Positions 1 to 64,000 of a DNA stretch of 64,000 nucleotides are shown here, one piece after another. The stretch spans positions 791,551 through 855,550 of the forward strand of contig CP064998.1 of assembly GCA_016700035.1 (NCBI GenBank). Direction: 5' to 3'. The position numbers and the translations under genes were made by a program. The notes beneath the pieces were generated by a model, which made no database searches, was not told the DNA's origin, and was given only the letters and a program-made list of their open reading frames with translations. Within the stretch, counting starts at the first letter, position 1. Every line of letters starts with the position of its first letter. The DNA is from a bacterium (GTDB lineage Bacteria; Patescibacteriota; Saccharimonadia; CAILAD01; GCA-016700035).

Positions 1-1
1 A

Positions 2-328
2 ACCGAAAATTCAATCGATGAGCAAAGCCCTTTTGATGAAATGCCCCCAGCCAGTACACCTAATAAAAATACCGATACATTGGTTCTATATCGATCGGTT
101 GGCTGTAAACAATGTGGCAATAGCGGATTTTCTGGTCGCATGGGTATTTACGAGGTACTTGATATATCAACTGAAATTGGCAATCTCATAACCGCCAAGG
201 CAACTGCCGATGAAATCCAAAAGCTCGCCATCAAGCAAGGTATGTCTACCATGCAAGAAGATGGCCTAATGAAAGCCCTGCAAGGCCTCACTACAATTGA
301 GGAGGTGTTGCGCGTAACGCGTGAGTAG
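2..328 (+). CDS. pilB: Type IV pilus assembly ATPase PilB/GspE, C-terminal fragment (5' end lies outside the window)
   Basis: The frame is open from the window edge. It carries the C-terminal tetracysteine-like motif GCKQCGNSGFSGRMGIYEVL that is typical of the GspE/PilB C-terminus. Confidence 0.75.
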   Translation, partial: TENSIDEQSPFDEMPPASTPNKNTDTLVLYRSVGCKQCGNSGFSGRMGIYEVLDISTEIGNLITAKATADEIQKLAIKQGMSTMQEDGLMKALQGLTTIEEVLRVTRE

Positions 329-336
329 ATTAGCAA

Positions 337-1554
337 ATGGAAACCTACACTTATCAAGCTCACTCTCGCTCAGGTCAAATCGTTAGCGGCACACAAAAGG
401 CCAACTCAAAAAAAGAGATTGTTGATGCACTGCTTGCTAAAGACATGACTCCAGTCATGATAGAATCTGCCGATAACTCGGGTATTGCCAGTAAAATAAA
501 GAGCCTCATTCCTCATGGCCGGGTCTCCATGAAGGAAAGGGTTATTTTTTCACGCCAATTTGCCACCATGATTGGTGCCGGAATTCCAATAGCCCGCTCA
601 CTGGCCATACTCAAAACTCAAACTTCCAACAAAACTCTAGCATCAGCCCTAGAAACCATTGCGCACGATGTCGAATCGGGCTCAACACTTTCTGATAGCA
701 TCTCTAAATATCCAAAAATCTTTAGCCCTATCTATACGTCCATGGTGCACGCTGGGGAAATTGGCGGTATTTTAGATGACGTCCTCAATCGCTTGGCCGA
801 TCAAATGGAAAAGGATTCCGAGCTGGTTAGTAAAGTGCGCGGTGCCATGGTCTATCCTGGTTTAATTTTTGTAGTTATGATTGCTGCGTTAATATTCATT
901 ATGACGGTAGTAGTTCCTCAACTAGAGGTTGTCTTTGAAGCTGTGGATACTGAATTACCATGGAACACACAGCTATTATTAAACCTATCGGCTACCATGC
1001 GCTCGCAAGGGATACTAATTGGGTTTATTGCAATAATAGGTATTTTTATCTTTCTGCGCTTTGCCAAAAAAAATCAAAAGCTTCGACATAGCTTACATCG
1101 ATTTTATTTAAAAATACCTGTTTTCGGCATGATAATGCGAAAAATAAATATTGCTCGTTTCGCCCGTACCTTTGGTGCGCTACTTGGAGCTGGCATACCC
1201 GTCCTAGATGCACTAAAAGTGGTAAGCGATTCGCTGTCTAATGTAATTATGCAAGATGAACTTGTGGCTGCCTCCACTGCCGTACGTAACGGTGGAAGTA
1301 TCGCCAAAGCTCTAAAATCCAGTAAAGTTTTCCCTGTTATCGTACCGGAAATGATTGCCATTGGTGAAGAAACTGGTGAATTAGAGAAAATACTTATAAA
1401 ATTAGCAGATTTCTACGATAAAGAAGTCCAGTCTCTAGTCGCCAACATCTCATCTGTTATAGAACCCATGATGCTCATAGTAATGGGGAGCTTAGTAGGT
1501 TTTATTATAGTCAGCGTGATTGGCCCGCTATACCAACTAACGAGTGGATTTTAA
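337..1554 (+). CDS. pilC: Type IV pilus platform protein PilC (GspF family)
   Basis: 405 aa with two T2SF-like repeats and 3 predicted TM segments. It sits directly downstream of pilB. Confidence 0.85.
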   Translation: METYTYQAHSRSGQIVSGTQKANSKKEIVDALLAKDMTPVMIESADNSGIASKIKSLIPHGRVSMKERVIFSRQFATMIGAGIPIARSLAILKTQTSNKTLASALETIAHDVESGSTLSDSISKYPKIFSPIYTSMVHAGEIGGILDDVLNRLADQMEKDSELVSKVRGAMVYPGLIFVVMIAALIFIMTVVVPQLEVVFEAVDTELPWNTQLLLNLSATMRSQGILIGFIAIIGIFIFLRFAKKNQKLRHSLHRFYLKIPVFGMIMRKINIARFARTFGALLGAGIPVLDALKVVSDSLSNVIMQDELVAASTAVRNGGSIAKALKSSKVFPVIVPEMIAIGEETGELEKILIKLADFYDKEVQSLVANISSVIEPMMLIVMGSLVGFIIVSVIGPLYQLTSGF

Positions 1555-1643
1555 ATATCGAATTTGGGTTGACCATTAAGCATAAGCGCAATATAATCAA
1601 ATCATCATTAATGAATTAATAATTGGAGGATAATCCTTAAGTT

Positions 1644-2054
1644 ATGCAACTAATAAACCGCAAGCAAAAAGGCTTCACGCTACTCGAACTGCTCATCGTT
1701 ATTGTTATCATTGGTATCTTGATAGCACTGGTTTTGCCAAACCTTATTAACGGCCCAATTCGTGCCCGTGACGTCCGTCGAAAAGAAGACTTAAATGCCA
1801 TCTCAAGTGGTCTCGAGCAATATTACAATGATAACCAGGCCTACCCAGCTGCTCTAGCCGACCTGACTGCAGGTAACTACTTGAAGGAGATTCCACAAGA
1901 TCCTCGTAGTAACGCCAGCTATACCTACACACCACTACCAGCAACTGGCCCACCATACACTAGCTTTACCCTACAGGCCACGCTTGAAAACAATAACGAC
2001 AAAGATATTAAGTCTGGCACTACAGATACCTATGAGGTGGTAAACAAACAATAA
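1644..2054 (+). CDS. Type IV pilin (prepilin-type N-terminal cleavage/methylation domain)
   Basis: N-terminus KQKGFTLLELLIVIVIIGILIALVLPN is a class III signal plus hydrophobic helix. It has an RBS ggagga, is 136 aa, and is followed by a strong hairpin. Confidence 0.8.
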   Translation: MQLINRKQKGFTLLELLIVIVIIGILIALVLPNLINGPIRARDVRRKEDLNAISSGLEQYYNDNQAYPAALADLTAGNYLKEIPQDPRSNASYTYTPLPATGPPYTSFTLQATLENNNDKDIKSGTTDTYEVVNKQ

Positions 2055-2064
2055 TCACCTGTTA

Positions 2065-2114
2065 CACATAACTCTAAAAGCCACTCTAAATAGGGTGGCT
2101 TTTAGAGTTATGTG
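2065..2114 (+). terminator. Perfect 20-bp-arm inverted repeat (cacataactctaaaagccac / gtggcttttagagttatgtg) with a 10-nt loop, downstream of the pilin gene
   Basis: Read directly from the sequence. It lies immediately after the pilin stop. There is no long T tract beyond the embedded ttt, so it may be a terminator, an attenuator or an RNA stability element. Confidence 0.5.
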
Positions 2115-2166
2115 TATACCTGTACAATGGTATTATAATCATAAGCGTAATTAGATTTTATAAATA

Positions 2167-3243
2167 ATGCATTTACCCCTAATATATAAAAATCAAGCCG
2201 TATTTGGACTAGATATAGGTCAGCATGAAGCTAAGTTCTTGGAACTAAAAAAATCCAAGCGTAGCTATCAGCTAATTGGCATTGGCTCCGTTGAGCTTGG
2301 GTCTGACACAGTAATTGAAGGTGTAATAGCTGAACCCGAACATCTCGCAGAGATAATCCAAGCCGGTCTTAAAAGACCATCTTATGGGCGCATAACGGCA
2401 AAAGCAGTGGCTGTTGGCTTACCACAGGCACACCTCTTCACTCGATCAATTACACTGCCGGCTATGAAGCGAGAAAAACTCACTGAAGCCGTGCAATGGG
2501 AATCGCAACAATATATCCCTATGCCAATGAGCGATCTATACATGGATTTCGAAATAGTTGAAGAAAAAAAAGATACTACCGGCGCAATAAAGAATTATGA
2601 AATATTCCTAGTGGCAGCACCACGCGCAATTATTGATAGCTATATTAAACTATTGGAATTTTTACAACTCACGCCACATAGCTTTGAAACAACTTTAGCG
2701 GCAAATATTCGAGCCCTACATCCAAATAGTGAAAGTCATACACCTGTCTTGGTATTAGATGTGGGCTCTACTGCAACCGATATGGCCATCGTTACTGATA
2801 CTATTAAAGTATCTACCACAACTCCATTCGGAGGCGATCAGGTAACTAAAATTATTGCTCACCACTTAAAAGTATCTAATGAACACGCCCTAGAGATTAA
2901 AACTAAGTTTGGTATAGCTGAGTCTGGCTTGCAAGAAAAAGTCGTCTCGGCACTTCACATTTCACTGGATCAATTAGTTACTGAGATACAAAAGCTTATC
3001 AAATACTACCAGGAGCGGTCAACCGATGAGCGCCACAGCCCAATAGAGCAAATACTAGTAACGGGTGGAGCTTCACACATGCCAGGTTTTGCTAAGTATT
3101 TAGAGACAAAGCTAAAACTACCTATACTAATTACTTCTGCTTGGGATCACCACAATGTAAAACTCGCCTCACCACTACCTCAAGATGTAACATCGGGCTT
3201 TACAACTGCTTTTGGGCTAGGCTTGCGAGGATTTTGTGAATGA
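2167..3243 (+). CDS. pilM: Type IV pilus assembly protein PilM (actin-like ATPase fold)
   Basis: 358 aa. N-terminal GLDIG motif and a PilM/FtsA-like layout. It overlaps pilN by 4 nt (atga). Confidence 0.8.
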   Translation: MHLPLIYKNQAVFGLDIGQHEAKFLELKKSKRSYQLIGIGSVELGSDTVIEGVIAEPEHLAEIIQAGLKRPSYGRITAKAVAVGLPQAHLFTRSITLPAMKREKLTEAVQWESQQYIPMPMSDLYMDFEIVEEKKDTTGAIKNYEIFLVAAPRAIIDSYIKLLEFLQLTPHSFETTLAANIRALHPNSESHTPVLVLDVGSTATDMAIVTDTIKVSTTTPFGGDQVTKIIAHHLKVSNEHALEIKTKFGIAESGLQEKVVSALHISLDQLVTEIQKLIKYYQERSTDERHSPIEQILVTGGASHMPGFAKYLETKLKLPILITSAWDHHNVKLASPLPQDVTSGFTTAFGLGLRGFCE

Positions 3244-3794
3244 TTAATCTACTACCACCAGAAATAAAGGCACAACGACACTACTCACAGTATAATCGCC
3301 TACTGATCCACATTCTGATCGGTGTGCTAGTTTTAGCAATACTAACGACAGGTGCATTTTATGTAACTGGACTAATGCTTAACCAAGAGCAAACCAGACT
3401 AGCTAAAGATATTGCACGCGAAGGTGATAAGAGTAAAAATTACGGACAAATTGAGAGCCAAGCCAAAGCCCTAGCCGATCGCCTTACTACCATCGAGAAG
3501 ATCCAATCGGGTCGGACTAATTATCCAGCACTTTTAAGAGCACTAGCTGAAGCCACACCTTCGGATGTCTACGTTGCAAGCTTTGCCGTAGAGCCAGCCG
3601 GAAAAACAATGAGCCTCACATCATATGCTGCCTCCGACCAAGCTGCAGCTAATTTTAAAAACGCTCTAGAGGCATCACCTCGCTTTAACTCCGCCGCCAT
3701 TCAGGTAATCGAGCCTACATCCGACCCCTACTCCGCTCAACCAACTAGCCGGGTCACCTTTGTAGTGGGTCTCGAACCGGGAGCGCTACAATGA
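3240..3794 (+). CDS. pilN: Type IV pilus assembly protein PilN
   Basis: 184 aa with N-terminal LLPPE, a single TM helix and a coiled-coil. Its position after pilM and its 4-nt overlap with the next gene fit pilN. Confidence 0.7.
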   Translation: MINLLPPEIKAQRHYSQYNRLLIHILIGVLVLAILTTGAFYVTGLMLNQEQTRLAKDIAREGDKSKNYGQIESQAKALADRLTTIEKIQSGRTNYPALLRALAEATPSDVYVASFAVEPAGKTMSLTSYAASDQAAANFKNALEASPRFNSAAIQVIEPTSDPYSAQPTSRVTFVVGLEPGALQ

Positions 3795-4348
3795 AAGCTA
3801 AGTTATTTTTCTACATTCTGTGTGGCCTACTCATCTTAACTATTGTGGCGTTTGGTGTAGGCTACGTCTGGGGGCGTGAAAAACTTGTAGCTCAAAAAGA
3901 AACTATCAACGAAAAAAAGCTTGAACTAAACAATAATCAAAAACGCATCGATCAACTAATTCAGCTCTCAAGACGCTATGAAGCCGTAAAATCTAGATCA
4001 AGCGAAATTGATCAAGCCCTACCAAAAACCTCTCAGCAAGCTGAGATACTACTGGAACTAAAGGCTGCCGCCCAAGAATCTGGAGTTAATATCGCCAGTA
4101 TGCAGTTTACCGGCACGGCAACGCCTGCAAATGCCAGCACCAATCAAGCTACAGCTCAGCAAGATTTATTTATCCTACCAATCTCAATCCGCGCATCCGG
4201 TAGCTATCCACAAATTATTGCCTTCCTTAACCGCCTTGACACCCTCAGTCGCTATAATTCGGTTACTTCACTAGCAGCCAATAAGCCCGCTACTAATCCC
4301 AACCTACTAGAAGTTAGCATGTCATTGGTGGCATATTTGAAGCCATAG
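3791..4348 (+). CDS. pilO: Type IV pilus assembly protein PilO-like
   Basis: 185 aa with a single N-terminal TM helix and a coiled-coil. The call rests on position in the pilMNO block. Confidence 0.6.
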   Translation: MKAKLFFYILCGLLILTIVAFGVGYVWGREKLVAQKETINEKKLELNNNQKRIDQLIQLSRRYEAVKSRSSEIDQALPKTSQQAEILLELKAAAQESGVNIASMQFTGTATPANASTNQATAQQDLFILPISIRASGSYPQIIAFLNRLDTLSRYNSVTSLAANKPATNPNLLEVSMSLVAYLKP

Positions 4349-4357
4349 GAGAAAATT

Positions 4358-4666
4358 ATGAACTTAAACGTCAAACTTAATGCCGATACCATAAAAGTAA
4401 TAGTTAAAAAATTAGCCAAATCACTTGGTGTTATTGCAGTTTTAGCTGCAGGTGGCTTTGTTATCTATACGGGGTATTTCCTAACTAATCTTCTCTATTC
4501 TACAGGCGACATAGCAACAGCTGAAAAAAAACAGACAGACACTGCTGCTGCAAAACAAATCCGCTTTAACGAAAAAACTCTCCAGTCGCTCGATAACTTA
4601 ACACCAGCAAGAACGGCCCCGAGCACTGAAGATGTTGGTAAAGAAGATCCCTTTGCCCCCAACTAG
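4358..4666 (+). CDS. Hypothetical single-TM protein, last gene of the pilus operon
   Basis: 102 aa with an RBS ggagaaaatt and one TM helix. I recognise no family. Confidence 0.4.
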   Translation: MNLNVKLNADTIKVIVKKLAKSLGVIAVLAAGGFVIYTGYFLTNLLYSTGDIATAEKKQTDTAAAKQIRFNEKTLQSLDNLTPARTAPSTEDVGKEDPFAPN

Positions 4667-4697
4667 TTATTAACCCCTGTACTAATACGGCTACGAC

Positions 4698-5297
4698 TTA
4701 CCGATCAGATTCTTTACGAATTAGGCCATCACCTTCGACTGGCTTGGTCTCGGCAAATTTCTCGTAGGTCTCTACAATGGTAGCCTTCACATCATACGGA
4801 TTGGGGACATAATCAAAATGAAACAGTTCTTTCTCACCTGCTGTCTGGACCGTCACCGTACCATAGTGAAAAATAGTCTGCATCGGACCCTTAACCTGTA
4901 CTGAAATATCCTGCACTCGGCTTAGGCGTAGCGTTGCAATGGTACGCTGAAAAAGCCCCACCTGATCCATATCTACAATATTTTCATCAGTAATGAATAG
5001 TCGGTTTTGCCACCACACATAAATGGATGCCACAGCCATAAAACAAGCTAGTAAGATTGCCCCAAAACCCACTGGAATAAGCGGTATTGGTATGGCTTCT
5101 GTCGTATGTCCCGCAAAATTAGTTGACGGAATACCCGGATCACCAGCTGCACCCCAGTAAATCAGTATCAATCCAATAAAGAATAGTAATACTGCCACAC
5201 TAACATAGGGCAACACCGCCATAATGTGCTTGTGTATTACGGTTTGAACAACCTCTTTGTCGTCTTGCCCGGGGTAACGTCGATCTAGTTCTTCCAT
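4698..5297 (-). CDS. Membrane protein with bacterial PH (YdbT/YdbS-like) domain
   Basis: Two TM helices followed by a WWQNRLFITDENIV...TVTVQTAGEKELF pattern, which is typical of the bPH_2 family. Confidence 0.55.
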   Translation of the reverse strand: MEELDRRYPGQDDKEVVQTVIHKHIMAVLPYVSVAVLLFFIGLILIYWGAAGDPGIPSTNFAGHTTEAIPIPLIPVGFGAILLACFMAVASIYVWWQNRLFITDENIVDMDQVGLFQRTIATLRLSRVQDISVQVKGPMQTIFHYGTVTVQTAGEKELFHFDYVPNPYDVKATIVETYEKFAETKPVEGDGLIRKESDR

Positions 5298-5311
5298 GTC
5301 TGTATTTTACG

Positions 5312-6364
5312 CTATTCCTCCATATTTAAGGAAATTTGTTGATCTGAGTTTAAATTTGTATCTGGTGGGGTTAAGCCTAAATGCCTATACCCTTTCTCGC
5401 TCACCATCCGTCCGCGTGAAGTTCGCCTCAAAAGACCCTGCTGAATAAGATATGGCTCAACCACATCTTCGATAGTTTGTCGTTCTTCCGAAAGTGCTGC
5501 AGCCAAAGCTTCCACTCCAGCTGGACCACCATTATAGTGATCAATTAAAGTTTGTAAGACTCGACGATCGGCGCTATCCAGACCGAGGGCGTCAACCTCT
5601 AATAGGGCAAAGGTTGCATCCAGCACATCTCTATTAACTACAGCATCATTATGTACTTCGGCATAATCACGAATTCGGCGGATCAATCTATTTGCAATAC
5701 GTGGCGTTAATCTTGAACGAGCAGCTAACTCAACCAAGGCATCATCTTCCATGCGGATTTTCATCAAACGAGCGGTACGGGATAAAATTCTTGCTATCTC
5801 GTCGGGAGAATAAAACTCTAGGCGCTGAACTATCCCAAATCTATCTCTTAACGGCCCCGATAACGCCCCAAACCGAGTAGTTGCACCAATGATGGTAATT
5901 GGCGCCAACTCTAGCCGTAGCGACTGCGCTGATGGTCCCTTGCCCAACATAATATCAATCACATAATCCTCCATCGCCGGATATAAAATTTCTTCTACAA
6001 TTCTACTTAGACGATGAATTTCATCAATAAACAACACATCCCCAGCATTGAGATTTGTTAATAAGCTCGCCAGATCTCCAGCTCGCTCAATGGCTGGACC
6101 AGAGGTAATCTTTAGCTGGCCACCCAACTCGCTTGCAATAATGTGGGCTAGGGTTGTCTTACCTAGCCCTGGTGGTCCATACAAAAGCACATGGTCTAGC
6201 GCATCGCCACGTTTTTTTGATGCCGCTATCGCCAACCGCAGTGCGTCAATTGCTTGGCGCTGACCGATATATTCATCAAAATTAGCCGGACGAAGTGACT
6301 CCTCAAACTGAGTCTCCTCACTACTGGCGTCTGGTCGCACTAAATCATCCTGTCGCTCTATCAT
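5312..6364 (-). CDS. ruvB: Holliday junction branch-migration helicase RuvB
   Basis: Walker [16 protein letters not shown] and AAA+ RuvB-like N, M and C domains. It overlaps ruvA by 4 nt. Confidence 0.92.
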
Positions 6365-6918
6365 GAACCAATCTCCCGCAAAGCTTGTCGAACCCGCTCA
6401 CCCGTATCGAGGTCAGTGGCAACCCCGCTTAGGGCTGCTTGAGCTTGATCAGCCCGATAACCTAGCTGAACCAAGGCTTGCAAAGCTGGGTCGGCAGTTT
6501 TTGTAACTGGTTGATCACTAGCGACTAGCTTGCCTCTCAGTTCTAGAATTATCCGCTGAGCTGTCTTACGCCCCACTCCACTTACCTGACTGAGCCGAGT
6601 AGTCTCTTCAGAATCAATAATGGTCATCAAAGTTTCGCCATCGTATAATGAAACAATTGCATGGGCCATCTTAGCACCAACTCCGTTAACACTCACTAAC
6701 TTGCGGTACAATTGCCTCTCACTTTCAACCCGAAAGCCGTACAGATCATAGCTATCCTCACGGATATTTTCAGATATATAAAATCCAACTTTCGCACCAA
6801 TCTCCAATTCGGCAACATCGCGCACTGGTACGATCAGCTCATAACCAACGCCATGCACGTTCAATATAATGCGATCATAATCACGGGTGGCAACTACCCC
6901 CTCCAAGTGCGCTATCAT
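6361..6918 (-). CDS. ruvA: Holliday junction DNA-binding protein RuvA
   Basis: The conserved start MIAHLEGVV lies 50 codons inside the longer ORF that extends to 7068. I judge that upstream extension spurious (Cys/Trp-rich). The C-terminal half contains HhH motifs. Confidence 0.85.
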
Positions 6919-7020
6919 ATACTCATTATTACACATTCTGCGGCAAAAGGTCTGTACTCCACCCTCCCAAACACGTAATATACAAATAAGATAGCACCTT
7001 ACGTAGCACCAAGGGGGAAG

Positions 7021-7308
7021 ATGAGCATCACCGATGATCATCGAGCAGCCGTACTTGTAGCCAAGCATTCAGGAGATCCCGACTACTGGCGTGAGTTCGC
7101 CAACTGTCTGGGAGCAAATCCAGATCTTTTCTTTCCAGATCGTGGTGTCTCAACTAAAGAGGCCAAGCAGACCTGTCAAGACTGCATAGTGCGCGAAGAT
7201 TGCCTGGCATTCGCCCTAGCTAATTGTGAACGATTCGGTATCTGGGGCGGACTATCGGAACGCCAGCGCCGTCGTATGCGCCGCCAGAACTCTCCTCGCC
7301 CACGCTAA
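7021..7308 (+). CDS. WhiB-like (Wbl) 4Fe-4S transcription factor
   Basis: Cys pattern C-x22-C-x2-C-x5-C (CLGANPD...CQDCIVREDC), then GIWGGLSERQRRRMRRQ, the G[VI]WGG turn plus a basic tail. Local GC is slightly above its surroundings. Confidence 0.75.
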   Translation: MSITDDHRAAVLVAKHSGDPDYWREFANCLGANPDLFFPDRGVSTKEAKQTCQDCIVREDCLAFALANCERFGIWGGLSERQRRRMRRQNSPRPR

Positions 7309-7353
7309 ACCAATTAAGGTCTGCCTTGGCTAAAATTTCCACACCGCGAAGTA

Positions 7354-7833
7354 TTAGCGTGGTGTTTTTATATGGCCAGTATGCATCAGGGCAATAGCTA
7401 GGGCATCAGCTGCATCATCAGGCTTTGGAATAGCACTGAGTTTAAGACGGACTTTAACCATTTCTTGTACCTGCCTTTTAGTAGCCTTACCATAACCGGC
7501 TATACCCTGCTTAACTTGCAACGGCGTGTACTCAAAAATTGCTACACCAGCCTGCTGCAATACCAGCAAAACCACACCACGCGCCTCACCAACCGTCATG
7601 GCAGTCGTAACATTGGTTGAAAAAAATAATTTCTCAACTGCCACCTCTTGTGGTTGATGTTTTTGCATAAGACCCTGCAAATCATCATATAAAACCGCAA
7701 GCCTCTGGGCATGGGTTAAATCCTTGTGAGTTGTAATTACGCCACAGTCTACTAGTTTATTTATACCTTTTTCATGCCGTATCACACCAAAGCCAGTTGT
7801 TGCGATACCTGGATCAATACCAAGAATAATCAT
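7354..7833 (-). CDS. ruvC: Crossover junction endodeoxyribonuclease RuvC
   Basis: N-terminal MIILGIDPGIATTGFGVI (RNase H-like fold). 159 aa. Confidence 0.9.
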   Translation of the reverse strand: MIILGIDPGIATTGFGVIRHEKGINKLVDCGVITTHKDLTHAQRLAVLYDDLQGLMQKHQPQEVAVEKLFFSTNVTTAMTVGEARGVVLLVLQQAGVAIFEYTPLQVKQGIAGYGKATKRQVQEMVKVRLKLSAIPKPDDAADALAIALMHTGHIKTPR

Positions 7834-7909
7834 GTCACCAGTATACGTTAAGAAGTAATAGTAAATGAATAAAAAGAACCCACTCTGTTAAAAAGAGTGG
7901 GTTTACAGT

Positions 7910-8173
7910 CTAGCCAAACCAAGGTGCATGATTTGGCATGGGTGGTAGAGGCAAAGGACGATCTGCGTAGATCTCTAGTAATTGCCCTTGCTTCAGCACA
8001 AGGTACGCACCCGCATGATCGTCATCAGATGCTGAAATCTCCAGCACCACAACCACATCGGGCTGCTTGGCTGGATTGGGCTTGATCAGCCTGGCTCGCA
8101 CCGTTCGAGTATTACCAGCCTCATCCTGATAGCGCACGCGTCGACGTTCACCAAACGGAATGTCAGTCATCAA
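7910..8173 (-). CDS. Hypothetical protein
   Basis: 87-aa ORF that overlaps the start of the next gene. I recognise no family. Confidence 0.3.
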   Translation of the reverse strand: MMTDIPFGERRRVRYQDEAGNTRTVRARLIKPNPAKQPDVVVVLEISASDDDHAGAYLVLKQGQLLEIYADRPLPLPPMPNHAPWFG

Positions 8174-8864
8174 ACATCAGCTCCTCGTAACCACCGGCGT
8201 ATTTAGGGTTCTTCTCCCGAAACTCCGCCCCATGACCAATATTGGTCACGATTGGGCGATTTTCAGCGCAGAAAGGGCAGTTTTTAGACGAATAGTTTTT
8301 CACATCCAATTGCCAAGCCACATGCAGCACGGGCACGTCGAGCGAGCGAACTGTTACGGCACGTGTTCGATTCACCATACAAGCCACACCAACCACCTCT
8401 CCACCAGCTTGCCGTACAGCCTTAATGGTTTTCTTGATTGATTTTGCTGTCGTCATCACATCTTCAACTACTAGCACTCGCTTGCCACGTACAGTGCTCG
8501 CAAAACGTGAGCGCTCAAGGGCAAACTGCTTACCGTCCTTATCGGCCCACACCGCCTGCACATAAATGCCTTGAGCGATCAAGCGCTGCGACAGACCACC
8601 AATCAGATATACCCCACCGGTAGCCGGCCCCACCACAACCTCTGGATGACGCTCCGGACTAGAACTACTGAAAAAACAGTCTTTCCAAAAGTCATAGAAG
8701 TAGGCCATCCGTGAGGCGTCTGGGAAGATACGATCAGCATTAAGATAAATCTCAGCGTGATCGCCCGAGCTCAAGACCAAATGACTCCCCTCAATCACAG
8801 CTTTTGTCGCTGTAAAATGATTAACCGCCCACTGCTCGCTTCGAGCAATCGCTGGCAATTTCAT
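8163..8864 (-). CDS. Phosphoribosyltransferase (orotate PRTase-like) with C-terminal Cys-containing extension
   Basis: PRPP-binding motif RVLVVEDVMTTAKSIKKTIKAVRQAGGEVVGVACMVNR. An extra C-terminal ~40 aa carries CPFC. Confidence 0.6.
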   Translation of the reverse strand: MKLPAIARSEQWAVNHFTATKAVIEGSHLVLSSGDHAEIYLNADRIFPDASRMAYFYDFWKDCFFSSSSPERHPEVVVGPATGGVYLIGGLSQRLIAQGIYVQAVWADKDGKQFALERSRFASTVRGKRVLVVEDVMTTAKSIKKTIKAVRQAGGEVVGVACMVNRTRAVTVRSLDVPVLHVAWQLDVKNYSSKNCPFCAENRPIVTNIGHGAEFREKNPKYAGGYEELMFDD

Positions 8865-9076
8865 CGGATAATTCCCCTCTCTCGCAAGAACTCTTCTGGG
8901 TCAACGCCAGCGTCAAGCAACTCAGCCCACAGGCAGCCCAGCGTATCGCTGGAGTCCAGTTCCATCTCACGGATACTGGCTAGAACATCATAACTTAGTC
9001 TAGATGAACAGACTGCCAGCAAGTATTCCGGTGAGGGTAGGTCGACCAGGTCTTCCTCAACTCTCGCTCTATCCAC
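8861..9076 (-). CDS. Hypothetical acidic small protein
   Basis: 71 aa. It overlaps the downstream PRTase gene by 4 nt. Confidence 0.3.
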   Translation of the reverse strand: MDRARVEEDLVDLPSPEYLLAVCSSRLSYDVLASIREMELDSSDTLGCLWAELLDAGVDPEEFLRERGIIR

Positions 9077-9175
9077 GATTACTCCGCTCTATTTTAGGTG
9101 CAAAAATAACCGTGCTATTCTACATTCTTTTTAGGTATTTTTCAATAAATAAAATTTGACAAATACTGGCTATAT

Positions 9176-9916
9176 TCAGACACTAACTCGCTCAAGTAAG
9201 TCGTCTGAAATATCAAAGTTGGCTGTCACGCTAGAAACGTCATCAAGATCATCTAAAAAACTAATTAGCTTCATAATACTCCGAGCTTTACCTTCATCTT
9301 CTACTCGCACTGTTTGGTTTGGCACAAGCTCAATATCGGCCGATTCAACATTTGTTTCACCCAACGCCTCTTTCACGACCTCTAGATCTTTTGGTGTGGT
9401 ATAGACGACAAGCTGATCGCCCGAGTCGTCAATGTCAGTCGCACCAGCCTCTATAGCCATCAAGCTCATGTCGTCTTTATCGGCCGAAACCCTGCAGAGA
9501 ATCACACCTTTTTTATCAAACATATAGGCGACTGATCCAGTCGACCCAAGATTACCACCGTATTTAGAAAATGTACTTTTTACGTCTGAAGCTGTACGAT
9601 TACGATTATCTGTCAACGCCTCCACCATCACAGCCACACCAGCCGGACCATAGCCTTCATACACTAACTCCTCTAGTGATGCCCCTCCAGCCGTTCCAGC
9701 GCCACGCGCAATCGATCGATCAATATTAGAGGCCGGCATATTGGCCTGTTTAGCTTTTTGCACGGCAAGGCGCAAGCGAAAATTCATGTCTGGATCGGCT
9801 CCATCACGAGCCGCTAGTGCAATTTCATTGCCCAGCTTAGTAAAAATCTTTCCACGCTTAGCGTCAGCGGCACCTTTTTTATGCTTAATACTGTGCCATT
9901 TACTATGTCCACTCAT
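9176..9916 (-). CDS. YebC/PmpR-family DNA-binding transcriptional regulator
   Basis: N-terminus MSGHSKWHSIKHKKGAADAKRGKIFTKL is diagnostic for the YebC family. Confidence 0.9.
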   Translation of the reverse strand: MSGHSKWHSIKHKKGAADAKRGKIFTKLGNEIALAARDGADPDMNFRLRLAVQKAKQANMPASNIDRSIARGAGTAGGASLEELVYEGYGPAGVAVMVEALTDNRNRTASDVKSTFSKYGGNLGSTGSVAYMFDKKGVILCRVSADKDDMSLMAIEAGATDIDDSGDQLVVYTTPKDLEVVKEALGETNVESADIELVPNQTVRVEDEGKARSIMKLISFLDDLDDVSSVTANFDISDDLLERVSV

Positions 9917-9925
9917 ATAGCCGAA

Positions 9926-11335
9926 TTATACCTGTTGAAAAGTTTTTTTGGAAGCTCGCCGAGCACCTAAGAGCATAAAAATACCGAGCCCCACAAAACT
10001 TGCCCACATCGCAATTAGCCCTAAAAATACTTGCACACTAGCATATGGTAAGCGGGCTAGCATCTGAACAATTTGTAATATCAGCTGTAAAAACCAATCA
10101 CTAAAACTGGCAATAATACCAGCCGGGCCCCAAGGAAATATTCCAGCCACAGAAGCCAGAAAACTGAACAACATTGCCAGCGGTATAAGTGGCAGTACGA
10201 TGCTATTGGCTAATGGTGCAATAATCGAAAAACTACCAAAAATATGAGCAATGAGAGGTGCCGTGGCAAGATGTGCCCCCAACGAAACAGCAAAAATCTC
10301 CCAAGCAATCCTATACCGCTTGGGGTTATGCGGTGTAAAAAGTGGAGCTAAAAATATCACACCAGCTAAAGCTAAAACTGATAACTGCCAAGATAAATCC
10401 CAGTATAAATAAGCTGGACTCCAGGCTGTCATCGTAAGCATTGTTACGGCCAGAGCAGTTGATGCAGATAGCCTACGATTTTGCGATCCTACCAGCAATA
10501 CAAAACTACTCATCACGGCAGCTCGTAATACTGACGAAGTTGCCCCTGTCATCACCACAAAAAAGACAATTAAACCCAAGATCGGTAAAACCGTCTTAAG
10601 ACGAAGACGTCCACCAAAAAAAGTCAGCACCAGGGCTGTAATAATTGTCAAATTAAAACCAGATACAGCTACAATATGAGTCAAGCCAGCCTGCCGTGTC
10701 GCCTCTTGTAGACTACCTGGCAACTGACTACTGCCGCCAAATAACAGGCCACTAGCAAAACTAGCCGACACTGGCGATAAAGCCTGAGTTAGGCCATTTT
10801 GCATCGTGCGCTTTATGCGGACTGGTAGTGGCGGAATTGTTGAAAGCGTCTCGACATCGGCATACCATACTTGAGCAGACGCTCGGCCTAGTGCTCGACC
10901 TAACTTACCTCGCACTTGCACTGTCTGCCCTTCAGTAAACTGCCCAGAGAGAGTTTTAACTTTTACCAGCTCTGAAAAATGATGATTGTCCCACCTCACA
11001 TCGCCAATATAGAATTCATACAGCTTATCGTCATTCCAATGTGAGCCAGCCTGCACCACACCAGTGAGCTCAACTTTTTTACCAATTAAATCTCTTACGC
11101 CAAAGCTATCTTGTGCTGCAATATGCATCTGTCCACGTAATAAGCCGGCACATAAAAATAATATGAAAAATACTATATAGCCAATTTTTGACTTTACATA
11201 TATTGCGCAAATACATACTCCGGCCAATAGCACGGCCCACAGCCAAAGTGAATAATTGGTGTAGAATTGCGTAGCCAAGCCAAGCCCCAAAAGCCAGGCC
11301 AAAACAGCCACCCAAATAAGTTTTGTTCGCTTCAT
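9926..11335 (-). CDS. comEC: ComEC/Rec2-family DNA uptake channel protein (no beta-lactamase domain)
   Basis: An N-terminal DUF4131-like OB region, then a polytopic competence-domain membrane core. 469 aa. Confidence 0.7.
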   Translation of the reverse strand: MKRTKLIWVAVLAWLLGLGLATQFYTNYSLWLWAVLLAGVCICAIYVKSKIGYIVFFILFLCAGLLRGQMHIAAQDSFGVRDLIGKKVELTGVVQAGSHWNDDKLYEFYIGDVRWDNHHFSELVKVKTLSGQFTEGQTVQVRGKLGRALGRASAQVWYADVETLSTIPPLPVRIKRTMQNGLTQALSPVSASFASGLLFGGSSQLPGSLQEATRQAGLTHIVAVSGFNLTIITALVLTFFGGRLRLKTVLPILGLIVFFVVMTGATSSVLRAAVMSSFVLLVGSQNRRLSASTALAVTMLTMTAWSPAYLYWDLSWQLSVLALAGVIFLAPLFTPHNPKRYRIAWEIFAVSLGAHLATAPLIAHIFGSFSIIAPLANSIVLPLIPLAMLFSFLASVAGIFPWGPAGIIASFSDWFLQLILQIVQMLARLPYASVQVFLGLIAMWASFVGLGIFMLLGARRASKKTFQQV

Positions 11336-11794
11336 ATTTGGCTATCGTACGCCGTTGCTGAGCCCAAGCCAAGCTTGGAGCAGTTTTAGAGATCGCCGTT
11401 TGTCGCCCTAAGCAAGCGTGGGATAGCTTCGAGTGGATTAACCCCCACATCTGTTCCGCCAAAAAATCTTAAAGCTAACCACGCCATCAGAAAAAGCCAC
11501 GCTACAATTACAAGTATGGCAAGTGGCCAAAACAACCAAGCTGGAATGCGACGGTATGGGTGCATGTCTTTTATATTTTAGCATGAGTGGTATAAATTAG
11601 CCTCTACAGATTGACTTTTAGTGATTTTTCAGGTTAAATAAGTAAGTTATTTACTCAAATTTACAAGCCAAGTACTTGATGTAAATCCTTATGCTTTATA
11701 ATGAGTAAGTTAATATAAAGCTACTTACTTTTTTATAAAGAAGATACGTGGTGTAGCTCGCTGTAAGTAGTGTAATCGAAGTAACTTCTGGCGT

Positions 11795-11871
11795 GGGCCC
11801 ATAGCTCAGTTGGTTAGAGCGACAGCCTTTTAAGCTGTGCGTCCTGGGTTCGAATCCCAGTGGGCCCTCCA
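11795..11871 (+). tRNA. tRNA-Lys (anticodon UUU), CCA encoded
   Basis: Cloverleaf read by hand. Acceptor stem GGGCCCA/TGGGCCC, D arm agctcagttggttagagc, anticodon loop cuUUUaa, T arm gggttcgaatccc. Confidence 0.85.
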
Positions 11872-11877
11872 ATTAAA

Positions 11878-11901
11878 GGCCACCCTTCATGGGTGGTTTT
11901 T
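11878..11901 (+). terminator. Rho-independent terminator after tRNA-Lys
   Basis: The hairpin ggccaccc-ttca-tgggtgg is followed by ttttt. Confidence 0.55.
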
Positions 11902-12019
11902 AATTGGAAAATTCTTTGATTTGAATCCAGTAGCCCAAAGAGCTGGGTTCGGCGTAGCAAAGACACGCGCAGGGGCTTGCTCCGAGCATGACTGCGGCAA
12001 AAAAGACGCTTGCGCCGCT

Positions 12020-12037
12020 ATCCCAGTGGGCCCTCCA
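12020..12037 (+). repeat. 18-bp direct repeat of the tRNA-Lys 3' end (atcccagtgggccctcca), att-like scar
   Basis: An exact copy of tRNA positions 11854-11871 lies 148 bp downstream. Confidence 0.6.
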
Positions 12038-12114
12038 GTTTGACCTTATTACCCCCCAGCAGGAATACTGTAACTAAAGAGCCGCTACGGCTCTTTTTTT
12101 GTTATCATTAGGCC

Positions 12115-12540
12115 ATGGTGTCCAAGACTAAAAAATTCAGTTCAAAACAGCTTTTGTTTCAAGAGGTATTTGTGGGTACGCTCGTTTATATAACAGTGCT
12201 TGGTTTTTTTAGTGACTATACTGACGTTGTTTATGTAAAGAGTTTTTCAACGATATTCTTTGCTAGTATTGTGCTAGAAATACTTACCTATCTGGCGTTT
12301 CAAGTAAAAGATCTTATTATAGCCTGGCTGAAAGACCGCACAGGAAGTTTGTATCGTATGCTCATGTTCTTTTGCGTGTGGCTTGTAATGTTCTTGTCTA
12401 AGTTTATCTTCATTTGGGTACTAGACTTTTTATTTGGTAACTATATAAAAATCAATGGTTTCTTCGGAATATTACTGGTAGTTTTATGCGTAACTATTAT
12501 TCATAAGCTTGCATATAAAATCTTTATTAAGCTTGGATGA
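12115..12540 (+). CDS. Hypothetical polytopic membrane protein
   Basis: 141 aa with about 4 TM helices, AT-rich. Confidence 0.4.
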   Translation: MVSKTKKFSSKQLLFQEVFVGTLVYITVLGFFSDYTDVVYVKSFSTIFFASIVLEILTYLAFQVKDLIIAWLKDRTGSLYRMLMFFCVWLVMFLSKFIFIWVLDFLFGNYIKINGFFGILLVVLCVTIIHKLAYKIFIKLG

Positions 12541-12783
12541 GTAGCAATATAGGATTCTGAGATAGTTTGGAGTCTACTGTTATACCGTCTGCAAAGTTGT
12601 TGTCTTGAGCATACACTTTGTGAGAGTCGGTAAATATTGCAAAAAGCCCAAAGCTAAGTACCGCAAATATAATACTTAGCTGAACTAGATGTTTTTTAGT
12701 ATCTAGTGACAAGCTTACTAAGCATGATTATAGCGTGAGTGGTATAGAAGAATAATTAAGTAAAATAACTAATATTCTAATTG

Positions 12784-13689
12784 TTACGCGCCAATTTTAT
12801 CGCGACGACGCTTGCCTTTGGCGCGCTCCACCACAAAATCTATCATTTTAGAGGCAATGTCCTCACCCGTCTGAGCCTCAATCCCTTCCAAACCTGGTGA
12901 GCTATTTACCTCTAGCACTAATGGCCCACGCCGAGACCGAATAAGATCTACTCCAGCAATCGAAAGACCCAGTGTTGAGGCAGCCTTGAGGGCAACATTT
13001 TGCTCTTTTTTAGAGAGCTCAACTGGCGTTGACTCGCCACCGCGGTGCAAATTTGACCGAAACTCACCTTCCTGGCCCTTGCGCATCATCGCACCAACAA
13101 TCTTATCGCCCACTACAATCACTCGGATATCTGCACCATCAGCTTCTTCAATAAATTCTTGCAAAATAAAGTTGGCATTGATCGAGTTAAAGGCTTCAAT
13201 TACCGACTTAGCAGCTTTTTTAGTTTCTGCTAGCACCACACCTTTACCTTGCGTAGATTCTAAAAGCTTTACTACCACTGGCGCACCACCAACCAGCTCT
13301 AGAAGCTCTGCGGCATCCGATGTTTGAGAAGCAAAAACAGTTTTTGGAATACCCACACCAGCGCGAGCCAAGAGTTGCATGGAACGCAACTTATCACGCG
13401 AGCGCACCAGGGCCAGTGAGCTCGTGGCGGTATAGGCTCGCATCATCTCAAACTGGCGCAATACAGCCGCTCCATAGTTGGTGTAACGGGCGGCAATACG
13501 TGGAACCACCGCCTCCACCTCATCTACCGAGCGACCCTCCCAGTGTACCGAAGGGTTGCGACTCTCAATTGCCATGTAGGCCTTGGTGTAATCAACCACC
13601 ACCGGTGTATGACCCTTGGCATTTGCGGCCTCCACTAAGCGACGGGTTGAGTAATTTTTTCTACCGGCTGATAAAATAGCAATTTTCAT
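12784..13689 (-). CDS. rimK: RimK-family alpha-L-glutamate ligase (ATP-grasp)
   Basis: N-terminus MKIAILS. ATP-grasp motifs VVVKLLESTQGKGVVL and DLIRS..GPLVLEVNSSPGLEGIE. Confidence 0.85.
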   Translation of the reverse strand: MKIAILSAGRKNYSTRRLVEAANAKGHTPVVVDYTKAYMAIESRNPSVHWEGRSVDEVEAVVPRIAARYTNYGAAVLRQFEMMRAYTATSSLALVRSRDKLRSMQLLARAGVGIPKTVFASQTSDAAELLELVGGAPVVVKLLESTQGKGVVLAETKKAAKSVIEAFNSINANFILQEFIEEADGADIRVIVVGDKIVGAMMRKGQEGEFRSNLHRGGESTPVELSKKEQNVALKAASTLGLSIAGVDLIRSRRGPLVLEVNSSPGLEGIEAQTGEDIASKMIDFVVERAKGKRRRDKIGA

Positions 13690-15170
13690 GATTTGGTAAT
13701 CTCCCCTCGGGATAATTCAACATTAACTAAATAATTTCCACGCAGTAATTTGCGTCCCAGAAGCATCGGTACCTTCTGACTCTGGCGATTTGTCAGAGTA
13801 AACTGAGTTTGATGATCCCGGCCTTGGATACGTACAATTGTACGTATCTTATAGCGATCTTGCCACTGTCCAGTTGAACTTTTTACCTGCACCGTCTCAA
13901 AATCACGACTCACGCACTCCACAAAATCCTCCGAATGGGTTCGGCCATCCACAAAATGCGGTACACGAAAGTGTAGCTCATCACCCCGCTTGGTGTGCTT
14001 AATATGAATACCCTCAGCGTGTAAGGCACCACTATATGCGCCAGTATCTGTCTTAGCAGATACACCCGTAATACCAAATTCTGGCAGGCCAACCACCTCA
14101 ATTCTACCAATAACTTTTTTAGGCAGACTAGCTGATGCCTGGCGATGATAGCGCTTTGCCACCGTTCGGCGCAAATAGTTAACAAAACCAGGAATATTTT
14201 CTTCAATATAGGCACCGGTTACAATTTGTGAACCCTGATTGACCTCCAAGATTGCCTTGCGCCCGGTATTCTTATCAAGAATTACATCCACACCGGCCAC
14301 TGATAAATTCATCACCTGCGCAGAACGAGTAGCTAATTCTAGCATTCTAGACGACACTTTGTTATGCGCAACAAGCTGGGCTGATCCGCCAGCTGAGGTG
14401 TTATTTAGATGACTTTTACCATCACCCACACGATGAATCACCATACCCGGCTCGCCACCATAAACTTGCACACGCCAATCGCCATCATTAGCAACATAAT
14501 CTTGAATAAGCCAATCTACTGCACTACCTTGGGTTAGAGTACGCCCCGCTTGTGCAGTCTTGATTAAGTGATTATCCCGTCCTTTTTGCCCGATTGTAGA
14601 CTTAATAATTGCTGGATAACTCACCCACTCACTCTTCAGTACAGCTTGAATATGTTTAGCTGGCGCATAAACCGTTCGCACCACCGGTATCCGCTCCGAC
14701 CACAACTTCAGCGTAGTTACTAGCTTATTGGCAGCCCCCTTCTGCTCAACCGCCTCATCGATAAACGGCACACCCTTAGCGCGTAAATAAATTGCCAGTG
14801 CGGCAGCTACATCCGGCATACTCTCCCAGGCCTTAAAATAAACAAAGTCATAGCTAGCTGGATCTTTTTTGGTTTGCCAATCGAATACCAATGCCTTACG
14901 TTTATCAACCACAAAGACCAGATCTTCAAGTGCCATCACCTCGGCTTCAGCGAAATCAAAATTACCATATTTTTTTAAACGCGTAATAAAACCAGCGCCA
15001 CGAGTTGATGTTAGGCTAGCTTCCCGCGTAAAGATAAACAAGATCTTCGGATTATTGAGGGCTGGCTTAACCACGTTGAGCTCCTTCTTCTGCTGCACGT
15101 TGCATGTACTCAAGTAGCACCTGCATTTTTTGTTCGGGGTCAGCACCCAACTGAATGGCTGGGGCCTCAT
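13686..15170 (-). CDS. ATP-grasp ligase fused to C-terminal RimK-associated (retropepsin-like) protease domain
   Basis: The central ATP-grasp region has VAGVDVILDKNTGRKAILEVNQGSQI. The C-terminal ~150 aa (IGRIEVVGLPEFGITGVSAKTDTGAYSGALHA...VNVEL) matches the RimK-associated protease domain family. The 5' end overlaps the upstream gene by 104 nt, so the true start is uncertain. Confidence 0.6.
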   Translation of the reverse strand: MRPQPFSWVLTPNKKCRCYLSTCNVQQKKELNVVKPALNNPKILFIFTREASLTSTRGAGFITRLKKYGNFDFAEAEVMALEDLVFVVDKRKALVFDWQTKKDPASYDFVYFKAWESMPDVAAALAIYLRAKGVPFIDEAVEQKGAANKLVTTLKLWSERIPVVRTVYAPAKHIQAVLKSEWVSYPAIIKSTIGQKGRDNHLIKTAQAGRTLTQGSAVDWLIQDYVANDGDWRVQVYGGEPGMVIHRVGDGKSHLNNTSAGGSAQLVAHNKVSSRMLELATRSAQVMNLSVAGVDVILDKNTGRKAILEVNQGSQIVTGAYIEENIPGFVNYLRRTVAKRYHRQASASLPKKVIGRIEVVGLPEFGITGVSAKTDTGAYSGALHAEGIHIKHTKRGDELHFRVPHFVDGRTHSEDFVECVSRDFETVQVKSSTGQWQDRYKIRTIVRIQGRDHQTQFTLTNRQSQKVPMLLGRKLLRGNYLVNVELSRGEITKS

Positions 15171-16008
15171 TAATTTCTAAAATAATATGCTCACCGGTAT
15201 TTTTATTAATCAATAAATCTAACCCACAAAACTGCTCTCGACCAACCAAGCGAGCCGCCTTCAGGCTATCCTCGCGTTGCTTCGGGGTTAGAACAGATGC
15301 GTCAAAAATACTAGCTTCGGCATTTTGCGAGGTATTATTTAAATGCGTATCTTCAGCAATCCTAGCTCGCTTCATCACCAGCTTGATCTCTCCACCTAAT
15401 ATAAGTACTCGATAATCAAACTCATTGGCAATAAATGGCTGTGCAATGAATGTCACGCTAGAGTGTTCAGCGAGTTTGGCTTTGAGTTCAGCGTAGCTGT
15501 GGATTAAGAAATTGTTATTACCACCAAAATCCTGAATACTTTTTAGTATAAAAGGATACGAATATGGTGGGTTTTTCCTAAAAAGCTTGCGCAACTCACG
15601 GGCCGAAGTTGAAATACCATCCGGCAGTGGCAAATTTTGGTTTACCATGAGGGCCTGCTGACCAATTTTAGACAGTGGTGTGAATCGCCCAACTTCTGGA
15701 GTAAAATATGAGATTTGACAATAATCTAGATATTTAGCTGCTACCAAAGCCTGCTGCTGACGCTTGTGAAATAGCTCAAAATACACCAAATCAAACTCCG
15801 CCAAATCCATACCAGTCATTGATTCAATAATTTTTAAGCTATTGTTTTTAAAGCAAATCTGTAAATCTTTCAAGGAACCTTGAAAAAGTTGCATGCCAAA
15901 GTCACCCGCTCGTTCGGCTAACGGGTTAAATAATAGCTTGTAGTAGCCAGTTTTGTGGCTCCTAAAGCTATAAAGAATTAGTACTTTATAGGGCTTTTTT
16001 GTAGTCAT
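15067..16008 (-). CDS. RimK-like ATP-grasp ligase, third paralog
   Basis: GLDLLINKNTGEHIILEINEAPAIQ and DYRVLILGGE are ATP-grasp B and C subdomain motifs. 313 aa. Confidence 0.65.
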   Translation of the reverse strand: MTTKKPYKVLILYSFRSHKTGYYKLLFNPLAERAGDFGMQLFQGSLKDLQICFKNNSLKIIESMTGMDLAEFDLVYFELFHKRQQQALVAAKYLDYCQISYFTPEVGRFTPLSKIGQQALMVNQNLPLPDGISTSARELRKLFRKNPPYSYPFILKSIQDFGGNNNFLIHSYAELKAKLAEHSSVTFIAQPFIANEFDYRVLILGGEIKLVMKRARIAEDTHLNNTSQNAEASIFDASVLTPKQREDSLKAARLVGREQFCGLDLLINKNTGEHIILEINEAPAIQLGADPEQKMQVLLEYMQRAAEEGAQRG

Positions 16009-16093
16009 GCTTATAGTAACTTTAGAAGACCATAATTATACTATATTTTTATACTATTGTCCAGATTAAATAGCCCTAATTGAGCCAGGAATA

Positions 16094-16654
16094 CTATTTC
16101 TTTTTCTTGCCCTTTTTACCTTTTTTATCATCATCTTCTTTTGTTTTTCGCTTCCAGACCGTAATTAAGATAAGCCAGCCAGTCATTGCAGTGAGTAGCC
16201 ACAATCGGTTTTCAGCCGCTAGAGCAATGAGATTATATTCTTCCAGCACTTTAGTTGATATATCATGCGCCAAATAACTCTGCGTATAACCAATTAGGGT
16301 GGCGGCAGTTAAAAACGCCAGTACAAAACTTCGCAAGCCAAATCGCCCCCCCACTGAAGGCGTTTTTCCAAGCGATAAGCCAACCGTCACGACCAACAAT
16401 ACTACTAACTGCACAAAAGCTGCATCAATCGGACCATTAATGGACGAATCGAGCTGGCGAGCTAAAAAACCACCTAGCTGATCGGCCACAAAAAAACCCG
16501 CTAAAAGGGCCGTGGCAATTCGCTTAAGCCGGCCTTCACCAAATATAAAAGCCAGTAAAAAAAATATACCAATAACAGCAAAAACGTAAATATTTCCATC
16601 AATATTAAGTGGTCCAAACTGCATATGCTTAAGATTATACACCTCCCCAAACAA
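16094..16654 (-). CDS. Membrane protein with poly-lysine C-terminal tail (KRKTKEDDDKKGKKGKKKK)
   Basis: Four TM helices. The tail is encoded by an A/T-rich stretch at 16094-16150. Confidence 0.45.
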   Translation of the reverse strand: MFGEVYNLKHMQFGPLNIDGNIYVFAVIGIFFLLAFIFGEGRLKRIATALLAGFFVADQLGGFLARQLDSSINGPIDAAFVQLVVLLVVTVGLSLGKTPSVGGRFGLRSFVLAFLTAATLIGYTQSYLAHDISTKVLEEYNLIALAAENRLWLLTAMTGWLILITVWKRKTKEDDDKKGKKGKKKK

Positions 16655-16769
16655 GCAAAGAAACTGGCTAATCTTTAAATCATTGCTTGCTTTTAATTTT
16701 CCAGACTGATACTATCTGGTACTAGCCACAGGTAAACACTGCACCTACCAGCCGAGAGAGGTCTTTAAG

Positions 16770-17171
16770 ATGTCTGATTTTATGCCAGACTTGGAATTAG
16801 AAGAAGACTCAGATGCCGAAATTAAGCACCCGGTGAGCTACTACTACCAGATAGTTTGCTCGGACTCCCAGGCGCAAATTATCTTCACTCTATCAAAAGA
16901 GTTTGGTATTACAGCTATTGAAGACCCACATCTGGTAATACCCAGGCTCATCCAGTACTGCATCGCGATGTCTTTTTACAAAGATTTTGACTACGAGCCT
17001 GCTGGCTTTAAACTGGTGCTCAGACCAGAATACGCCAAGCTCATGCGGGTCAATGGATTTTTCCGTACACAATTCTTAGCCGATGCAACAGAAGCTGTCC
17101 GCTATGCGCTCAATCGTGATGTCTATTTCGCACCACTCGCACCAGAAGGCCTATGGCCAGATATTTTCTAG
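16770..17171 (+). CDS. Hypothetical protein (acidic N-terminus)
   Basis: 133-aa ORF with RBS gagagagg. Confidence 0.4.
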   Translation: MSDFMPDLELEEDSDAEIKHPVSYYYQIVCSDSQAQIIFTLSKEFGITAIEDPHLVIPRLIQYCIAMSFYKDFDYEPAGFKLVLRPEYAKLMRVNGFFRTQFLADATEAVRYALNRDVYFAPLAPEGLWPDIF

Positions 17172-17201
17172 TCTTTTTGCACCTCACGCAGAAAGACTCT
17201 T

Positions 17202-18113
17202 TTATTTGAAAAAGCCTTTTTTCTTAGAAGCTTTTCGATATTCTTCCAAAGCCTGCTTCTGCTTATGAGAAAGCTTATGAGGTATTTCAACTAACACCTC
17301 TACCAAATGATCGCCATGTCGATGAGTACCAGGAATTGGCATACCTTTTCCGGTTAGTTTAAGGGTTTTACCAGGTTGAGTGCCAGCTGGAACTTTAATT
17401 GTAATTTCACCTTCCAACGTTTTTATATCTATCTCCGTACCCAGCGCCGCATCGACCATATCAATCTTTACTCGCGACACCAGACTAGCGCCGTGCCTCT
17501 CAAAGCCTTTAGGCTCACGCACATGAATTTCAACATACAGATCACCGCGTGATCCACCCTGCCCATGCTCCCCTTTGCCAGCCATACGAATTGATTGGCC
17601 ATTATCAATACCGGCCGGTATTTTTACTTTAACCGTCTCGCTCTTTCGCTCACCTGTCGTTCGATCCATGACGCGCAAATTTAGCTCTCGTGTGGTGCCT
17701 TTTACCGCCTCATCAAAATCAATCGCTAACGCCACTTGCACATCTCGTGGTCGATTGCGCATACCACCAAAAATTTCAGAAAAAATATCACCAAAGCCAC
17801 CAGCCCCCGAGAAATCGAACTGCACACCATCAAATCCTCCGCCAAACGGATTACCTCCAGCAAAGGGGTTGCCTCCTGGTCCACCAGCGTTGGCGGCACC
17901 AGCTGAATGGCCAAACTGGTCGTAAGCTGCCCGCTTCTGTTCATCCGAGAGAACTTCGTAAGCTTCTCCTGCTTCCTTAAACTTCTTCTCATCACCACCC
18001 TCACGGTCTGGATGATACTTGAGGGCAGCTTTCTTAAATGCCTTCTTTATATCATCTTGGCTAGCTCCTTTTTGGACACCCAAAATATCATAATAATCAC
18101 GTTTGCTAGTCAT
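17202..18113 (-). CDS. dnaJ: J-domain co-chaperone DnaJ, class II (no zinc-finger domain)
   Basis: J domain YYDILGV...HPD. A G/F-rich region and two C-terminal substrate-binding domains. It lacks CxxCxGxG repeats. Confidence 0.8.
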
Positions 18114-18937
18114 TTTTTATCCTCACGCTTTTTAGGTTTTTTAGTGGGTTTACGCGCTGGTTCAATAGCTGGCTTTTCTGGTTGTGGCACCACCATGGTT
18201 GGCAACATGCTAGCCAGCCGAGAGCCTGTAAAAACTGATGGTGCGCTAGATTGCGATCTATGATGGTGCTCTGCATGGGGCTTGCTCTGTTCTGGGTGGT
18301 TAATCTTCTGCTCGGCTGGCTTGGCTTTTTTAGGTGCTGGGGCTAACACTTCTGCCGCGTGCCTAGAAGTAATAGTATAGCGCTTATCAGCCGTACGGGC
18401 CAAGGCAGCATTACTCACACCACGAAAACCAATGTATACCAGCTCAGCACCACGTCTTTTCGACTCTAATACTGCCGGCATTAGATCACCATCAGAGGAA
18501 AGCAAAACAAGCCGAACATTATCACCAGAAGCTCGAATCATATCGGTTGCAATAGTGACATCCACACCCTTCTCCACAAGCACCGGCTCGCGATGACCAC
18601 ATTCTACGCAGGGTTTGCCATCGCGCACCAAAAGATGCCCAGCTTCGATGTAATCTACTTTTTGCGATTCCAGTACTTTACGCCACGCTTCAGCATCAGC
18701 AGCATAGCGCTCGGTGCGCTCCTTTAGTTCTGGTGTTTTATCAATGATATGAATTTTTGAGGCATAATAGCTAATACTTGCAGTACGAATGCTTGGATCT
18801 TGCAAGATATTTTCAAATAACTTGCGAATATTTACACGAGAAAGCTCATCGCGATAGCGGATTAGCTTGCGTGACGCCAGCGAATCACGTAGTTGGTAGA
18901 CAAAGTTTTCACCATCAATAAAAAAGATTGTTTTCAT
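18110..18937 (-). CDS. NYN (LabA/PIN-like) domain protein with basic low-complexity tail
   Basis: FIDGENF...[10 protein letters not shown]...[10 protein letters not shown] matches the NYN nuclease fold signature. The C-terminus is KPAEQK...[10 protein letters not shown]. Confidence 0.6.
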
Positions 18938-19260
18938 GATTTTTTCTTATCCTTTGGTTGATCTTTTAAGCCGATCCAGCCAGCTACACCAGCACCAACA
19001 AAAGCTAGTACCGCCATATCATACGGATGATAGCGCAAGTATGTCGCTGGACCCACGCAAGCAATAAACCCCTTCCCCTCATCGCGATTTGGCCACCACT
19101 GCCAGAAGAAATACACATCTTCCCAGCTATTTTGGTACGAGTTCACTTCTTCGCCACGAGCGCACTCTTGCGACAGCTTCTCACTCACGGTGGTGGTGGC
19201 AAAATACCCCGCCGTGAGGAGTAATACTATCGCAATGGTTAGTGCAGTAAGAGATTTCAA
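18934..19260 (-). CDS. Hypothetical secreted/membrane small protein
   Basis: 108 aa with an N-terminal hydrophobic segment and a Trp-rich sequence. Confidence 0.4.
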   Translation of the reverse strand: MKSLTALTIAIVLLLTAGYFATTTVSEKLSQECARGEEVNSYQNSWEDVYFFWQWWPNRDEGKGFIACVGPATYLRYHPYDMAVLAFVGAGVAGWIGLKDQPKDKKKS

Positions 19261-19263
19261 AAG

Positions 19264-21729
<2,466 letters not shown>

Positions 21730-21737
<8 letters not shown>

Positions 21738-22431
21738 TTAATACTTCCTCCAATGTTGTTCCTGTCAATGTTACTAAACTTGTTACCTTAGGATAATCCT
21801 GGCGAGTTGGCCCAACCACGCCAATGTAGCTACTGGCTGAGTATGGGCTTTCAAAGCGCGCTACCACCATTGCCATCCCACTGGTGCGAGCAAATGGGTT
21901 CTCCTGGCCAATAAATACCCCTAAATCGTCCTGAAAGCCAGTTGCTAAGAGCCACTCTGAGAGAGCATCCAGATATCGGGCGGCGGCGGCGGCTCGTAAT
22001 TGCAGGGCAAATTCGGGCTGCGAGAATAGCTGATGTAAGCCATGATAGTAAACTGTATCCGATAAAGTAGCAAAGGCCATATTGCCGGTCATGTCTGACA
22101 AGGTCTCAGTGGCAATCTTAATTGCCCGATCAGCCCTATCTTTTAATGATGCGACTCGCTTCTCAACTGTCTGAACAGTGCGCTCCTTGGGCGCGTCAGC
22201 AGACAGGTGATTAACGTAATAACGATAACCTTTATCAGTTGGTACGCGACCAGCTGAAATGTGGGGCTGATAAATATAGTCAGCGCGCTCTAAGGCTACC
22301 ATTTCAGCCCGAATTGTAGCTGAGCTAACATCGAAAACCTCACACAAGGCATGAGAGCTCACCGGCTCGGCACTGGCTGAATACTGGCGAACAATCTCCA
22401 TTAAAACTGCGGCTTGACGTTTGGTTATCAT
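21730..22431 (-). CDS. hrcA: Heat-inducible transcription repressor HrcA (short form)
   Basis: N-terminal winged helix MITKRQAAVLMEIVRQY. It is first in the hrcA-grpE-dnaK order, with CIRCE elements upstream. At 233 aa it is shorter than typical HrcA. Confidence 0.75.
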
Positions 22432-22554
22432 AGTAAGTTTGGGCTAGGACAGATTGTAAATTTTAAGATGTAATACACCAAATAAGCTGTTGTCAGAAGG
22501 TAGCTAAGAGGTTTTTACTCCTTAAAAGCCAATCTGTCCGCTGCTGCACCCACA

Positions 22555-22581
22555 TTAGCACTAGCAACATTAGAGTGCTAG
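22555..22581 (-). promoter_or_regulatory. CIRCE operator 1 (ttagcacta-N9-gagtgctag)
   Basis: Matches the CIRCE consensus TTAGCACTC-N9-GAGTGCTAA at 16 of 18 positions. About 125 bp upstream of hrcA. Confidence 0.8.
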
Positions 22582-22600
22582 TACTTCTATATTAGTCTTG

Positions 22601-22627
22601 TTGGCACTCGCATGTCAAGAGTGCTAA
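22601..22627 (-). promoter_or_regulatory. CIRCE operator 2 (ttggcactc-N9-gagtgctaa)
   Basis: 17 of 18 match to consensus. It overlaps the stop codon of the upstream gene. Confidence 0.7.
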
Positions 22628-23289
22628 TTAACCTTTTTAAAAGTTTTTAGTGTTCGAATAACTTGTTCATATCTAGCGCCAGTAAAATCCCCAATTGGTC
22701 GACCTGGATTACTCCGTACACCTGGAGCCAAAAGGTTAATTGTTACAAAAATTGGCTTTGTTCCCACCCCATCCAAACTAGTGCTATCAGCCACATCTGC
22801 AACAGCAATCTCTTTGCTAGCTAGCAAAATATCGGTTACATTTTCTCCTACCGTACCTGGCGCTCTTGTAAATAGCAATTTTGCTGATTGACCATTATCT
22901 AAATTGATATCACGTGATTCAACCACAATATTCCGCGTAGTTAAGGATTTTTCACTCAATGTAATAGAATAGACACCCCCGCCAGTACTTGGTTCTTGAA
23001 TCATGCTAGCCTGCCCTACTCCACCCGCATTAAAGCTATTCACCTTCCACTCCGGATGATGCATGATGCTGGTTTGGCTCGACTGATAAATATATTCTGT
23101 TAGTTCTGTTAACTCTTCAGGAGCACGTGTTGGCGCCACCATGGCAGACCCAGAAGTTATTGGACTTACGCTGGGTGCCACATTCACACTACTAATCTGT
23201 GGTTTATACACAAAATATATTGCCCCGCCAACAATACATAGACTCAAAACTACCAGCACCAACACCACTAGCCTTGATTTGTCTTTCAT
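22624..23289 (-). CDS. Hypothetical secreted protein (signal anchor)
   Basis: 221 aa with an N-terminal TM/signal. I recognise no family. Confidence 0.4.
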   Translation of the reverse strand: MKDKSRLVVLVLVVLSLCIVGGAIYFVYKPQISSVNVAPSVSPITSGSAMVAPTRAPEELTELTEYIYQSSQTSIMHHPEWKVNSFNAGGVGQASMIQEPSTGGGVYSITLSEKSLTTRNIVVESRDINLDNGQSAKLLFTRAPGTVGENVTDILLASKEIAVADVADSTSLDGVGTKPIFVTINLLAPGVRSNPGRPIGDFTGARYEQVIRTLKTFKKVN

Positions 23290-23720
23290 TTTTTTCGTTT
23301 ACTCTGTTTATTGGACCTGAATATTAGGTATACAAGTAAGCCGGTCGGGCCGAAAAATAATGTTAATAAATATGGTGCCAACATAACTCTATGGCGAATC
23401 TTATGCTTATGAGCATCTTGCTTCATCCAGGATGCGGCAACTAAATCAAATGCCATCAAGTGAGTCCAACCAAGTGCCATCACCCAAGGATCAGAAAAGA
23501 GTTCTGTGAGACCCAAAAATGAATAGTCTTCGAATGGAATCTGTGGAAAAACTAGAACAACCAATACAATATAAATTACCGCTATACAGGCTGGGAGTAG
23601 CATGCGATCAATAAGATTGTGCGTTATACGGGCATAGGGTAATAGTAGAATTAGCACCCAGCCCAGTAAGGTAGCTAGATTCACAAGGATAAATATGGAC
23701 TCAGCATTCATACTGCTCAT
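23286..23720 (-). CDS. Hypothetical polytopic membrane protein
   Basis: 144 aa with 4 TM helices. 4-nt overlap with the downstream gene. Confidence 0.4.
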   Translation of the reverse strand: MSSMNAESIFILVNLATLLGWVLILLLPYARITHNLIDRMLLPACIAVIYIVLVVLVFPQIPFEDYSFLGLTELFSDPWVMALGWTHLMAFDLVAASWMKQDAHKHKIRHRVMLAPYLLTLFFGPTGLLVYLIFRSNKQSKRKK

Positions 23721-23814
23721 GCTACCATAATCAGCTTTTGTTGACGAATTCGGACAAAAATACTTGCAAAATTACGTATAAACTGGTATTATTGCCAATT
23801 CCCCTGGAAAACCT

Positions 23815-24531
23815 ATGAATGTAGCAACATATGAACAACGAGCCAGTCTAGCTGCCCACCAGAAACGCGTGCGGGTGTTTAGTTCCCCATTGGGGCAAAA
23901 AATAGCTAGCTTCAAGCCTCACATCAAACACCTGCAGGCAGCTTTGATGATCCTATTCTATTTTGCGGCTTTTGGCTTTTTCTTTCAAACCAGCCAAGCA
24001 GAATTTGAAAAAAAATCTATGGGTTATCTAAAATCTGGTCAGGAAATCAAACAAACTAGCTCTACAGCAAAAGCTACCAACAAGCCAGTTAGTAAATCTA
24101 AGGCCACCGCTCAAACTATTTTCCAAAACCCATCACCCACACCGGCCCCAACTGAAGAAGCTAAAGCTTCTGCCGGACTTCCTCCTTACAATACTGAAGA
24201 CGAGTCCGCCCCATCGATCGCACAGCAGTTTACTTCGAGTGGCTACGCATACGGACACTGCACTTACTACGTAGCCAAGCGCCGACCAATTCCGCAAAAC
24301 TGGGGTAATGCCCGCGACTGGCTAGGACGAGCTAAAGTAGCTGGATTTATGACTGGTGTTAATGCCAGACCTGGCGCTATTGCCCAAACCACATCTGGGC
24401 GCTGGGGTCATGTAGCCTATGTCGAAAAAGTTGAAGCTGGACGAGTTTACGTCTCGGAATATAATTATGTGGGCTGGAACCGATTAAGTTATCGTTGGGC
24501 CAACGAATCTGAATTCAAATATATTTACTAA
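23815..24531 (+). CDS. Secreted CHAP-domain peptidoglycan hydrolase (amidase/endopeptidase)
   Basis: An N-terminal TM/signal and a low-complexity linker. The C-terminal GYAYGHCTYYVA...GHVAYVE block is CHAP-like, with a candidate catalytic Cys and His. Confidence 0.7.
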   Translation: MNVATYEQRASLAAHQKRVRVFSSPLGQKIASFKPHIKHLQAALMILFYFAAFGFFFQTSQAEFEKKSMGYLKSGQEIKQTSSTAKATNKPVSKSKATAQTIFQNPSPTPAPTEEAKASAGLPPYNTEDESAPSIAQQFTSSGYAYGHCTYYVAKRRPIPQNWGNARDWLGRAKVAGFMTGVNARPGAIAQTTSGRWGHVAYVEKVEAGRVYVSEYNYVGWNRLSYRWANESEFKYIY

Positions 24532-24584
24532 TTATATATTTTATTGTATAATACAATAACCCAATCGAGACACCAGGAGGAGAA

Positions 24585-24770
24585 TTGGGGCACAGGCAGA
24601 AAGGCAAAGGCAACAAACGCAAAAAATCCTGGCACCGAGGAGGTGTTGAAGCCAAGAGTTATTGGCGAGCTACAAGTCGGCTTAAGCGAGCTAGAGTCGA
24701 CGTAGAAGTGGATTACACTCAAGCCACACCCACGCCACTCAATTCGCACAGTCGTAAAAATCAACGCTAG
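24585..24770 (+). CDS. Hypothetical very basic small protein
   Basis: 61 aa and lysine/arginine-rich, with an upstream ggagga RBS. It could be non-coding. Confidence 0.25.
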   Translation: MGHRQKGKGNKRKKSWHRGGVEAKSYWRATSRLKRARVDVEVDYTQATPTPLNSHSRKNQR

Positions 24771-24818
24771 CTAGTTGCTGCGCCGACTTAAATAAATACA
24801 GTCACTCATGACCCCTAA

Positions 24819-25019
24819 CTACGGTTGGGGGATTTTTTCTACTAATGCACTACTATTTGGCCACGTACTAGGTATTTCTCCAGCCGTAGCCTGATCGATA
24901 ATAGTTAGATAGCTTGTCTTCCACCCTTCAAATGCCTGCATAGCACGATCGGTATTCTCGCGCACATAACCGTAATACATCAAACCAATCGCTAGCAATA
25001 ATACAACTTTTAAACGCAT
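24819..25019 (-). CDS. Hypothetical small secreted protein
   Basis: 66 aa with a signal-like N-terminus. Confidence 0.25.
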   Translation of the reverse strand: MRLKVVLLLAIGLMYYGYVRENTDRAMQAFEGWKTSYLTIIDQATAGEIPSTWPNSSALVEKIPQP

Positions 25020-25083
25020 AGTTTTTTCGCCTTAAAAGGCTACTATGCTAGCTTGAGAATTTTCATGTCAAGGATAAGCAAGA

Positions 25084-26859
25084 TTATCCACGCCTAATTA
25101 GGTCCATAAACACACTCGAAGGAATCGATACCTTACCAATTTGTTTCATACGCGCCTTGCCTTTTTTCTGCTTCTGCAGAAGCTTCTTTTTACGACTGAC
25201 ATCACCACCGTATAATTTTGCAGTCACATCTTTGCGTAGCGCCTTAATAGTCTCGCGGGCGATAAACTTTGAACCAATCGCAGCTTGCACGGCAACTTCA
25301 AAGTTTTGTCGCGGAATCAAATCCTTAAGCTTTTCACACAACGCGCGACCATAATTATCAGCCTTCGAGCGAGCCACAATCGCACCTAAAGAATCTACTC
25401 TTTCACCCGCGAGCAGGATATCGACCCGTACTAAATCACCAACTTCGTACCGATCCCAATCATAAGTTAATGACGCAAAACCAGATGATTGACTCTTTAA
25501 GGCGTCATAAAAGTCAGTAATAATCTCCGCCAATGGTGCTTCAAAACCCACCACTGCCCGAGTTTGATCAAGATATTCGAGCTTTGTCTGCTTGCCACGA
25601 GCTTCGATAATTAGACCCAAAACAGCTCCGATATACTCTGACGGCGTAACAATTTCACCGCGCACCCATGGCTCCGCGATAGTAGCAATTTGCGATTGAT
25701 CTGGCAGTGCGCTAGCCTGTTCAATCATGTCTTTCTCACTATTTGTGCGCTCTACTTCATAACTAACACTCGGGCTAGTAACAATAAGGTCAAGGTCAAA
25801 CTCTCGCTCTAAACGCTCTTTAATGATCTCCAGGTGCAAAAGACCCAAAAAACCAATCCGCACACCAAACCCCAAAGCTGCCGAAGTTTCTGCCGTAAAT
25901 GAAAGCGAGGCATCATTTAGGGCAAGCTTTTCTAAAGAGTCTTTTAGCTTTGGATATTCCTCTTGGCTGGTGGGGTAAAAACTGGCAAAAATCAGAGGCT
26001 GAACTTTTTTATAGCCTGGCAGTGGTGTAGTCGCCGGATGAGCCGTTAGTGTAACCGTATCACCAACACGTGCAAACTGAACCGACTTAATATTGGTCGT
26101 AATAAAGCCAATTTGGCCCGACTCCAACCTATCATCTTCGGATCGTAATGGCGTGAGATGGCCAACCTCCAGCGCTAAAGATTCGCTGCCCGACTGCATT
26201 AGAGTAATCTCAGCATTTTTTGATATTGAACCACTCATCAGGCGAACGTATAGAATCACGCCACGATAGCCATCAAAAATGGAGTCAAAAATTAGGGCCC
26301 GAGTTGGTCCGCTATCCACCTCTGAAGCTGGTACTTCAGCCACAATCCGATCTAACAATTCCGGTACACCCTCACCAGTTTTGGCCGAAATCTTACCAAT
26401 GCTAACTGGATCAACCCCCAAGAGATTACCAATCTCCTTAGCAACCCGTTCGGGTTCAGCTGCTGGTAAATCTATTTTATTCATAACCGGAATAATAGTT
26501 AGGCCAGCCTCAATTGCCATATAAACGTTAGCTAAAGTTTGAGCCTGAATCCCCTGACTGGCATCCACCACCAAAATTGCCCCCTCCACTGCCTCTAAGG
26601 AGCGACTCACCTCATAACTAAAATCAACATGGCCAGGTGTATCAATAAGATTGAGCTCATGATCCTGCCACTGCATACGGGCCGGCTGTAACTTAATGGT
26701 TATGCCCTTTTCACGCTCCAGCTCCATCGTGTCGAGTAGCTGAGCTTTCATATCACGCTCCGCTACAGCACCAGTAATCTCTAAAAGCCGATCGGCTAGA
26801 GTCGATTTACCGTGATCAATATGGGCAATAATACAAAAATTTCTGATTCGTGATGACAT
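25084..26859 (-). CDS. lepA: Elongation factor 4 (LepA)
   Basis: G domain NFCIIAHIDHGKSTLADRLL and the LepA-specific C-terminal domain. Confidence 0.95.
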   Translation of the reverse strand: MSSRIRNFCIIAHIDHGKSTLADRLLEITGAVAERDMKAQLLDTMELEREKGITIKLQPARMQWQDHELNLIDTPGHVDFSYEVSRSLEAVEGAILVVDASQGIQAQTLANVYMAIEAGLTIIPVMNKIDLPAAEPERVAKEIGNLLGVDPVSIGKISAKTGEGVPELLDRIVAEVPASEVDSGPTRALIFDSIFDGYRGVILYVRLMSGSISKNAEITLMQSGSESLALEVGHLTPLRSEDDRLESGQIGFITTNIKSVQFARVGDTVTLTAHPATTPLPGYKKVQPLIFASFYPTSQEEYPKLKDSLEKLALNDASLSFTAETSAALGFGVRIGFLGLLHLEIIKERLEREFDLDLIVTSPSVSYEVERTNSEKDMIEQASALPDQSQIATIAEPWVRGEIVTPSEYIGAVLGLIIEARGKQTKLEYLDQTRAVVGFEAPLAEIITDFYDALKSQSSGFASLTYDWDRYEVGDLVRVDILLAGERVDSLGAIVARSKADNYGRALCEKLKDLIPRQNFEVAVQAAIGSKFIARETIKALRKDVTAKLYGGDVSRKKKLLQKQKKGKARMKQIGKVSIPSSVFMDLIRRG

Positions 26860-26873
26860 CTTTTACTTCCCCC

Positions 26874-28481
26874 TTATGCTCCAATATGCTTTCTTAATCG
26901 CTTACGATAACGAGATTTTACTAACCTCAGCACCATATCGGCCTCTTTAACGCGTAATAGTTTTGTAGCAAAGAAATAAACAAAAACACCAACCGTACAA
27001 ATAAAGGCAAACTTTGGCCCCAGAGTACGCCAACCAACATCTCCGCGCAATAGCGGGAACAGCGATACAATCATCATATACATCACCGAAGCCATTACTA
27101 GCGTGGCTAAACTTGTGCGTACGGCCGTACGTAAAATACTCCGCCCACCATAGGGTCCGATCTTTCGGCGCAGTAAAAACATAAGAATAATTAACTCAAT
27201 ACTTGTCACTAAAGAAAGTGCCATCGCAAGCCCCGGCGTGCCAAACATCCGAGCAAATAAATAGCTCAGCGGGATATTAATAAACAATGTAAAAATACTG
27301 GTAAAAAGTGGTGTCTTGGTGTCTTCTAGGGCGTAGAAAATTCTTGCCACCACAAAAAATAAACTTTGCGCCACAATTACGCCCGCAAACCAACCCAAGG
27401 TATCAGCTGTGGTTTGATCACCAAAGCCCAGCAGCAAGCGCACAATATATCCTCGCATTACCACCGTAACAGCCATTGATGGAACAATTAAAAATAATAC
27501 GAGCGATAAGGTACGAACTATTTCGTTTGGTAAGCGATGTTTATCTTTTGATTTGGAGGCTCTAATAAGCGTCGGGAAGACTGCCGTTGCAATTGCTCCA
27601 CCAAATAAACCGAGTGGAACATTTTTTAAATTATTTGCAAAATAATAGCTCGATAATGATCCAGCAGCTAGCTGTGACCCAATTGCCGTTTCAACAATAG
27701 TATTGACTTGTTCAATACCCAAGTCTAGTGAGCGGGGTACCATCAATTTTAAGACACGAATAACAGCCGGGTGCCAAAATTTAATACTAAAAGAATAGCG
27801 AAAACCAAGCCCCACCAGGCCAAATGACTGCATAATTGCCTGCAAGGCAGTGCCTGCTACTACACCCCAGGCCACCCCATAAATCGGCTGGGCAAATAGT
27901 GGTTCCAGAAATAGGATACCAAAGATAATGCCGATATTGTAAAACACGCTAGCTAGAGCAAACAGTACAAAGCGCTGGAAGGCTTGCTGAATAGCGCCAA
28001 AAATCGCTGAGATTGCAAAAAATAATGGTGTAATTAATAAAATTCGAGTCAGATGAACGGTTAATTCCATCCGCTCAGCGTCAAAGCCAGGAGCAATCAA
28101 CTTCACCAAAGGCTCTGCAAAAATAAAAGAAAACACTCCAAATACCGCCGTAACAAGTACTAATAAGTTTAGAAGGGTGCTAGCTACTTCCCAAGCTTCA
28201 TCAACTTTTTTACGCTCTAAGAAGCCAACAAAAACCGGTATAAAAGAAACTGCAAAAGCGCCCGATACCAAGAGAGTAAAAAGTAGATCTGGAATGCGAA
28301 AAGCCGCTGCATAAGCATCAGCTTGTGGTGACAAGCCAAAGTTAGACGCCAAGAGTCGATCTCGCACGAGTCCCAGTAGTCGGCTCAATAAATAAGATAG
28401 CGAAATTAAAGCAGCCGCCATTGAGATAGACCGGCGCTTATTAATTTTGGATAAAATTGATCGGACTGAGCGTTTCATCAT
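26874..28481 (-). CDS. murJ: Lipid II flippase MurJ (MviN)
   Basis: 535 aa with about 14 TM helices and a MurJ N-terminal pattern. Confidence 0.85.
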   Translation of the reverse strand: MMKRSVRSILSKINKRRSISMAAALISLSYLLSRLLGLVRDRLLASNFGLSPQADAYAAAFRIPDLLFTLLVSGAFAVSFIPVFVGFLERKKVDEAWEVASTLLNLLVLVTAVFGVFSFIFAEPLVKLIAPGFDAERMELTVHLTRILLITPLFFAISAIFGAIQQAFQRFVLFALASVFYNIGIIFGILFLEPLFAQPIYGVAWGVVAGTALQAIMQSFGLVGLGFRYSFSIKFWHPAVIRVLKLMVPRSLDLGIEQVNTIVETAIGSQLAAGSLSSYYFANNLKNVPLGLFGGAIATAVFPTLIRASKSKDKHRLPNEIVRTLSLVLFLIVPSMAVTVVMRGYIVRLLLGFGDQTTADTLGWFAGVIVAQSLFFVVARIFYALEDTKTPLFTSIFTLFINIPLSYLFARMFGTPGLAMALSLVTSIELIILMFLLRRKIGPYGGRSILRTAVRTSLATLVMASVMYMMIVSLFPLLRGDVGWRTLGPKFAFICTVGVFVYFFATKLLRVKEADMVLRLVKSRYRKRLRKHIGA

Positions 28482-28601
28482 AAAATAACTTTTTGGTTTT
28501 AATAAAAGAAGTTGACCTCAAGCTTATTAGATGTATCAATACGACAATATAAGCTATCGAGAGCCAACCTCACATTTATAAAAAGCCTAAAACTCTATAT
28601 T

Positions 28602-30443
28602 CTATTTTACCGTTTTTTTCGCCTTAGGGGGAGCCTTTTTTTCTTTATCAACGGAATCGAATAGTGCCTCAAACTCCTTACCTTCGATTGTTTCTTCTTC
28701 AATCAGCTTATCGGTAATCTGATCTAGCTTAGCTCGATGACTAATAATTACCTCTTCCGCTCGCTTAGTGGCTTCACGAATAATATGTGCCACCTCTTCA
28801 TCAATCTTGTCTTGAGTCTGCTCAGAATAATTACGCCCCTCAGCAAACGAACGACCCAAGAAAACCGAACCTTCATGCGATCCAAAAACTTGATTATTCA
28901 GCTCACGCCCCATACCATACTCGGTAATCATCCGCCGAGCCAGCTGGTTGGCATGTTTCAAATCGCTCTCAGCCCCAGTGGTGACATCGCCAAACACAAT
29001 TTTCTCAGCTGTCCGTCCACCCAAACTCATGGTAATCTCATCCAAAAAGTCAGCCACCGAATGAAGGTGCTTATCTTCTGTAGGCAAGCTCCAAGTAACT
29101 CCTCCAGCCATACCGCGCGATACAATCGAAACTTTATGTACTGGATTACAATTTTCCAATAGATGCGAGAGTAATGCATGACCAGCTTCGTGATAAGCCG
29201 TGATCTTCTTTTCTTTGTCGCTTAAGACATGGCTCTTGCGCTCTGGGCCCAACGCAACTTTTTCAACTGCTTCATGAAAATCAGCTTGAGTAATCTTTTT
29301 GCGATCCTTACGGGCAGCGTGAATAGCAGCTTCGTTGGCAATATTTGCCAGATCAGCACCCGACACACCTGGGGTCTTACGAGCAACTTCAGCCAGATTG
29401 ACATCTTTATCTAATGGTTTCTTTTGGGTGTGTACACCAAGAATCTCTTCGCGTTGCTTCATATCTGGAGCATCAATCGTAACCCGACGGTCAAATCGAC
29501 CAGGTCGCAGTAATGCTGGGTCTAGCACATCCGGTCGGTTGGTGGCAGCCATTACAATTACATTAGTACCCTGCTCAAATCCATCCATCTCTACCAATAT
29601 TTGATTGAGTGTCTGCTCGCGTTCATCATGTCCGCCACCCAGGCCAGTACCACGCTGACGGCCAACTGCATCAATCTCATCAATAAACACAATACATGGT
29701 GAGTTTTTCTTAGCTCTAGCGAATAAATCGCGCACTCGGCTGGCACCAACACCAACAAACATTTCAACAAACTCCGAACCAGAGATTGAGAAAAATGGCA
29801 CACCAGCCTCACCGGCAACAGCGCGTGCCATCAAGGTTTTACCAGTACCAGGTGAGCCAAAAAGCAACACGCCTTTAGGAATCTTGGCTCCCAAAGCCTC
29901 AAACTTTTTAGGATATTTTAGAAATTCTACAATCTCTTGCAATTCTTGCTTGGCTTCAATCGCTCCGGCCACGTCGCTAAAGGTTACTTTTTGAGTCTCA
30001 CCACCTGCCACACGAGCCTTCGAGCGACCAAAGCTCATAGCAGCATTATTCTGACCCTGAGCCTGACGCATAATAAAGTAGAAGAAGCCAATAATAAATA
30101 CCACTGGCAGGAAGGCAAACAGGGCATCCATCCACTTGCCCGAACCATCATCAGGATTTTGCGGATCGATCTTTACCTTTGAATAATCCACACCGTAGTC
30201 GGTCAACATGGCGTTAGCCTCCATAAAGGCTTCCTGTTTCTGGCCGTCTTTTAGCTTAATTAAAAGTTGCTGGCCGTTTATTTTAATCGACTCAACATTA
30301 TCTTTTCTAGTTTCTTCCAGCAACCTAGACAGCGATACAGACTGAGGCTTTTCTTGAGTTTGGCTATTTAAAACTAATAGCCCAATCAAAACCACCGTTC
30401 CAATAAGGACATATATCATATTCCGTGGGATTTTCTTGATCAT
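28602..30443 (-). CDS. ftsH: ATP-dependent zinc metalloprotease FtsH
   Basis: Walker [12 protein letters not shown], and HEAGHAL zinc motif. Confidence 0.95.
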
Positions 30444-30463
30444 ATTTTACCTACCTTCTAAAA

Positions 30464-31798
30464 CTAAGCCACTTTTACGGCCAACGTGTGGGCTGGCGCA
30501 TCTACCCCAGCTGGTGCAAAATGCCTACTCCGAGCAAGTCTTGGTACTAGGGCCACCTCATTTTTTTCCGTCACCACAATTGGCCACGTCAAACGCTCAC
30601 TTCGGGGAACTTTTCTATCAACAAAAATGTCTTGAATCTTCTTCGTGCCACGCATTCCAATGGGTGCTATTCTATCGCCCGACTGCCACCTACGCACATA
30701 ATAGGTATGCGGCCTAAGATAATGACTAGCAAGACAAGTTCCATCATCTACTTGCCCGTCCTGTAGTACCAGATTAAATTTACCAAACTGCAGTACTTTT
30801 CCAAATGGAAGCTGCTGAGTCTTATCCGATACGGAATATTCAGGTGTTGCCGAACGCAAGACGAACTTCACTCTATCATATTCTCGCGCCATCAGCAACC
30901 CTGGTAGAGCCTCCGAATAGCTCCCCGAACTAGCACTTGCCCACCAGGCCAGTGCCGAATCTAGATTACGCTGTGAAATCCGCCGGCCAGCAGTTAGTTG
31001 ACGCGCCATATACGAAAGTAAATTTAACTGGACTAATGGCGAAAGTCGTAAAAACTTCACTCGGTCAATCTCATAGCCGCCAGCAATCTTATCACCAATT
31101 TCGGCAAGTAAATGTCCTAGCTTCTGCTCAATTCGATCATTTATCGTCTCTAGATGGTCAATCCAATTAGATAGATTATTATGGTAGTGCGCATCTTGAG
31201 TTGGCGCAAAATGCATGAGCTCATGGCGAATTAGATTACGCGTGTAGGATCGATCATTATTGGTGGCATCTTCTCGCCACTGCAAATCACGCAATGCCGC
31301 ATAGGTAATTAAATCCCCTCGCCCAAAACCAATTAAAGGGCGCACCACAATATCATGCCTATTGCCGAGGCTCGTCAGGCCAACCCGATCGGCACCCCGA
31401 ATAGCATGCCAAGCCGTCGTCTCCAGCCTATCGTGCCGATGATGAGCGGTGACAATTTTATCCGCACCTGCCTCACGACGAACTTCATCTAACCAATTGT
31501 AGCGAGCCTGGCGCAAAACAGCCTCACTTTGGGGGGTTCTTGGTAAAACACCCAATAAATATTTATATCCGTACCGATCAGCCAATGCCCCCACAAAGCT
31601 AGCATCATCAGCCGATGCCTCACGCTGACCATGATCTAGGTGTGCAACAATTAATTGCCAATCCCATTTTTCTTGTAAGCGATGTAGTAAATCTAAAAGT
31701 GTAACCGAGTCACGCCCACCAGAAACCGCCACGATATATGTACCGTGCTCTGGCATAAGCGCTTGCCGTCTAAGGGTTTTTTCAAGCTGATGGAGCAT
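30464..31798 (-). CDS. tilS: tRNA(Ile)-lysidine synthetase TilS
   Basis: PP-loop VAVSGGRDS plus a C-terminal tRNA-binding domain. It sits next to ftsH, as in many genomes. Confidence 0.85.
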   Translation of the reverse strand: MLHQLEKTLRRQALMPEHGTYIVAVSGGRDSVTLLDLLHRLQEKWDWQLIVAHLDHGQREASADDASFVGALADRYGYKYLLGVLPRTPQSEAVLRQARYNWLDEVRREAGADKIVTAHHRHDRLETTAWHAIRGADRVGLTSLGNRHDIVVRPLIGFGRGDLITYAALRDLQWREDATNNDRSYTRNLIRHELMHFAPTQDAHYHNNLSNWIDHLETINDRIEQKLGHLLAEIGDKIAGGYEIDRVKFLRLSPLVQLNLLSYMARQLTAGRRISQRNLDSALAWWASASSGSYSEALPGLLMAREYDRVKFVLRSATPEYSVSDKTQQLPFGKVLQFGKFNLVLQDGQVDDGTCLASHYLRPHTYYVRRWQSGDRIAPIGMRGTKKIQDIFVDRKVPRSERLTWPIVVTEKNEVALVPRLARSRHFAPAGVDAPAHTLAVKVA

Positions 31799-32109
31799 AT
31801 ATTCTATTGTAGCCCAGTCTGGGTCTTAACGCATCTCCACCACATACGACATTAAACAAAATCATATCCATATCGGCTGGGTTGGAGTTAGTATTGACAT
31901 CTGTAATAGCTTGACGCAATGAACCAGCATCAGAGTCATTGACGTTAGTAACAGTAAAAGTAGCTGAAGTGACTTAAGCATGAGGTGCCATAAAAAAGAA
32001 ACCTGCCACCATCACTTAAATAACAGAAGTAATTTTTGTAAGCAAACTATACACCCTCATAAATATCTCTTCTCACTTATATAGCAAGCATAAATTATTT
32101 CAAAACTAA

Positions 32110-32733
32110 CTAGTCTTTTTTAGCTTCCACTACAATGCGACCATCAGCCGAGCCTGATAATGTACAACTATAGAGTGTTAGCTTTGAATCACTCGTTGCA
32201 TCCTCAATCTCCACCGCATCTGGTGCTACATCATATATTTTTGTCACTTTATAGGTGTACCACTCTTCATTAAAGAACACCCGAATTGTATCGCCCACCA
32301 CCAACTTATCTAAATTATAGAACGGTGAACGAACTTTCGTTAAAACTGGATCGCCAGCAATCTTAAAACGATGAGCTGATAAAATAAAATTGCCACCTTT
32401 TACAGGATTGCCTCGATCTGGAAAACGATGCCAAGCGCCCTTCTCAAGAGCTTCAGCTCCACCAGTATAAAAGGGTACCTCCAGATTAATTTTTTCTATC
32501 TGAATTCTATCCCTCATATCGTTAGAGTCATCTGTAGTACTCAAGTCAATCCCACTCTTAACCGGTAATTTAGTTTGGGTTGGTGCCAAAAGTAGAAGCC
32601 CCAAATATAAACCAATCACAAGAAAAACGACAGCAAGTATTAAAGCCAATACCCTACCGAGACCAGTCCGTCGAGACCGTTTTAGTGACGACCCCCGAAA
32701 CTGCTTACTATTACGATTTTTTGCAAAACGCAT
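32110..32733 (-). CDS. Sortase (transpeptidase)
   Basis: Signal anchor. His in ILSAHR, TLXTC motif LTLYSCT, and a conserved Arg. Confidence 0.8.
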   Translation of the reverse strand: MRFAKNRNSKQFRGSSLKRSRRTGLGRVLALILAVVFLVIGLYLGLLLLAPTQTKLPVKSGIDLSTTDDSNDMRDRIQIEKINLEVPFYTGGAEALEKGAWHRFPDRGNPVKGGNFILSAHRFKIAGDPVLTKVRSPFYNLDKLVVGDTIRVFFNEEWYTYKVTKIYDVAPDAVEIEDATSDSKLTLYSCTLSGSADGRIVVEAKKD

Positions 32734-32772
32734 ATGTTATTTATTATATGCGTATTTGCTAAAAATAAAAAA

Positions 32773-34041
32773 CTATAAACCAAGAGATTCGTTTAGAGCC
32801 GATTGTGAAGTTGTGACGGTAATACCAGAATTCTTAACCAGCTGAAGTTGTCGCTGTAAAGTTGCCGGACTAACACTCCAGGCATTTTTATTATCACCAG
32901 ACACTTCATGCCAAACCAAGATAAGCCAGCCATTTGAGGCTTTAGCCTGATTGATAGCCGTAATGATTTCGGCATCAGTAGTGGTGTTTAAGACTATAAA
33001 ACTATTAAGGTTATAGCGATCAAAATTAGCTTTGGTATTGGCAATTGGTTCGCAATTTCGAGAGCTCTGATACAAAGTTTTTGCAACACTCACAACACTA
33101 GCACTCGATTCACAGTATGGTGTAGCCAATAACCTAGTTGGTTCGCCCAGTAGATTATCCAAGTAATTCTTGCTGGCAGTTAACTCACTAGACATTTGAG
33201 CTTGACCAAGGCCAGGCAAGCTTGGATGTGAAATTGTATGACTACCAATATCACCACGCTTGTTCCAATCCTTAATTTGCGCCGGAGTCATATAAGTGCC
33301 ATTTCCATAATTAGCATTGTTGATTGCCGTATCGGTAATGATGTACTGAGTTGGGCGCCAGCCAAAGCTCTCCACTAATGGTAGTCCGTGTTGGTAAGCA
33401 CTATTCCAGCCGTCATCAAACTCGATCGAAACTAAGGGTCGCGAAAATGGCTGATGAGTTGAAGGTGGTGGAGTGGTGGGTGTTGGTGGTGGAGTGGTGG
33501 GTGTTGGCACTCCTGCACCACTTAAGCTATAGCCATCAGTCTGCAGCCAACCGTTGCGAGCAATTAAATGATAAATGGTCATACGTTTTGCACCTTGCGG
33601 TACCGTCAAGGTTGCCTTCACCTGTTTCCAGGTAGCCTTACTAGCTCCTACATCCTTGAGCCACAAATACTGCACAGAACCATCCTGCATCTCAATTTCT
33701 GCATCAATTTCGGTACGCACATTTGACTTATACCAGTTCGAATATGTGTAAGTGGTGCCAGGCTGTACATCAACCGCACCTGGAGTCCAGCGAGCATCGC
33801 CATCTTTGTATTTGGTAACTTTTATATAAGCCGAACGTGAGCCACTTTGTGCGCCAGTAGTTGGGACGGAAAAGGCCGCCTGTAAAGATCCCCAACTATC
33901 TGGTGAAAAATCAGTAACCTGCCCTGCTCCACCAGCTTCGAGTGATCCGTTATTAATTAAATCTGTTGCGGCTTGAGCATTTTGGGCTAACATAAAAAGC
34001 CCCAACATAACTGCGGTAACCATCGCTATCCGTAATTTCAT
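32773..34041 (-). CDS. Secreted polysaccharide deacetylase (NodB/CE4 domain) with N-terminal beta-rich domain and TTPPPTP linker
   Basis: Signal peptide. The linker is TPTTPPPTPTTPPPS. The C-terminal SIEFDDGW...HTISHP block is a NodB motif. Confidence 0.7.
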   Translation of the reverse strand: MKLRIAMVTAVMLGLFMLAQNAQAATDLINNGSLEAGGAGQVTDFSPDSWGSLQAAFSVPTTGAQSGSRSAYIKVTKYKDGDARWTPGAVDVQPGTTYTYSNWYKSNVRTEIDAEIEMQDGSVQYLWLKDVGASKATWKQVKATLTVPQGAKRMTIYHLIARNGWLQTDGYSLSGAGVPTPTTPPPTPTTPPPSTHQPFSRPLVSIEFDDGWNSAYQHGLPLVESFGWRPTQYIITDTAINNANYGNGTYMTPAQIKDWNKRGDIGSHTISHPSLPGLGQAQMSSELTASKNYLDNLLGEPTRLLATPYCESSASVVSVAKTLYQSSRNCEPIANTKANFDRYNLNSFIVLNTTTDAEIITAINQAKASNGWLILVWHEVSGDNKNAWSVSPATLQRQLQLVKNSGITVTTSQSALNESLGL

Positions 34042-34784
34042 ATACTTACCTCCCCTAGTTTCATAATCTAGTATGCATACCTCAGCCCATAAAACCTAGC
34101 CAACAAAATACGAATTTTTATCTGACATAAGCAAATTTATGTTCGTAAATTATTGTAAACCATGCTTTTAAAGCTACATTTGTATACTTGTGGTAGAGTC
34201 CATCATTCAGACTAGTATATTTCTGTAAAACCACTGTGAATAACGTAAAATAATGACTCTATTGACAGACACACATAAAGCACGTCTGTAGGACCCGAAC
34301 TATATCATAATTTTTTAATTATTGCAAGTATAAGTTCTATTTTCATGCAGAAAAGACCCTAATAAGCTCGAGGATCTTGGTATATATGCTACTGCAGTGG
34401 GCAGATATCAGATATTGAGCGCTCGCTTAATCATAGCAAGATCTCGAGGACTACGATTGCTCTGACGTGATCATTTCGCCGCCTCACGCTTGACTATGGG
34501 ATCCTTCACAAGTTCAGCTCTCCGTTCGGAAATGTCTCAATCACAACAATCGGCACAGTCCTGGCATCATTGACGGTGACGATGTTGTTTCGAACAGCAT
34601 CGTAAGCAGCATCTTCAAGACTTAGTCCCCAGCGCTCACCTTGCTCATCTATGACGGTATGGCTGTGGTAGATTTGGCTAAAATTTCTCTTGTTAACGGA
34701 TTAAAAATAGACCACCGAAGGCCCAAATATCGCCAGTCTAGTTGTTATTAATAATTAATTCAGTCGAGCATCAAGGCGACCCAT

Positions 34785-34861
34785 TGGTGGCTGCGGGTGG
34801 ATTTGAACCACCGACCTCTGGCTTATGAGTCCATTGCTCTGACCAACTGAGCTACGCAGCC
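34785..34861 (-). tRNA. tRNA with CAU anticodon (elongator Met or lysidine-modified Ile2), CCA encoded
   Basis: The reverse complement gives acceptor GGCTGCG/CGCAGCC, D arm gctcagttggtcagagc, anticodon loop cuCAUaa and T arm ggtggttcaaatccacc. The anticodon stem has two A·G mismatches, so the identity is tentative. Confidence 0.7.
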
Positions 34862-34967
34862 ACGGCTAACATACCTTGAACTGCACTATCTTATCAAATA
34901 TTTGTCAATTTTACCAGATTCAGCATTACTGCCAAACACCACCTACAACTCTATGCTCGTAATACCT

Positions 34968-35306
34968 CTACATTTTAGGTTTTGAACCAGGGGTAGCTTG
35001 GCTTGATCGAGTCTTGCGAAATATTTTAATAAGATCTTGGAAGATATATACAATAATAAACACCACTATAATTGGTACCGTTATAAACGCAATGACTACG
35101 GTCGTAAAAGCAGCTACATTGAGGCTATTGCAGATATACCCACCACTCGCACTACTCTCAGATAATCTACAGTTAACTAAATCGGCCACAATCGATATGA
35201 CAAGCATCATAGCGGCTAACAATGCCACTATCGATATAATTAATAAATATTTTTTGAGCCAAGTGCGCTGATTTAAAAATGACTTCACGCTATCAATTAA
35301 CTGCAT
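34968..35306 (-). CDS. Hypothetical membrane protein
   Basis: 112 aa with two TM helices. Confidence 0.35.
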   Translation of the reverse strand: MQLIDSVKSFLNQRTWLKKYLLIISIVALLAAMMLVISIVADLVNCRLSESSASGGYICNSLNVAAFTTVVIAFITVPIIVVFIIVYIFQDLIKIFRKTRSSQATPGSKPKM

Positions 35307-35345
35307 ATTGTACTCTCTTACATTATTAACCCTATAAAAATATAC

Positions 35346-35615
35346 TTATTGGGCTGGCGGTTGATCCCCTTCACTAGCCGGTTTACTCACCACAAAACTA
35401 ATCCGATACTTAAAGACTGGTATTGTTACCACCCTTAAGTGATGCCAAATGGTGTATCGCACACTGGGGTCTTGAGCAATAAGTGGCTTGCGATGACGCT
35501 GCCAATCATAAACAACGTATATAACTGCAAAGAAAATTGCCAAAGGAATCGGTAAAAGCCAATATGGTATGCCAGACTCAAATAACATATCTTGTGCCTC
35601 CGTCAGTAAAAGCAA
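35346..35615 (-). CDS. Hypothetical membrane protein
   Basis: 89 aa with one TM helix. Confidence 0.35.
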   Translation of the reverse strand: MLLLTEAQDMLFESGIPYWLLPIPLAIFFAVIYVVYDWQRHRKPLIAQDPSVRYTIWHHLRVVTIPVFKYRISFVVSKPASEGDQPPAQ

Positions 35616-35775
35616 ATCCTGACAAATAATTATACAATCTCATCGCCACCTATTTTTAAAACACCAATTTGTATGTCTGAAATATTCATTATTGATATTA
35701 TAGCCGTATCATGACAACCCTGCCACACAATGCTTTTAAAAAACAAAAAGCCCACCAAATTGAGGGCCTAATTTT

Positions 35776-35851
35776 TGGTAGCGGGGGCAGGATTCGAACC
35801 TGCGACCTTCGGGTTATGAGCCCGACGAGCTGCCAGCTGCTCCACCCCGCG
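35776..35851 (-). tRNA. Initiator tRNA-fMet (CAU)
   Basis: The reverse complement CGCGGGGTGGAGCAGCTGGCAGCTCGTCGGGCTCATAACCCGAAGGTCGCAGGTTCGAATCCTGCCCCCGCTACCA closely matches bacterial initiator tRNA. It has the 1:72 mismatch and three GC pairs in the anticodon stem. Confidence 0.85.
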
Positions 35852-35915
35852 ATATAAGTAGTATTTTACAGATTTGTAGAGCTTTTGTCAATCTGTTGAA
35901 ATACTGCTATGCAGA

Positions 35916-36317
35916 TTATTGGGCGCCAAAAAGAAAATCACCCCATTCTTCAAGATGAGATTTCTGCGGTAGCGTTACCTGCGATGTAGTATCTGCACCA
36001 TGATCAACCTCCTTATGTGTATCACCACGACCAACAATCACAACTTGCTCGCCACTAGTTTGCAAGCCAAGCTTCTCACGGGCAAATCGCTCTTTATAGG
36101 CATCACTCTGATAGTAAGATATCTGGGCACGCAGTGCTTCAATATCATTTTCCAACACTACATTTTCTTCCTCTATTTTATCAGCCTTCTCACGAATTGC
36201 TGTATTTTTTGCACTTAAATTAACCAATGCAGCCATTACATAAATTGTTGCAATCAGACCCACCCAAAATGCTAAGCGAGTATAGTCAAAAATCTTATCT
36301 TTAAGAGTTGGCTTCAT
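35916..36317 (-). CDS. Septum formation initiator family protein (FtsB/DivIC-like)
   Basis: An N-terminal TM helix, then a coiled-coil LENDIEALRAQISYYQSD, as in FtsB/DivIC. Confidence 0.6.
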   Translation of the reverse strand: MKPTLKDKIFDYTRLAFWVGLIATIYVMAALVNLSAKNTAIREKADKIEEENVVLENDIEALRAQISYYQSDAYKERFAREKLGLQTSGEQVVIVGRGDTHKEVDHGADTTSQVTLPQKSHLEEWGDFLFGAQ

Positions 36318-36352
36318 AATGACATTGTAGCATGTGTAGTACTTGCGCTAAG

Positions 36353-37960
36353 CTACCAGCTACCGCCGCCGCCGCCACCAGCGCCACCACCAGAAAACCC
36401 ACCACCAGACCCACCGCTCGATGACGGAGGTGAGGTATGCGATGAAACATTAGTTGAGAATGAGCTTGTTAACATGTTTGTAAACAAGACCGGACTCGAA
36501 CTATGTGCGCCATGATACCAGCTATGTGTTGCCGGTTCGATATCAATCCCCTCAAACTGTTTGGCCCATTGTTTTTCAACCCCTAGAGCTATGGCGTAAG
36601 GCAATAATTTAGTGAAACGCTCTGGAGTTTTATCTGGAGCTTCGGCAAACTTCATACGATCTTTCTCGGCTACATTAAGATATAGCTTAAGGCCTTCAGC
36701 CTGTGCCCAAACATCATAACCTTTTTCAGTAAGGTTTTGTGGCGATAAGAATCTTTGCTTTTCAGCAAATAATCCAGCCAACTTTAAGCTATCGGTTAAC
36801 TGTGTACGAACCGAAGATACCACCTTTACCATATCATTCGGCTTTAACTCGTCAACATAAATTGTTGGACCGCCACTAAAGACACCCTGCAAAAGAGTTT
36901 GCTCAGCAGTAGATAATTTATCTGCACTCTTTGCAGATGTGAGCAAAAACCGATCTTTGGTGCCGAAAAAGCGCTTTTGCTGTTCATAGCCAATAGTTAA
37001 ATGACCACGCCGAGCCAGGTCTATCAACATAGCCGTTACCTCACGACTATCGGCAACTTCGTCAGAGATCAGGCCCACTTGGCCTGGCGATAATTCGGCG
37101 GGAGCTTCAAACTGAGCCACCACAGTTTCTTGCTTACGACGGGCTTGTCGTGCCATCGAACGACGAATAAAAATTGCTGTCACCCCAAGAGCAATCAGCA
37201 ATGCAACAATATTCATTATACTTTTCAGATTTGCTAGCCATCCCGGCCAATTGCCCCGGTCCATCTCTGGCTTCTGGTTGCTTATAGTCGCAAAGGCTCC
37301 TTCTTGAAATGACCCCGGTTGAACAAGCAAATCAACTGTCATACCTTCACCTGCTGGAAGGGGCTTGGTAGCGCGTACCTGCACACTATTCTGATTATCC
37401 GAGCTCCCAATAATAATACAATCCTTATTTTTTTCTCCCTGCTTACCCGTAAAACACTCTTGCTTTAAGACGGTCGCACCTGCGGGTAAGTTAATATGCC
37501 CACTCACATCTTGAGCTGGTACATCCCACCCCGTACCATGAACATTTAAAGTAATATAGTCTCCAGCTGGATCTTTCCGTACAACCGGGCTAAGGCTATA
37601 CCGCACGCCGTATTCCTGAACCCCACCAATTCTACTATCTGGATTGCCTATCGTGATGCGCTGAAAAGCCCCTTCTTGAACTTTCTTGGCAGGCTCCTCC
37701 GACCCTCCACGCGTAACGCCATTGAGTGCGAAATCAAAATACAGATACTTACCTTCATCAATCTGACCAACATACGGAATCTTTCGATAAATACCATGCC
37801 TTTGACCATCAAAAGAATAAAGTATTTTTTCATAAAAATTAGCTACACCATCTTGAGTGACCGCAATATCAGTTGATATGGATTTGATTGAATCGGCTTT
37901 TGCGCTCAGTGGAGCAATCAGACCTAATGCCACTATAATAACCCAAGCCAATCGACGCAT
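36353..37960 (-). CDS. DUF2207-like membrane protein with Gly-rich C-terminal tail
   Basis: The start is taken at MRRLAWVIIVALGL, a signal peptide, which avoids overlap with the upstream permease. The C-terminus is GGSGGGFSGGGAGGGGGGSW. Confidence 0.55.
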   Translation of the reverse strand: MRRLAWVIIVALGLIAPLSAKADSIKSISTDIAVTQDGVANFYEKILYSFDGQRHGIYRKIPYVGQIDEGKYLYFDFALNGVTRGGSEEPAKKVQEGAFQRITIGNPDSRIGGVQEYGVRYSLSPVVRKDPAGDYITLNVHGTGWDVPAQDVSGHINLPAGATVLKQECFTGKQGEKNKDCIIIGSSDNQNSVQVRATKPLPAGEGMTVDLLVQPGSFQEGAFATISNQKPEMDRGNWPGWLANLKSIMNIVALLIALGVTAIFIRRSMARQARRKQETVVAQFEAPAELSPGQVGLISDEVADSREVTAMLIDLARRGHLTIGYEQQKRFFGTKDRFLLTSAKSADKLSTAEQTLLQGVFSGGPTIYVDELKPNDMVKVVSSVRTQLTDSLKLAGLFAEKQRFLSPQNLTEKGYDVWAQAEGLKLYLNVAEKDRMKFAEAPDKTPERFTKLLPYAIALGVEKQWAKQFEGIDIEPATHSWYHGAHSSSPVLFTNMLTSSFSTNVSSHTSPPSSSGGSGGGFSGGGAGGGGGGSW

Positions 37961-37962
37961 TT

Positions 37963-39099
37963 TTACTCCCATCGGAACACTAGTGTTGCAATAATATATA
38001 TAATTACACCCCACACCAAAAGCCCAAGGAGCTCTGAGTGTAGTGCCCAAAGGCTGGCTCCTTCGGTAGCAATTTTACGCAAAGCATCAACCAGAAATGT
38101 TAGTGGCAATAGTCTTGTGATACTCTCTAGCCACTGTGGCAATCCTTCGCGCGGAAAGAATACGCCAGATAAAAACAGCATGGGGAATTGAATTAACTGC
38201 GCTACCGGTGTGGCCTGGTTTTCATCTCGTGCCCAGCCCGCTATTGCAAAGCCAATACCTAAAAATACTGCCGATCCCAAAGCTGCCACAAAAAGAAAGC
38301 TTAGGAGTGAGCCAATCATGTGAGCGTCAAAAATCCACATCCCAAGCGCCAAAAGTAATAAAACTTGCACAACCGATATGATAAGCCGGCTAGTGCCTTG
38401 CGCCACAACAAAATACATTGGGCGAGTTGGAGTAGCTTGTATGCGACGTAGCTGGCCAGTTGTTTTGTAAGCTACAAAGGCAAAAGCTACGGCAAATATC
38501 CCTAATTGCATAATCGACATGGCAATCACGCCAGGTAAAAAGAAATCAATTTGTGATAAATTATTAGTCTTAACACCTTTAGACTCCACACTCAAAACCA
38601 CTGGCGCCTGAGTGGCCTGCGCATTAAAGCCAGCTACTATCTGCGATAAAATTAAGTTTGTTGTCTGGCCAACCTGCGGATTCCCTTCATTATAGTAGGT
38701 CTGAATAGTGGCTGGCTTCAGGCTGCGTGTGGCTGGGTCGGGCTGACCAAATGTATCCGGCACAATCACTTGCAAGTCTATCTGGCCTCGCCCCAGTAAA
38801 TCAGCCGCTTCCCCTTCACTTACTTCCTTTACAGTAAAAGCCTTAACCTCTTTTAAGGATTGGACAAACTTTTGCGATAGCTCCGTCTGGCTGTAATTTG
38901 TAATTGCTATATCAGTCTTAAAGTCATTACTCTGAAACAAAAAGCCAAACACAAATATCAGAATCACTGGAATAAACAATGTAAAAAATACACCAGTCTT
39001 ATTGCGGAAGTACATCTTCATACTGGCAACCGTTAGGGCATGAAGCGCATATATTCGACGCTTCAAAAGTGCAGTATCGGGCTTTTTGGCTTTACTCAT
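37963..39099 (-). CDS. ABC-2 type transporter permease
   Basis: 378 aa with 6 TM helices and an ABC-2 layout. It overlaps the ATPase gene by 4 nt. Confidence 0.8.
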   Translation of the reverse strand: MSKAKKPDTALLKRRIYALHALTVASMKMYFRNKTGVFFTLFIPVILIFVFGFLFQSNDFKTDIAITNYSQTELSQKFVQSLKEVKAFTVKEVSEGEAADLLGRGQIDLQVIVPDTFGQPDPATRSLKPATIQTYYNEGNPQVGQTTNLILSQIVAGFNAQATQAPVVLSVESKGVKTNNLSQIDFFLPGVIAMSIMQLGIFAVAFAFVAYKTTGQLRRIQATPTRPMYFVVAQGTSRLIISVVQVLLLLALGMWIFDAHMIGSLLSFLFVAALGSAVFLGIGFAIAGWARDENQATPVAQLIQFPMLFLSGVFFPREGLPQWLESITRLLPLTFLVDALRKIATEGASLWALHSELLGLLVWGVIIYIIATLVFRWE

Positions 39100-39848
39100 T
39101 CCCGCAATTCCTTACCAGTTAAATCAATAAATACATCCTCAAGTGTTGCTGGAGCTACCTGGCGATGCGGTTTAAAGCCTCGCTTTAATAATGACTTAAT
39201 TAGATTTTCTGGTGTATCAAGAGCTACAATCTTACCTTCATCCATAATCGCAATTCGATCACACAAATATTCTGCCTCATCCATATAATGGGTAGTAATA
39301 ATAACCGTCTTGCCAGAAGCTTGGATCTGGCGAACCAACTCCCAAAGATTACGCCTAGCCTGCGGATCCAGCCCGGTAGTTGGCTCATCTAAAAATAAAA
39401 CAATCGGATCATTAACTAGTGCGGCAGCAATCGAAAAACGCTGTCGTTGGCCACCCGAAAGCTCTTTAGCTTGAGCCTTTGATTTTTCAGTTAAGTCAAC
39501 TTCCTCTAAGAGTTCCTTGGGGTCTTTATTTTGATCATACAGATTAGAAAATAGATGTAAAATCTCAACTAAAGATAGCTTTTCAAAAAAACTAGAGCTT
39601 TGTAGCTGTACACCAATCTTCTCTTTGACTTCATACGGATCTTTTGCCACATCCGTCCCATCAATTACAATCGACCCAGAAGTAATCTCGCGCATCCCCT
39701 CCATCATTTCTAAAGTGGTAGTTTTACCTGCACCGTTCGGCCCCAATATACCAAAGACTTCACCCTTTTTCACTGCGAAGCTCACCCCCCGAACTGCTTC
39801 GAAGTCATCGTAGCTTTTATGTAAATTCTTGACGGTAATTAGTGCCAT
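39096..39848 (-). CDS. ABC transporter ATP-binding protein
   Basis: Walker A GPNGAGKTT, signature LSGGQRQR, Walker B LFLDEPT. Confidence 0.9.
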   Translation of the reverse strand: MALITVKNLHKSYDDFEAVRGVSFAVKKGEVFGILGPNGAGKTTTLEMMEGMREITSGSIVIDGTDVAKDPYEVKEKIGVQLQSSSFFEKLSLVEILHLFSNLYDQNKDPKELLEEVDLTEKSKAQAKELSGGQRQRFSIAAALVNDPIVLFLDEPTTGLDPQARRNLWELVRQIQASGKTVIITTHYMDEAEYLCDRIAIMDEGKIVALDTPENLIKSLLKRGFKPHRQVAPATLEDVFIDLTGKELRE

Positions 39849-39989
39849 GCAGTATTAAGTATACTGCAAACTGGTATAAAAAATTAAGTTTCCATAAAGT
39901 AGAAATTTATATTCCATGAATAATGCTTTTGTCATAAACTAGCAGAAGCAGGTACAATATAGGAGCTTCCCAAACTAGCAATATAGTGT

Positions 39990-40075
39990 GGGCCCGTAGC
40001 TCAGTGGTTATTGTGACGTAGTCGCGCTTTAAAAAACTGCTCTAACCATAACCTTTGAGCTACGGATCTACGAGA
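39990..40075 (+). other. tRNA 5' fragment: duplicate of the first 21 nt of the downstream tRNA (plus 11 nt of its upstream flank), followed by an inverted partial copy forming a long hairpin
   Basis: aatatagtgtgggcccgtagctcagtggtta occurs at both 39982 and 40088. The reverse complement of 40046-40074 matches the same tRNA 5' segment. There is no T arm, so it is not a functional tRNA. Confidence 0.5.
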
Positions 40076-40095
40076 AAGATTCGTAAATATAGTGT

Positions 40096-40171
40096 GGGCC
40101 CGTAGCTCAGTGGTTAGAGCAGTCGACTCATAATCGATTGGCCGCTGGTTCAAATCCAGCCGGGCCCACCA
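40096..40171 (+). tRNA. tRNA with CAU anticodon (Met elongator or Ile2), CCA encoded
   Basis: Acceptor GGGCCCG/CGGGCCC, anticodon stem-loop gtcga-cuCAUaa-tcgat, T arm gctggttcaaatccagc. Confidence 0.85.
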
Positions 40172-40174
40172 CAT

Positions 40175-40200
40175 AATCACCTTATAGTAGGTGATTTTTT
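40175..40200 (+). terminator. Rho-independent terminator after tRNA. A second convergent hairpin at 40204-40236 serves the minus-strand gene.
   Basis: atcacct-tatagt-aggtgat followed by tttttt. Then aaaataacc...ggttatttt for the opposite strand. Confidence 0.55.
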
Positions 40201-40250
40201 ATAAAAAATAACCCCGTATCAACGAGGTTATTTTAGTTTTTAAAAGCCTT

Positions 40251-40535
40251 TTATGCTACAGCGCCGTCAGCCGGTGGTGCAGCTGGAGCCTCAGGAACAG
40301 CTGGAGCCTCAGGTATAGGATTGGGCGCTCCTTCAACTGCTTGGTCCGGAGTTGGCTCAACTGGAGCTTCTGGAGCGGCTGGCGCCTCAGTTACAGCTGG
40401 CGCTTCTGGAGCTGGGGCAGCTGGTGCCTCTGGTGTGGTTGGCTCTGGTGCAGCTACCGGAGCTCCTGCTGGATCTGGCTGAGTTACTACACCAGGAGTT
40501 GGCGTAGCTGGTTCTGGTTGTGTCTGTGGGTCCAT
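40251..40535 (-). CDS. Pro/Ala/Glu-rich intrinsically disordered small protein
   Basis: 94 aa of PEAPAAPAPEAPAV-type repeats. Strong RBS aaaggag 10 nt upstream, with a terminator hairpin downstream. GC is higher than flanks because of codon composition. Confidence 0.5.
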   Translation of the reverse strand: MDPQTQPEPATPTPGVVTQPDPAGAPVAAPEPTTPEAPAAPAPEAPAVTEAPAAPEAPVEPTPDQAVEGAPNPIPEAPAVPEAPAAPPADGAVA

Positions 40536-40661
40536 AAAATCTTTTCTCCTTTAGGTAATTTAGTATGGGATACTACGATTATATCAGTTCTACTTATCAG
40601 GGGCCAACCATAACAAAAACCCACCATATAGGTGGGTTTTTGCGTTCTAAAAGAATCGGTC

Positions 40662-40865
40662 TTACTTATTCTCTTTTTTGAGGATTGGAAGACCTGTACG
40701 GGTGTTTTCAACAACCATGTAGCCCTCTGGCAAAGCGTCAATTGCACCTTCCTTAGCTTCGCGAGCGAAGAAGTAAATACGTTGCTGACGACCACCCTTT
40801 AGGGTTACGTCGCGCTGGTGCAAAATGTAAGTTTGACCTTTTGAATTAGTGTGCTGGTATGCCAT
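40662..40865 (-). CDS. Hypothetical small protein (KGG-containing, likely conserved small domain)
   Basis: The likely start is MAYQHTNSKGQTY. About 67 aa. Confidence 0.35.
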   Translation of the reverse strand: MAYQHTNSKGQTYILHQRDVTLKGGRQQRIYFFAREAKEGAIDALPEGYMVVENTRTGLPILKKENK

Positions 40866-41012
40866 ATCTTGTTTCACTCCTTATTACTAGTTATGTTTCC
40901 AGGTTAGGCCAGGAGAGCCAACCTGTCAACACCTTTACGCAAACTTTTTTATATTTTCTTCTGATCTACAGGTTAGGACAGCTTAAAATATAATTGGTAT
41001 CATTCGACTATC

Positions 41013-42248
41013 TCACCCATTACTTTTTATTGCCGAAGGCTTGATAGACATCTCTTTTGTCCGCTCTGGCCTCAAAATATCCATACCTCTACCGCCAATT
41101 AATGCTACCCCCAAAATGAAAGCCGTCAAACTAATAACTGCACCAAGTACCGGCACTAAGCCGACTACCGCTAAAGTTACAAACCCAATTATCGTAGCAA
41201 CTAGCTCAGTAGTGTAGCTGGCTGTCTTTGTATTTTTATTATTTGACTGAAGCTTTTCCATAATTAGCCTACCAATAAAGTTAGCGCTAGCTGTAGGAGC
41301 CATCACAAGTACTAATATAAATAGTAGCGCCAACACGGCAGCTAATGGTATGCCGATAATCGTAAATAGCATCAAGATTAACACTATTGGTACAATCACC
41401 ACCAATGCCACAGCCTTAAGGCAATCATAAAATAGTCTCCTATTAAGACCAGTAGCGGTACTGAAAAATAGTTTTGGCGCAACATAAAGCAATACGCTGG
41501 CAATCAATATATTAGCAATTAGCCAATACACCAAATCTACCAACTGAATCATGATACGCTCTTGAGTTGAAGTAGCACGATCTGGCTCAGCCCGCTTAAT
41601 AGAACCCTGAATTGAACGATCGTTCTCGATAGCAACCTGATTTTGTGAACTATAGTTAAGATTTCCTCCAATCTCACTCGATCCCTGAACGGTGATTTTC
41701 TCACCCGCAACCGTAACATCTCCACCAGTCTTGCCCGCTATTACCACCTCGGTGCCAGCTACATAAATGCTTTGATCCACGTCACCGCGTATTGAAAGTT
41801 CGCCACCAGCAGCAAACAAATTCTGAATACTAGCTTGCTCGCCCAGCTGAACAGTGCTACCGGCAAGAAAAACTGAAGCTGAATCCTGAGAGCTAACCTC
41901 CACATCAGCACCAGCAACATGAATATTGCCGTCAACCCTCCCCCTAACGACCACCTTTTCTGCCACCGCATAAACACTCCCCTTAACCGAGCCATCAATC
42001 TCAACTTCACCACCGGCGACTATCACATCACCCTGCACAGTCCCCTTAATCAATATTTTGTCAGCAGCTCTAATATAGATACCATTTATTGTTTGGTCGG
42101 CTGATAGTTCAGCCAAAGTATCGGCAGCTCGCGCAATGCCAACCGAAAATAGTACCACAAATAAAGCAATAATTAAGCTAATTAGGATTTTTGGGGATTT
42201 CATATTTTTATTAAACGCCGAAAATACATTAAACACAAGACTTGACAC
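41013..42248 (-). CDS. Membrane protein with N-terminal signal, bactofilin-like beta-helical repeat region and C-terminal polytopic domain
   Basis: Repeats of the form (V/I)xGxVxGDVxVAGGEVEIDGSVKG, then about 5 TM helices. Confidence 0.5.
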   Translation of the reverse strand: MSSLVFNVFSAFNKNMKSPKILISLIIALFVVLFSVGIARAADTLAELSADQTINGIYIRAADKILIKGTVQGDVIVAGGEVEIDGSVKGSVYAVAEKVVVRGRVDGNIHVAGADVEVSSQDSASVFLAGSTVQLGEQASIQNLFAAGGELSIRGDVDQSIYVAGTEVVIAGKTGGDVTVAGEKITVQGSSEIGGNLNYSSQNQVAIENDRSIQGSIKRAEPDRATSTQERIMIQLVDLVYWLIANILIASVLLYVAPKLFFSTATGLNRRLFYDCLKAVALVVIVPIVLILMLFTIIGIPLAAVLALLFILVLVMAPTASANFIGRLIMEKLQSNNKNTKTASYTTELVATIIGFVTLAVVGLVPVLGAVISLTAFILGVALIGGRGMDILRPERTKEMSIKPSAIKSNG

Positions 42249-42304
42249 GTTCGTAACTTGTTCGTTATTATTGATTTAAGAGCAGTATTCATAAAGGAGG
42301 GATT

Positions 42305-42937
42305 ATGATCCGCAAACCACTTACTAAAAAACAAAAGCGAACACTAGATTATGTTTCGTCTTTTATCGAGCAACACGGCTACTCACCAAGCTACCGTGAG
42401 ATTGCTAATGGACTAAAGCTTAATTCTGTCGCTACTGTCGCCCAGCATATCGACTCGCTTGTCGCAAAGGGCCTTCTAACTAAAGGAAATAACTCTGCTC
42501 GTTCCCTCCTCCCAGTTGGCGAAGTTGAGGCCGCTACTATTACCGACTCTGGTATGCGCCTGCCTATTTTAGGACTCATCGCTGCTGGTTCGCCAATTGA
42601 AACCGTCTCTGGCCATCCAGATACTCTGGAAGTTCCACCTTTCATGGTTGGAAAACGCAATAGCTACGTCTTGCAAGTTAAGGGGCAGTCTATGATTAAC
42701 GACGGCATCCACAGCGGAGACTATGTAGTGGTGCAAGAAAAAGAAGTGCCCTCTAACGGTGAAGTCGTAGTGGCACTAGTTAATGGCTCGGAGGCTACCC
42801 TCAAGCGCTACTATAAAGAAGCTGGTCGAGTACGTCTGCAGCCCGCCAACGATACTATGGACCCCATTTATATAACACCAGATATGGATCTCCAAATTCA
42901 AGGAGTAGTAATTGGTCTAATCCGTAAGTATAACTAG
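42305..42937 (+). CDS. lexA: LexA repressor (S24 peptidase)
   Basis: N-terminal wHTH LTKKQKRTLDYV...GYSPSYREIA, an Ala-Gly cleavage site, and Ser/Lys dyad motifs GQSMINDGIHSGDYVVV...LKR. Confidence 0.9.
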   Translation: MIRKPLTKKQKRTLDYVSSFIEQHGYSPSYREIANGLKLNSVATVAQHIDSLVAKGLLTKGNNSARSLLPVGEVEAATITDSGMRLPILGLIAAGSPIETVSGHPDTLEVPPFMVGKRNSYVLQVKGQSMINDGIHSGDYVVVQEKEVPSNGEVVVALVNGSEATLKRYYKEAGRVRLQPANDTMDPIYITPDMDLQIQGVVIGLIRKYN

Positions 42938-42965
42938 CTACTGATATCGCTATTTTGACTACCGA

Positions 42966-43637
42966 CTAGAATATTGCGTCTGCATGTCTGAAGTAAACTA
43001 TCAGTGAGCGAATAATATAAATATTCAAAAAAGTTCCGACTACAGCGGCCAACATCTCAACTACACCAATAATCACCTGGGATGACAATGAATATACTCC
43101 CCTGGCAAACAAGTTAGCCCAAAATGGCCCTAGCCACTTAATCGTAAGTATCAAAGTGATAATCATTCCTGCAAGCAACAATAGCTTTATGAGAGGCACC
43201 CTAATCCTATCCTGAAAATGCCCTCGGTTAGAAAAGGCTGTTTCTACAATTAGGCCATTACGGGCAGTAGTAAAGAAGGCCATACCTAGCCAGAATAGCG
43301 TATAAACCCCCAGCCCCACTGTGCCCCAAAAAAGCACAATAGTGATCCAGTTTACTATCTGTAAGTCACCATATACCATCAGCTGACTACCAATCTGTTG
43401 AGCTAGGGCAGCCGAATCAACACTCGTCGAACCACTCAAAACTTTAGCGATCGTCTTAATATTAACTGCTACTAGGTACAGGATAGACGTTGCAATGTAG
43501 GCTATAAACCCCACTGGCGCAGCAACCGCATAGCTTCGAGCCCGAGCCTCTTGTAGCTCACGCCCGGGATCTTGCATGACGGCTTGCTGTTGAATTTGAG
43601 CCGATGTTTGTGGCGTTACAAGATACTTTTCGTTCAT
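42966..43637 (-). CDS. Hypothetical polytopic membrane protein
   Basis: 223 aa with about 5 TM helices. Confidence 0.4.
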   Translation of the reverse strand: MNEKYLVTPQTSAQIQQQAVMQDPGRELQEARARSYAVAAPVGFIAYIATSILYLVAVNIKTIAKVLSGSTSVDSAALAQQIGSQLMVYGDLQIVNWITIVLFWGTVGLGVYTLFWLGMAFFTTARNGLIVETAFSNRGHFQDRIRVPLIKLLLLAGMIITLILTIKWLGPFWANLFARGVYSLSSQVIIGVVEMLAAVVGTFLNIYIIRSLIVYFRHADAIF

Positions 43638-43645
43638 AGGAGTTT

Positions 43646-44203
43646 TTAAGAAGATTTCTCCGTCACAACAATCACCGTCATGGTCTTACCTTCCTTAGTA
43701 TCTTGCGTCACAATAAACGATAGCTTGCGTGGTGTTTTCTCAGCAAAACCAACTCCCATCGCAAAATAGCTTGACTGACCTTCGGACTTCGCCCAACCTT
43801 GAGTCGCCAACTGCTCCTCATAATATGCAGTTATCTTCTGCACATCATCGGCAGACTGCAAGGTAACATTTGACCCTTCACCCTCTTTGACCACAGAATA
43901 AACCACCGTTGCGCCAGGATACACTGGAATATCGGAAGGGTAATTCTTGGGCAGCTCAGCTTTACTGGAAAATGTCCCCTGCCCATCTTGAGTAGTCACT
44001 TCTATGGAGCCACTTTTTTCATCAACTTTTATTTTATTATCTCGCACAAAACCAAAAATTGTACTAGCTGCAAAAATGCCAGCAATAATAGCTCCCACAA
44101 ATAAAAAGGCTACAACGCCAGCAACACCAATGGCTATTTTGACACCAGTTGACATGGGTTTTTTTGTATTATTTTTTGATGGACCAGCTGGTAACTTTGC
44201 CAT
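43646..44203 (-). CDS. Hypothetical secreted protein (signal anchor)
   Basis: 185 aa with an N-terminal TM helix. Confidence 0.4.
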   Translation of the reverse strand: MAKLPAGPSKNNTKKPMSTGVKIAIGVAGVVAFLFVGAIIAGIFAASTIFGFVRDNKIKVDEKSGSIEVTTQDGQGTFSSKAELPKNYPSDIPVYPGATVVYSVVKEGEGSNVTLQSADDVQKITAYYEEQLATQGWAKSEGQSSYFAMGVGFAEKTPRKLSFIVTQDTKEGKTMTVIVVTEKSS

Positions 44204-44221
44204 AATATATACCTCTTATGG

Positions 44222-45271
44222 CTATATTGTACCACCTATAATGGCCTGAGCAACGCAGGAGGCGACTCGTTTATCAAAAACATCCGGCACTATGTTATCA
44301 ACCGTAGGCTCGTCAATGATGTCCGCCAAGGCTTGAGCAACGCGCAACTTATCGTCTACTGTAATATTTTTCTTTCGAGCAGCCATCAAGCCGCGAAATA
44401 ATCCAGGAAACACCAACACATTATTGATCTGGTTCGGAAAGTCCGATCGACCAGTAGCCACAACTGTAGCACCAGCTTTTTTAGCATCTTCCGGCAATAT
44501 TTCTGGCTCCGGATTTGCCAGCGCAAAAATAATTGGCTCACTATTCATAGCTCGGATAATCCGCTCATTAAAAGCTCCCGCCACCGAAACACCAATCAGT
44601 ACATCTGCTCCATTTGAGGCATCTCGCAAGTCGCCCATTTGTTGAGTGGAACTAATCTGAGCTAATGCAAGCTTCTCAGAAGATAAATCCGTACGATTGG
44701 TCGATAAAATACCTTTTGAATCAACCACCAATAACTCACCCACACCCGCAGCATGCAACAATCGCGCTATACCCGATCCAGCTGCTCCAGCACCATTCAC
44801 CACCACCTTGCACTGCGCCAAATCCTTACCCACCACCTTTAAGGCATTATATAACCCTGCCAGTACAACAATGGCCGTGGCATGCTGATCGTCATGCACC
44901 ACCGGAATATCTAGCTCTTCTTGCAGGCGTCGCTCAATCTCAAAACAAGCTGGCGCTGCGATATCTTCTAAATTTATCCCACCAAAGCCTGGCGCGATCG
45001 CACGCACCGTCCGTACCACTTCTTCCGCATCCTGCGTTGCCAGCACAATTGGCCAGGCGTTCACCCCACCCAGCTCGCGAAACAACATCGCCTTACCTTC
45101 CATCACCGGCAAAGCGGCCCGCGGCCCCACATTGCCTAACCCCAACACCGCCGAGCCGTCACTAACTACTGCGACTGCCCCAGCTGTACTGGTTAGCTCC
45201 CGAACACGCTCTGGATTTTCAATAATTTCTTTGGAAACCAAAGCAACCCCCGGCGTATAAAAGGCCGTCAA
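44222..45271 (-). CDS. NAD(P)-dependent malic enzyme (small type). The ORF lacks about 40 N-terminal residues seen in homologs.
   Basis: YTPGVA, VVSDGSAVLGLGNVGP, and the Rossmann motif VVVNGAGAAGSGIARLL. The start codon is unclear. Confidence 0.75.
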   Translation of the reverse strand: MTAFYTPGVALVSKEIIENPERVRELTSTAGAVAVVSDGSAVLGLGNVGPRAALPVMEGKAMLFRELGGVNAWPIVLATQDAEEVVRTVRAIAPGFGGINLEDIAAPACFEIERRLQEELDIPVVHDDQHATAIVVLAGLYNALKVVGKDLAQCKVVVNGAGAAGSGIARLLHAAGVGELLVVDSKGILSTNRTDLSSEKLALAQISSTQQMGDLRDASNGADVLIGVSVAGAFNERIIRAMNSEPIIFALANPEPEILPEDAKKAGATVVATGRSDFPNQINNVLVFPGLFRGLMAARKKNITVDDKLRVAQALADIIDEPTVDNIVPDVFDKRVASCVAQAIIGGTI

Positions 45272-45335
45272 AGACTCGGGCGTGAGTTCGGCATTAGCTT
45301 CAATGTGGATCTTGCCATGATACTTTTTGTGATAT

Positions 45336-45788
45336 TCAATCGGATCGATGTCGGGCTCCTATCTTTTTCTCATTTAGCTTCTCTAAAATAATTATTGTTA
45401 AGGCCACGCTAGTTGTGGCGACAACCACACCCCACACAGTGTCAATTATAGAAATACCAAGCTGCCAGTCAGAAAAAAGCTGTAAATTTCTAATATTGCT
45501 GAGGCCAAATATTGCTAAGCCATAAATTCCAGCTCGCAGGAGCGATTTGCCCATACCAGCTCGCTTATCGCCAGAAAACAATGCTAACCAAACTAGCCCA
45601 GCCGTAAAAAATAGTCCAAAAACCATAAACCATACTGCCGAGAACCCAGCCGTTGCATAGGGCTCTAGTGCACGACTATATATCCCATCTGCCGCCCATT
45701 GCGTCCAGGTATAGTGTAGAGCCAAAAAGACAGTCAGGCATATGGCGAATGAAGTTATCTTCTTTTGCATTGACTTATATCGTATCAT
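45336..45788 (-). CDS. Hypothetical membrane protein
   Basis: 150 aa with 4 TM helices. Confidence 0.35.
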   Translation of the reverse strand: MIRYKSMQKKITSFAICLTVFLALHYTWTQWAADGIYSRALEPYATAGFSAVWFMVFGLFFTAGLVWLALFSGDKRAGMGKSLLRAGIYGLAIFGLSNIRNLQLFSDWQLGISIIDTVWGVVVATTSVALTIIILEKLNEKKIGARHRSD

Positions 45789-45876
45789 GCTAAAGCTAAA
45801 AAGGTAGATGTAGTAAGTGTGTATTGTTTATAAAGTCATAGCTGTACCGTAGCATTTTCTTATCAGCACCACCCCA

Positions 45877-47112
45877 CTAACCAACCCAGTAGCCATTAGA
45901 GAACATCGTGAGCATCGCACCGAGCCCAACTGCCGATAAGACAAAATACAATGTTCGCACCCACTCAGCTTGTTTATCCAACCACATCGCAATGAGGATA
46001 AAAACCGGGAATACCGCTAAAATGTATCGACTATCTGAAACAAAATTGCCGGTTAATACCAATGTTAGTGCGGTTAATCCGGAATATACCACTAAAGATA
46101 TTGGTAACTTCTTTCTCCAGCCAACCCAAGCACTCCACGCAATTGCTAGCCAAGCTATAAAAAAATGCAGCCTGGTAAATAGCTGACTGAACCAATCGTC
46201 CAACCAAGCCGTAGACCCCACGAGCCCGATCATGCCAGTTGTTTCTTTATATATGGTGCGAAAAATATTTGCCTCAAAGCCCATATAGGGCCAATACTTA
46301 TCATAGATACTTGCAAAGTAAACCCACGGATACACATTGGTTTTACTATAGAGCCACAACCAATACGTACCAGTTCCAGCAAGAGCTACCGGGATAGATA
46401 CAATCTGCCAATCAATCTTACGCCACGACCAATTTTTATCAGATAAATACTGCGCGGCAATAACTATGGCAAATATAATCCCCACACCTCGCGTACCGCC
46501 AGCTAATGCCGCCAGAATCCCAGAAGCCAAATATTTTTTGCGCAGCAATAGCAATAACGACCACGTAGCCAACGCAACAAAAACTGCTTCAGTATAGAAA
46601 GCAATAAAAAAATGTGCACTTGGAAAGGCCAGCCAGGCAAGTATGGTCAGGATTGCTACTTTACGCTTTCTAGTAACTTCCATTGTCAGTAAATACAAAC
46701 CTTGCGATGCAATAAGTAATGCTATGGCATTAATGAACTGAGCTGCTACTACTATGTTGATGCCAATTTTATGCAGTAGGAAAATTATCAAAGGAAATAC
46801 GGGGTAAAATACAGTATTAAAACTAGATAGGTCATAGCCTTTTTGAATAATAGCCAAATAACTTACCCCATCCCACTTAATAGCACCAATCAATCCAGTT
46901 ATAATGGGTGGATTATAGGTCGTATTCCCAGGTTGGTGAATTACAGATACAACAAAAAACCGTAAAATAACCATACTAATAATCCACACCAGCGGGATGA
47001 CTATGGCTGGATATTTTTTAATAAAAGTAGAAAGCTTACTGTTAATTTTTACTAGTTGTATTCTTAATCTTTTTAGCCTGGCCATTAAGATTATCCTTAT
47101 TTGACACAACAA
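45877..47112 (-). CDS. GT-C-fold polytopic membrane glycosyltransferase (PMT/ArnT-like), putative
   Basis: About 11 TM helices with aromatic-rich loops. The start is uncertain, with candidates at 47112, 47085 and 46974. It sits in the glycan locus. Confidence 0.45.
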   Translation of the reverse strand: MLCQIRIILMARLKRLRIQLVKINSKLSTFIKKYPAIVIPLVWIISMVILRFFVVSVIHQPGNTTYNPPIITGLIGAIKWDGVSYLAIIQKGYDLSSFNTVFYPVFPLIIFLLHKIGINIVVAAQFINAIALLIASQGLYLLTMEVTRKRKVAILTILAWLAFPSAHFFIAFYTEAVFVALATWSLLLLLRKKYLASGILAALAGGTRGVGIIFAIVIAAQYLSDKNWSWRKIDWQIVSIPVALAGTGTYWLWLYSKTNVYPWVYFASIYDKYWPYMGFEANIFRTIYKETTGMIGLVGSTAWLDDWFSQLFTRLHFFIAWLAIAWSAWVGWRKKLPISLVVYSGLTALTLVLTGNFVSDSRYILAVFPVFILIAMWLDKQAEWVRTLYFVLSAVGLGAMLTMFSNGYWVG

Positions 47113-48421
47113 CCCCCATCAGCAGCCCAATCGCCACCCAAATATGCATGATGTAGAGCGTGGAAAAAGTTTGTGCTTGGATTAATTGTGAAAAGATATA
47201 AGTAAGCAATCCTGCCACTAAATAAGTATCGCGACTGTTTGGCCTACGTAAGTACATTATTGACTGTCGCACCAATAGAATAATCAATGTCAATAATAAA
47301 ATTAATCCCACAAGTCCAGTCTCTAGTAAGATCTCTAGTGGTAAATTATTGACTATTGCCCACCCACCTACGGCATTAGGCCCTTGAATATAGGGGCCAA
47401 ATTGCCCTGGTCCAATTCCAAACAGTAAAACATTCATGTCCGATGTAGACAGACGAATTGCCTTTAGGCGAAAACGACTCCTATCATCACCAGATCCTTC
47501 CACTCCAGAATTTGTAAGCTGTTGCACATAAGCGCCTGCAGCTTTCTTGCCTTCGGCGGGGCTATCACTTATTAATGGAGTGCGATTAAAGAGCTGGATG
47601 CAGGATAGTGCTAGTATAAATCCAATAGCAATAGCAAGCGCAACTCTTACCAATCTGCCCGATACAAGCTTTCTCCTGTAGATAGCAGTGCAAACAAAAG
47701 TTAAGATAAGTGCTCCAATTAAACCATAAATTGCCCCCCTCGATAGAGTGAGGCTTAAAGTGGCAATAAATAATGTTAAGACTACCCCACTATATCTGAT
47801 TATTTTTTTTCTATATAAAACTTCATTTATCAATAATAGTGTTGGTAACAACAAATATGAGCCAAAATATAACGGCTCTAGCCCTGTAGACTGTATACGC
47901 GCAAAGCCAAATACCCTCCAGCTATACCTTTCTGAAAGGCCAGTCCAAGAAGAGTTGAGCCCAAAAAAATCACCAAAATATTGATATATTCCAAATACAG
48001 AAGTTATGATTGCGGCAATATATAAAGTAATTATTACCTTTCTTCTAGATAATTCACCAATGTTTTTCCATAAATAAAAGACACTAATCCCCACACCAAT
48101 AGCAAATACCGTATACAGAACTACTTGAATAGCCCTGATTTGATTAATTGATATAGGTATTATTAGGCTAACCCATAATATAAATAAGCCTAATAATACT
48201 ATTTCAATGGGTAGCCAACCAGATTTCCTGGACTTAATAAGAATCCACAGTCCTCGCAAGATTAATAATCCACCAATAAATAAACTAGGTCTCAAAGTTA
48301 TAAAGGATACATCTATAGATGGTATTCGCTCAAAAGGTAGCACTAACACCATCCCCTGCAAAAGAGTGAGATCTGGATTGCTACGAATGTATTTTAAAAT
48401 GTTATGTATCTTTTCTCTCAT
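47042..48421 (-). CDS. O-antigen ligase/polymerase family membrane protein (Wzy_C-like)
   Basis: About 11 TM helices with a periplasmic-loop motif LSLTLSRGAIYGL. In the glycan locus. Confidence 0.55.
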   Translation of the reverse strand: MREKIHNILKYIRSNPDLTLLQGMVLVLPFERIPSIDVSFITLRPSLFIGGLLILRGLWILIKSRKSGWLPIEIVLLGLFILWVSLIIPISINQIRAIQVVLYTVFAIGVGISVFYLWKNIGELSRRKVIITLYIAAIITSVFGIYQYFGDFFGLNSSWTGLSERYSWRVFGFARIQSTGLEPLYFGSYLLLPTLLLINEVLYRKKIIRYSGVVLTLFIATLSLTLSRGAIYGLIGALILTFVCTAIYRRKLVSGRLVRVALAIAIGFILALSCIQLFNRTPLISDSPAEGKKAAGAYVQQLTNSGVEGSGDDRSRFRLKAIRLSTSDMNVLLFGIGPGQFGPYIQGPNAVGGWAIVNNLPLEILLETGLVGLILLLTLIILLVRQSIMYLRRPNSRDTYLVAGLLTYIFSQLIQAQTFSTLYIMHIWVAIGLLMGVVVSNKDNLNGQAKKIKNTTSKN

Positions 48422-49250
48422 TTGTTCCAGCTAAAATTACATTTTTAATATAGAGTGGTGCACGAAATATCCGTAATACTGCCGCAGCAACTGCTCCATG
48501 CCACTTTTTGAAGTATTTATTTTGTGATTCATAGTAGTATTTTTTTCTACTGGAGGACGAAGAAATACTTCTTCCCCATAAATGTATTATGTGGGCAGAA
48601 GGAAAAAACCTAATTTTATAACCAGCCGCAGCAACTGCTTTACACAAGTCTGTATCTTCATAATACATGAAGTAGCGCCCATCAAAACCATCTATCTGCT
48701 GAAAAACCTTCTTAGAGATCACAAGTGCCGCCGCAACCGCAACATCTACATCCTGATCTACAGCCGGCATAGCATTTTTTTTACTCATTAATAACCTACT
48801 AAAAAATCTGAATGGTTTTAACACTATAAGTCTGTAAAGCGAAGGAAAGTCGTCTATCTGTGTTGGCTGTATAGATCCTTGCTCATCGGTGAGTAGTGGT
48901 AATGCCGCAGCATAATCTCGATTACTACTAAGAAAGTCTAGTAATTTATGTAGATTATTTTCTTTAGGCACGAGTGTGTCTGTGTTGAGGAGCCAAATAT
49001 ATTCCCCTTCTGCTAGACCCACCCCTTTATTGTTCCCCTGACCAAAGCCGTAGTTTTTTCTAAGCTCAATAATCTTAGCATCTTTACATACTCGCTTAAT
49101 TCTTTTTTTGTTAAGCTGCTTGGATGCATTATCAATAACTAATACTTCATAGTCATCGAGCTTTAAACTTAAATTCTTTTTTAGGCTTTTTAGGCTATCT
49201 ATCAATAAATCTTCTGTGTTGTAGTTAACATAAATAATTGATAATCGCAT
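48402..49250 (-). CDS. Family 2 glycosyltransferase
   Basis: LSIIYVNYN...VIDNAS...LLNTDT (GT-A DxD region). Confidence 0.8.
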   Translation of the reverse strand: MRLSIIYVNYNTEDLLIDSLKSLKKNLSLKLDDYEVLVIDNASKQLNKKRIKRVCKDAKIIELRKNYGFGQGNNKGVGLAEGEYIWLLNTDTLVPKENNLHKLLDFLSSNRDYAAALPLLTDEQGSIQPTQIDDFPSLYRLIVLKPFRFFSRLLMSKKNAMPAVDQDVDVAVAAALVISKKVFQQIDGFDGRYFMYYEDTDLCKAVAAAGYKIRFFPSAHIIHLWGRSISSSSSRKKYYYESQNKYFKKWHGAVAAAVLRIFRAPLYIKNVILAGTNERKDT

Positions 49251-50224
49251 TAATTATCCCCTCTCCCAAATGGCCACTTTGGAGACATGACACTGTAGAT
49301 ATCTAGCCAGTTAACCTTTCTCTCGGATTGGATGTGTATTCTTTCTCTGCGGATGCGAGGTACCGCTCTAACAAATTCGAGGTATGCCAAAAATACTTCT
49401 CTAAATGCCAAAGATTTGATGGCAGCTACAATCATATAAATATTAGCTATGCAGAATTTAGCCACTGTGCGATATATTATTCCAGATGGAGTATTTTTCC
49501 AATATACATATTGAGCATTTCGTATTACATAGCGGCGAGAAAAATTTCTCCCTCGCTTACTCGAAGATACACCCAGACCATGTGTAATTAAGGCCTTGGG
49601 AGCTAATCCGATGCTGTAGCCTTTGAGACGAGCTCGATAGCAATAATCTACATCCTCGTAATACATAAAAAATAGACTATCAAAACCTCCAATTTCGCGC
49701 CATACTTTAGTCCGATAAAGAGAATAGCCTCCCGATCCAGAAAATATTTCCTGGCTAGATTGTTTTTTTACAGAAGCAACACTCTTTCCTCTCATTCTTG
49801 GAGAAGCAATTCCCCAACAGCTCATATCATCACCCAATGCGTCAATTGTCTTTCCGTCAGGCAATATAGATGCAGATGTCACAACGGCCAATCTATCATC
49901 GGCATCAGCAATCTTTACAAGCTGTTTTAACCAATCTTCATGAGCAATAGCATCTGTATTCAGTAACGCAAAATACTCTGTATGAACATCCCTAATAGCA
50001 ATGTTAACTGCTTCAGCAAACCCATGGTTTTTACTCTCAGCTATCACATGCACATCTGGGTAGTTTTTGGCGATAAAATTAATGGAGTCATCTTGAGAGC
50101 TATTGTCTACAACTATTATCTCAAAGTTCTTAAACGTCTGTACTTTTAAAGAATCCAGAGCAGCTGAAATAATCTCCACCCCATTCCAATTAACCAAAAC
50201 CACAGTAACTTTAGATTTAACCAT
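49250..50224 (-). CDS. Family 2 glycosyltransferase
   Basis: VTVVLVNWNG...VVDNSSQD...LLNTD. Confidence 0.8.
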   Translation of the reverse strand: MVKSKVTVVLVNWNGVEIISAALDSLKVQTFKNFEIIVVDNSSQDDSINFIAKNYPDVHVIAESKNHGFAEAVNIAIRDVHTEYFALLNTDAIAHEDWLKQLVKIADADDRLAVVTSASILPDGKTIDALGDDMSCWGIASPRMRGKSVASVKKQSSQEIFSGSGGYSLYRTKVWREIGGFDSLFFMYYEDVDYCYRARLKGYSIGLAPKALITHGLGVSSSKRGRNFSRRYVIRNAQYVYWKNTPSGIIYRTVAKFCIANIYMIVAAIKSLAFREVFLAYLEFVRAVPRIRRERIHIQSERKVNWLDIYSVMSPKWPFGRGDN

Positions 50225-51377
50225 CTATTAGACTCCTTAACACAGTCAGATAGGTCTTAGCCGAAGCTTGCCAGCTCCAATGAGCCCTAGCTTCCTTACT
50301 CATTTTACTTGGACTCCACTCAGTTTGAATTGCTTCATCAATAGCACGGGCTAGAGGGTCTACTTCTCTTTCGCATAATAATCCGTTTACACCTTGATTG
50401 ACGGTCTCCAGATACCCTCCCTCATTTACTGCTACAGTCGGTGTTCCGCATGCAGCTGATTCTATAGGGGTAAAGCCAAACGGCTCTTTCGTGGCCACAG
50501 CAAGCGTTACGATACTCTCCCTATATATTTTTGCTAGCTGCCCATCTGTAACGCCTTGTCTAAATTCAATTATCATGCCAAGCTTTTTTGAAAGTACCTC
50601 TAATTCTTGCTTGTATCTTGTATCATAATTTTCGTAAACAAAAACTAGCCTTACTCCATGCATAGCTTTAACTTTCGATAAAGCCCTGATCGCTAAATCC
50701 TGACCCTTAGCAGGATGTAGTGTACCAACTACAACGATCTGGTTTTTTTTGGTTGACTTAGCGTAAAAGAATCTTTCTTGATCTATACCCAAGTAACACA
50801 CCTCAGCATCAATACCATAAGCCTTAGTAATATTTCCTTGCGCATACTTTGAATTACAAAGTGCAGCCGAACACTTACGAGCATTTGCCACATCTAGGTC
50901 TTTCAGTATTTTTTGCCGAATAATCCACGGTGCTTGAAGAGCCTTGGGAATCATCTCTTTTGATTTATTATAAAAATCTTGTTCAAAGCTTAAACGCCTG
51001 GGCTCCTGGATAAAATATAGGTTCTTAGTTTTTAGATATTGCATCAAAAATGGTGTTTGCGCTATTGCACAGTGATGGACAAATACTGCATCATACTTTT
51101 TACTGTCAATCTCATCGGCAATATTTTTCTGTATACGACGTAACTTTGCGAACCGCGTTACTATTTCTATAAACATATCTAATCTTGAAGGATCATAGCT
51201 AAAATCATAGCTTTTATATTTTTTTACATATGGTCGAAAATTGTAACGAGATGCATCATTAGCTGGAAAAAGTTGGTACAAATCGTAGTCAACTTCTTCA
51301 TAAGAGTGCTTAACTAGTTCGTGAAGTGCCCTTATGGCTCCTCCATCTGGTAGATTGTGATAAATAGCTACACGCAT
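50217..51377 (-). CDS. Family 4 (GT-B) glycosyltransferase
   Basis: The C-terminal motif [20 protein letters not shown] is the EX7E region. Confidence 0.75.
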
Positions 51378-51423
51378 ATATACTGTATATTATACCCAAT
51401 GTGCAGATAACGAAGGAGGATTT

Positions 51424-52383
51424 GTGGCAAAAAAAGCACTTATAACAGGAATTACCGGTCAAGACGGTTCATATTTAGCCGAATTACTTCTAGATAAAGG
51501 CTATGAGGTGCACGGTATTATGCGCCGAAACAGTACTTTTACTACTGGTCGGATTGAACATATCTTTGATGATATCCAAATGCACTATGGTGATTTAGCA
51601 GACTCCAGCTCGCTCCAGCATATCATCGCCAATATTCAGCCGGATGAAGTTTATAATCTAGCCGCCCAGAGCCATGTAAAAGTTTCTTTTGATGTACCGG
51701 AATATACCGCCGATGTCACCGGCACTGGCACCTTGCGACTATTAGAAGCTATCCGTACTTCCGCACCACAAGCCAAATTTTATCAAGCTAGCTCCAGCGA
51801 GATGTTTGGCAAAGTTTTGGAAGTGCCACAAACCGAAAAGACGCCCTTCTACCCTCGCTCACCCTACGGTGCTGCTAAGGTCTATTCTTACTGGATCACC
51901 AAAAATTACCGCGAGAGTTATGATATGTTTGCCTGCAACGGTATTTTATTCAATCACGAAAGTCCGCGCCGTGGCGAAACATTTGTAACCCGTAAAATTA
52001 CTCGAGCGGTGGCCGCCATTAAAGCCGGCAAGCAAGATAAGCTCTTCCTCGGTAATCTGGACGCTAAACGCGACTGGGGCTTTGCTGGCGATTATGTAGA
52101 AGCTATGTGGCTTATGCTACAGGCCGATAAGCCAGATGACTATGTGGTGGCAACAAATGAAACGCACTCCGTAAAAGAGTTCTGTCAGATCGCCTTTAAT
52201 CACGTAGGTCTGGACTGGGAAAAGTACGTGGAAGTCAGCGAGAAATACTTCCGCCCGGCTGAAGTCGACCTGCTCATCGGTGACCCGGCCCATGCCAAAA
52301 AACAGCTCAAATGGGAACCAAAAGTAAGTTTTGAAGAGCTCGTGAAGATGATGGTTGATGCCGACTTAACTGAACTCAGCTGA
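51424..52383 (+). CDS. gmd: GDP-mannose 4,6-dehydratase
   Basis: [19 protein letters not shown], the YxxxK catalytic motif, and an overall GMD pattern. Confidence 0.9.
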
Positions 52384-52527
52384 TATTATAGGTTTCAACA
52401 ATTCTCTCTATAATAATATTTACCCCATAAGGATATGGGGTAAATATTATATACTCTACAGATTCATTGAGGGCATATTTACTTTATCTCTCTTTATACT
52501 AAAGTATAGACATACATAGTTTTTAAC

Positions 52528-53819
52528 TTACAAGATTGAATTAATAATTTCTTTCATCTTAGTGGCACTTGTATTCCAGCTAAATTTCTTGGCCTGTATT
52601 AAGCCGGCCTTTCTCATTTTTTTTGCCAACTCATTATCGGTTAATACTCTTTTTATCGGCTGAATTTTCCAGGGCTTTGAGTGTAAGCATGGCAGTGTTC
52701 TCCCAAGTAAAGCCTGCTGCTTGTTTTTTACCCTTACGAACAAGCTCTTGGTGTAGCTTTTCAGACTTAGCAAGCTCAACAATACCATCAATAAAATCAT
52801 CTGCCGTGCTAACCATTATTGCAGCATCACCTGCCACCTCTGGTATCGACGAGTTTTTAAAGCATATTACCGGACAGCCTGATTGCATCGCCTCTAAGAT
52901 TGGCATACCAAAGCCCTCATATTCCGAGGCAAACAATAGTGCTTGAGCCTGCGAGTAATATGTAGCCAAATCAGCATCATCCGCATACCCAATGACTTTT
53001 ATTCTTTTCTTTACTGGGGATTTGTCTATGTGCTTTAACAAACGAGCCGTGTCGTAAAATTTAGACTGCTCAAAATCATAGCCAATAAAAACTAAATCGA
53101 CATTAGCTCCGCGCTTAAGTGCTTCTTCGTACATATCTACTAATTGCATGAGGTTTTTTCGGGAATCAGTCCCGCCCACATAGAGCATGTAAGGCTTTTT
53201 GTTCATTTTCTTTTTGCTCGGCGCAGGGAGCTCCTGTGCGGCTAATGGAGTTACAGTATAGGGGCACGCTAGATGTGTTGGGAAATACTTTATGTAAATC
53301 ATCAATAGAAGCCTGCGAGATGCTGACTATACGATCTACCAATGCGTATCTTGCGTTCAAGCGCATAAATTGCTGAAACACCTGCTCATTACGCATATCC
53401 CAAAAAGGCCGCAGAAAACCTGGCTTCTTCCTAGGCACAAAATACTTTTCACGGTAAATTATTGGTATAAGATCATACAGCGTAACTACTGTAGGGGTAT
53501 TTTTACTGAGCCCAAAGCCGATATCTTGTTGAAAAAAAACATCTGCCTGCACCGACTCTTTGAGCCCAGGCTGATGCATAAATAACTTTCTGTAAAGCTT
53601 AGAGCTAAATGAACCCGGATCATAATTACCCAGACTTATAAATTTTACAGATGGAGACACATAAGAAAGTTTTGGAGGCTCATCGCCATAATGATAGCAA
53701 TAAAATTCATGCTGCTTACCTACCCTAAAAAGAGCAGGAACAACATTGGCAATATATTTACCAATCCCCCTATGCTGATGTCCGCTCTGAAGCGGCCGTA
53801 AGTCAATGGAGATTTTCAT
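52528..53819 (-). pseudogene. GT4 glycosyltransferase disrupted by frameshift(s): N-domain ORF 53166-53819, C-domain ORF 52634-53305, third-frame C-terminal remnant 52528-52630
   Basis: The two ORFs overlap by 140 nt in different frames. KKPYMLYVGGTDSRKN, the GT4 linker, is in the second ORF. An FSWN C-terminal motif is repeated in a third frame. Confidence 0.6.
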
Positions 53820-53880
53820 ACCAGTACTCTAGATAGATTTATATTATTTAATTTAATTAGTAGAGATATCATATATTGCA

Positions 53881-55779
53881 CTACCTTACCATCTTTCCAT
53901 AGAATTTATCTAGACCGGCTATCATCTTTTGGATTTGGTAATTTTTCAAATAATTCTCTCGCGCTGATTCTGCGTATTTCTCACGCCTTTCTAATATCCG
54001 ACTAATTTCCTTAGCAAAACTATCAGCTCTCGACTTAGATACACATACTCCACCACCAGAGCTTAATACAGCTTCAACGTCGCCAACCTTTGTCGATACA
54101 ACTGGCACACCTGCGGCTAATGCTTCAAGCACCACTAATGGCATTGCCTCACTTTCCGAAGTTAAGCATAGTAATTTTGCCTTGCGATAGATCTCTTTAG
54201 TATCATCAACAAAGCCCTTTATATAAACGTTATTAATATTTCTTTCTTTAATTATACTTAGAAGCTCATCTCTATATCCTCCATCGCCATACATACAAAA
54301 TGATTCCTGTGGCATTTTTTTTGCTATCTCTAAAAATAAATCAGGATTTTTATCATTTTTTTCTAACCGACCGACCCAAATTATTTCATTACACACTCTA
54401 TTCGCTTTAAGCTTAGTTAAACCTTCACCATCTACTCCATTAGGTATATTTATAATCCTATCTGAGGTCAGTCCTAACTTCTTAAGGTCAGGATTTAATA
54501 CTTTTGCCACAGCAATAGTGGCATTAAGACGCATAGCTATCTTCTTTGTAAAGTTCAATTGGATACCTTTTAGTTGAAGTCGCGAATGTGCAGTAAAGAT
54601 AATTGGTGCAGTACCATTGAAAAATCGTGTTAACACATCATCAAGCTGCTGCATATGAACCAGATCGACATGCTTCAGCCTGAGTGACCTTAGCCATAAA
54701 GACTGCACCATATACGACCCTCTTAAACCTAATGAATATACCCAGTCTGGCAGATTAATCCTACGATAGGTGAGTCCATCCCCGAATTTATCATGTAATT
54801 GGCGCGGGGCAAGTAAAATAAAGTTATATTTTAGATGCAGATGCCTAATTATTTGTTGAACATATATTTCTCCACCACCAATAGACTTCGCTGTAGATAT
54901 TAGTAATATAGTTTTTTTATCACGGTCATTATTTATTGAACTAATAAATAATATTCTTTTAATAATCTTCTTTGCTTCTCTAGGTAGCCAATAATATATG
55001 TGGGCTATAACAGCGCCAAATACTCGAAAATCAAACATACTTAGCTTAAACTGACCCAACCGATACCATAAAAAATTTAGCTTCATCTTAGCCATACGCC
55101 AGTCAAAATCTATAACCTGTGCTACCGCCATAGTAGAGCTATCATGCTGTCGATATAAATATAAAAACTCTGGTATTTTTGCCAATTTGATACCGTCGCT
55201 AATCATCCTGAGCCACAATTCATAATCTTCAGCCGCCTTGATATTTCGGTATTGGTAGTGCTTGATATTTTTTGCTCTGAATATTGTTGGTGCGTGACTA
55301 AAACAATTTTTATAGGCAATTGTATTTCTGATCTGCTCAGGTGTCTTAACATTAACATCATCTTCCCAGGCACCAATTGGCTTACCGCTTGAATCAACAT
55401 TTTGAACGAAGCTACTTACTGCACCTATATCATGGTGTCCCTCTAAATAATCTACCTGTTTCTCGAATCGTTCTGGCAAACTAATATCATCAGCATCCAT
55501 CATAGCGATATATTTACCTCTTGCCAGTGCAATTCCAGCGTTTCGCGCAAGAGCTTGACCTTTGTTTTCTCGGCTAATTAACACTATACGTGGATCTTTG
55601 TAGCTCTTAATAATTTTGAGCGTATTATCGGTCGATCCATCATTAATGATGATAAACTCAAAATCAGTGAAGGTTTGATTGAGGATAGAATCTATCGCTT
55701 CACGTAAATATTTCTCACCGTTATATACACTCATTACAACGGAGACGAGAGGTGTTTTGGATCTAATTTTTGACTTCAT
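53881..55779 (-). CDS. Two-domain glycosyltransferase (N-terminal GT2 + C-terminal GT4)
   Basis: N-terminal VSVVMSVYNGEKYLREAIDSILNQ...MDADD. The C-terminus has E(A)MPLVVLEALAAGVPVV. Confidence 0.75.
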   Translation of the reverse strand: MKSKIRSKTPLVSVVMSVYNGEKYLREAIDSILNQTFTDFEFIIINDGSTDNTLKIIKSYKDPRIVLISRENKGQALARNAGIALARGKYIAMMDADDISLPERFEKQVDYLEGHHDIGAVSSFVQNVDSSGKPIGAWEDDVNVKTPEQIRNTIAYKNCFSHAPTIFRAKNIKHYQYRNIKAAEDYELWLRMISDGIKLAKIPEFLYLYRQHDSSTMAVAQVIDFDWRMAKMKLNFLWYRLGQFKLSMFDFRVFGAVIAHIYYWLPREAKKIIKRILFISSINNDRDKKTILLISTAKSIGGGEIYVQQIIRHLHLKYNFILLAPRQLHDKFGDGLTYRRINLPDWVYSLGLRGSYMVQSLWLRSLRLKHVDLVHMQQLDDVLTRFFNGTAPIIFTAHSRLQLKGIQLNFTKKIAMRLNATIAVAKVLNPDLKKLGLTSDRIINIPNGVDGEGLTKLKANRVCNEIIWVGRLEKNDKNPDLFLEIAKKMPQESFCMYGDGGYRDELLSIIKERNINNVYIKGFVDDTKEIYRKAKLLCLTSESEAMPLVVLEALAAGVPVVSTKVGDVEAVLSSGGGVCVSKSRADSFAKEISRILERREKYAESARENYLKNYQIQKMIAGLDKFYGKMVR

Positions 55780-56716
55780 CTCTATAGCTCGCGACTAATT
55801 TTAATATTATCTTTATCTTTATTGATAGTAGTTTATTTATTAAGGTATCATCTCTAATATCTTGCAATACCCCTGTTGCCAATCCAACTATATAGTTTTT
55901 TGTTGAATAATTTGGCAATAGCTTTTTACCACTCTTTTGTAGATATAGTAGTTTTATATAGAGAGATAACCTATTTAGCCCGATAATATCTTTGCGTATC
56001 TTACCAGAAATTATGACAGTTTGCTGATTTTGTAATTCCTTATTTGTGTCAGAGATACCCTGACTATTAATACGATACCTCAATAAAACTTCCGGTAAGT
56101 TATGAGCGTTGCTTTTATTTACAATCCTACTCCACAAATCATAATCTTCGGCTGGCCACATGGCCTGTTTGTATAAACCAGTTTTTTTGACAGCATTTTT
56201 TCTCATAATCACCGATGGATGAGCAATTATTGAACCCGCCCCGAGTAAGTAATATATTTCATAGCTAGTAATCGGCTTATAAACTATAAGCTCATCTCTA
56301 TTGTTATAAAAAGTTTGAATTTGACTTGCCACCAAATCGATCTCCGGATGTCCCTCCAAATATTCTACTTGTTTCTCGAATCGTTCTGGCAAACTAATAT
56401 CATCGGCATCCATTCGGGCAATGTATTTGCCTCGAGCCTTTTTAATACCCTCATTTAGCGATGCCACCAAGCCTTTGTTTTTACGACTAATTAACACAAT
56501 ACGAGGATCTTTATAGTCCTTAATGATCTTTAGAGTGTCATCGGTCGACCCATCATTAATGATGATAAACTCAAAATCAGTAAAGATTTGATTTAATATA
56601 GAATCTATCGCCTCACGTAAATATTTCTCACCATTATAGACACTCATCACCACGGAGACGAGGGGTGGCTTTGAGATAGGTTTAGGTTTAGGTTTATTCT
56701 TTAAATCTTTTGCCAT
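55763..56716 (-). CDS. Family 2 glycosyltransferase, paralog of the N-domain of the preceding gene
   Basis: About 80% identical over ~110 aa to 53881-55779. Long near-identical DNA stretches are shared. Confidence 0.8.
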   Translation of the reverse strand: MAKDLKNKPKPKPISKPPLVSVVMSVYNGEKYLREAIDSILNQIFTDFEFIIINDGSTDDTLKIIKDYKDPRIVLISRKNKGLVASLNEGIKKARGKYIARMDADDISLPERFEKQVEYLEGHPEIDLVASQIQTFYNNRDELIVYKPITSYEIYYLLGAGSIIAHPSVIMRKNAVKKTGLYKQAMWPAEDYDLWSRIVNKSNAHNLPEVLLRYRINSQGISDTNKELQNQQTVIISGKIRKDIIGLNRLSLYIKLLYLQKSGKKLLPNYSTKNYIVGLATGVLQDIRDDTLINKLLSIKIKIILKLVASYRDEVKN

Positions 56717-57537
56717 GACTTTGGTAGAACGTCTTTAGTATTGTTATCCGGCCCAGAAAACCACTGCTTTGGTCCTATTACAATTTTATCAGAGTTTGTA
56801 TTAAGCCACGCTCCCCACCAAGAAAAGCTTGAATTAGCAATAATATTATGTCGACACTCACACATCAGCCGCATATCTTCCGCGCCATCAGTATTGTGGG
56901 AAATATATGTAGTAGCCTGAGTAAATTTTAAATTCTTCTTACACCAATCGGGGTCATCCGAAAATACATACAGATTTGGATTTTTTACTTGCTTTGATAT
57001 TTTACCAACTGCTGCCTTATAGTAATCCACACCCGTCAAGCCATGAAATTTTGCTGCGTTTTTATTTGAGACATAATCACCACGACGGACATGCACTGAA
57101 ACACTTGAAGCATCTTTTTTAATCACATTAAGTAATTCTTTATTTTTCCCGGTAGGATCTTTAGCCCAAGAAAAATCTTGCAATAGAATATTGTGAATAT
57201 TTTTGAAATACCTCTCACTCTGAAAATAGCCATTTAGTACAGTATTTTTGGGTAGATTTACAAATACCGGATCATAATGAAAGTGTGGTTCAGTATATTT
57301 TTTTGCTAGACGAGATTGTATTTTTTGACGGGCCGTATTTTGAAATTTTTCTGTCCCCTTATCTAGAGAGAAGCAGTCCAACTCATAGTGCCTTGGCGTT
57401 GTAGTTTCATCAAAACTCTGCTCAAACCAAGATAAGTCCAGTAGCACATTTGTATGATTGCGTTCCGCCAAAGCACGCGCAGCAGCATATTGGAACATCT
57501 GATTGCCGAGACCGCCTTGGAGCTGGACTAGTATCAC
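56701..57537 (-). CDS. Alpha-1,2-fucosyltransferase (GT11)
   Basis: The N-terminus LQGGLGNQMFQYAAARALA is the hallmark motif I of GT11 FutC/WbsJ-type enzymes. Confidence 0.8.
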   Translation of the reverse strand: MILVQLQGGLGNQMFQYAAARALAERNHTNVLLDLSWFEQSFDETTTPRHYELDCFSLDKGTEKFQNTARQKIQSRLAKKYTEPHFHYDPVFVNLPKNTVLNGYFQSERYFKNIHNILLQDFSWAKDPTGKNKELLNVIKKDASSVSVHVRRGDYVSNKNAAKFHGLTGVDYYKAAVGKISKQVKNPNLYVFSDDPDWCKKNLKFTQATTYISHNTDGAEDMRLMCECRHNIIANSSFSWWGAWLNTNSDKIVIGPKQWFSGPDNNTKDVLPKSWQKI

Positions 57538-58250
57538 CGACGTTTTTTCCTAGCTAAGACATGGATGCCATGCGAGTGTAATTCTTCCGAGCCACTATTC
57601 TTTGATGACGCATCTTCCATCGTGGACAATAATTTATTCAAGGCTAATTGATCACTCTTTTTCCAAGAAGCACCTTTTGAATATTCATTGATAATATGTG
57701 GTATGCGCCTCATCTCCTGCGCAACAGCTTCAAACCAATTGCCGTTAAAATCTAAGTCCTCTATCTTAAAACCAAAATCTGCAAGATATTTCTCATACCA
57801 ATAATGACTATACCCATTGTAGAAGTAATAGGGTGCAAAATGCGTTAACGATGAAACTGGAGCAGTTAGTACTAAATACCCACCAGGCTTGATAATTCGT
57901 GCAAACTCTTTAATTGCCTCAACAGGATGAGGAATATGCTCTAGAACCTCAATACACATAACAGCATCAAATTCATTGTCTTTAACCGGAATACTTGCTA
58001 TATCGGATACTATATCTAGCTTTGAGTTATCCCAACTTTGTGTCTGCAGTCCATTATCATTACCCCTACCGTCATATTGTCCAAAATCTTGACTGGTATA
58101 TTTGAGGTGTTCACAAAATTTCTTATACTGCAGCTCACCCGCCCCGGCATCTAAAATATGCTTTCCTTTTGGTATCTTCTTTAAAGTAGCCTCAAGCCAC
58201 TCTTCTCTATTGCTTTGATTTTTTGTGCCTACCCTAGATTTACTGAACAT
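57534..58250 (-). CDS. Class I SAM-dependent methyltransferase
   Basis: ILDAGAGELQ is motif I. DAVMCIEVLEHIPHP...IIKPGGYLVL. Confidence 0.75.
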   Translation of the reverse strand: MFSKSRVGTKNQSNREEWLEATLKKIPKGKHILDAGAGELQYKKFCEHLKYTSQDFGQYDGRGNDNGLQTQSWDNSKLDIVSDIASIPVKDNEFDAVMCIEVLEHIPHPVEAIKEFARIIKPGGYLVLTAPVSSLTHFAPYYFYNGYSHYWYEKYLADFGFKIEDLDFNGNWFEAVAQEMRRIPHIINEYSKGASWKKSDQLALNKLLSTMEDASSKNSGSEELHSHGIHVLARKKRR

Positions 58251-58268
58251 ATAATACCTCTTAAGATT

Positions 58269-58970
58269 TTATTCTTTAACAAAATGATATAACCCCAATG
58301 CATATTTTTGGTTGGCCAACTGCTTAGTCGTGGCTCTCTCTATATATCGGCCATCATCCATAACAGCCGAAAGTTGCTTGAGTTTTAGTGGCTTACACAA
58401 ATCTACTACTTTAGCTGGGTTAGTAACTCGATGTGCATTAAAATAAGTCACCTCCTTGCCAACCGGTAGCGATAAGTAGAGATTACCATTCTTAGCAATA
58501 GCTTCTGTAAGCGCAGTAATTGCTTTTGTGGTACCCTCTGGGTCTAATGGGTCGCCATATCGACCTAGCCCGACATGCTCAACGACATGCAAGCAGCTAA
58601 GTGATAAAACTGAGTTTGGCTTAAATGGCAAATCTAAGACTGATCCAGCCTTAGGTGATAGCCCTGGAATATCCAATCTAGCGGGACGAATATCAACAAA
58701 CTCTGTAGGTTGTAGGGCAGAAAAAAAACCTAAATACGTCACCCAAGAACCAACATCTATATGCTTTTTGGGTTTAGCTTGGATTAATTTCCTCATCACC
58801 CATGGCCCCTGATATGTATAATGTGCATCAAACCCAGTTTCAGTCGTACGATCATCTAGCTGTGGAAATTTTTCAATTTCTATATTCATATCCAAGCTAG
58901 ATATCAATTTATGATAAGATTCTAATTCTTTTTTGTAATTTCTGACTTCTTTTCTAAACTGTTTATACAT
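58269..58970 (-). CDS. Methyltransferase-like protein (class I SAM MT fold, divergent)
   Basis: VDIRPA...DLPFKPNSVLSLSCLHVVEHVGLGRYGD resembles the MT fold weakly. Confidence 0.45.
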   Translation of the reverse strand: MYKQFRKEVRNYKKELESYHKLISSLDMNIEIEKFPQLDDRTTETGFDAHYTYQGPWVMRKLIQAKPKKHIDVGSWVTYLGFFSALQPTEFVDIRPARLDIPGLSPKAGSVLDLPFKPNSVLSLSCLHVVEHVGLGRYGDPLDPEGTTKAITALTEAIAKNGNLYLSLPVGKEVTYFNAHRVTNPAKVVDLCKPLKLKQLSAVMDDGRYIERATTKQLANQKYALGLYHFVKE

Positions 58971-58981
58971 TAGTCACACCT

Positions 58982-59677
58982 CTAACTCACTAATTTTTTT
59001 AGCAGTAATTTCAATCGTCTACGCTTACCGATGTATCCTTGATTTACGCTATAAACTTCAATACTATTGTCTATAAAAGCAATTTTACTCACGGTATCCA
59101 CTTCTTCTATACCAAATTTCTTAGACCACTCAAACCCTTCAAACATAATATCTTTTAAACTATCAACTAATTCTACGTGTCCCTTCTCTAAAGATTCACG
59201 CATTATTTTCTGAACCGGCGAAAACTCTTGCAGATTAGTTTTAGATTTTGGCAAATACCTCATGGTACTTGAAGCGTGATCGAATTTCATAAAATTTAAA
59301 TGCACATCAAAATTGTAAAGATATTCATAGTATATTGTGGGGTATTCAATATACCCACTCTTTGAAACCCTAAACATCTCTGATAAGAATTTTTTCACAT
59401 CAGGCACATGCTCTATTACATGTGAACATATTACATAGTCAAATTCATTATCCTTAAAAGGAAATTTTTTTCCATCATAGTACACAACTTTACCATTAAG
59501 AATAGGTTTTTGAGCGTACCCACGCTGGGCTGCCAATTCTTTTTCAGATAACTTCAATTCTAGATAAATATCAGATCTATTAAATGGATTACCGCCCGGC
59601 CCTATTTCAAGAACTTTATCACCATCTTTTATGCTTTTTACTTTGTTTGGAAATTGCATTATTTTGATATATTCCAA
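58982..59677 (-). CDS. Class I SAM-dependent methyltransferase
   Basis: VLEIGPGGNP, FDYVICSHVIEHVPD and a Methyltransf_23-like pattern. Confidence 0.7.
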   Translation of the reverse strand: MEYIKIMQFPNKVKSIKDGDKVLEIGPGGNPFNRSDIYLELKLSEKELAAQRGYAQKPILNGKVVYYDGKKFPFKDNEFDYVICSHVIEHVPDVKKFLSEMFRVSKSGYIEYPTIYYEYLYNFDVHLNFMKFDHASSTMRYLPKSKTNLQEFSPVQKIMRESLEKGHVELVDSLKDIMFEGFEWSKKFGIEEVDTVSKIAFIDNSIEVYSVNQGYIGKRRRLKLLLKKLVS

Positions 59678-60939
59678 TCAAGTACTGGAGCTATAATACC
59701 AGGTCGCTTATCTTGCCAATATGGCGAATTACTCAACCCACCCTTAATAGAAAAGCTTAATGTTGGCACATTACCACCTGGCTCAAGTAACCATCTTTGA
59801 TTATGTAAGCTAGCCAAAATCTCAATAATATAATCACCCTCATTTAGTATATTTGTCGGAAACACTGTTTGTGCTTCAAAACTTCCTGTAGGCATACTCT
59901 TGTCTTTTTCGTCATTGGCCATATCGGTAGTAAATGTCCAAAAAATAATATTACCATCTATATCATAAACTGCTAAGCCAATATTGAGGCTGGCACTTTG
60001 TTTATAAATTTTACCAGTAACTTTTACTGTAATCTCTTGATTATTACGAACACTGCCTTTTACAAGATGGTTTTTAAAAGATAAGCTAGCTTTTGATATC
60101 TCCAGATACTCATTCTTATCAAGATTATATTCTTTTGTCGTCCAAATAGATCTATTCTCACCATTGAAACTCATGTAGTCTTGAATGACTGTATTGATAT
60201 TACCTGTCGATTCAATCTTACCATCTTTAATAAATATACCCTTTGTGCACAGTTTTCGAACCGAGTCCATACTATGGCTCACAAACAGCACCGTTCTGCC
60301 TTGCCCTGCCACATCGCGCATCTTCCCTAAACACTTCTTTTGAAAAGCCGCATCACCCACAGCTAACACTTCATCAACTATTAAGATATCTGGATCGAGA
60401 TGAGCTGCTACCGCAAATGCAAGCCGCACATACATACCCGATGAATAAAACTTTACCGGTGTATCCAAAAACTTTTCTACTTCTGAAAAAGCAACAATTT
60501 CATCAAACTTAGATTGTATCTCTTTACGCGTCATGCCGAGTATAGCACCATTAAAATAAACATTTTCTCGTCCAGTCAGCTCTGGATGAAAGCCAGTACC
60601 AACCTCCAAAAGGCTAGCTACCCGACCCCGCATAATCACTTCCCCCTTGGTGGGCTCAACGATGCGCGAGAGCACCTTTAGTAGTGTCGATTTACCCGAT
60701 CCATTGCGACCAATAATACCAACTACATCACCGCGCTCTATCTTAAGATTTACGTCCTTTAGCGCCCAAAACTTTTCTTTTTTAAGCTGATGACCGGTGA
60801 TTAGCTCGATTGGCTTTCGCACCATATTAGTAAGAGAATCTCGAAAAGTCATCGTACCAGCCATTGCTTCTTTTTCATGACCAATCATGTATGCCTTGGA
60901 AAGACCTTTAATTTCAATAGCTGGTTTAATTTTGCTCAT
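59659..60939 (-). CDS. wzt: Polysaccharide ABC exporter ATP-binding protein Wzt with C-terminal carbohydrate-binding extension
   Basis: NBD motifs GRNGSGKSTLLK, YSSGMYVRLAFA and ILIVDE. An extra beta-rich C-terminal domain of about 170 aa. Confidence 0.85.
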   Translation of the reverse strand: MSKIKPAIEIKGLSKAYMIGHEKEAMAGTMTFRDSLTNMVRKPIELITGHQLKKEKFWALKDVNLKIERGDVVGIIGRNGSGKSTLLKVLSRIVEPTKGEVIMRGRVASLLEVGTGFHPELTGRENVYFNGAILGMTRKEIQSKFDEIVAFSEVEKFLDTPVKFYSSGMYVRLAFAVAAHLDPDILIVDEVLAVGDAAFQKKCLGKMRDVAGQGRTVLFVSHSMDSVRKLCTKGIFIKDGKIESTGNINTVIQDYMSFNGENRSIWTTKEYNLDKNEYLEISKASLSFKNHLVKGSVRNNQEITVKVTGKIYKQSASLNIGLAVYDIDGNIIFWTFTTDMANDEKDKSMPTGSFEAQTVFPTNILNEGDYIIEILASLHNQRWLLEPGGNVPTLSFSIKGGLSNSPYWQDKRPGIIAPVLDWNISK

Positions 60940-61760
60940 ATAATATCCGCAAATTCCTTTTCGCGACCCTTAAAGTAATACAGGCCACCAATAAATAATA
61001 GTACTGCCACAATTACCGATAGGGCCGTGAGAGGCCAATCAATTTCTCCGGCGCCCAGAAAACTCGCTCGCATAGCATTAATCACACCGGTCATTGGATT
61101 TAAATATAGTAGCCACTGAAAGCGCTCTGGGATAGCCGTAACAGGATAAATAACCGGTGTGAGAAAAAGACCAAGCTGTATTAAAAATGGCAGAGCTTGC
61201 TTCACGTCACGATACTTTACATTAACTGCAGCTAGAAATAGACCTGGGCCAGTGGCGGCCAGAAACGTCACAAAAATAGCTGGAATAACCAGTAAAATTC
61301 CAAGCAAAGATGGTGTAAATTGAAAATAAATCATCAGCCCAACAAAAATAATTGAGGCAAAACAGAAATCTATGAACGAAACAATTGTTGAAGAGATTGG
61401 CGGAATAATACGCGGGAAATACACCTTGGTAACCACCGCTTGATTATCTACCAGGCTATTGGCCGAACGCTGCAAGGCTTGCGAAAAATAGTTCCAAAAC
61501 AAAAGGCCAGTGTAGGAAAAAATCGCATACGGGACGGCTGAGCCAGTTTCGATACCGACCGCCTTATTGAAGAACAGTGTAAACACCACCATCTGGATAA
61601 ATGGTTGTAAGACTGCCCATAGAATACCGATGGCGGTTTGCTTGTAGCGAACCTTAACATCGCGCCAAGCAAAGTAGAAGAAGAGCTCGCGGTATTCCTT
61701 GAGCTCCTTCCAGTCGATCGCAAGTCGTTTCTTAGGACGAATAACTACAACGTGTTCCAT
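60936..61760 (-). CDS. wzm: Polysaccharide ABC exporter permease Wzm (ABC-2)
   Basis: 6 TM helices and ABC-2 family layout. It overlaps wzt by 4 nt. Confidence 0.8.
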   Translation of the reverse strand: MEHVVVIRPKKRLAIDWKELKEYRELFFYFAWRDVKVRYKQTAIGILWAVLQPFIQMVVFTLFFNKAVGIETGSAVPYAIFSYTGLLFWNYFSQALQRSANSLVDNQAVVTKVYFPRIIPPISSTIVSFIDFCFASIIFVGLMIYFQFTPSLLGILLVIPAIFVTFLAATGPGLFLAAVNVKYRDVKQALPFLIQLGLFLTPVIYPVTAIPERFQWLLYLNPMTGVINAMRASFLGAGEIDWPLTALSVIVAVLLFIGGLYYFKGREKEFADII

Positions 61761-61776
61761 CTAGTAGATAATTATA

Positions 61777-62739
<963 letters not shown>

Positions 62740-62774
62740 CTAGATTGTATCAAGATAAGGCGCCGTAAAGCTAC

Positions 62775-64000
62775 TTATGGACGATTAACCCTTATATCTA
62801 TAAACGTACCCGGGTCATTCATCATTGCACCACCCTCAACAATTGGCTGGAAGAATTCGCGGTATACACCCGGCCTGAGAACTTCAGCAGACCACAAGTT
62901 GAAGTTGTATTGAACAATCTGACCTGGCTGAGCTACTGCTTGATTTGCAGCTAGTGTTGTTCCATCTGCTTCATATACTGCCGCAAAACGGGTAGATGCA
63001 CGGTTCTGATCACGATTCCATAGTGTGCCAAGTAGACTATAGCGATTCACCGACCTTCCGGTAGACAAGACTACTGGCTTCGTATTATTTGCTACTGCAG
63101 AAGAACTATCATACCAAGGAACATTCCCAGTATTCTTGTATCGCAAGAAGCATGGTGCAGAGCTGTTATTGGCTACCATTGTTGGGTATGCGCACTGGCC
63201 AGCATATTGAGAGGTGTATGTAGGAGATTGTACCCTTATATCTATAAACGTACCCGGGTCATTCATCATTGCACCACCCTCAACAATTGGCTGGAAGAAT
63301 TCGCGGTATACACCCGGCCTGAGAACTTCAGCAGACCACAAGTTGAAGTTGTATTGAACAATCTGACCTGGCTGAGCTACTGCTTGATTTGCAGCTAGTG
63401 TTGTTCCATCTGCTTCATATACTGCCGCAAAACGGGTAGATGCACGGTTCTGATCACGATTCCATAGTGTGCCAAGTAGACTATAGCGATTCACCGACCT
63501 TCCGGTAGACAAGACTACTGGCTTCGTATTATTTGCTACTGCAGAAGAACTATCATACCAAGGAACATTCCCAGTATTCTTGTATCGCAAGAAGCATGGT
63601 GCAGAGCTGTTATTGGCTACCATTGTTGGGTATGCGCACTGGCCAGCATATTGAGAGGTGTATGTAGGCTTCTCTACAGTTATATCCAAATATGTACCAG
63701 GGTTATTCATCGTAGACCAACCCTCAACAATTGGCTGGAAGAATTCGCGGTACACACCCTCTGGAGTAGTGCTATCAACGCCAAAATTAATATTAAATTG
63801 AACAATTTGACCAGATGTAGCTTTATGCTGATTGGCTGCCGGGGTCACACCATCCGCTTCATACACTGCTGCAAAAGTACCAGATGGACGATTTCGATCT
63901 CCACCCCAAGGGTAGCCCACAGAGCTACTGCGATTAAGGGGATTGGAAGTAGCTAAATGTACCGGCTTAGTGCCTACCGGTGCGGTAGATAGTCCAACAT
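62775..64000 (-). CDS. Repeat-containing probable surface protein, 5'-partial (continues beyond window end)
   Basis: The frame is open to the edge. It has two perfect 148-aa repeats plus a diverged third repeat, and a further copy beginning at the edge. The C-terminus is FIDIRVNRP. Confidence 0.6.
   Translation of the reverse strand, partial: VGLSTAPVGTKPVHLATSNPLNRSSSVGYPWGGDRNRPSGTFAAVYEADGVTPAANQHKATSGQIVQFNINFGVDSTTPEGVYREFFQPIVEGWSTMNNPGTYLDITVEKPTYTSQYAGQCAYPTMVANNSSAPCFLRYKNTGNVPWYDSSSAVANNTKPVVLSTGRSVNRYSLLGTLWNRDQNRASTRFAAVYEADGTTLAANQAVAQPGQIVQYNFNLWSAEVLRPGVYREFFQPIVEGGAMMNDPGTFIDIRVQSPTYTSQYAGQCAYPTMVANNSSAPCFLRYKNTGNVPWYDSSSAVANNTKPVVLSTGRSVNRYSLLGTLWNRDQNRASTRFAAVYEADGTTLAANQAVAQPGQIVQYNFNLWSAEVLRPGVYREFFQPIVEGGAMMNDPGTFIDIRVNRP
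62789..63676 (-). repeat. Two perfect tandem copies of a 444-bp (148-codon) unit inside the repeat-protein gene
   Basis: cccttatatctataaacgtacccgggtcattc begins at 62789 and again at 63233. The intervening sequence is identical on inspection. Confidence 0.85.

Follow-up and report, generated by a model that had tools for sequence, protein, structure and literature searches.

The window, a 64,000-nucleotide stretch of DNA that we assign to a member of the Saccharibacteria, carries a gene for a WhiB-like (Wbl) protein. We consider it quite probable that this gene, here called wbl, encodes a functional [4Fe-4S] regulator of the WhiB/WhiB2 class that was gained from a high-GC actinobacterium, likely a Microthrixaceae-like one, and has been kept in a clade of Saccharibacteria. 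According to reviews and a structural paper of 2026, Wbl proteins occur only in Actinobacteria and actinophages (PMC6282962, PMC13013590), and our literature search returned no report of a Wbl protein in Saccharibacteria, only papers on the actinobacterial host's own whiB. A preliminary description of this DNA had likewise treated the family as restricted to Actinobacteria and their phages, which is indeed what the reviews state, but the gene described here has a Saccharibacteria host. The protein itself, already auto-annotated as a Wbl in GenBank (QQS26853.1), is an ordinary member of its family; what is new is its distribution and evolutionary history, not its mechanism.

The gene runs antisense to ruvC and ruvA, between the two, in a locus with the following features:

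5312 to 6364, reverse strand: ruvB, overlapping the ruvA stop (NCBIfam RuvB equivalog, 491 bits)
6361 to 6918, reverse strand: ruvA, divergent from wbl, 185 aa (MIAHLEG...), ATG at 6918 (TIGR00084, 169 bits)
6919 to 7020, no strand assigned: the divergent wbl-ruvA intergenic region, 102 bp, with blocks conserved in the window and in the related loci L154, L059 and L057
7021 to 7308, forward strand: wbl, ATG start, 95 aa, a WhiB-like protein of class II (WhiB/WhiB2) type
7341 to 7370, forward strand: putative wbl terminator, an 8-bp hairpin with a 9-nt loop followed by a U-run, overlapping the last ruvC codons
7354 to 7833, reverse strand: ruvC, convergent with wbl (Pfam RuvC, E 1.9e-49; NCBIfam equivalog, 223 bits)

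We place the ruvA start at the ATG at 6918 because RuvA_N begins at the methionine encoded there, and the gene calls in identical contigs give the same 185-aa protein; the 235-aa ruvA ORF of the mechanical list was rejected as over-extended beyond the true start. The preliminary description had recognised the antisense position of wbl correctly, but its view that the interrupted ruvC-ruvA arrangement is universal was too strong. Among the 80 metagenome RuvC matches listed, many loci have ruvA within about 80-160 bp of RuvC and the remainder have wider gaps or lack an adjacent ruvA, so that adjacency of the two genes is common, not universal.

A strong Shine-Dalgarno sequence, GGGGG at 7013-7017, stands 5' of the wbl ATG. 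On the wbl side of the intergenic region we find a -10-like TAATAT (6976-6981), preceded at a distance of about 17-18 nt by a conserved AAGGTC(T)TG block, together with a conserved ACCTTAC block in the 5' UTR, and on the ruvA side a conserved TGnnATAAT that ends 6 nt ahead of the ruvA ATG. The ruvA transcript may be leaderless. A generic promoter scan called none of these blocks, and their conservation hints, weakly, at separate promoter elements for wbl and for ruvA. The hairpin at 7341-7370 is tentatively regarded as the probable wbl terminator; its RNA-fold z-score is only -1.4 and a terminator scan did not report it.

Several comparisons agree on the identity of the protein. Pfam Whib (PF02467) matches it with an E value of 7.3e-22 and 78.1 bits (cut-off 23.6) over model positions 1-65 of 65, and its Fe-S ligand cysteines align exactly with those of solved Wbl structures, which confirms the complete Wbl signature that had been noted beforehand. 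Read from the translation, the cysteine spacing is C29-x22-C52-x2-C55-x5-C61, and the turn G73-I-W-G-G77 leads into the tail S79-ERQRRRMRRQNSPRPR, the basic C-terminus after the turn reading SERQRRRMRRQNSPRPR. A fifth cysteine, C69, is not conserved by relatives. In an alignment of 88 sequences, C52, C55, C61, G73, G76 and G77 never vary, and conservation reaches at least 90% at C29, W23, F37, F38 and W75. In a sequence search of the PDB the best match is Streptomyces WhiB (8DY7_H, E 1e-23), with WhiB1, WhiB4, WhiB7 and WhiB3 much weaker (E 3e-12 to 1e-7). The AF2 model (pLDDT 83) superposes on 8DY9 chain H with an rmsd of 0.9 Å at 57% identity; the top 15 PDB fold matches to this predicted structure are all Wbl proteins, and the fold search ranks the Wbl classes as the sequence search does. 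By these sequence and model comparisons the protein is closest to class II Wbl proteins (Streptomyces WhiB, Mycobacterium WhiB2 and Corynebacterium WhcD, with about 57% core identity) and not to WhiB1, 3, 4, 6 or 7. Its functional regions, placed by alignment, are these:

7105 to 7203, forward strand: [4Fe-4S] ligand region from C29 to C61, holding F37, F38 and the loop R41-K49, by alignment to solved Wbl structures
7228 to 7251, forward strand: the ERF triplet E70-R71-F72 and the G-I-W-G-G turn 73-77, in which W75 is the fourth residue of the aromatic patch
7255 to 7305, forward strand: Arg-rich C-terminal helix and tail S79-R95, aligned to Streptomyces WhiB

In characterised Wbl proteins an aromatic patch, AP1-4 (W3, F17, F18 and W60 in WhiB1), binds sigma region 4 (PMC13013590), and the ERF triplet is a feature of WhiB2 (PMC6282962); by alignment, W23, F37, F38 and W75 are the equivalents of AP1-4 here. 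Streptomyces WhiB contacts DNA through the loop K37-K45, R67, S75, R77 and R80 (PMC10243135). Of these, the loop reads RGVSTKEAK in the wbl product against KGGSTREAK in Streptomyces WhiB, R71 is conserved, and S79, R81 and R84 correspond in the alignment to S75, R77 and R80, which contact the DNA backbone; E78 of the Streptomyces protein is replaced by Q82. As judged from alignment, the wbl product thus keeps all of the cysteine, aromatic-patch and ERF residues and the predicted DNA-contact residues as well. The four cysteines, the W/F/F/W patch, ERF, GIWGG, the DNA-contact loop and the Arg-rich C-terminus are all shared with Streptomyces WhiB, WhiB2 and WhcD, from which the protein differs in its N-terminal 20 residues and its tail, both lineage-specific, and in its faster non-synonymous change.

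The identity of the host bears directly on how this gene is read, since horizontal acquisition had been suggested earlier on the supposition that the organism is not an actinobacterium. The best named matches of the LepA encoded in the window are labelled 'Patescibacteria group bacterium' (92% and 84%), with no Actinobacteria, and further named matches are labelled 'Candidatus Saccharibacteria bacterium' (86%, 63% and 62%). The gene content of the window, with type IV pilus genes, ComEC, a sortase and about 44% GC, fits Saccharibacteria. On the LepA matches and gene content we therefore assign the host to the Saccharibacteria/Patescibacteria (ultrasmall CPR), and the supposition of a non-actinobacterial contig stands.

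The placement of wbl in this genome recurs in many assemblies. Index entries for the exact protein cover 46 contigs (61 blocks), the longest of them 916,044 bp, with the same neighbours in all of those read, and 23 contigs from independent samples or sources, including the 916-kb contig, share the ruvC-wbl-ruvA junctions. Beyond these copies, five related loci (L154, L059, L057, L121 and L061), whose RuvB proteins are 87-71% identical to that of the window, also have an antisense Wbl gene between ruvC and ruvA, and every carrier has the insertion at the same site and in the same orientation. The gene was not found in L062 (LepA 63%), and a metagenome scan for RuvC with broad patterns (best match 61%) gave 80 listed loci of which 79 lacked a Wbl gene, the single carrier being L121. 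In L061 the ruvC-ruvA slot holds two tandem Wbl genes of another paralogue type, one of them with a mosaic tail.

Between L154 and L059, wbl has a dN/dS of 0.18 against 0.02-0.05 for ruvA, ruvB and ruvC, with a dS similar to that of its neighbours. A dN/dS of about 0.18 indicates purifying selection, several-fold weaker than that on the ruv genes, and either a relaxed constraint or a change of function could lie behind the faster non-synonymous change. As far as these loci reveal, the insertion is old and fixed and not a strain-level event, and at least five Saccharibacteria lineages keep a Wbl gene in this slot; it is shared synteny alone that suggests a single ancient acquisition. These data also make it extremely unlikely that actinobacterial DNA was joined to the contig by an assembly or binning error, or that wbl is a functionless remnant in decay. 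The GC content of the gene does exceed that of its flanks, and epibiont and host DNA do occur together in samples, but identical junctions recur in the 23 contigs of independent origin, at least five diverged relatives have an orthologous locus, and the frame is unbroken, codes for every ligand and shows evidence of purifying selection.

The origin of wbl is indicated by its nearest relatives and by its composition. The closest sequences found, apart from the protein itself, are WhiB2 proteins of Microthrixaceae-like Acidimicrobiia (P0002, P0022, P0011 and P0009), which are 75-78% identical over about 60 core residues and are encoded in the order Rv0959-like / whiB / 5-FTHF ligase / tatA / second whiB / ppk at a GC of 0.70. 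An exhaustive HMMER search of 1.84 billion representatives gave best clusters whose named members are all Acidimicrobiales or Actinomycetota, and a scan of genome collections with the Wbl protein, in which the genome of the window itself did not come up, returned mostly Acidimicrobiia, along with one Saccharibacteria MAG carrying a different Wbl type. The preliminary description had also called the GC of the gene higher than that of its neighbours, and direct comparison bears this out: its GC of 0.542 ranks first of the 55 genes of the window (z = 2.7) and is reached by only 0.9% of 288-nt windows, its GC3 of 0.479 ranks second (z = 2.0), and in every Saccharibacteria locus examined both GC and GC3 of wbl exceed those of the flanking genes. 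The Acidimicrobiia genes are far richer still (70% GC, GC3 0.84-0.92, against 0.48-0.64 for GC3 in the Saccharibacteria wbl copies), and DNA identity between the Saccharibacteria copies and these donor-like genes is 71-79%. Because the identity is only this high and GC3 is partly ameliorated, no Saccharibacteria copy is recent.

A horizontal origin, as proposed earlier, is supported because the nearest relatives sit in actinobacterial synteny and wbl retains a residual high-GC signature. Because the ruvC-ruvA context differs from the Acidimicrobiia neighbourhood, as it does from the whiB2 neighbourhood of Actinobacteria, we regard wbl as a xenologue and not a positional orthologue. The donor was most likely a Microthrixaceae-like member of the Acidimicrobiia and cellular rather than phage, an assignment based on best matches and gene context and not on a resolved phylogeny. 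The earlier suggestion of an actinobacterial host or phage as the source is favoured in its first part, as to a cellular actinobacterium, given the 75-78% identity to cellular Acidimicrobiia copies, and fares less well in its second, with phage copies at 64% or less.

That wbl arrived on a phage or other mobile element, instead of directly from cellular DNA, appears to us quite unlikely, even though there is something to recommend it: 821 phage records carry a relative of the protein, the WhiB2 type is reported to be phage-rich (PMC13013590), and the phages of Microthrix and Saccharibacteria are barely sampled, so that absence from databases is weak evidence. Actinophage proteins of WhiB2 type, such as gp39 of Mycobacterium phage Mendokysei and TM4 WhiB, resemble wbl in being WhiB2-class proteins outside their native cellular lineage, with core identities of up to 64%. 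The best GenBank phage match, however, reaches 64% over 58 aa and the best IMG/VR match 52%, so that wbl is nearer to the cellular Acidimicrobiia copies. The locus also lacks phage context, with no integrase or phage gene beside wbl and housekeeping neighbours in every copy, only short, chance-level direct repeats on its flanks, and the nearest tRNA 4.5 kb away. At this locus, wbl is without the hallmarks of prophage or mobile-element cargo.

Whether transfer from a cellular donor happened once or repeatedly is harder to read from the protein distances. Identity to Microthrixaceae WhiB2 is 88-92% for the L059 copy, 75% for the window copy and 69% for the L121 copy, and the Saccharibacteria copies are 60-74% identical among themselves, each of them nearer to Microthrixaceae WhiB2 than to other Saccharibacteria copies. 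This pattern would be expected had the slot been refilled more than once from host DNA through ComEC-mediated competence, with recombination into the resident wbl. The comEC gene lies 2 kb from wbl, the L059 and L154 tails, RRRIRRQRAL(T/A)RAYQQS, are nearly identical to the Microthrixaceae tail, and the L061 slot with its two genes of the other paralogue, one mosaic-tailed, also speaks for such refilling. A neighbour-joining tree of 127 core sequences (76 columns) did not recover the Saccharibacteria copies as monophyletic (0 of 200 bootstraps), a result that favours refilling at face value, but the tree gave no resolution for or against monophyly. A slowly evolving donor and fast recipients predict the same distances, and by three-point distances the donor falls almost on the node. 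The insertion has the same position and orientation in all carriers, none of the copies is recent, and the dS of wbl between L154 and L059 is like that of its neighbours, as for evolution in place. We accordingly judge repeated acquisition rather unlikely and favour one capture of the gene followed by its retention.

The mechanism that we propose for the captured gene is drawn by homology. It would have been acquired horizontally by a Saccharibacteria lineage, landing between ruvC and ruvA, would then have gained its own promoter and terminator, and would have been kept as the clade diversified. The four cysteines of its product would hold a [4Fe-4S] cluster, the cluster face and the patch W23/F37/F38/W75 would dock at the His-Pro motif in region 4 of the cell's primary sigma factor, and the loop R41-K49 and the Arg-rich C-terminus would touch DNA non-specifically just upstream of the -35 element. 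The state of the cluster would report O2, NO or redox, and because of the proposed sigma docking and DNA contacts, transcription of a set of promoters would depend on an intact cluster. We do not treat sigma His516 as specific to Actinobacteria, since the RHPSRS motif also occurs in the primary sigma factors of E. coli and B. subtilis. The wbl product is likely to be a [4Fe-4S], redox-responsive regulator bound to sigma region 4. Its site of action is most likely the epibiont itself, where its targets may include genes for growth or division, as those of WhiB2 do in Actinobacteria. Searches with tblastn, using region 2 and region 4 queries, found no sigma factor in the window or 10 kb upstream, and in the fetched loci only an Acidimicrobiales sigma in L046 and none in a Saccharibacteria locus. 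Neither WhiA nor an Fe-S assembly gene was found in the 64-kb window, in the 10 kb upstream of it or in the fetched Saccharibacteria loci.

An alternative site of action is the host cell. Cultivated Saccharibacteria are epibionts of Actinomycetota (PMC10943839), and mycobacteriophage TM4 WhiB, which interferes with host WhiB2 (PMC6282962), offers a precedent for a protein that would be moved into the host and act on its sigma-A/WhiA machinery to manipulate host division. The core of the wbl product is still host-like, including the sigma-contact, DNA-contact and ERF residues, as such a mimic would require. Its sequence, however, has no signal peptide or hydrophobic N-terminus, no secretion genes are linked to it except an ordinary type IV pilus cluster, and an Fe-S protein, being labile to oxygen, is not a likely cargo for secretion. 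A cytoplasmic regulator is simpler and covers all of the data, and we consider export into the host very improbable. With little confidence, and as a speculation, we also raise the idea that an epibiont captured a WhiB2-type division regulator of its host and kept it host-like, possibly refreshing it from host DNA by natural competence. The protein would serve either to tie the epibiont's growth to the redox or NO cues by which host division is paced, or as a mimic sent into the host to take over sigma-A/WhiA-dependent septation in the manner of TM4 WhiB. If that were true, the affinity of regulator sequences would identify the hosts of uncultured Saccharibacteria, here Microthrixaceae.

A regulator of actinobacterial descent would bear on the ecology of these organisms. 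In a co-occurrence network from wastewater plants, Ca. Microthrix is linked with three Saccharimonadia genera, an association so far inferred from co-occurrence only (PMC10943839). Our results add a link at the level of a gene, which ties a wastewater clade of Saccharibacteria to Microthrixaceae-like Actinobacteria, and Microthrix-like Actinobacteria are candidate hosts for epibionts of this kind. Ca. Microthrix itself is a cause of foaming and bulking. To our knowledge, almost nothing has been established about regulation in Saccharibacteria, for which the wbl product is a candidate redox/NO sensor. The retention of wbl there under selection suggests that a sigma-docking Fe-S regulator is portable, even to a bacterium that is very different and has a reduced genome.

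The window gene is also not the only Wbl type in Saccharibacteria-type contigs. The tandem pair in L061 and a gene in L045, which adjoins umuDC, belong to the other paralogue type, being only 36-43% identical to the window protein, and are closest (60-69%) to the 85-aa second whiB beside ppk in the Microthrixaceae-like genomes.

The gene that lies antisense between ruvC and ruvA encodes a WhiB-like (Wbl) protein, and the preliminary description of a complete Wbl signature holds: the Pfam Whib model aligns over its whole length (E 7.3e-22; 78 bits, where the cut-off is 23.6), the cysteine ligands are spaced C29-x22-C52-x2-C55-x5-C61, the turn is G73-I-W-G-G77 and the tail is SERQRRRMRRQNSPRPR. 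Conservation does not extend to a fifth cysteine, C69. Its antisense placement is likewise borne out by the strands of the gene, here called wbl, and its neighbours:

7021-7308, + strand: wbl, 95 residues
7354-7833, - strand: ruvC, by NCBIfam equivalog score
6361-6918, - strand: ruvA, by NCBIfam equivalog score
5312-6364, - strand: ruvB, by NCBIfam equivalog score

Thus wbl diverges from ruvA across a spacer of 102 bp and converges on ruvC across one of 45 bp. The same genes flank wbl on both sides in each contig that was read, and these contigs come from independent samples and sources; the locus is no artefact. A 235-aa ruvA reading frame in the mechanical list was rejected as too long, since RuvA_N begins at the Met encoded at 6918, a start also called in the identical contigs. 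The last nine bases, CCACGCTAA (Pro-Arg-stop), are common to wbl (7300-7308) and ruvC (7354-7362), each on its own strand, and form a perfect 9-nt inverted repeat with 45 nt between, which may be due to chance.

Comparison of the product with all PDB sequences puts Streptomyces venezuelae WhiB first (8DY7/8DY9 chain H; E 1e-23), with WhiB1 (3e-12), WhiB4, WhiB7 and WhiB3 far behind. An AlphaFold2 model built from 88 sequences, with a pLDDT of 83, overlays 8DY9_H with a deviation of 0.9 Å across 66 columns, and the 13 structural matches that come next are all Wbl proteins. Residue-by-residue comparison finds all four Cys ligands kept, so that no Fe-S ligand is missing on alignment, and with them the aromatic patch W23, F37, F38 and W75, equivalent to W3, F17, F18 and W60 of WhiB1, through which Wbl proteins dock on region 4 of sigma (PMC13013590). 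Also kept is the 'ERF' triplet ahead of the turn, a class II feature (PMC6282962). The DNA-contact elements of Streptomyces WhiB, loop K37-K45 and R67, S75, R77 and R80 (PMC10243135), correspond here to R41-K49 (RGVSTKEAK) and R71, S79, R81 and R84. Taken together, the kept residues, the PDB matches and the predicted fold make membership of the Wbl family, in its WhiB/WhiB2 class, a well-supported assignment. Among known proteins, the product is nearest to the class II members (WhiB, WhiB2, WhcD), and within these to the WhiB2 orthologues of Microthrixaceae-like genomes; it differs from them in its host phylum, genomic context, faster evolution and lineage-specific termini. The sequence, predicted fold, conservation and selection are documented here; by homology we infer that the protein would hold a [4Fe-4S] cluster, that the cluster face and aromatic patch would dock on region 4 of the primary sigma factor, and that transcription from a set of target promoters would depend on an intact cluster. 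No sigma-70, whiA or suf gene occurs in the window, the 10 kb upstream or any fetched Saccharibacteria locus.

The contig does not fall within Actinobacteria. Named best matches of the window's LepA are 'Patescibacteria group bacterium' (92% and 84%) and 'Candidatus Saccharibacteria bacterium' (86%, 63% and 62%), with Actinobacteria absent among them, and identity is at least 79% inside one clade and then at most 65% outside; we therefore assign the organism to the Saccharibacteria. The window (GC about 44%) encodes type IV pilus components (PilB-like upstream, PilC, pilin, PilMNO), ComEC, YebC, an hrcA-grpE-dnaK-dnaJ cluster, LepA, MurJ, FtsH, TilS, a sortase, LexA and a low-GC surface-polysaccharide cluster. 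The exact wbl product, QQS26853.1 in GenBank, occurs on 46 indexed contigs, of which the longest measures 916,044 bp. Wbl proteins are described as exclusive to Actinobacteria and actinophages in reviews and in a paper from 2026 (PMC6282962, PMC13013590), and literature searches that paired WhiB with Saccharibacteria, Patescibacteria, CPR or TM7 gave only papers about the host's own whiB. The product adds a member to a known family, in a phylum where none was expected, and its mechanism is an ordinary one.

Related loci fetched through RuvC relatives carry Wbl genes in the same slot (identities are to the window):

L154: Wbl antisense between ruvC and ruvA; LepA of the genome 94%
L059: Wbl antisense between ruvC and ruvA; RuvB 87%
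L057: Wbl antisense between ruvC and ruvA; LepA 89%, 645-kb contig
L121: Wbl antisense between ruvC and ruvA; RuvB 71%
L061: two tandem Wbl genes antisense between ruvC and ruvA; LepA 80%

In L062, a Saccharibacterium outside this clade (LepA 63%, RuvB 65%), the slot is filled by a 438-aa Wzy_C (O-antigen ligase-like) gene (5487-6803, +), and the slot seems to take insertions repeatedly. With a Wbl gene in the slot of five relatives and not of L062, the insertion is therefore a fixed feature common to one Saccharibacteria clade and no strain-level event. Among the matches listed, only one of 80 further metagenome RuvC loci (L121) has a Wbl gene, and the ruvC-ruvA gap is about 80-160 bp in most loci with an adjacent ruvA. 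Selection was compared between L154 and L059, the least saturated pair:

wbl: dN 0.113, dS 0.615, dN/dS 0.18
ruvC: dN 0.018, dS 0.509, dN/dS 0.036
ruvA: dN 0.024, dS 0.458, dN/dS 0.053
ruvB: dN 0.005, dS 0.235, dN/dS 0.022

Purifying selection acts on wbl, which nevertheless changes several-fold faster than its neighbours.

Over some 60 core residues, the nearest non-self matches share 75-78% identity with the product, and several of these relatives carry NCBI names of Microthrixaceae. The four whose context was examined (P0002, P0022, P0011, P0009) share one actinobacterial neighbourhood, in the order Rv0959-like protein, whiB, 5-FTHF cyclo-ligase, tatA, a second 85-aa whiB and polyphosphate kinase, at GC 0.70 and GC3 0.84-0.97. 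A scan of genome collections gave 48 loci, almost all from Acidimicrobiia or other Actinomycetota, and HMMER, run exhaustively against 1.84 billion cluster representatives, gave 36,976 Wbl representatives, the best 61-69% identical, with named members of the top clusters all Acidimicrobiales or Actinomycetota. Horizontal acquisition from Actinobacteria, as first proposed, is supported by this neighbourhood and by the raised GC of wbl. Of the host and phage then suggested as possible donors, a phage looks the less likely: the nearest copies are cellular and from Acidimicrobiia, the best phage copy reaches 64% over 58 residues (821 GenBank phage records) and the best IMG/VR copy 52%. The donor thus appears to have been cellular and Acidimicrobiia-like. 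No integrase, phage gene, adjacent tRNA or target-site duplication was found at the wbl locus. In network data from wastewater plants, Ca. Microthrix co-occurs with three Saccharimonadia genera (PMC10943839), which fits host-to-epibiont transfer without proving it.

The base composition of wbl fits a donor of high GC followed by partial amelioration, and the higher GC noted at the outset was confirmed against the flanking genes:

Window: wbl GC 0.54, GC3 0.48; flanking genes GC 0.43-0.48, GC3 0.34-0.41
L059: wbl GC 0.59, GC3 0.64; flanking genes GC 0.47-0.53, GC3 0.43-0.52
L061: wbl GC 0.60-0.61, GC3 0.68-0.79; flanking genes GC 0.52-0.55, GC3 0.51-0.56

Among 55 window genes, wbl ranks first in GC (z 2.7) and second in GC3 (z 2.0). 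The top GC3 (0.51) belongs to a phosphoribosyltransferase gene beside ruvC (8163-8864, -), and the GC maximum of the window is the 8-9 kb region (0.52). In L057, L059, L154 and L061 an OMP decarboxylase gene, absent from the window, lies between yebC and the phosphoribosyltransferase gene; in its place, some of the contigs that encode the identical Wbl protein have a 195-aa gene of unknown function.

Each syntenic Saccharibacteria copy is nearer to Microthrixaceae WhiB2 (L059 88-92%, the window copy 75%, L121 69%) than to its fellow copies (60-74% among themselves), and their monophyly was recovered in 0 of 200 bootstraps (NJ tree, 76 columns). Repeated replacement of the slot copy from host DNA fits this pattern, and ComEC is encoded near wbl; slow evolution of the donor protein with fast evolution of the recipients would be expected to give the same identities, with which the two readings are equally compatible. 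Both genes of the tandem pair in L061 (5552-5887, -, and 6036-6317, -), a more distant clade member, are of another paralogue type, nearest (51-69%) to the second 85-aa whiB adjoining ppk in Microthrixaceae-like genomes. The second of them has a C-terminal tail in the style of the main WhiB2 type, and so may be a mosaic or have arisen by gene conversion. L045, a 'Candidatus Saccharibacteria' MAG from salt-flat soil (Salar de Ascotan), has a Wbl gene of the second type (5977-6252, +) in a context wholly unlike that of the window, directly 3' of a umuD-like (Peptidase_S24) and umuC-like (IMS) pair, with adjoining histidine kinases. There are therefore at least two Wbl types in Saccharibacteria, both with Acidimicrobiia affinities, and the history of the ruvC-ruvA slot is more complex than one clean insertion.

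The 102-bp ruvA-wbl region, compared among the window, L154, L059 and L057, has these conserved blocks on the wbl side:

6976-6981: -10-like TAnTAT (TAATAT in the window)
17-18 nt upstream of it: AAGGTC(T)TG
5'UTR: ACCTTAC
Shine-Dalgarno sequence

On the ruvA side (6919-6950), all four have a conserved TGnnATAAT that ends 6 nt ahead of the ruvA ATG, and lack a Shine-Dalgarno sequence before it, which looks like an extended -10 promoter of a leaderless ruvAB mRNA; a hairpin and U-run at 7341-7370 could terminate wbl. Because a generic promoter and terminator scan called none of these sites, we treat them as candidates. The window encodes a LexA repressor (42305-42937, +), divergent from a bactofilin-domain protein gene (41013-42248, -; 411 aa), so an SOS regulator is encoded in this genome and could control ruvAB too.

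Further features of the window are as follows:

30464-31798: TilS
34785-34861, 35776-35851 and 40096-40171: three tRNA-Met genes (CAT anticodon) within 5.4 kb, presumably initiator, elongator and tRNA-Ile2 precursor
13686-15170, 12784-13689 and 15067-16008, all - strand: RimK-like ATP-grasp trio, one fused to a putative ATP-dependent zinc protease domain

Such a trio is unusual for a genome this small. The region 47000-61000 is a surface-polysaccharide cluster of atypical composition (GC 0.34-0.40 against about 0.45 elsewhere), with many glycosyltransferases; it further encodes a Wzy_C protein, an ABC exporter of the Wzm/Wzt type, GDP-mannose dehydratase and an epimerase.

Follow-up and report, generated by a model that had tools for sequence, protein, structure and literature searches.

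RimK, ArgX and LysX all extend a protein at its C-terminal residue; for LysX and ArgX, the acceptor of the amino acid is the Glu at the C-terminus of the small protein LysW. The criterion for a RimB protease is cleavage of runs of at least five glutamates. In Pseudomonas, RimK and RimB belong to the RimABK system for polyglutamylation of ribosomal protein S6 (PMC4741518, PMC7343187, PMC11957791, PMC10092738). RimBK hybrids, with an N-terminal protease and a true RimK in one polypeptide, are represented by DP2392 of Desulfotalea psychrophila and also occur in Flavobacteriales and Rhodobacterales; rimB-rimK pairs and such hybrids are common and characterised (PMC11957791), and the premise of the original prediction that RimK normally stands alone is not supported. 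The RloABC operon of Pseudomonas aeruginosa encodes a retropepsin-like peptidase, a RimK-like ATP-grasp protein (RloC) and a membrane protein (PMC12239564).

The locus described here (Table 1) lies in a 64,000-nt stretch of a Saccharibacteria genome, hereafter called the window. All genes of the ligase block are co-oriented on the minus strand, and the three tandem ATP-grasp genes, G1, G2::RimB and rimK, share overlapping start and stop codons; the co-orientation and translational coupling that had been proposed are real. The start of the middle gene had to be moved. Read as a 494-aa ORF from ATG 15170, as first proposed, it would overlap G1 by 104 nt. We place the start instead at GTG 15074, which has AGGAG 7 nt upstream and overlaps the G1 stop codon (GTGGTTAA), because a database protein (P0001) is 100% identical to the resulting product over 462 aa and its ~120 full-length homologs measure 447–479 aa. 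At its other end the gene stops in an ATGA overlap with the rimK start. The promoter-like site 5' of G1 had the top score within 11.7–18.3 kb, by consensus match only. Judged from the overlapping codons and this site, G1, G2::RimB and rimK are predicted to form one operon; encoded on one transcript and translationally coupled, the three proteins are thus probably made together.

Table 1. Features of the ligase block and its surroundings in window coordinates.
Feature	Position	Strand	Description
tRNA-Lys(UUU)	11795..11871	+	ARAGORN and Rfam; syntenic boundary marker, 3' end toward rimK
21-nt direct repeat of tRNA-Lys 3' end	12020..12040	+	att-like scar, outside the ligase block
rimK	12784..13689	-	301 aa, canonical; S6--L-glutamate ligase / poly-alpha-glutamate synthetase type
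G2::RimB	13686..15074	-	462-aa fusion; GraspX ATP-grasp ligase N-terminal, RimB-like retropepsin C-terminal
G2::RimB, protease part	~14120-13689	-	C-terminal RimB-like retropepsin domain
D343-T344-G345 codons	14040..14048	-	retropepsin catalytic motif, KTDTGA, read from sequence; intact
G2::RimB, ligase part	~15074-14130	-	N-terminal GraspX ATP-grasp
G1	15067..16008	-	ORF, 313 aa, first gene of the predicted operon; divergent ATP-grasp ligase, GraspX family, G1 clade
Promoter-like site	16035..16063	-	TGGACA-17-TATAAT, 11/12, inside the 85-nt gap 5' of G1
Membrane protein	16094..16624	-	176 aa, multi-pass, Lys-rich C-terminal tail KRKTKEDDDKKGKKGKKKK

By sequence, the last gene of the predicted operon is a textbook rimK. 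Its product scored above the cut-offs of the NF007764 equivalog (372.5 bits, cut-off 331) and of TIGR00768 (247 bits, cut-off 143), and matched PF08443 (3.7e-66), PF18030, the solved structures 7qyr (2e-102) and 4iwx (3e-96), and RimK of Pseudomonas and E. coli (about E-100). It aligned residue for residue with 7qyr, FRSNLHRGG loop included, and carries K100, K141, D187, R189, R203, R211, N213, H215, D248, E260 and N262.

All three ligases had been called divergent paralogs, a description that fits G1 and G2 but not this RimK. G1 matched PF08443 at 2.3e-8 and nothing else in Pfam, and matched neither TIGR00768 nor NF007764; the ligase part of G2 matched PF08443 at 4e-13 and missed both TIGR00768 (84 bits, cut-off 143) and NF007764 (29 bits, cut-off 331). 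G1 and G2 fell under every NCBIfam cut-off for RimK, LysX, CofF, MptN, GshB and cyanophycin synthetase, and all three ligases, the rimK product included, scored far under the cut-offs of the LysX, ArgX, CofF, MptN, GshB and cyanophycin synthetase models. The clade-separating profile searches that had been suggested thus left two of the ligases outside the characterised clades, all NCBIfam cut-offs having been missed. G1 and G2 matched each other at 26% identity (1e-29), compared to only 2e-8 and 6e-6 against RimK, and their clades were set apart from RimK in a rough neighbor-joining tree. We classify them as paralogs of a Saccharibacteria-specific ligase family, named GraspX here.

Each ATP-grasp catalytic position is kept in both GraspX proteins. 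In the 34 G1 homologs K114, K156, G163, N166, Q190, D198-Y-R200, R214, R216, H222, N224, N225, D264, E278 and N280 are invariant, as are the ATP-grasp residues of G2 in its 28 homologs. The FRSNLHRGG substrate loop of RimK is replaced by HLNNTS in G1/G2, with F210 changed to H, R211 to L and H215 to S. R102, S7 and S14 are replaced in both proteins as well, the two serines by hydrophobic residues, and R64 is E in G1 and K in G2, the N-terminal alignment being of low identity; the substrate-loop and N-domain Glu-binding residues of RimK (R211, H215, R64, S7, S14) are thus absent from G1/G2. AF2 models (pLDDT 93.7 for G1, 88 for G2::RimB) had as their closest solved folds RimK 5zct, ArgX 3vpb and LysX 3vpd for G1, and RimK 5zct and 7qys for G2. 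G1 and G2 are predicted to be catalytically competent as ATP-grasp ligases, their acceptor/amino-acid pocket having been remodelled.

The C-terminal domain of G2 (residues ~319–455) matched PF05618 at 60 bits (2.9e-16; cut-off 27 bits); with PF08443 matching the ligase part and the DTG intact, the fusion of the middle ligase to a retropepsin-like domain is confirmed. Among the NCBIfam protease models for RimB and RloA1-3, RimB scored highest on the domain. The RimB equivalog NF052261 gave 72 bits against a 200-bit cut-off, and poly-Glu specificity of the domain is therefore an assumption. The D343-T344-G345 motif matches in position the DTG of RimB, whose D31 is essential (PMC11957791); K341, D343, G345 and A346 are invariant, and D[T/S]GA is kept in all 28 homologs. 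Matches to solved structures were 9g59 and 2pma. The domain ends at the ATGA overlap and so adjoins rimK. A run of four or more Glu was absent from every ORF of the window.

Compared with RimABK, the locus shares a canonical RimK that matches the solved enzymes of Pseudomonas at about E-100, a DTG retropepsin domain encoded immediately upstream of rimK in the same predicted operon, S6 proteins of relatives that mostly end in Glu-Glu and, in some relatives, a GGDEF gene beside the module, which recalls the cyclic-di-GMP control of RimABK. It differs in its two extra ATP-grasp ligases of a separate family, in a protease that is fused to one ligase rather than standalone, in having no RimA (EAL) gene, and in a fixed chromosomal position as opposed to the patchy, accessory distribution reported for rim genes. 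Like the RimBK hybrids, G2::RimB unites an ATP-grasp ligase with a RimB-like protease in a single chain. We rejected it as such a hybrid: the order is ligase then protease, the ligase is divergent and not RimK, and a separate rimK follows the fusion. LysX/ArgX-LysW was considered since these ligases are among the best structural matches of G1/G2; however, scores lay far under the TIGR02144 cut-off, the substrate loop differs and no lysine/arginine pathway genes lie near the module. No conserved small ORF was found beside it either, as judged without a LysW sequence search. Membership of RloABC was also rejected. Among solved structures the protease domain matched 9g59 best, a P. aeruginosa retropepsin-like protease, but Rlo peptidases are secreted, whereas the domain here is internal to a cytoplasmic fusion, and RloB is a 7-TM inactive transglutaminase, whereas the small basic-tailed protein here has no recognisable domain.

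The tubulin tail code offers a more distant parallel, with several ATP-grasp writers (TTL/TTLL) and dedicated eraser peptidases (MATCAP, VASH, CCP) acting on an acidic C-terminal tail. The HLNNTS loop of G1/G2 presumably resembles the TTL HLTN motif. The TTL model PF03133 gave weak matches, short of its threshold, in 9 of the 34 G1 homologs (best 6e-6) and none in G1 of the window, and MATCAP-family proteins flank GraspX in relatives. The likeness is an analogy only, as family thresholds were missed, the window has no MATCAP gene and the substrate is not tubulin.

The membrane protein gene had been placed after the ligases. It is indeed co-oriented and a recurrent neighbour, but it lies upstream (5') of them. 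Its likely start is ATG 16624, with extension to TTG 16654 possible; the orthologs in four relatives (L003, L007, L008, L011) measure 175–176 aa. The protein has four or five hydrophobic segments and matched nothing in Pfam or NCBIfam. Lysine accounts for 11 of its final 20 residues, the maximum among the 71 ORFs of the window (mean 2.1), and Lys-rich C-termini are frequent among neighbouring genes. Profile-profile comparison related it (probability 96.5%, E 9e-10) to a family of roughly 166-aa basic-tailed proteins encoded directly downstream of rimK in 36 loci. A polybasic-tailed membrane protein co-occurs with the module in ~44 loci, and the gene switches side of the module between clades. 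With the best promoter-like site of the region in the gap before G1, we regard the membrane protein gene as a recurrent neighbour in a transcription unit separate from that of the ligases.

The module was found between dnaJ and tRNA-Lys/comEC in ~60 Saccharibacteria loci (26–85% identity), at a fixed position by hrcA-grpE-dnaK-dnaJ throughout this candidate-phyla-radiation (CPR) lineage, and in all 10 relatives tested tRNA-Lys separated the module from comEC. Its architectures comprise the triple form, fusions of a lone GraspX with RimB in both orders, unfused genes in the order GraspX-RimB-RimK, and RimB-less forms with a MATCAP-like peptidase. Both fusion orders occur at the same locus in different lineages, P0215 of related Saccharibacteria having the N-terminal-protease order with GraspX. 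The usual fusion partner of the protease is GraspX, not RimK; a RimK::RimB fusion occurs in L026. RimB and RimK occur without GraspX in L063, GraspX and RimK without RimB in seven loci, and GraspX without an adjacent RimK in only 2 of the ~60 (L046, L056). Accessory genes of relatives encode a peptidase C26/GATase, a Mur-ligase-like protein, DUF192 and a fourth ATP-grasp family. Conserved adjacency in such compact, highly syntenic genomes is weak evidence of functional linkage.

S6 proteins of the Saccharibacteria type, a type label that includes metagenomic loci and not an assigned taxonomy, ended in -EE in 16 of 21 cases and in E in 19. The 64-kb window has no rpsF; in three relatives (L040, L063, L064) rpsF-ssb-rpsR lies within ~3 kb of the module, and two of these (L040, L064) have the triple module on the same contig as an S6 gene whose product ends in EE. 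The best reading of the block is a ligation and trimming system for the S6 tail, or another C-terminal tail, with extra writers. We put at roughly 60% the probability that in this block Saccharibacteria have their own form of the Rim system for the S6 C-terminal tail, enlarged by the GraspX family. Evidence against S6 is that some related S6 proteins are not EE-ended, and G1/G2 could use another protein or make free peptide. The broader prediction of a multi-enzyme module for C-terminal or peptide amino-acid ligation and trimming is supported. A lineage-wide housekeeping arrangement of three canonical RimKs of known function, with a Glu-Glu-ended S6 in the genome, had been named as the outcome that would speak against it; the arrangement is lineage-wide and the S6 of relatives mostly ends in Glu-Glu, but only one of the ligases is a canonical RimK.

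In the mechanism that we infer, which extends to S6 as the substrate in this organism, to the enzymatic activities, to ligation by G1/G2 and to complex formation, RimK would spend ATP on extending the Glu-Glu C-terminus of S6 with alpha-linked glutamates, and could also produce free poly-alpha-glutamate, as other RimKs do. The RimB-like retropepsin domain would dimerise and trim poly-Glu tails, and probably adjusts ligase activity too, a role that RimB plays in Pseudomonas. The target of G1/G2 would be the same tail or else a related C-terminal tail or peptide; they would most likely make an addition unlike that of RimK, or perform another step (priming, branching or capping), with G2 physically tethered to the protease. 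G1, G2 and RimK may form a complex. A bolder version, which we hold only tentatively and think unlikely, is that what GraspX attaches to the C-terminal tail of a protein is either a branch or some residue different from alpha-glutamate, giving a multi-writer, multi-eraser "tail code". The tail may be that of S6 or belong to some other protein, for example the basic-tailed membrane protein; the writers may be RimK and one to three GraspX paralogs, and erasing may fall to the RimB-like domain, joined in relatives by MATCAP-like and HExxH peptidases. If true, such a code would be a mechanistic analogue of the eukaryotic tubulin code, placed to adjust translation in an epibiont whose genome is ultra-small.

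The block might instead act on no protein at all and serve as a small synthetase of peptides or poly-amino acids. RimK would then make free poly-alpha-glutamate, to which G1/G2 add other residues unless they build a short peptide, the RimB-like domain would size or recycle the polymer, and the basic-tailed membrane protein would bind or export it. RimK does make free poly-alpha-Glu with stimulation by RimB (PMC11957791), the accessory genes of relatives encode peptide/amide-bond enzymes, and the polybasic-tailed protein recurs with the module. We nevertheless consider this improbable, given that the nearest folds of G1/G2 act on protein C-termini, that Glu-Glu-ended S6 and an rpsF close to the module both occur in relatives, that RimB-less loci have MATCAP-like protein carboxypeptidases beside GraspX, and that no transporter is conserved with the module.

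Quite unlikely, in our view, is that G1/G2 work independently of RimK on a protein other than S6, the Lys-tailed membrane protein and the neighbouring chaperones being candidates, and merely share the RimB-like eraser. Their substrate pocket is unlike that of RimK, the protease is usually fused to GraspX, the module parts are separable, as L063 and the seven RimB-less loci indicate, and both a recurrent membrane protein and dnaK-dnaJ (always) stand beside the module. Yet GraspX is hardly ever found without an adjacent RimK, the gene of the membrane protein stands under a separate promoter region and on different sides in different clades, neighbouring genes often encode Lys-rich C-termini, and the candidate acceptor is hypothetical. 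That G1/G2 are non-catalytic scaffold or regulatory subunits of RimK would fit the translational coupling and the regulation of tetrameric RimK by partner proteins (PMC10092738), but we consider it very improbable, because all nucleotide-, Mg- and phosphate-binding residues are invariant down to homologs of 25–30% identity, a pattern unexpected for pseudo-enzymes.

The att-like repeat at tRNA-Lys that had been noted is real (11854–11874 and 12020–12040, 20/21 matches, 95%), but its copies, spaced only 166 nt, do not enclose the block, and the hint of mobility is not supported. A tRNA-integrated genomic island was rejected, and that a mobile element integrated at tRNA-Lys carries the block as cargo is scarcely credible: a 21-nt repeat of the tRNA 3' end is present and in some bacteria mobile elements are found close to rim genes (PMC11957791), but the repeats exclude the block, P141, the one ORF scanned between tRNA-Lys and rimK, where a 61-aa ORF also lies, has no Pfam match, the GC of the block equals that of its flanks apart from an AT-rich 0.7 kb at 12.1–12.8 kb, and the gene order and this tRNA-Lys recur across Saccharibacteria, with the block syntenic in ~60 loci.

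The third ATP-grasp gene of the module encodes a canonical RimK, which scored 372 bits against the 331-bit cut-off of the NCBI S6--L-glutamate ligase equivalog model and aligned end to end with the solved Pseudomonas (2e-102) and E. coli (3e-96) RimK. The original prediction had proposed separating the three genes among the RimK, LysX, CofF, MptN and cyanophycin synthetase clades; when this comparison was run, with GshB included, G1 and G2 stayed below every cut-off. The generic RimK Pfam domain was the only match of G1 (2e-8). G2 combined a weak RimK-type ATP-grasp domain with a RimB-like domain (PF05618, Pfam), for which RimB was the best named protease family at 72 bits, far below the 200-bit equivalog cut-off. 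G1 and G2 are related to each other (26% identity, 1e-29), and the similarity of each to RimK is weaker (2e-8 and 6e-6). Database labels for these proteins are only generic, such as 'RimK/LysX family protein' and 'ATP-dependent zinc protease'. We refer to the Saccharibacteria-specific ligase family that includes G1 and G2 as GraspX.

G1 and G2 are unlikely to be pseudo-enzymes. In alignments of 34 G1 and 28 G2 homologs extending down to 25-40% identity, the nucleotide-, Mg- and phosphate-binding positions were all invariant (K100, K141, G148, D187, R189, R203, N213, D248, E260 and N262 in RimK numbering). The substrate loop, F-R-S-N-L-H-x-G-G in RimK, is replaced by H-L-N-N-T-S-A-G-(G/A) in G1/G2, with L in place of R211 and S in place of H215. 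In the P. aeruginosa RimK structure, S7, S14 and R64 of the N-domain contact poly-Glu (PMC10092738); these residues are substituted in G1/G2, substitutions that call for caution as the N-terminal part of the alignment with RimK has low identity. The retropepsin motif D[T/S]GA was invariant among the 28 G2 homologs and is the equivalent of DTG/D31 in RimB, which is essential there (PMC11957791). AF2 models were confident (pLDDT 93.7 for G1 and 88 for the G2::RimB fusion), the latter with a pTM of 0.65, which makes the mutual orientation of its two domains unreliable. The solved structures closest to the G1 and G2 models were RimK, ArgX and LysX. Each of these three enzymes attaches an amino acid to the C-terminal residue of a protein. 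Our reading is that G1 and G2 are probably active ligases with a specificity unlike that of RimK.

GraspX and its protease fusion are widespread within the lineage. Full-length members of the fusion family represent at least 218 clusters, and those with names are Candidatus Saccharibacteria or Saccharimonadales; an exhaustive G1 profile search returned representatives of 707 clusters (clustered at 50% identity) with E<=1e-30. Scanning one genome per GTDB species yielded 57 loci, nearly all from Saccharibacteria, including Nanosynbacter, Microsaccharimonas and Saccharimonas; the few with other taxon labels retain Saccharibacteria synteny and are probably mis-binned. The position of the module was constant in all mapped loci, between hrcA-grpE-dnaK-(NYN)-dnaJ and tRNA-Lys/comEC/yebC, in the six architectures listed in the table. 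The NYN-domain gene of the window (18110-18937, a predicted RNase with a Lys-rich tail) lies between dnaK and dnaJ, overlaps dnaJ by 4 nt and keeps this position in several relatives. In a rough NJ tree, RimK formed one tight clade and GraspX divided into G1, G2, single-copy and RimB-less clades, which indicates that the G1/G2 duplication arose inside Saccharibacteria. The occurrence of GraspX-protease fusions in both orders is Rosetta-stone evidence that the two work together. The lineage has evolved its own ligase family, fused to the eraser protease at least twice. One relative (L026, 7377-8801) encodes a 474-aa RimK::RimB, with the RimB-like domain C-terminal, besides G2::RimB in one operon.

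Features of the module, its flanks and its counterparts in homologous loci (L numbers) and database proteins (P numbers) of relatives
Feature	Location	Strand	Remarks
Lys-tailed membrane protein gene	16624 (ATG; alternative TTG 16654)..16094	-	First in transcription order
Promoter-like site TGGACA-17-TATAAT	16063..16035	-	Best sigma-70-like site of the region, in 85-nt gap upstream of G1
G1	16008..15067	-	313 aa
G2::RimB	15074..13686	-	462 aa
RimK	13689..12784	-	301 aa
Slot between tRNA-Lys 3' end and rimK	11872-12780		Terminator-like hairpin 11868-11908; 21-nt copy of tRNA 3' end 12020-12040
141-aa membrane protein gene in slot	12115-12540		AT-rich stretch, 31-33% GC; without family match
Architecture 1: G1 + G2::RimB + RimK	~40 loci incl. 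window		
Architecture 2: single GraspX::RimB + RimK	L038, L047, L053, L057		
Architecture 3: GraspX + free-standing RimB + RimK	L042, L045, L048, L051, L052, L055; L044		RimB of 140-190 aa; L044 with two GraspX
Architecture 4: GraspX + RimK	L050, L054, L058-L062		Without RimB
Architecture 5: RimB + RimK	L063		Without GraspX
Architecture 6: RimB::GraspX + RimK	P0215, L145 6001-7326; also P0295, P0258		Protease N-terminal; same dnaJ-rimK site
rpsF-ssb-rpsR-dnaJ-(MATCAP-like)-RimB-RimK	L063		
rpsF-ssb-rpsR-dnaJ-(391-aa protein)-G1-G2::RimB-RimK	L064		
MATCAP-family (PF08014) metallopeptidase homologs	L063 12058-13275; L044 3181-4710; L050, L054, L059, L060		Beside module, especially in RimB-less loci; in the last four ~468 aa, just upstream of GraspX
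F10, ~600-aa HExxH protein	L008 3176-5032; also L007, L012-L014, L042, L048		Without Pfam match; directly upstream of G1 in closest relatives of window
Putative fourth ATP-grasp family, ~350-aa genes	F19 cluster: L028 2370-3428, L029, L034, L036, L039, L040; similar group: L041 3990-5045, L032, L027, L064 11963-13138		Upstream of G1
Mur-ligase-like protein (PF08245 + PF02875)	L011 3733-5025		Between membrane protein and G1, one relative
Peptidase C26/GATase			Accessory gene near module in relatives
GGDEF-domain genes	L145 5110-5793; L146 423-1106; L005 5903-6607		Adjoining module

The RimK/RimB system adds and trims glutamates on the C-terminal tail of ribosomal protein S6. A tblastn search found no rpsF, ssb, rpsR or rplI within the window. 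One relative (L040) carries rpsF-ssb-rpsR in the interval from grpE to dnaJ, adjoining the triple, with ...KKAKEE as the C-terminus of its S6; a Glu-Glu end was found in 16, and a final Glu in 19, of 21 close S6 homologs. Two further gene orders join rpsF to the module (see table), and a metagenome scan with an S6 profile, which returned mostly other taxa, added no rpsF-module linkage beyond L063/L065 and L064. The Glu-Glu-ended S6 and the rpsF linkage in relatives fit the classical RimK substrate rule, and S6 is therefore the default acceptor. We infer the same acceptor for the window organism; the S6 data bear on RimK and not directly on G1/G2. A search of the window ORFs for internal poly-Glu targets turned up no stretch of at least four Glu.

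S6 polyglutamylation is regarded as an accessory, patchily distributed trait, and genomes of this lineage are ~1 Mb or less. S6 tail extension is the sole bacterial C-terminal protein extension studied so far, and RimK-RimB and a RimB-RimK hybrid (RimBK) have been characterised (PMC11957791); a related operon, RloABC, encodes a secreted protease (PMC12239564). Three features of the present module are new: a distinct ligase family with one to three copies per module, the repeated joining of that family to a RimB-like protease in both orientations, and the lineage-wide constancy of the module's place beside the chaperone operon of ultra-small genomes. Our literature search found no searchable paper joining Saccharibacteria and RimK, and the sole one joining Saccharibacteria and ATP-grasp was unrelated. 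A small-genome lineage retains a version with three genes at one constant position by the heat-shock operon, to which related genomes add a putative fourth ATP-grasp ligase. This retention, together with the lineage's own ligase family and the fusions, argues that the system is important to these epibionts, and suggests that bacteria may have tail chemistries other than poly-Glu. If cultured Nanosynbacter strains carry the module, as a Candidatus Nanosynbacter MAG (L025) does, S6 mass spectrometry and in vitro ligase assays would be feasible and the question directly testable. In that MAG, G1 is split into ORFs of 172 and 155 aa (5433-6369), either by a frameshift/pseudogene or by an assembly error.

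Every relevant gene of the module and the membrane-protein gene lie on the minus strand in our ORF reading of the window. The 494-aa ORF first assigned to G2 starts too early: the GTG start at 15074 is backed by AGGAG 7 nt upstream, by the overlap with the G1 stop (GTGGTTAA) and by a public protein with 100% identity across exactly these 462 aa, and ~120 homologs measure 447-479 aa. The G2 stop and the RimK start share an ATGA overlap. These start/stop overlaps imply that the three ligase genes are translationally coupled, and from the sequence they probably form a transcription unit of their own, apart from the membrane-protein gene. Just upstream of hrcA lie two CIRCE-like inverted repeats, the HrcA operator (22555-22581 and 22601-22627; 2 and 1 mismatches; chance expectation 0.06). 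Heat-shock control of the ligase module through CIRCE was rejected, as CIRCE occurs only upstream of hrcA (22555-22627) and not upstream of G1.

Of the final 20 residues of the membrane protein, 11 are Lys, the most extreme tail among the 71 window ORFs. In 36 loci, a ~166-aa basic-tailed membrane protein of the same family (profile-profile probability 96.5%, E 9e-10) is encoded directly downstream of rimK, often preceded by a DUF192 gene. This makes the membrane protein a recurrent neighbour, whose gene is shifted to the upstream side of the module in the window's clade. Given the strong synteny of these genomes and the frequency of Lys-rich C-termini among nearby proteins (NYN protein, DnaJ), its functional tie to the module is unproven. 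The original observation of three RimK-like ligases, a protease-like fusion and a Lys-tailed membrane protein beside tRNA-Lys was confirmed, and its interpretation as a ligation and trimming system was supported in part. The DUF192 (PF02643) protein, whose N-terminal region includes a hydrophobic segment, is conserved at L015 8221-8712 and in 22 other loci, where its gene separates rimK from that of the basic-tailed protein; the window lacks it.

The variable accessory genes of relatives all encode peptide/amide-bond enzymes or signalling proteins; none of the MATCAP, F10, fourth ATP-grasp, Mur-ligase-like, C26/GATase and GGDEF genes occurs in the window. The placement of the MATCAP-like proteins suggests an alternative eraser, and F10 showed a weak link to them (61% probability, hhalign). 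In hhalign, a pooled profile of the F19 cluster and the similar group matched that of the ATP-grasp ligases (97%, E 1e-10), which suggests that some genomes carry a fourth ligase paralog, encoded by these ~350-aa genes. The GGDEF genes recall Pseudomonas, where RimA exerts cyclic-di-GMP control over RimK.

The att-like repeat noted at tRNA-Lys is real (20/21 matches), with copies 166 nt apart, both between the tRNA and rimK. The ligase block as cargo of a mobile island is ruled out by synteny, repeat geometry and GC content. tRNA-Lys(UUU) is a syntenic marker present in all 10 relatives tested, and the slot from it to rimK ranges from 35 nt (L008) to 1.9 kb (L003), so that the site looks like a small insertion hotspot beside the ligase block. 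A homolog of the 141-aa slot protein lies at another position in L039 (phmmer map). From the tRNA to its repeat, Rfam detected no RNA gene other than the tRNA itself. In L013, two tandem tRNA-Lys(UUU) genes (8361-8437 and 8582-8658, 221 nt apart) occupy the same site, consistent with recombination activity there. Elsewhere in the window, three tRNA-Met(CAT) genes (34785-34861, 35776-35851 and 40096-40171) lie within 5.4 kb.
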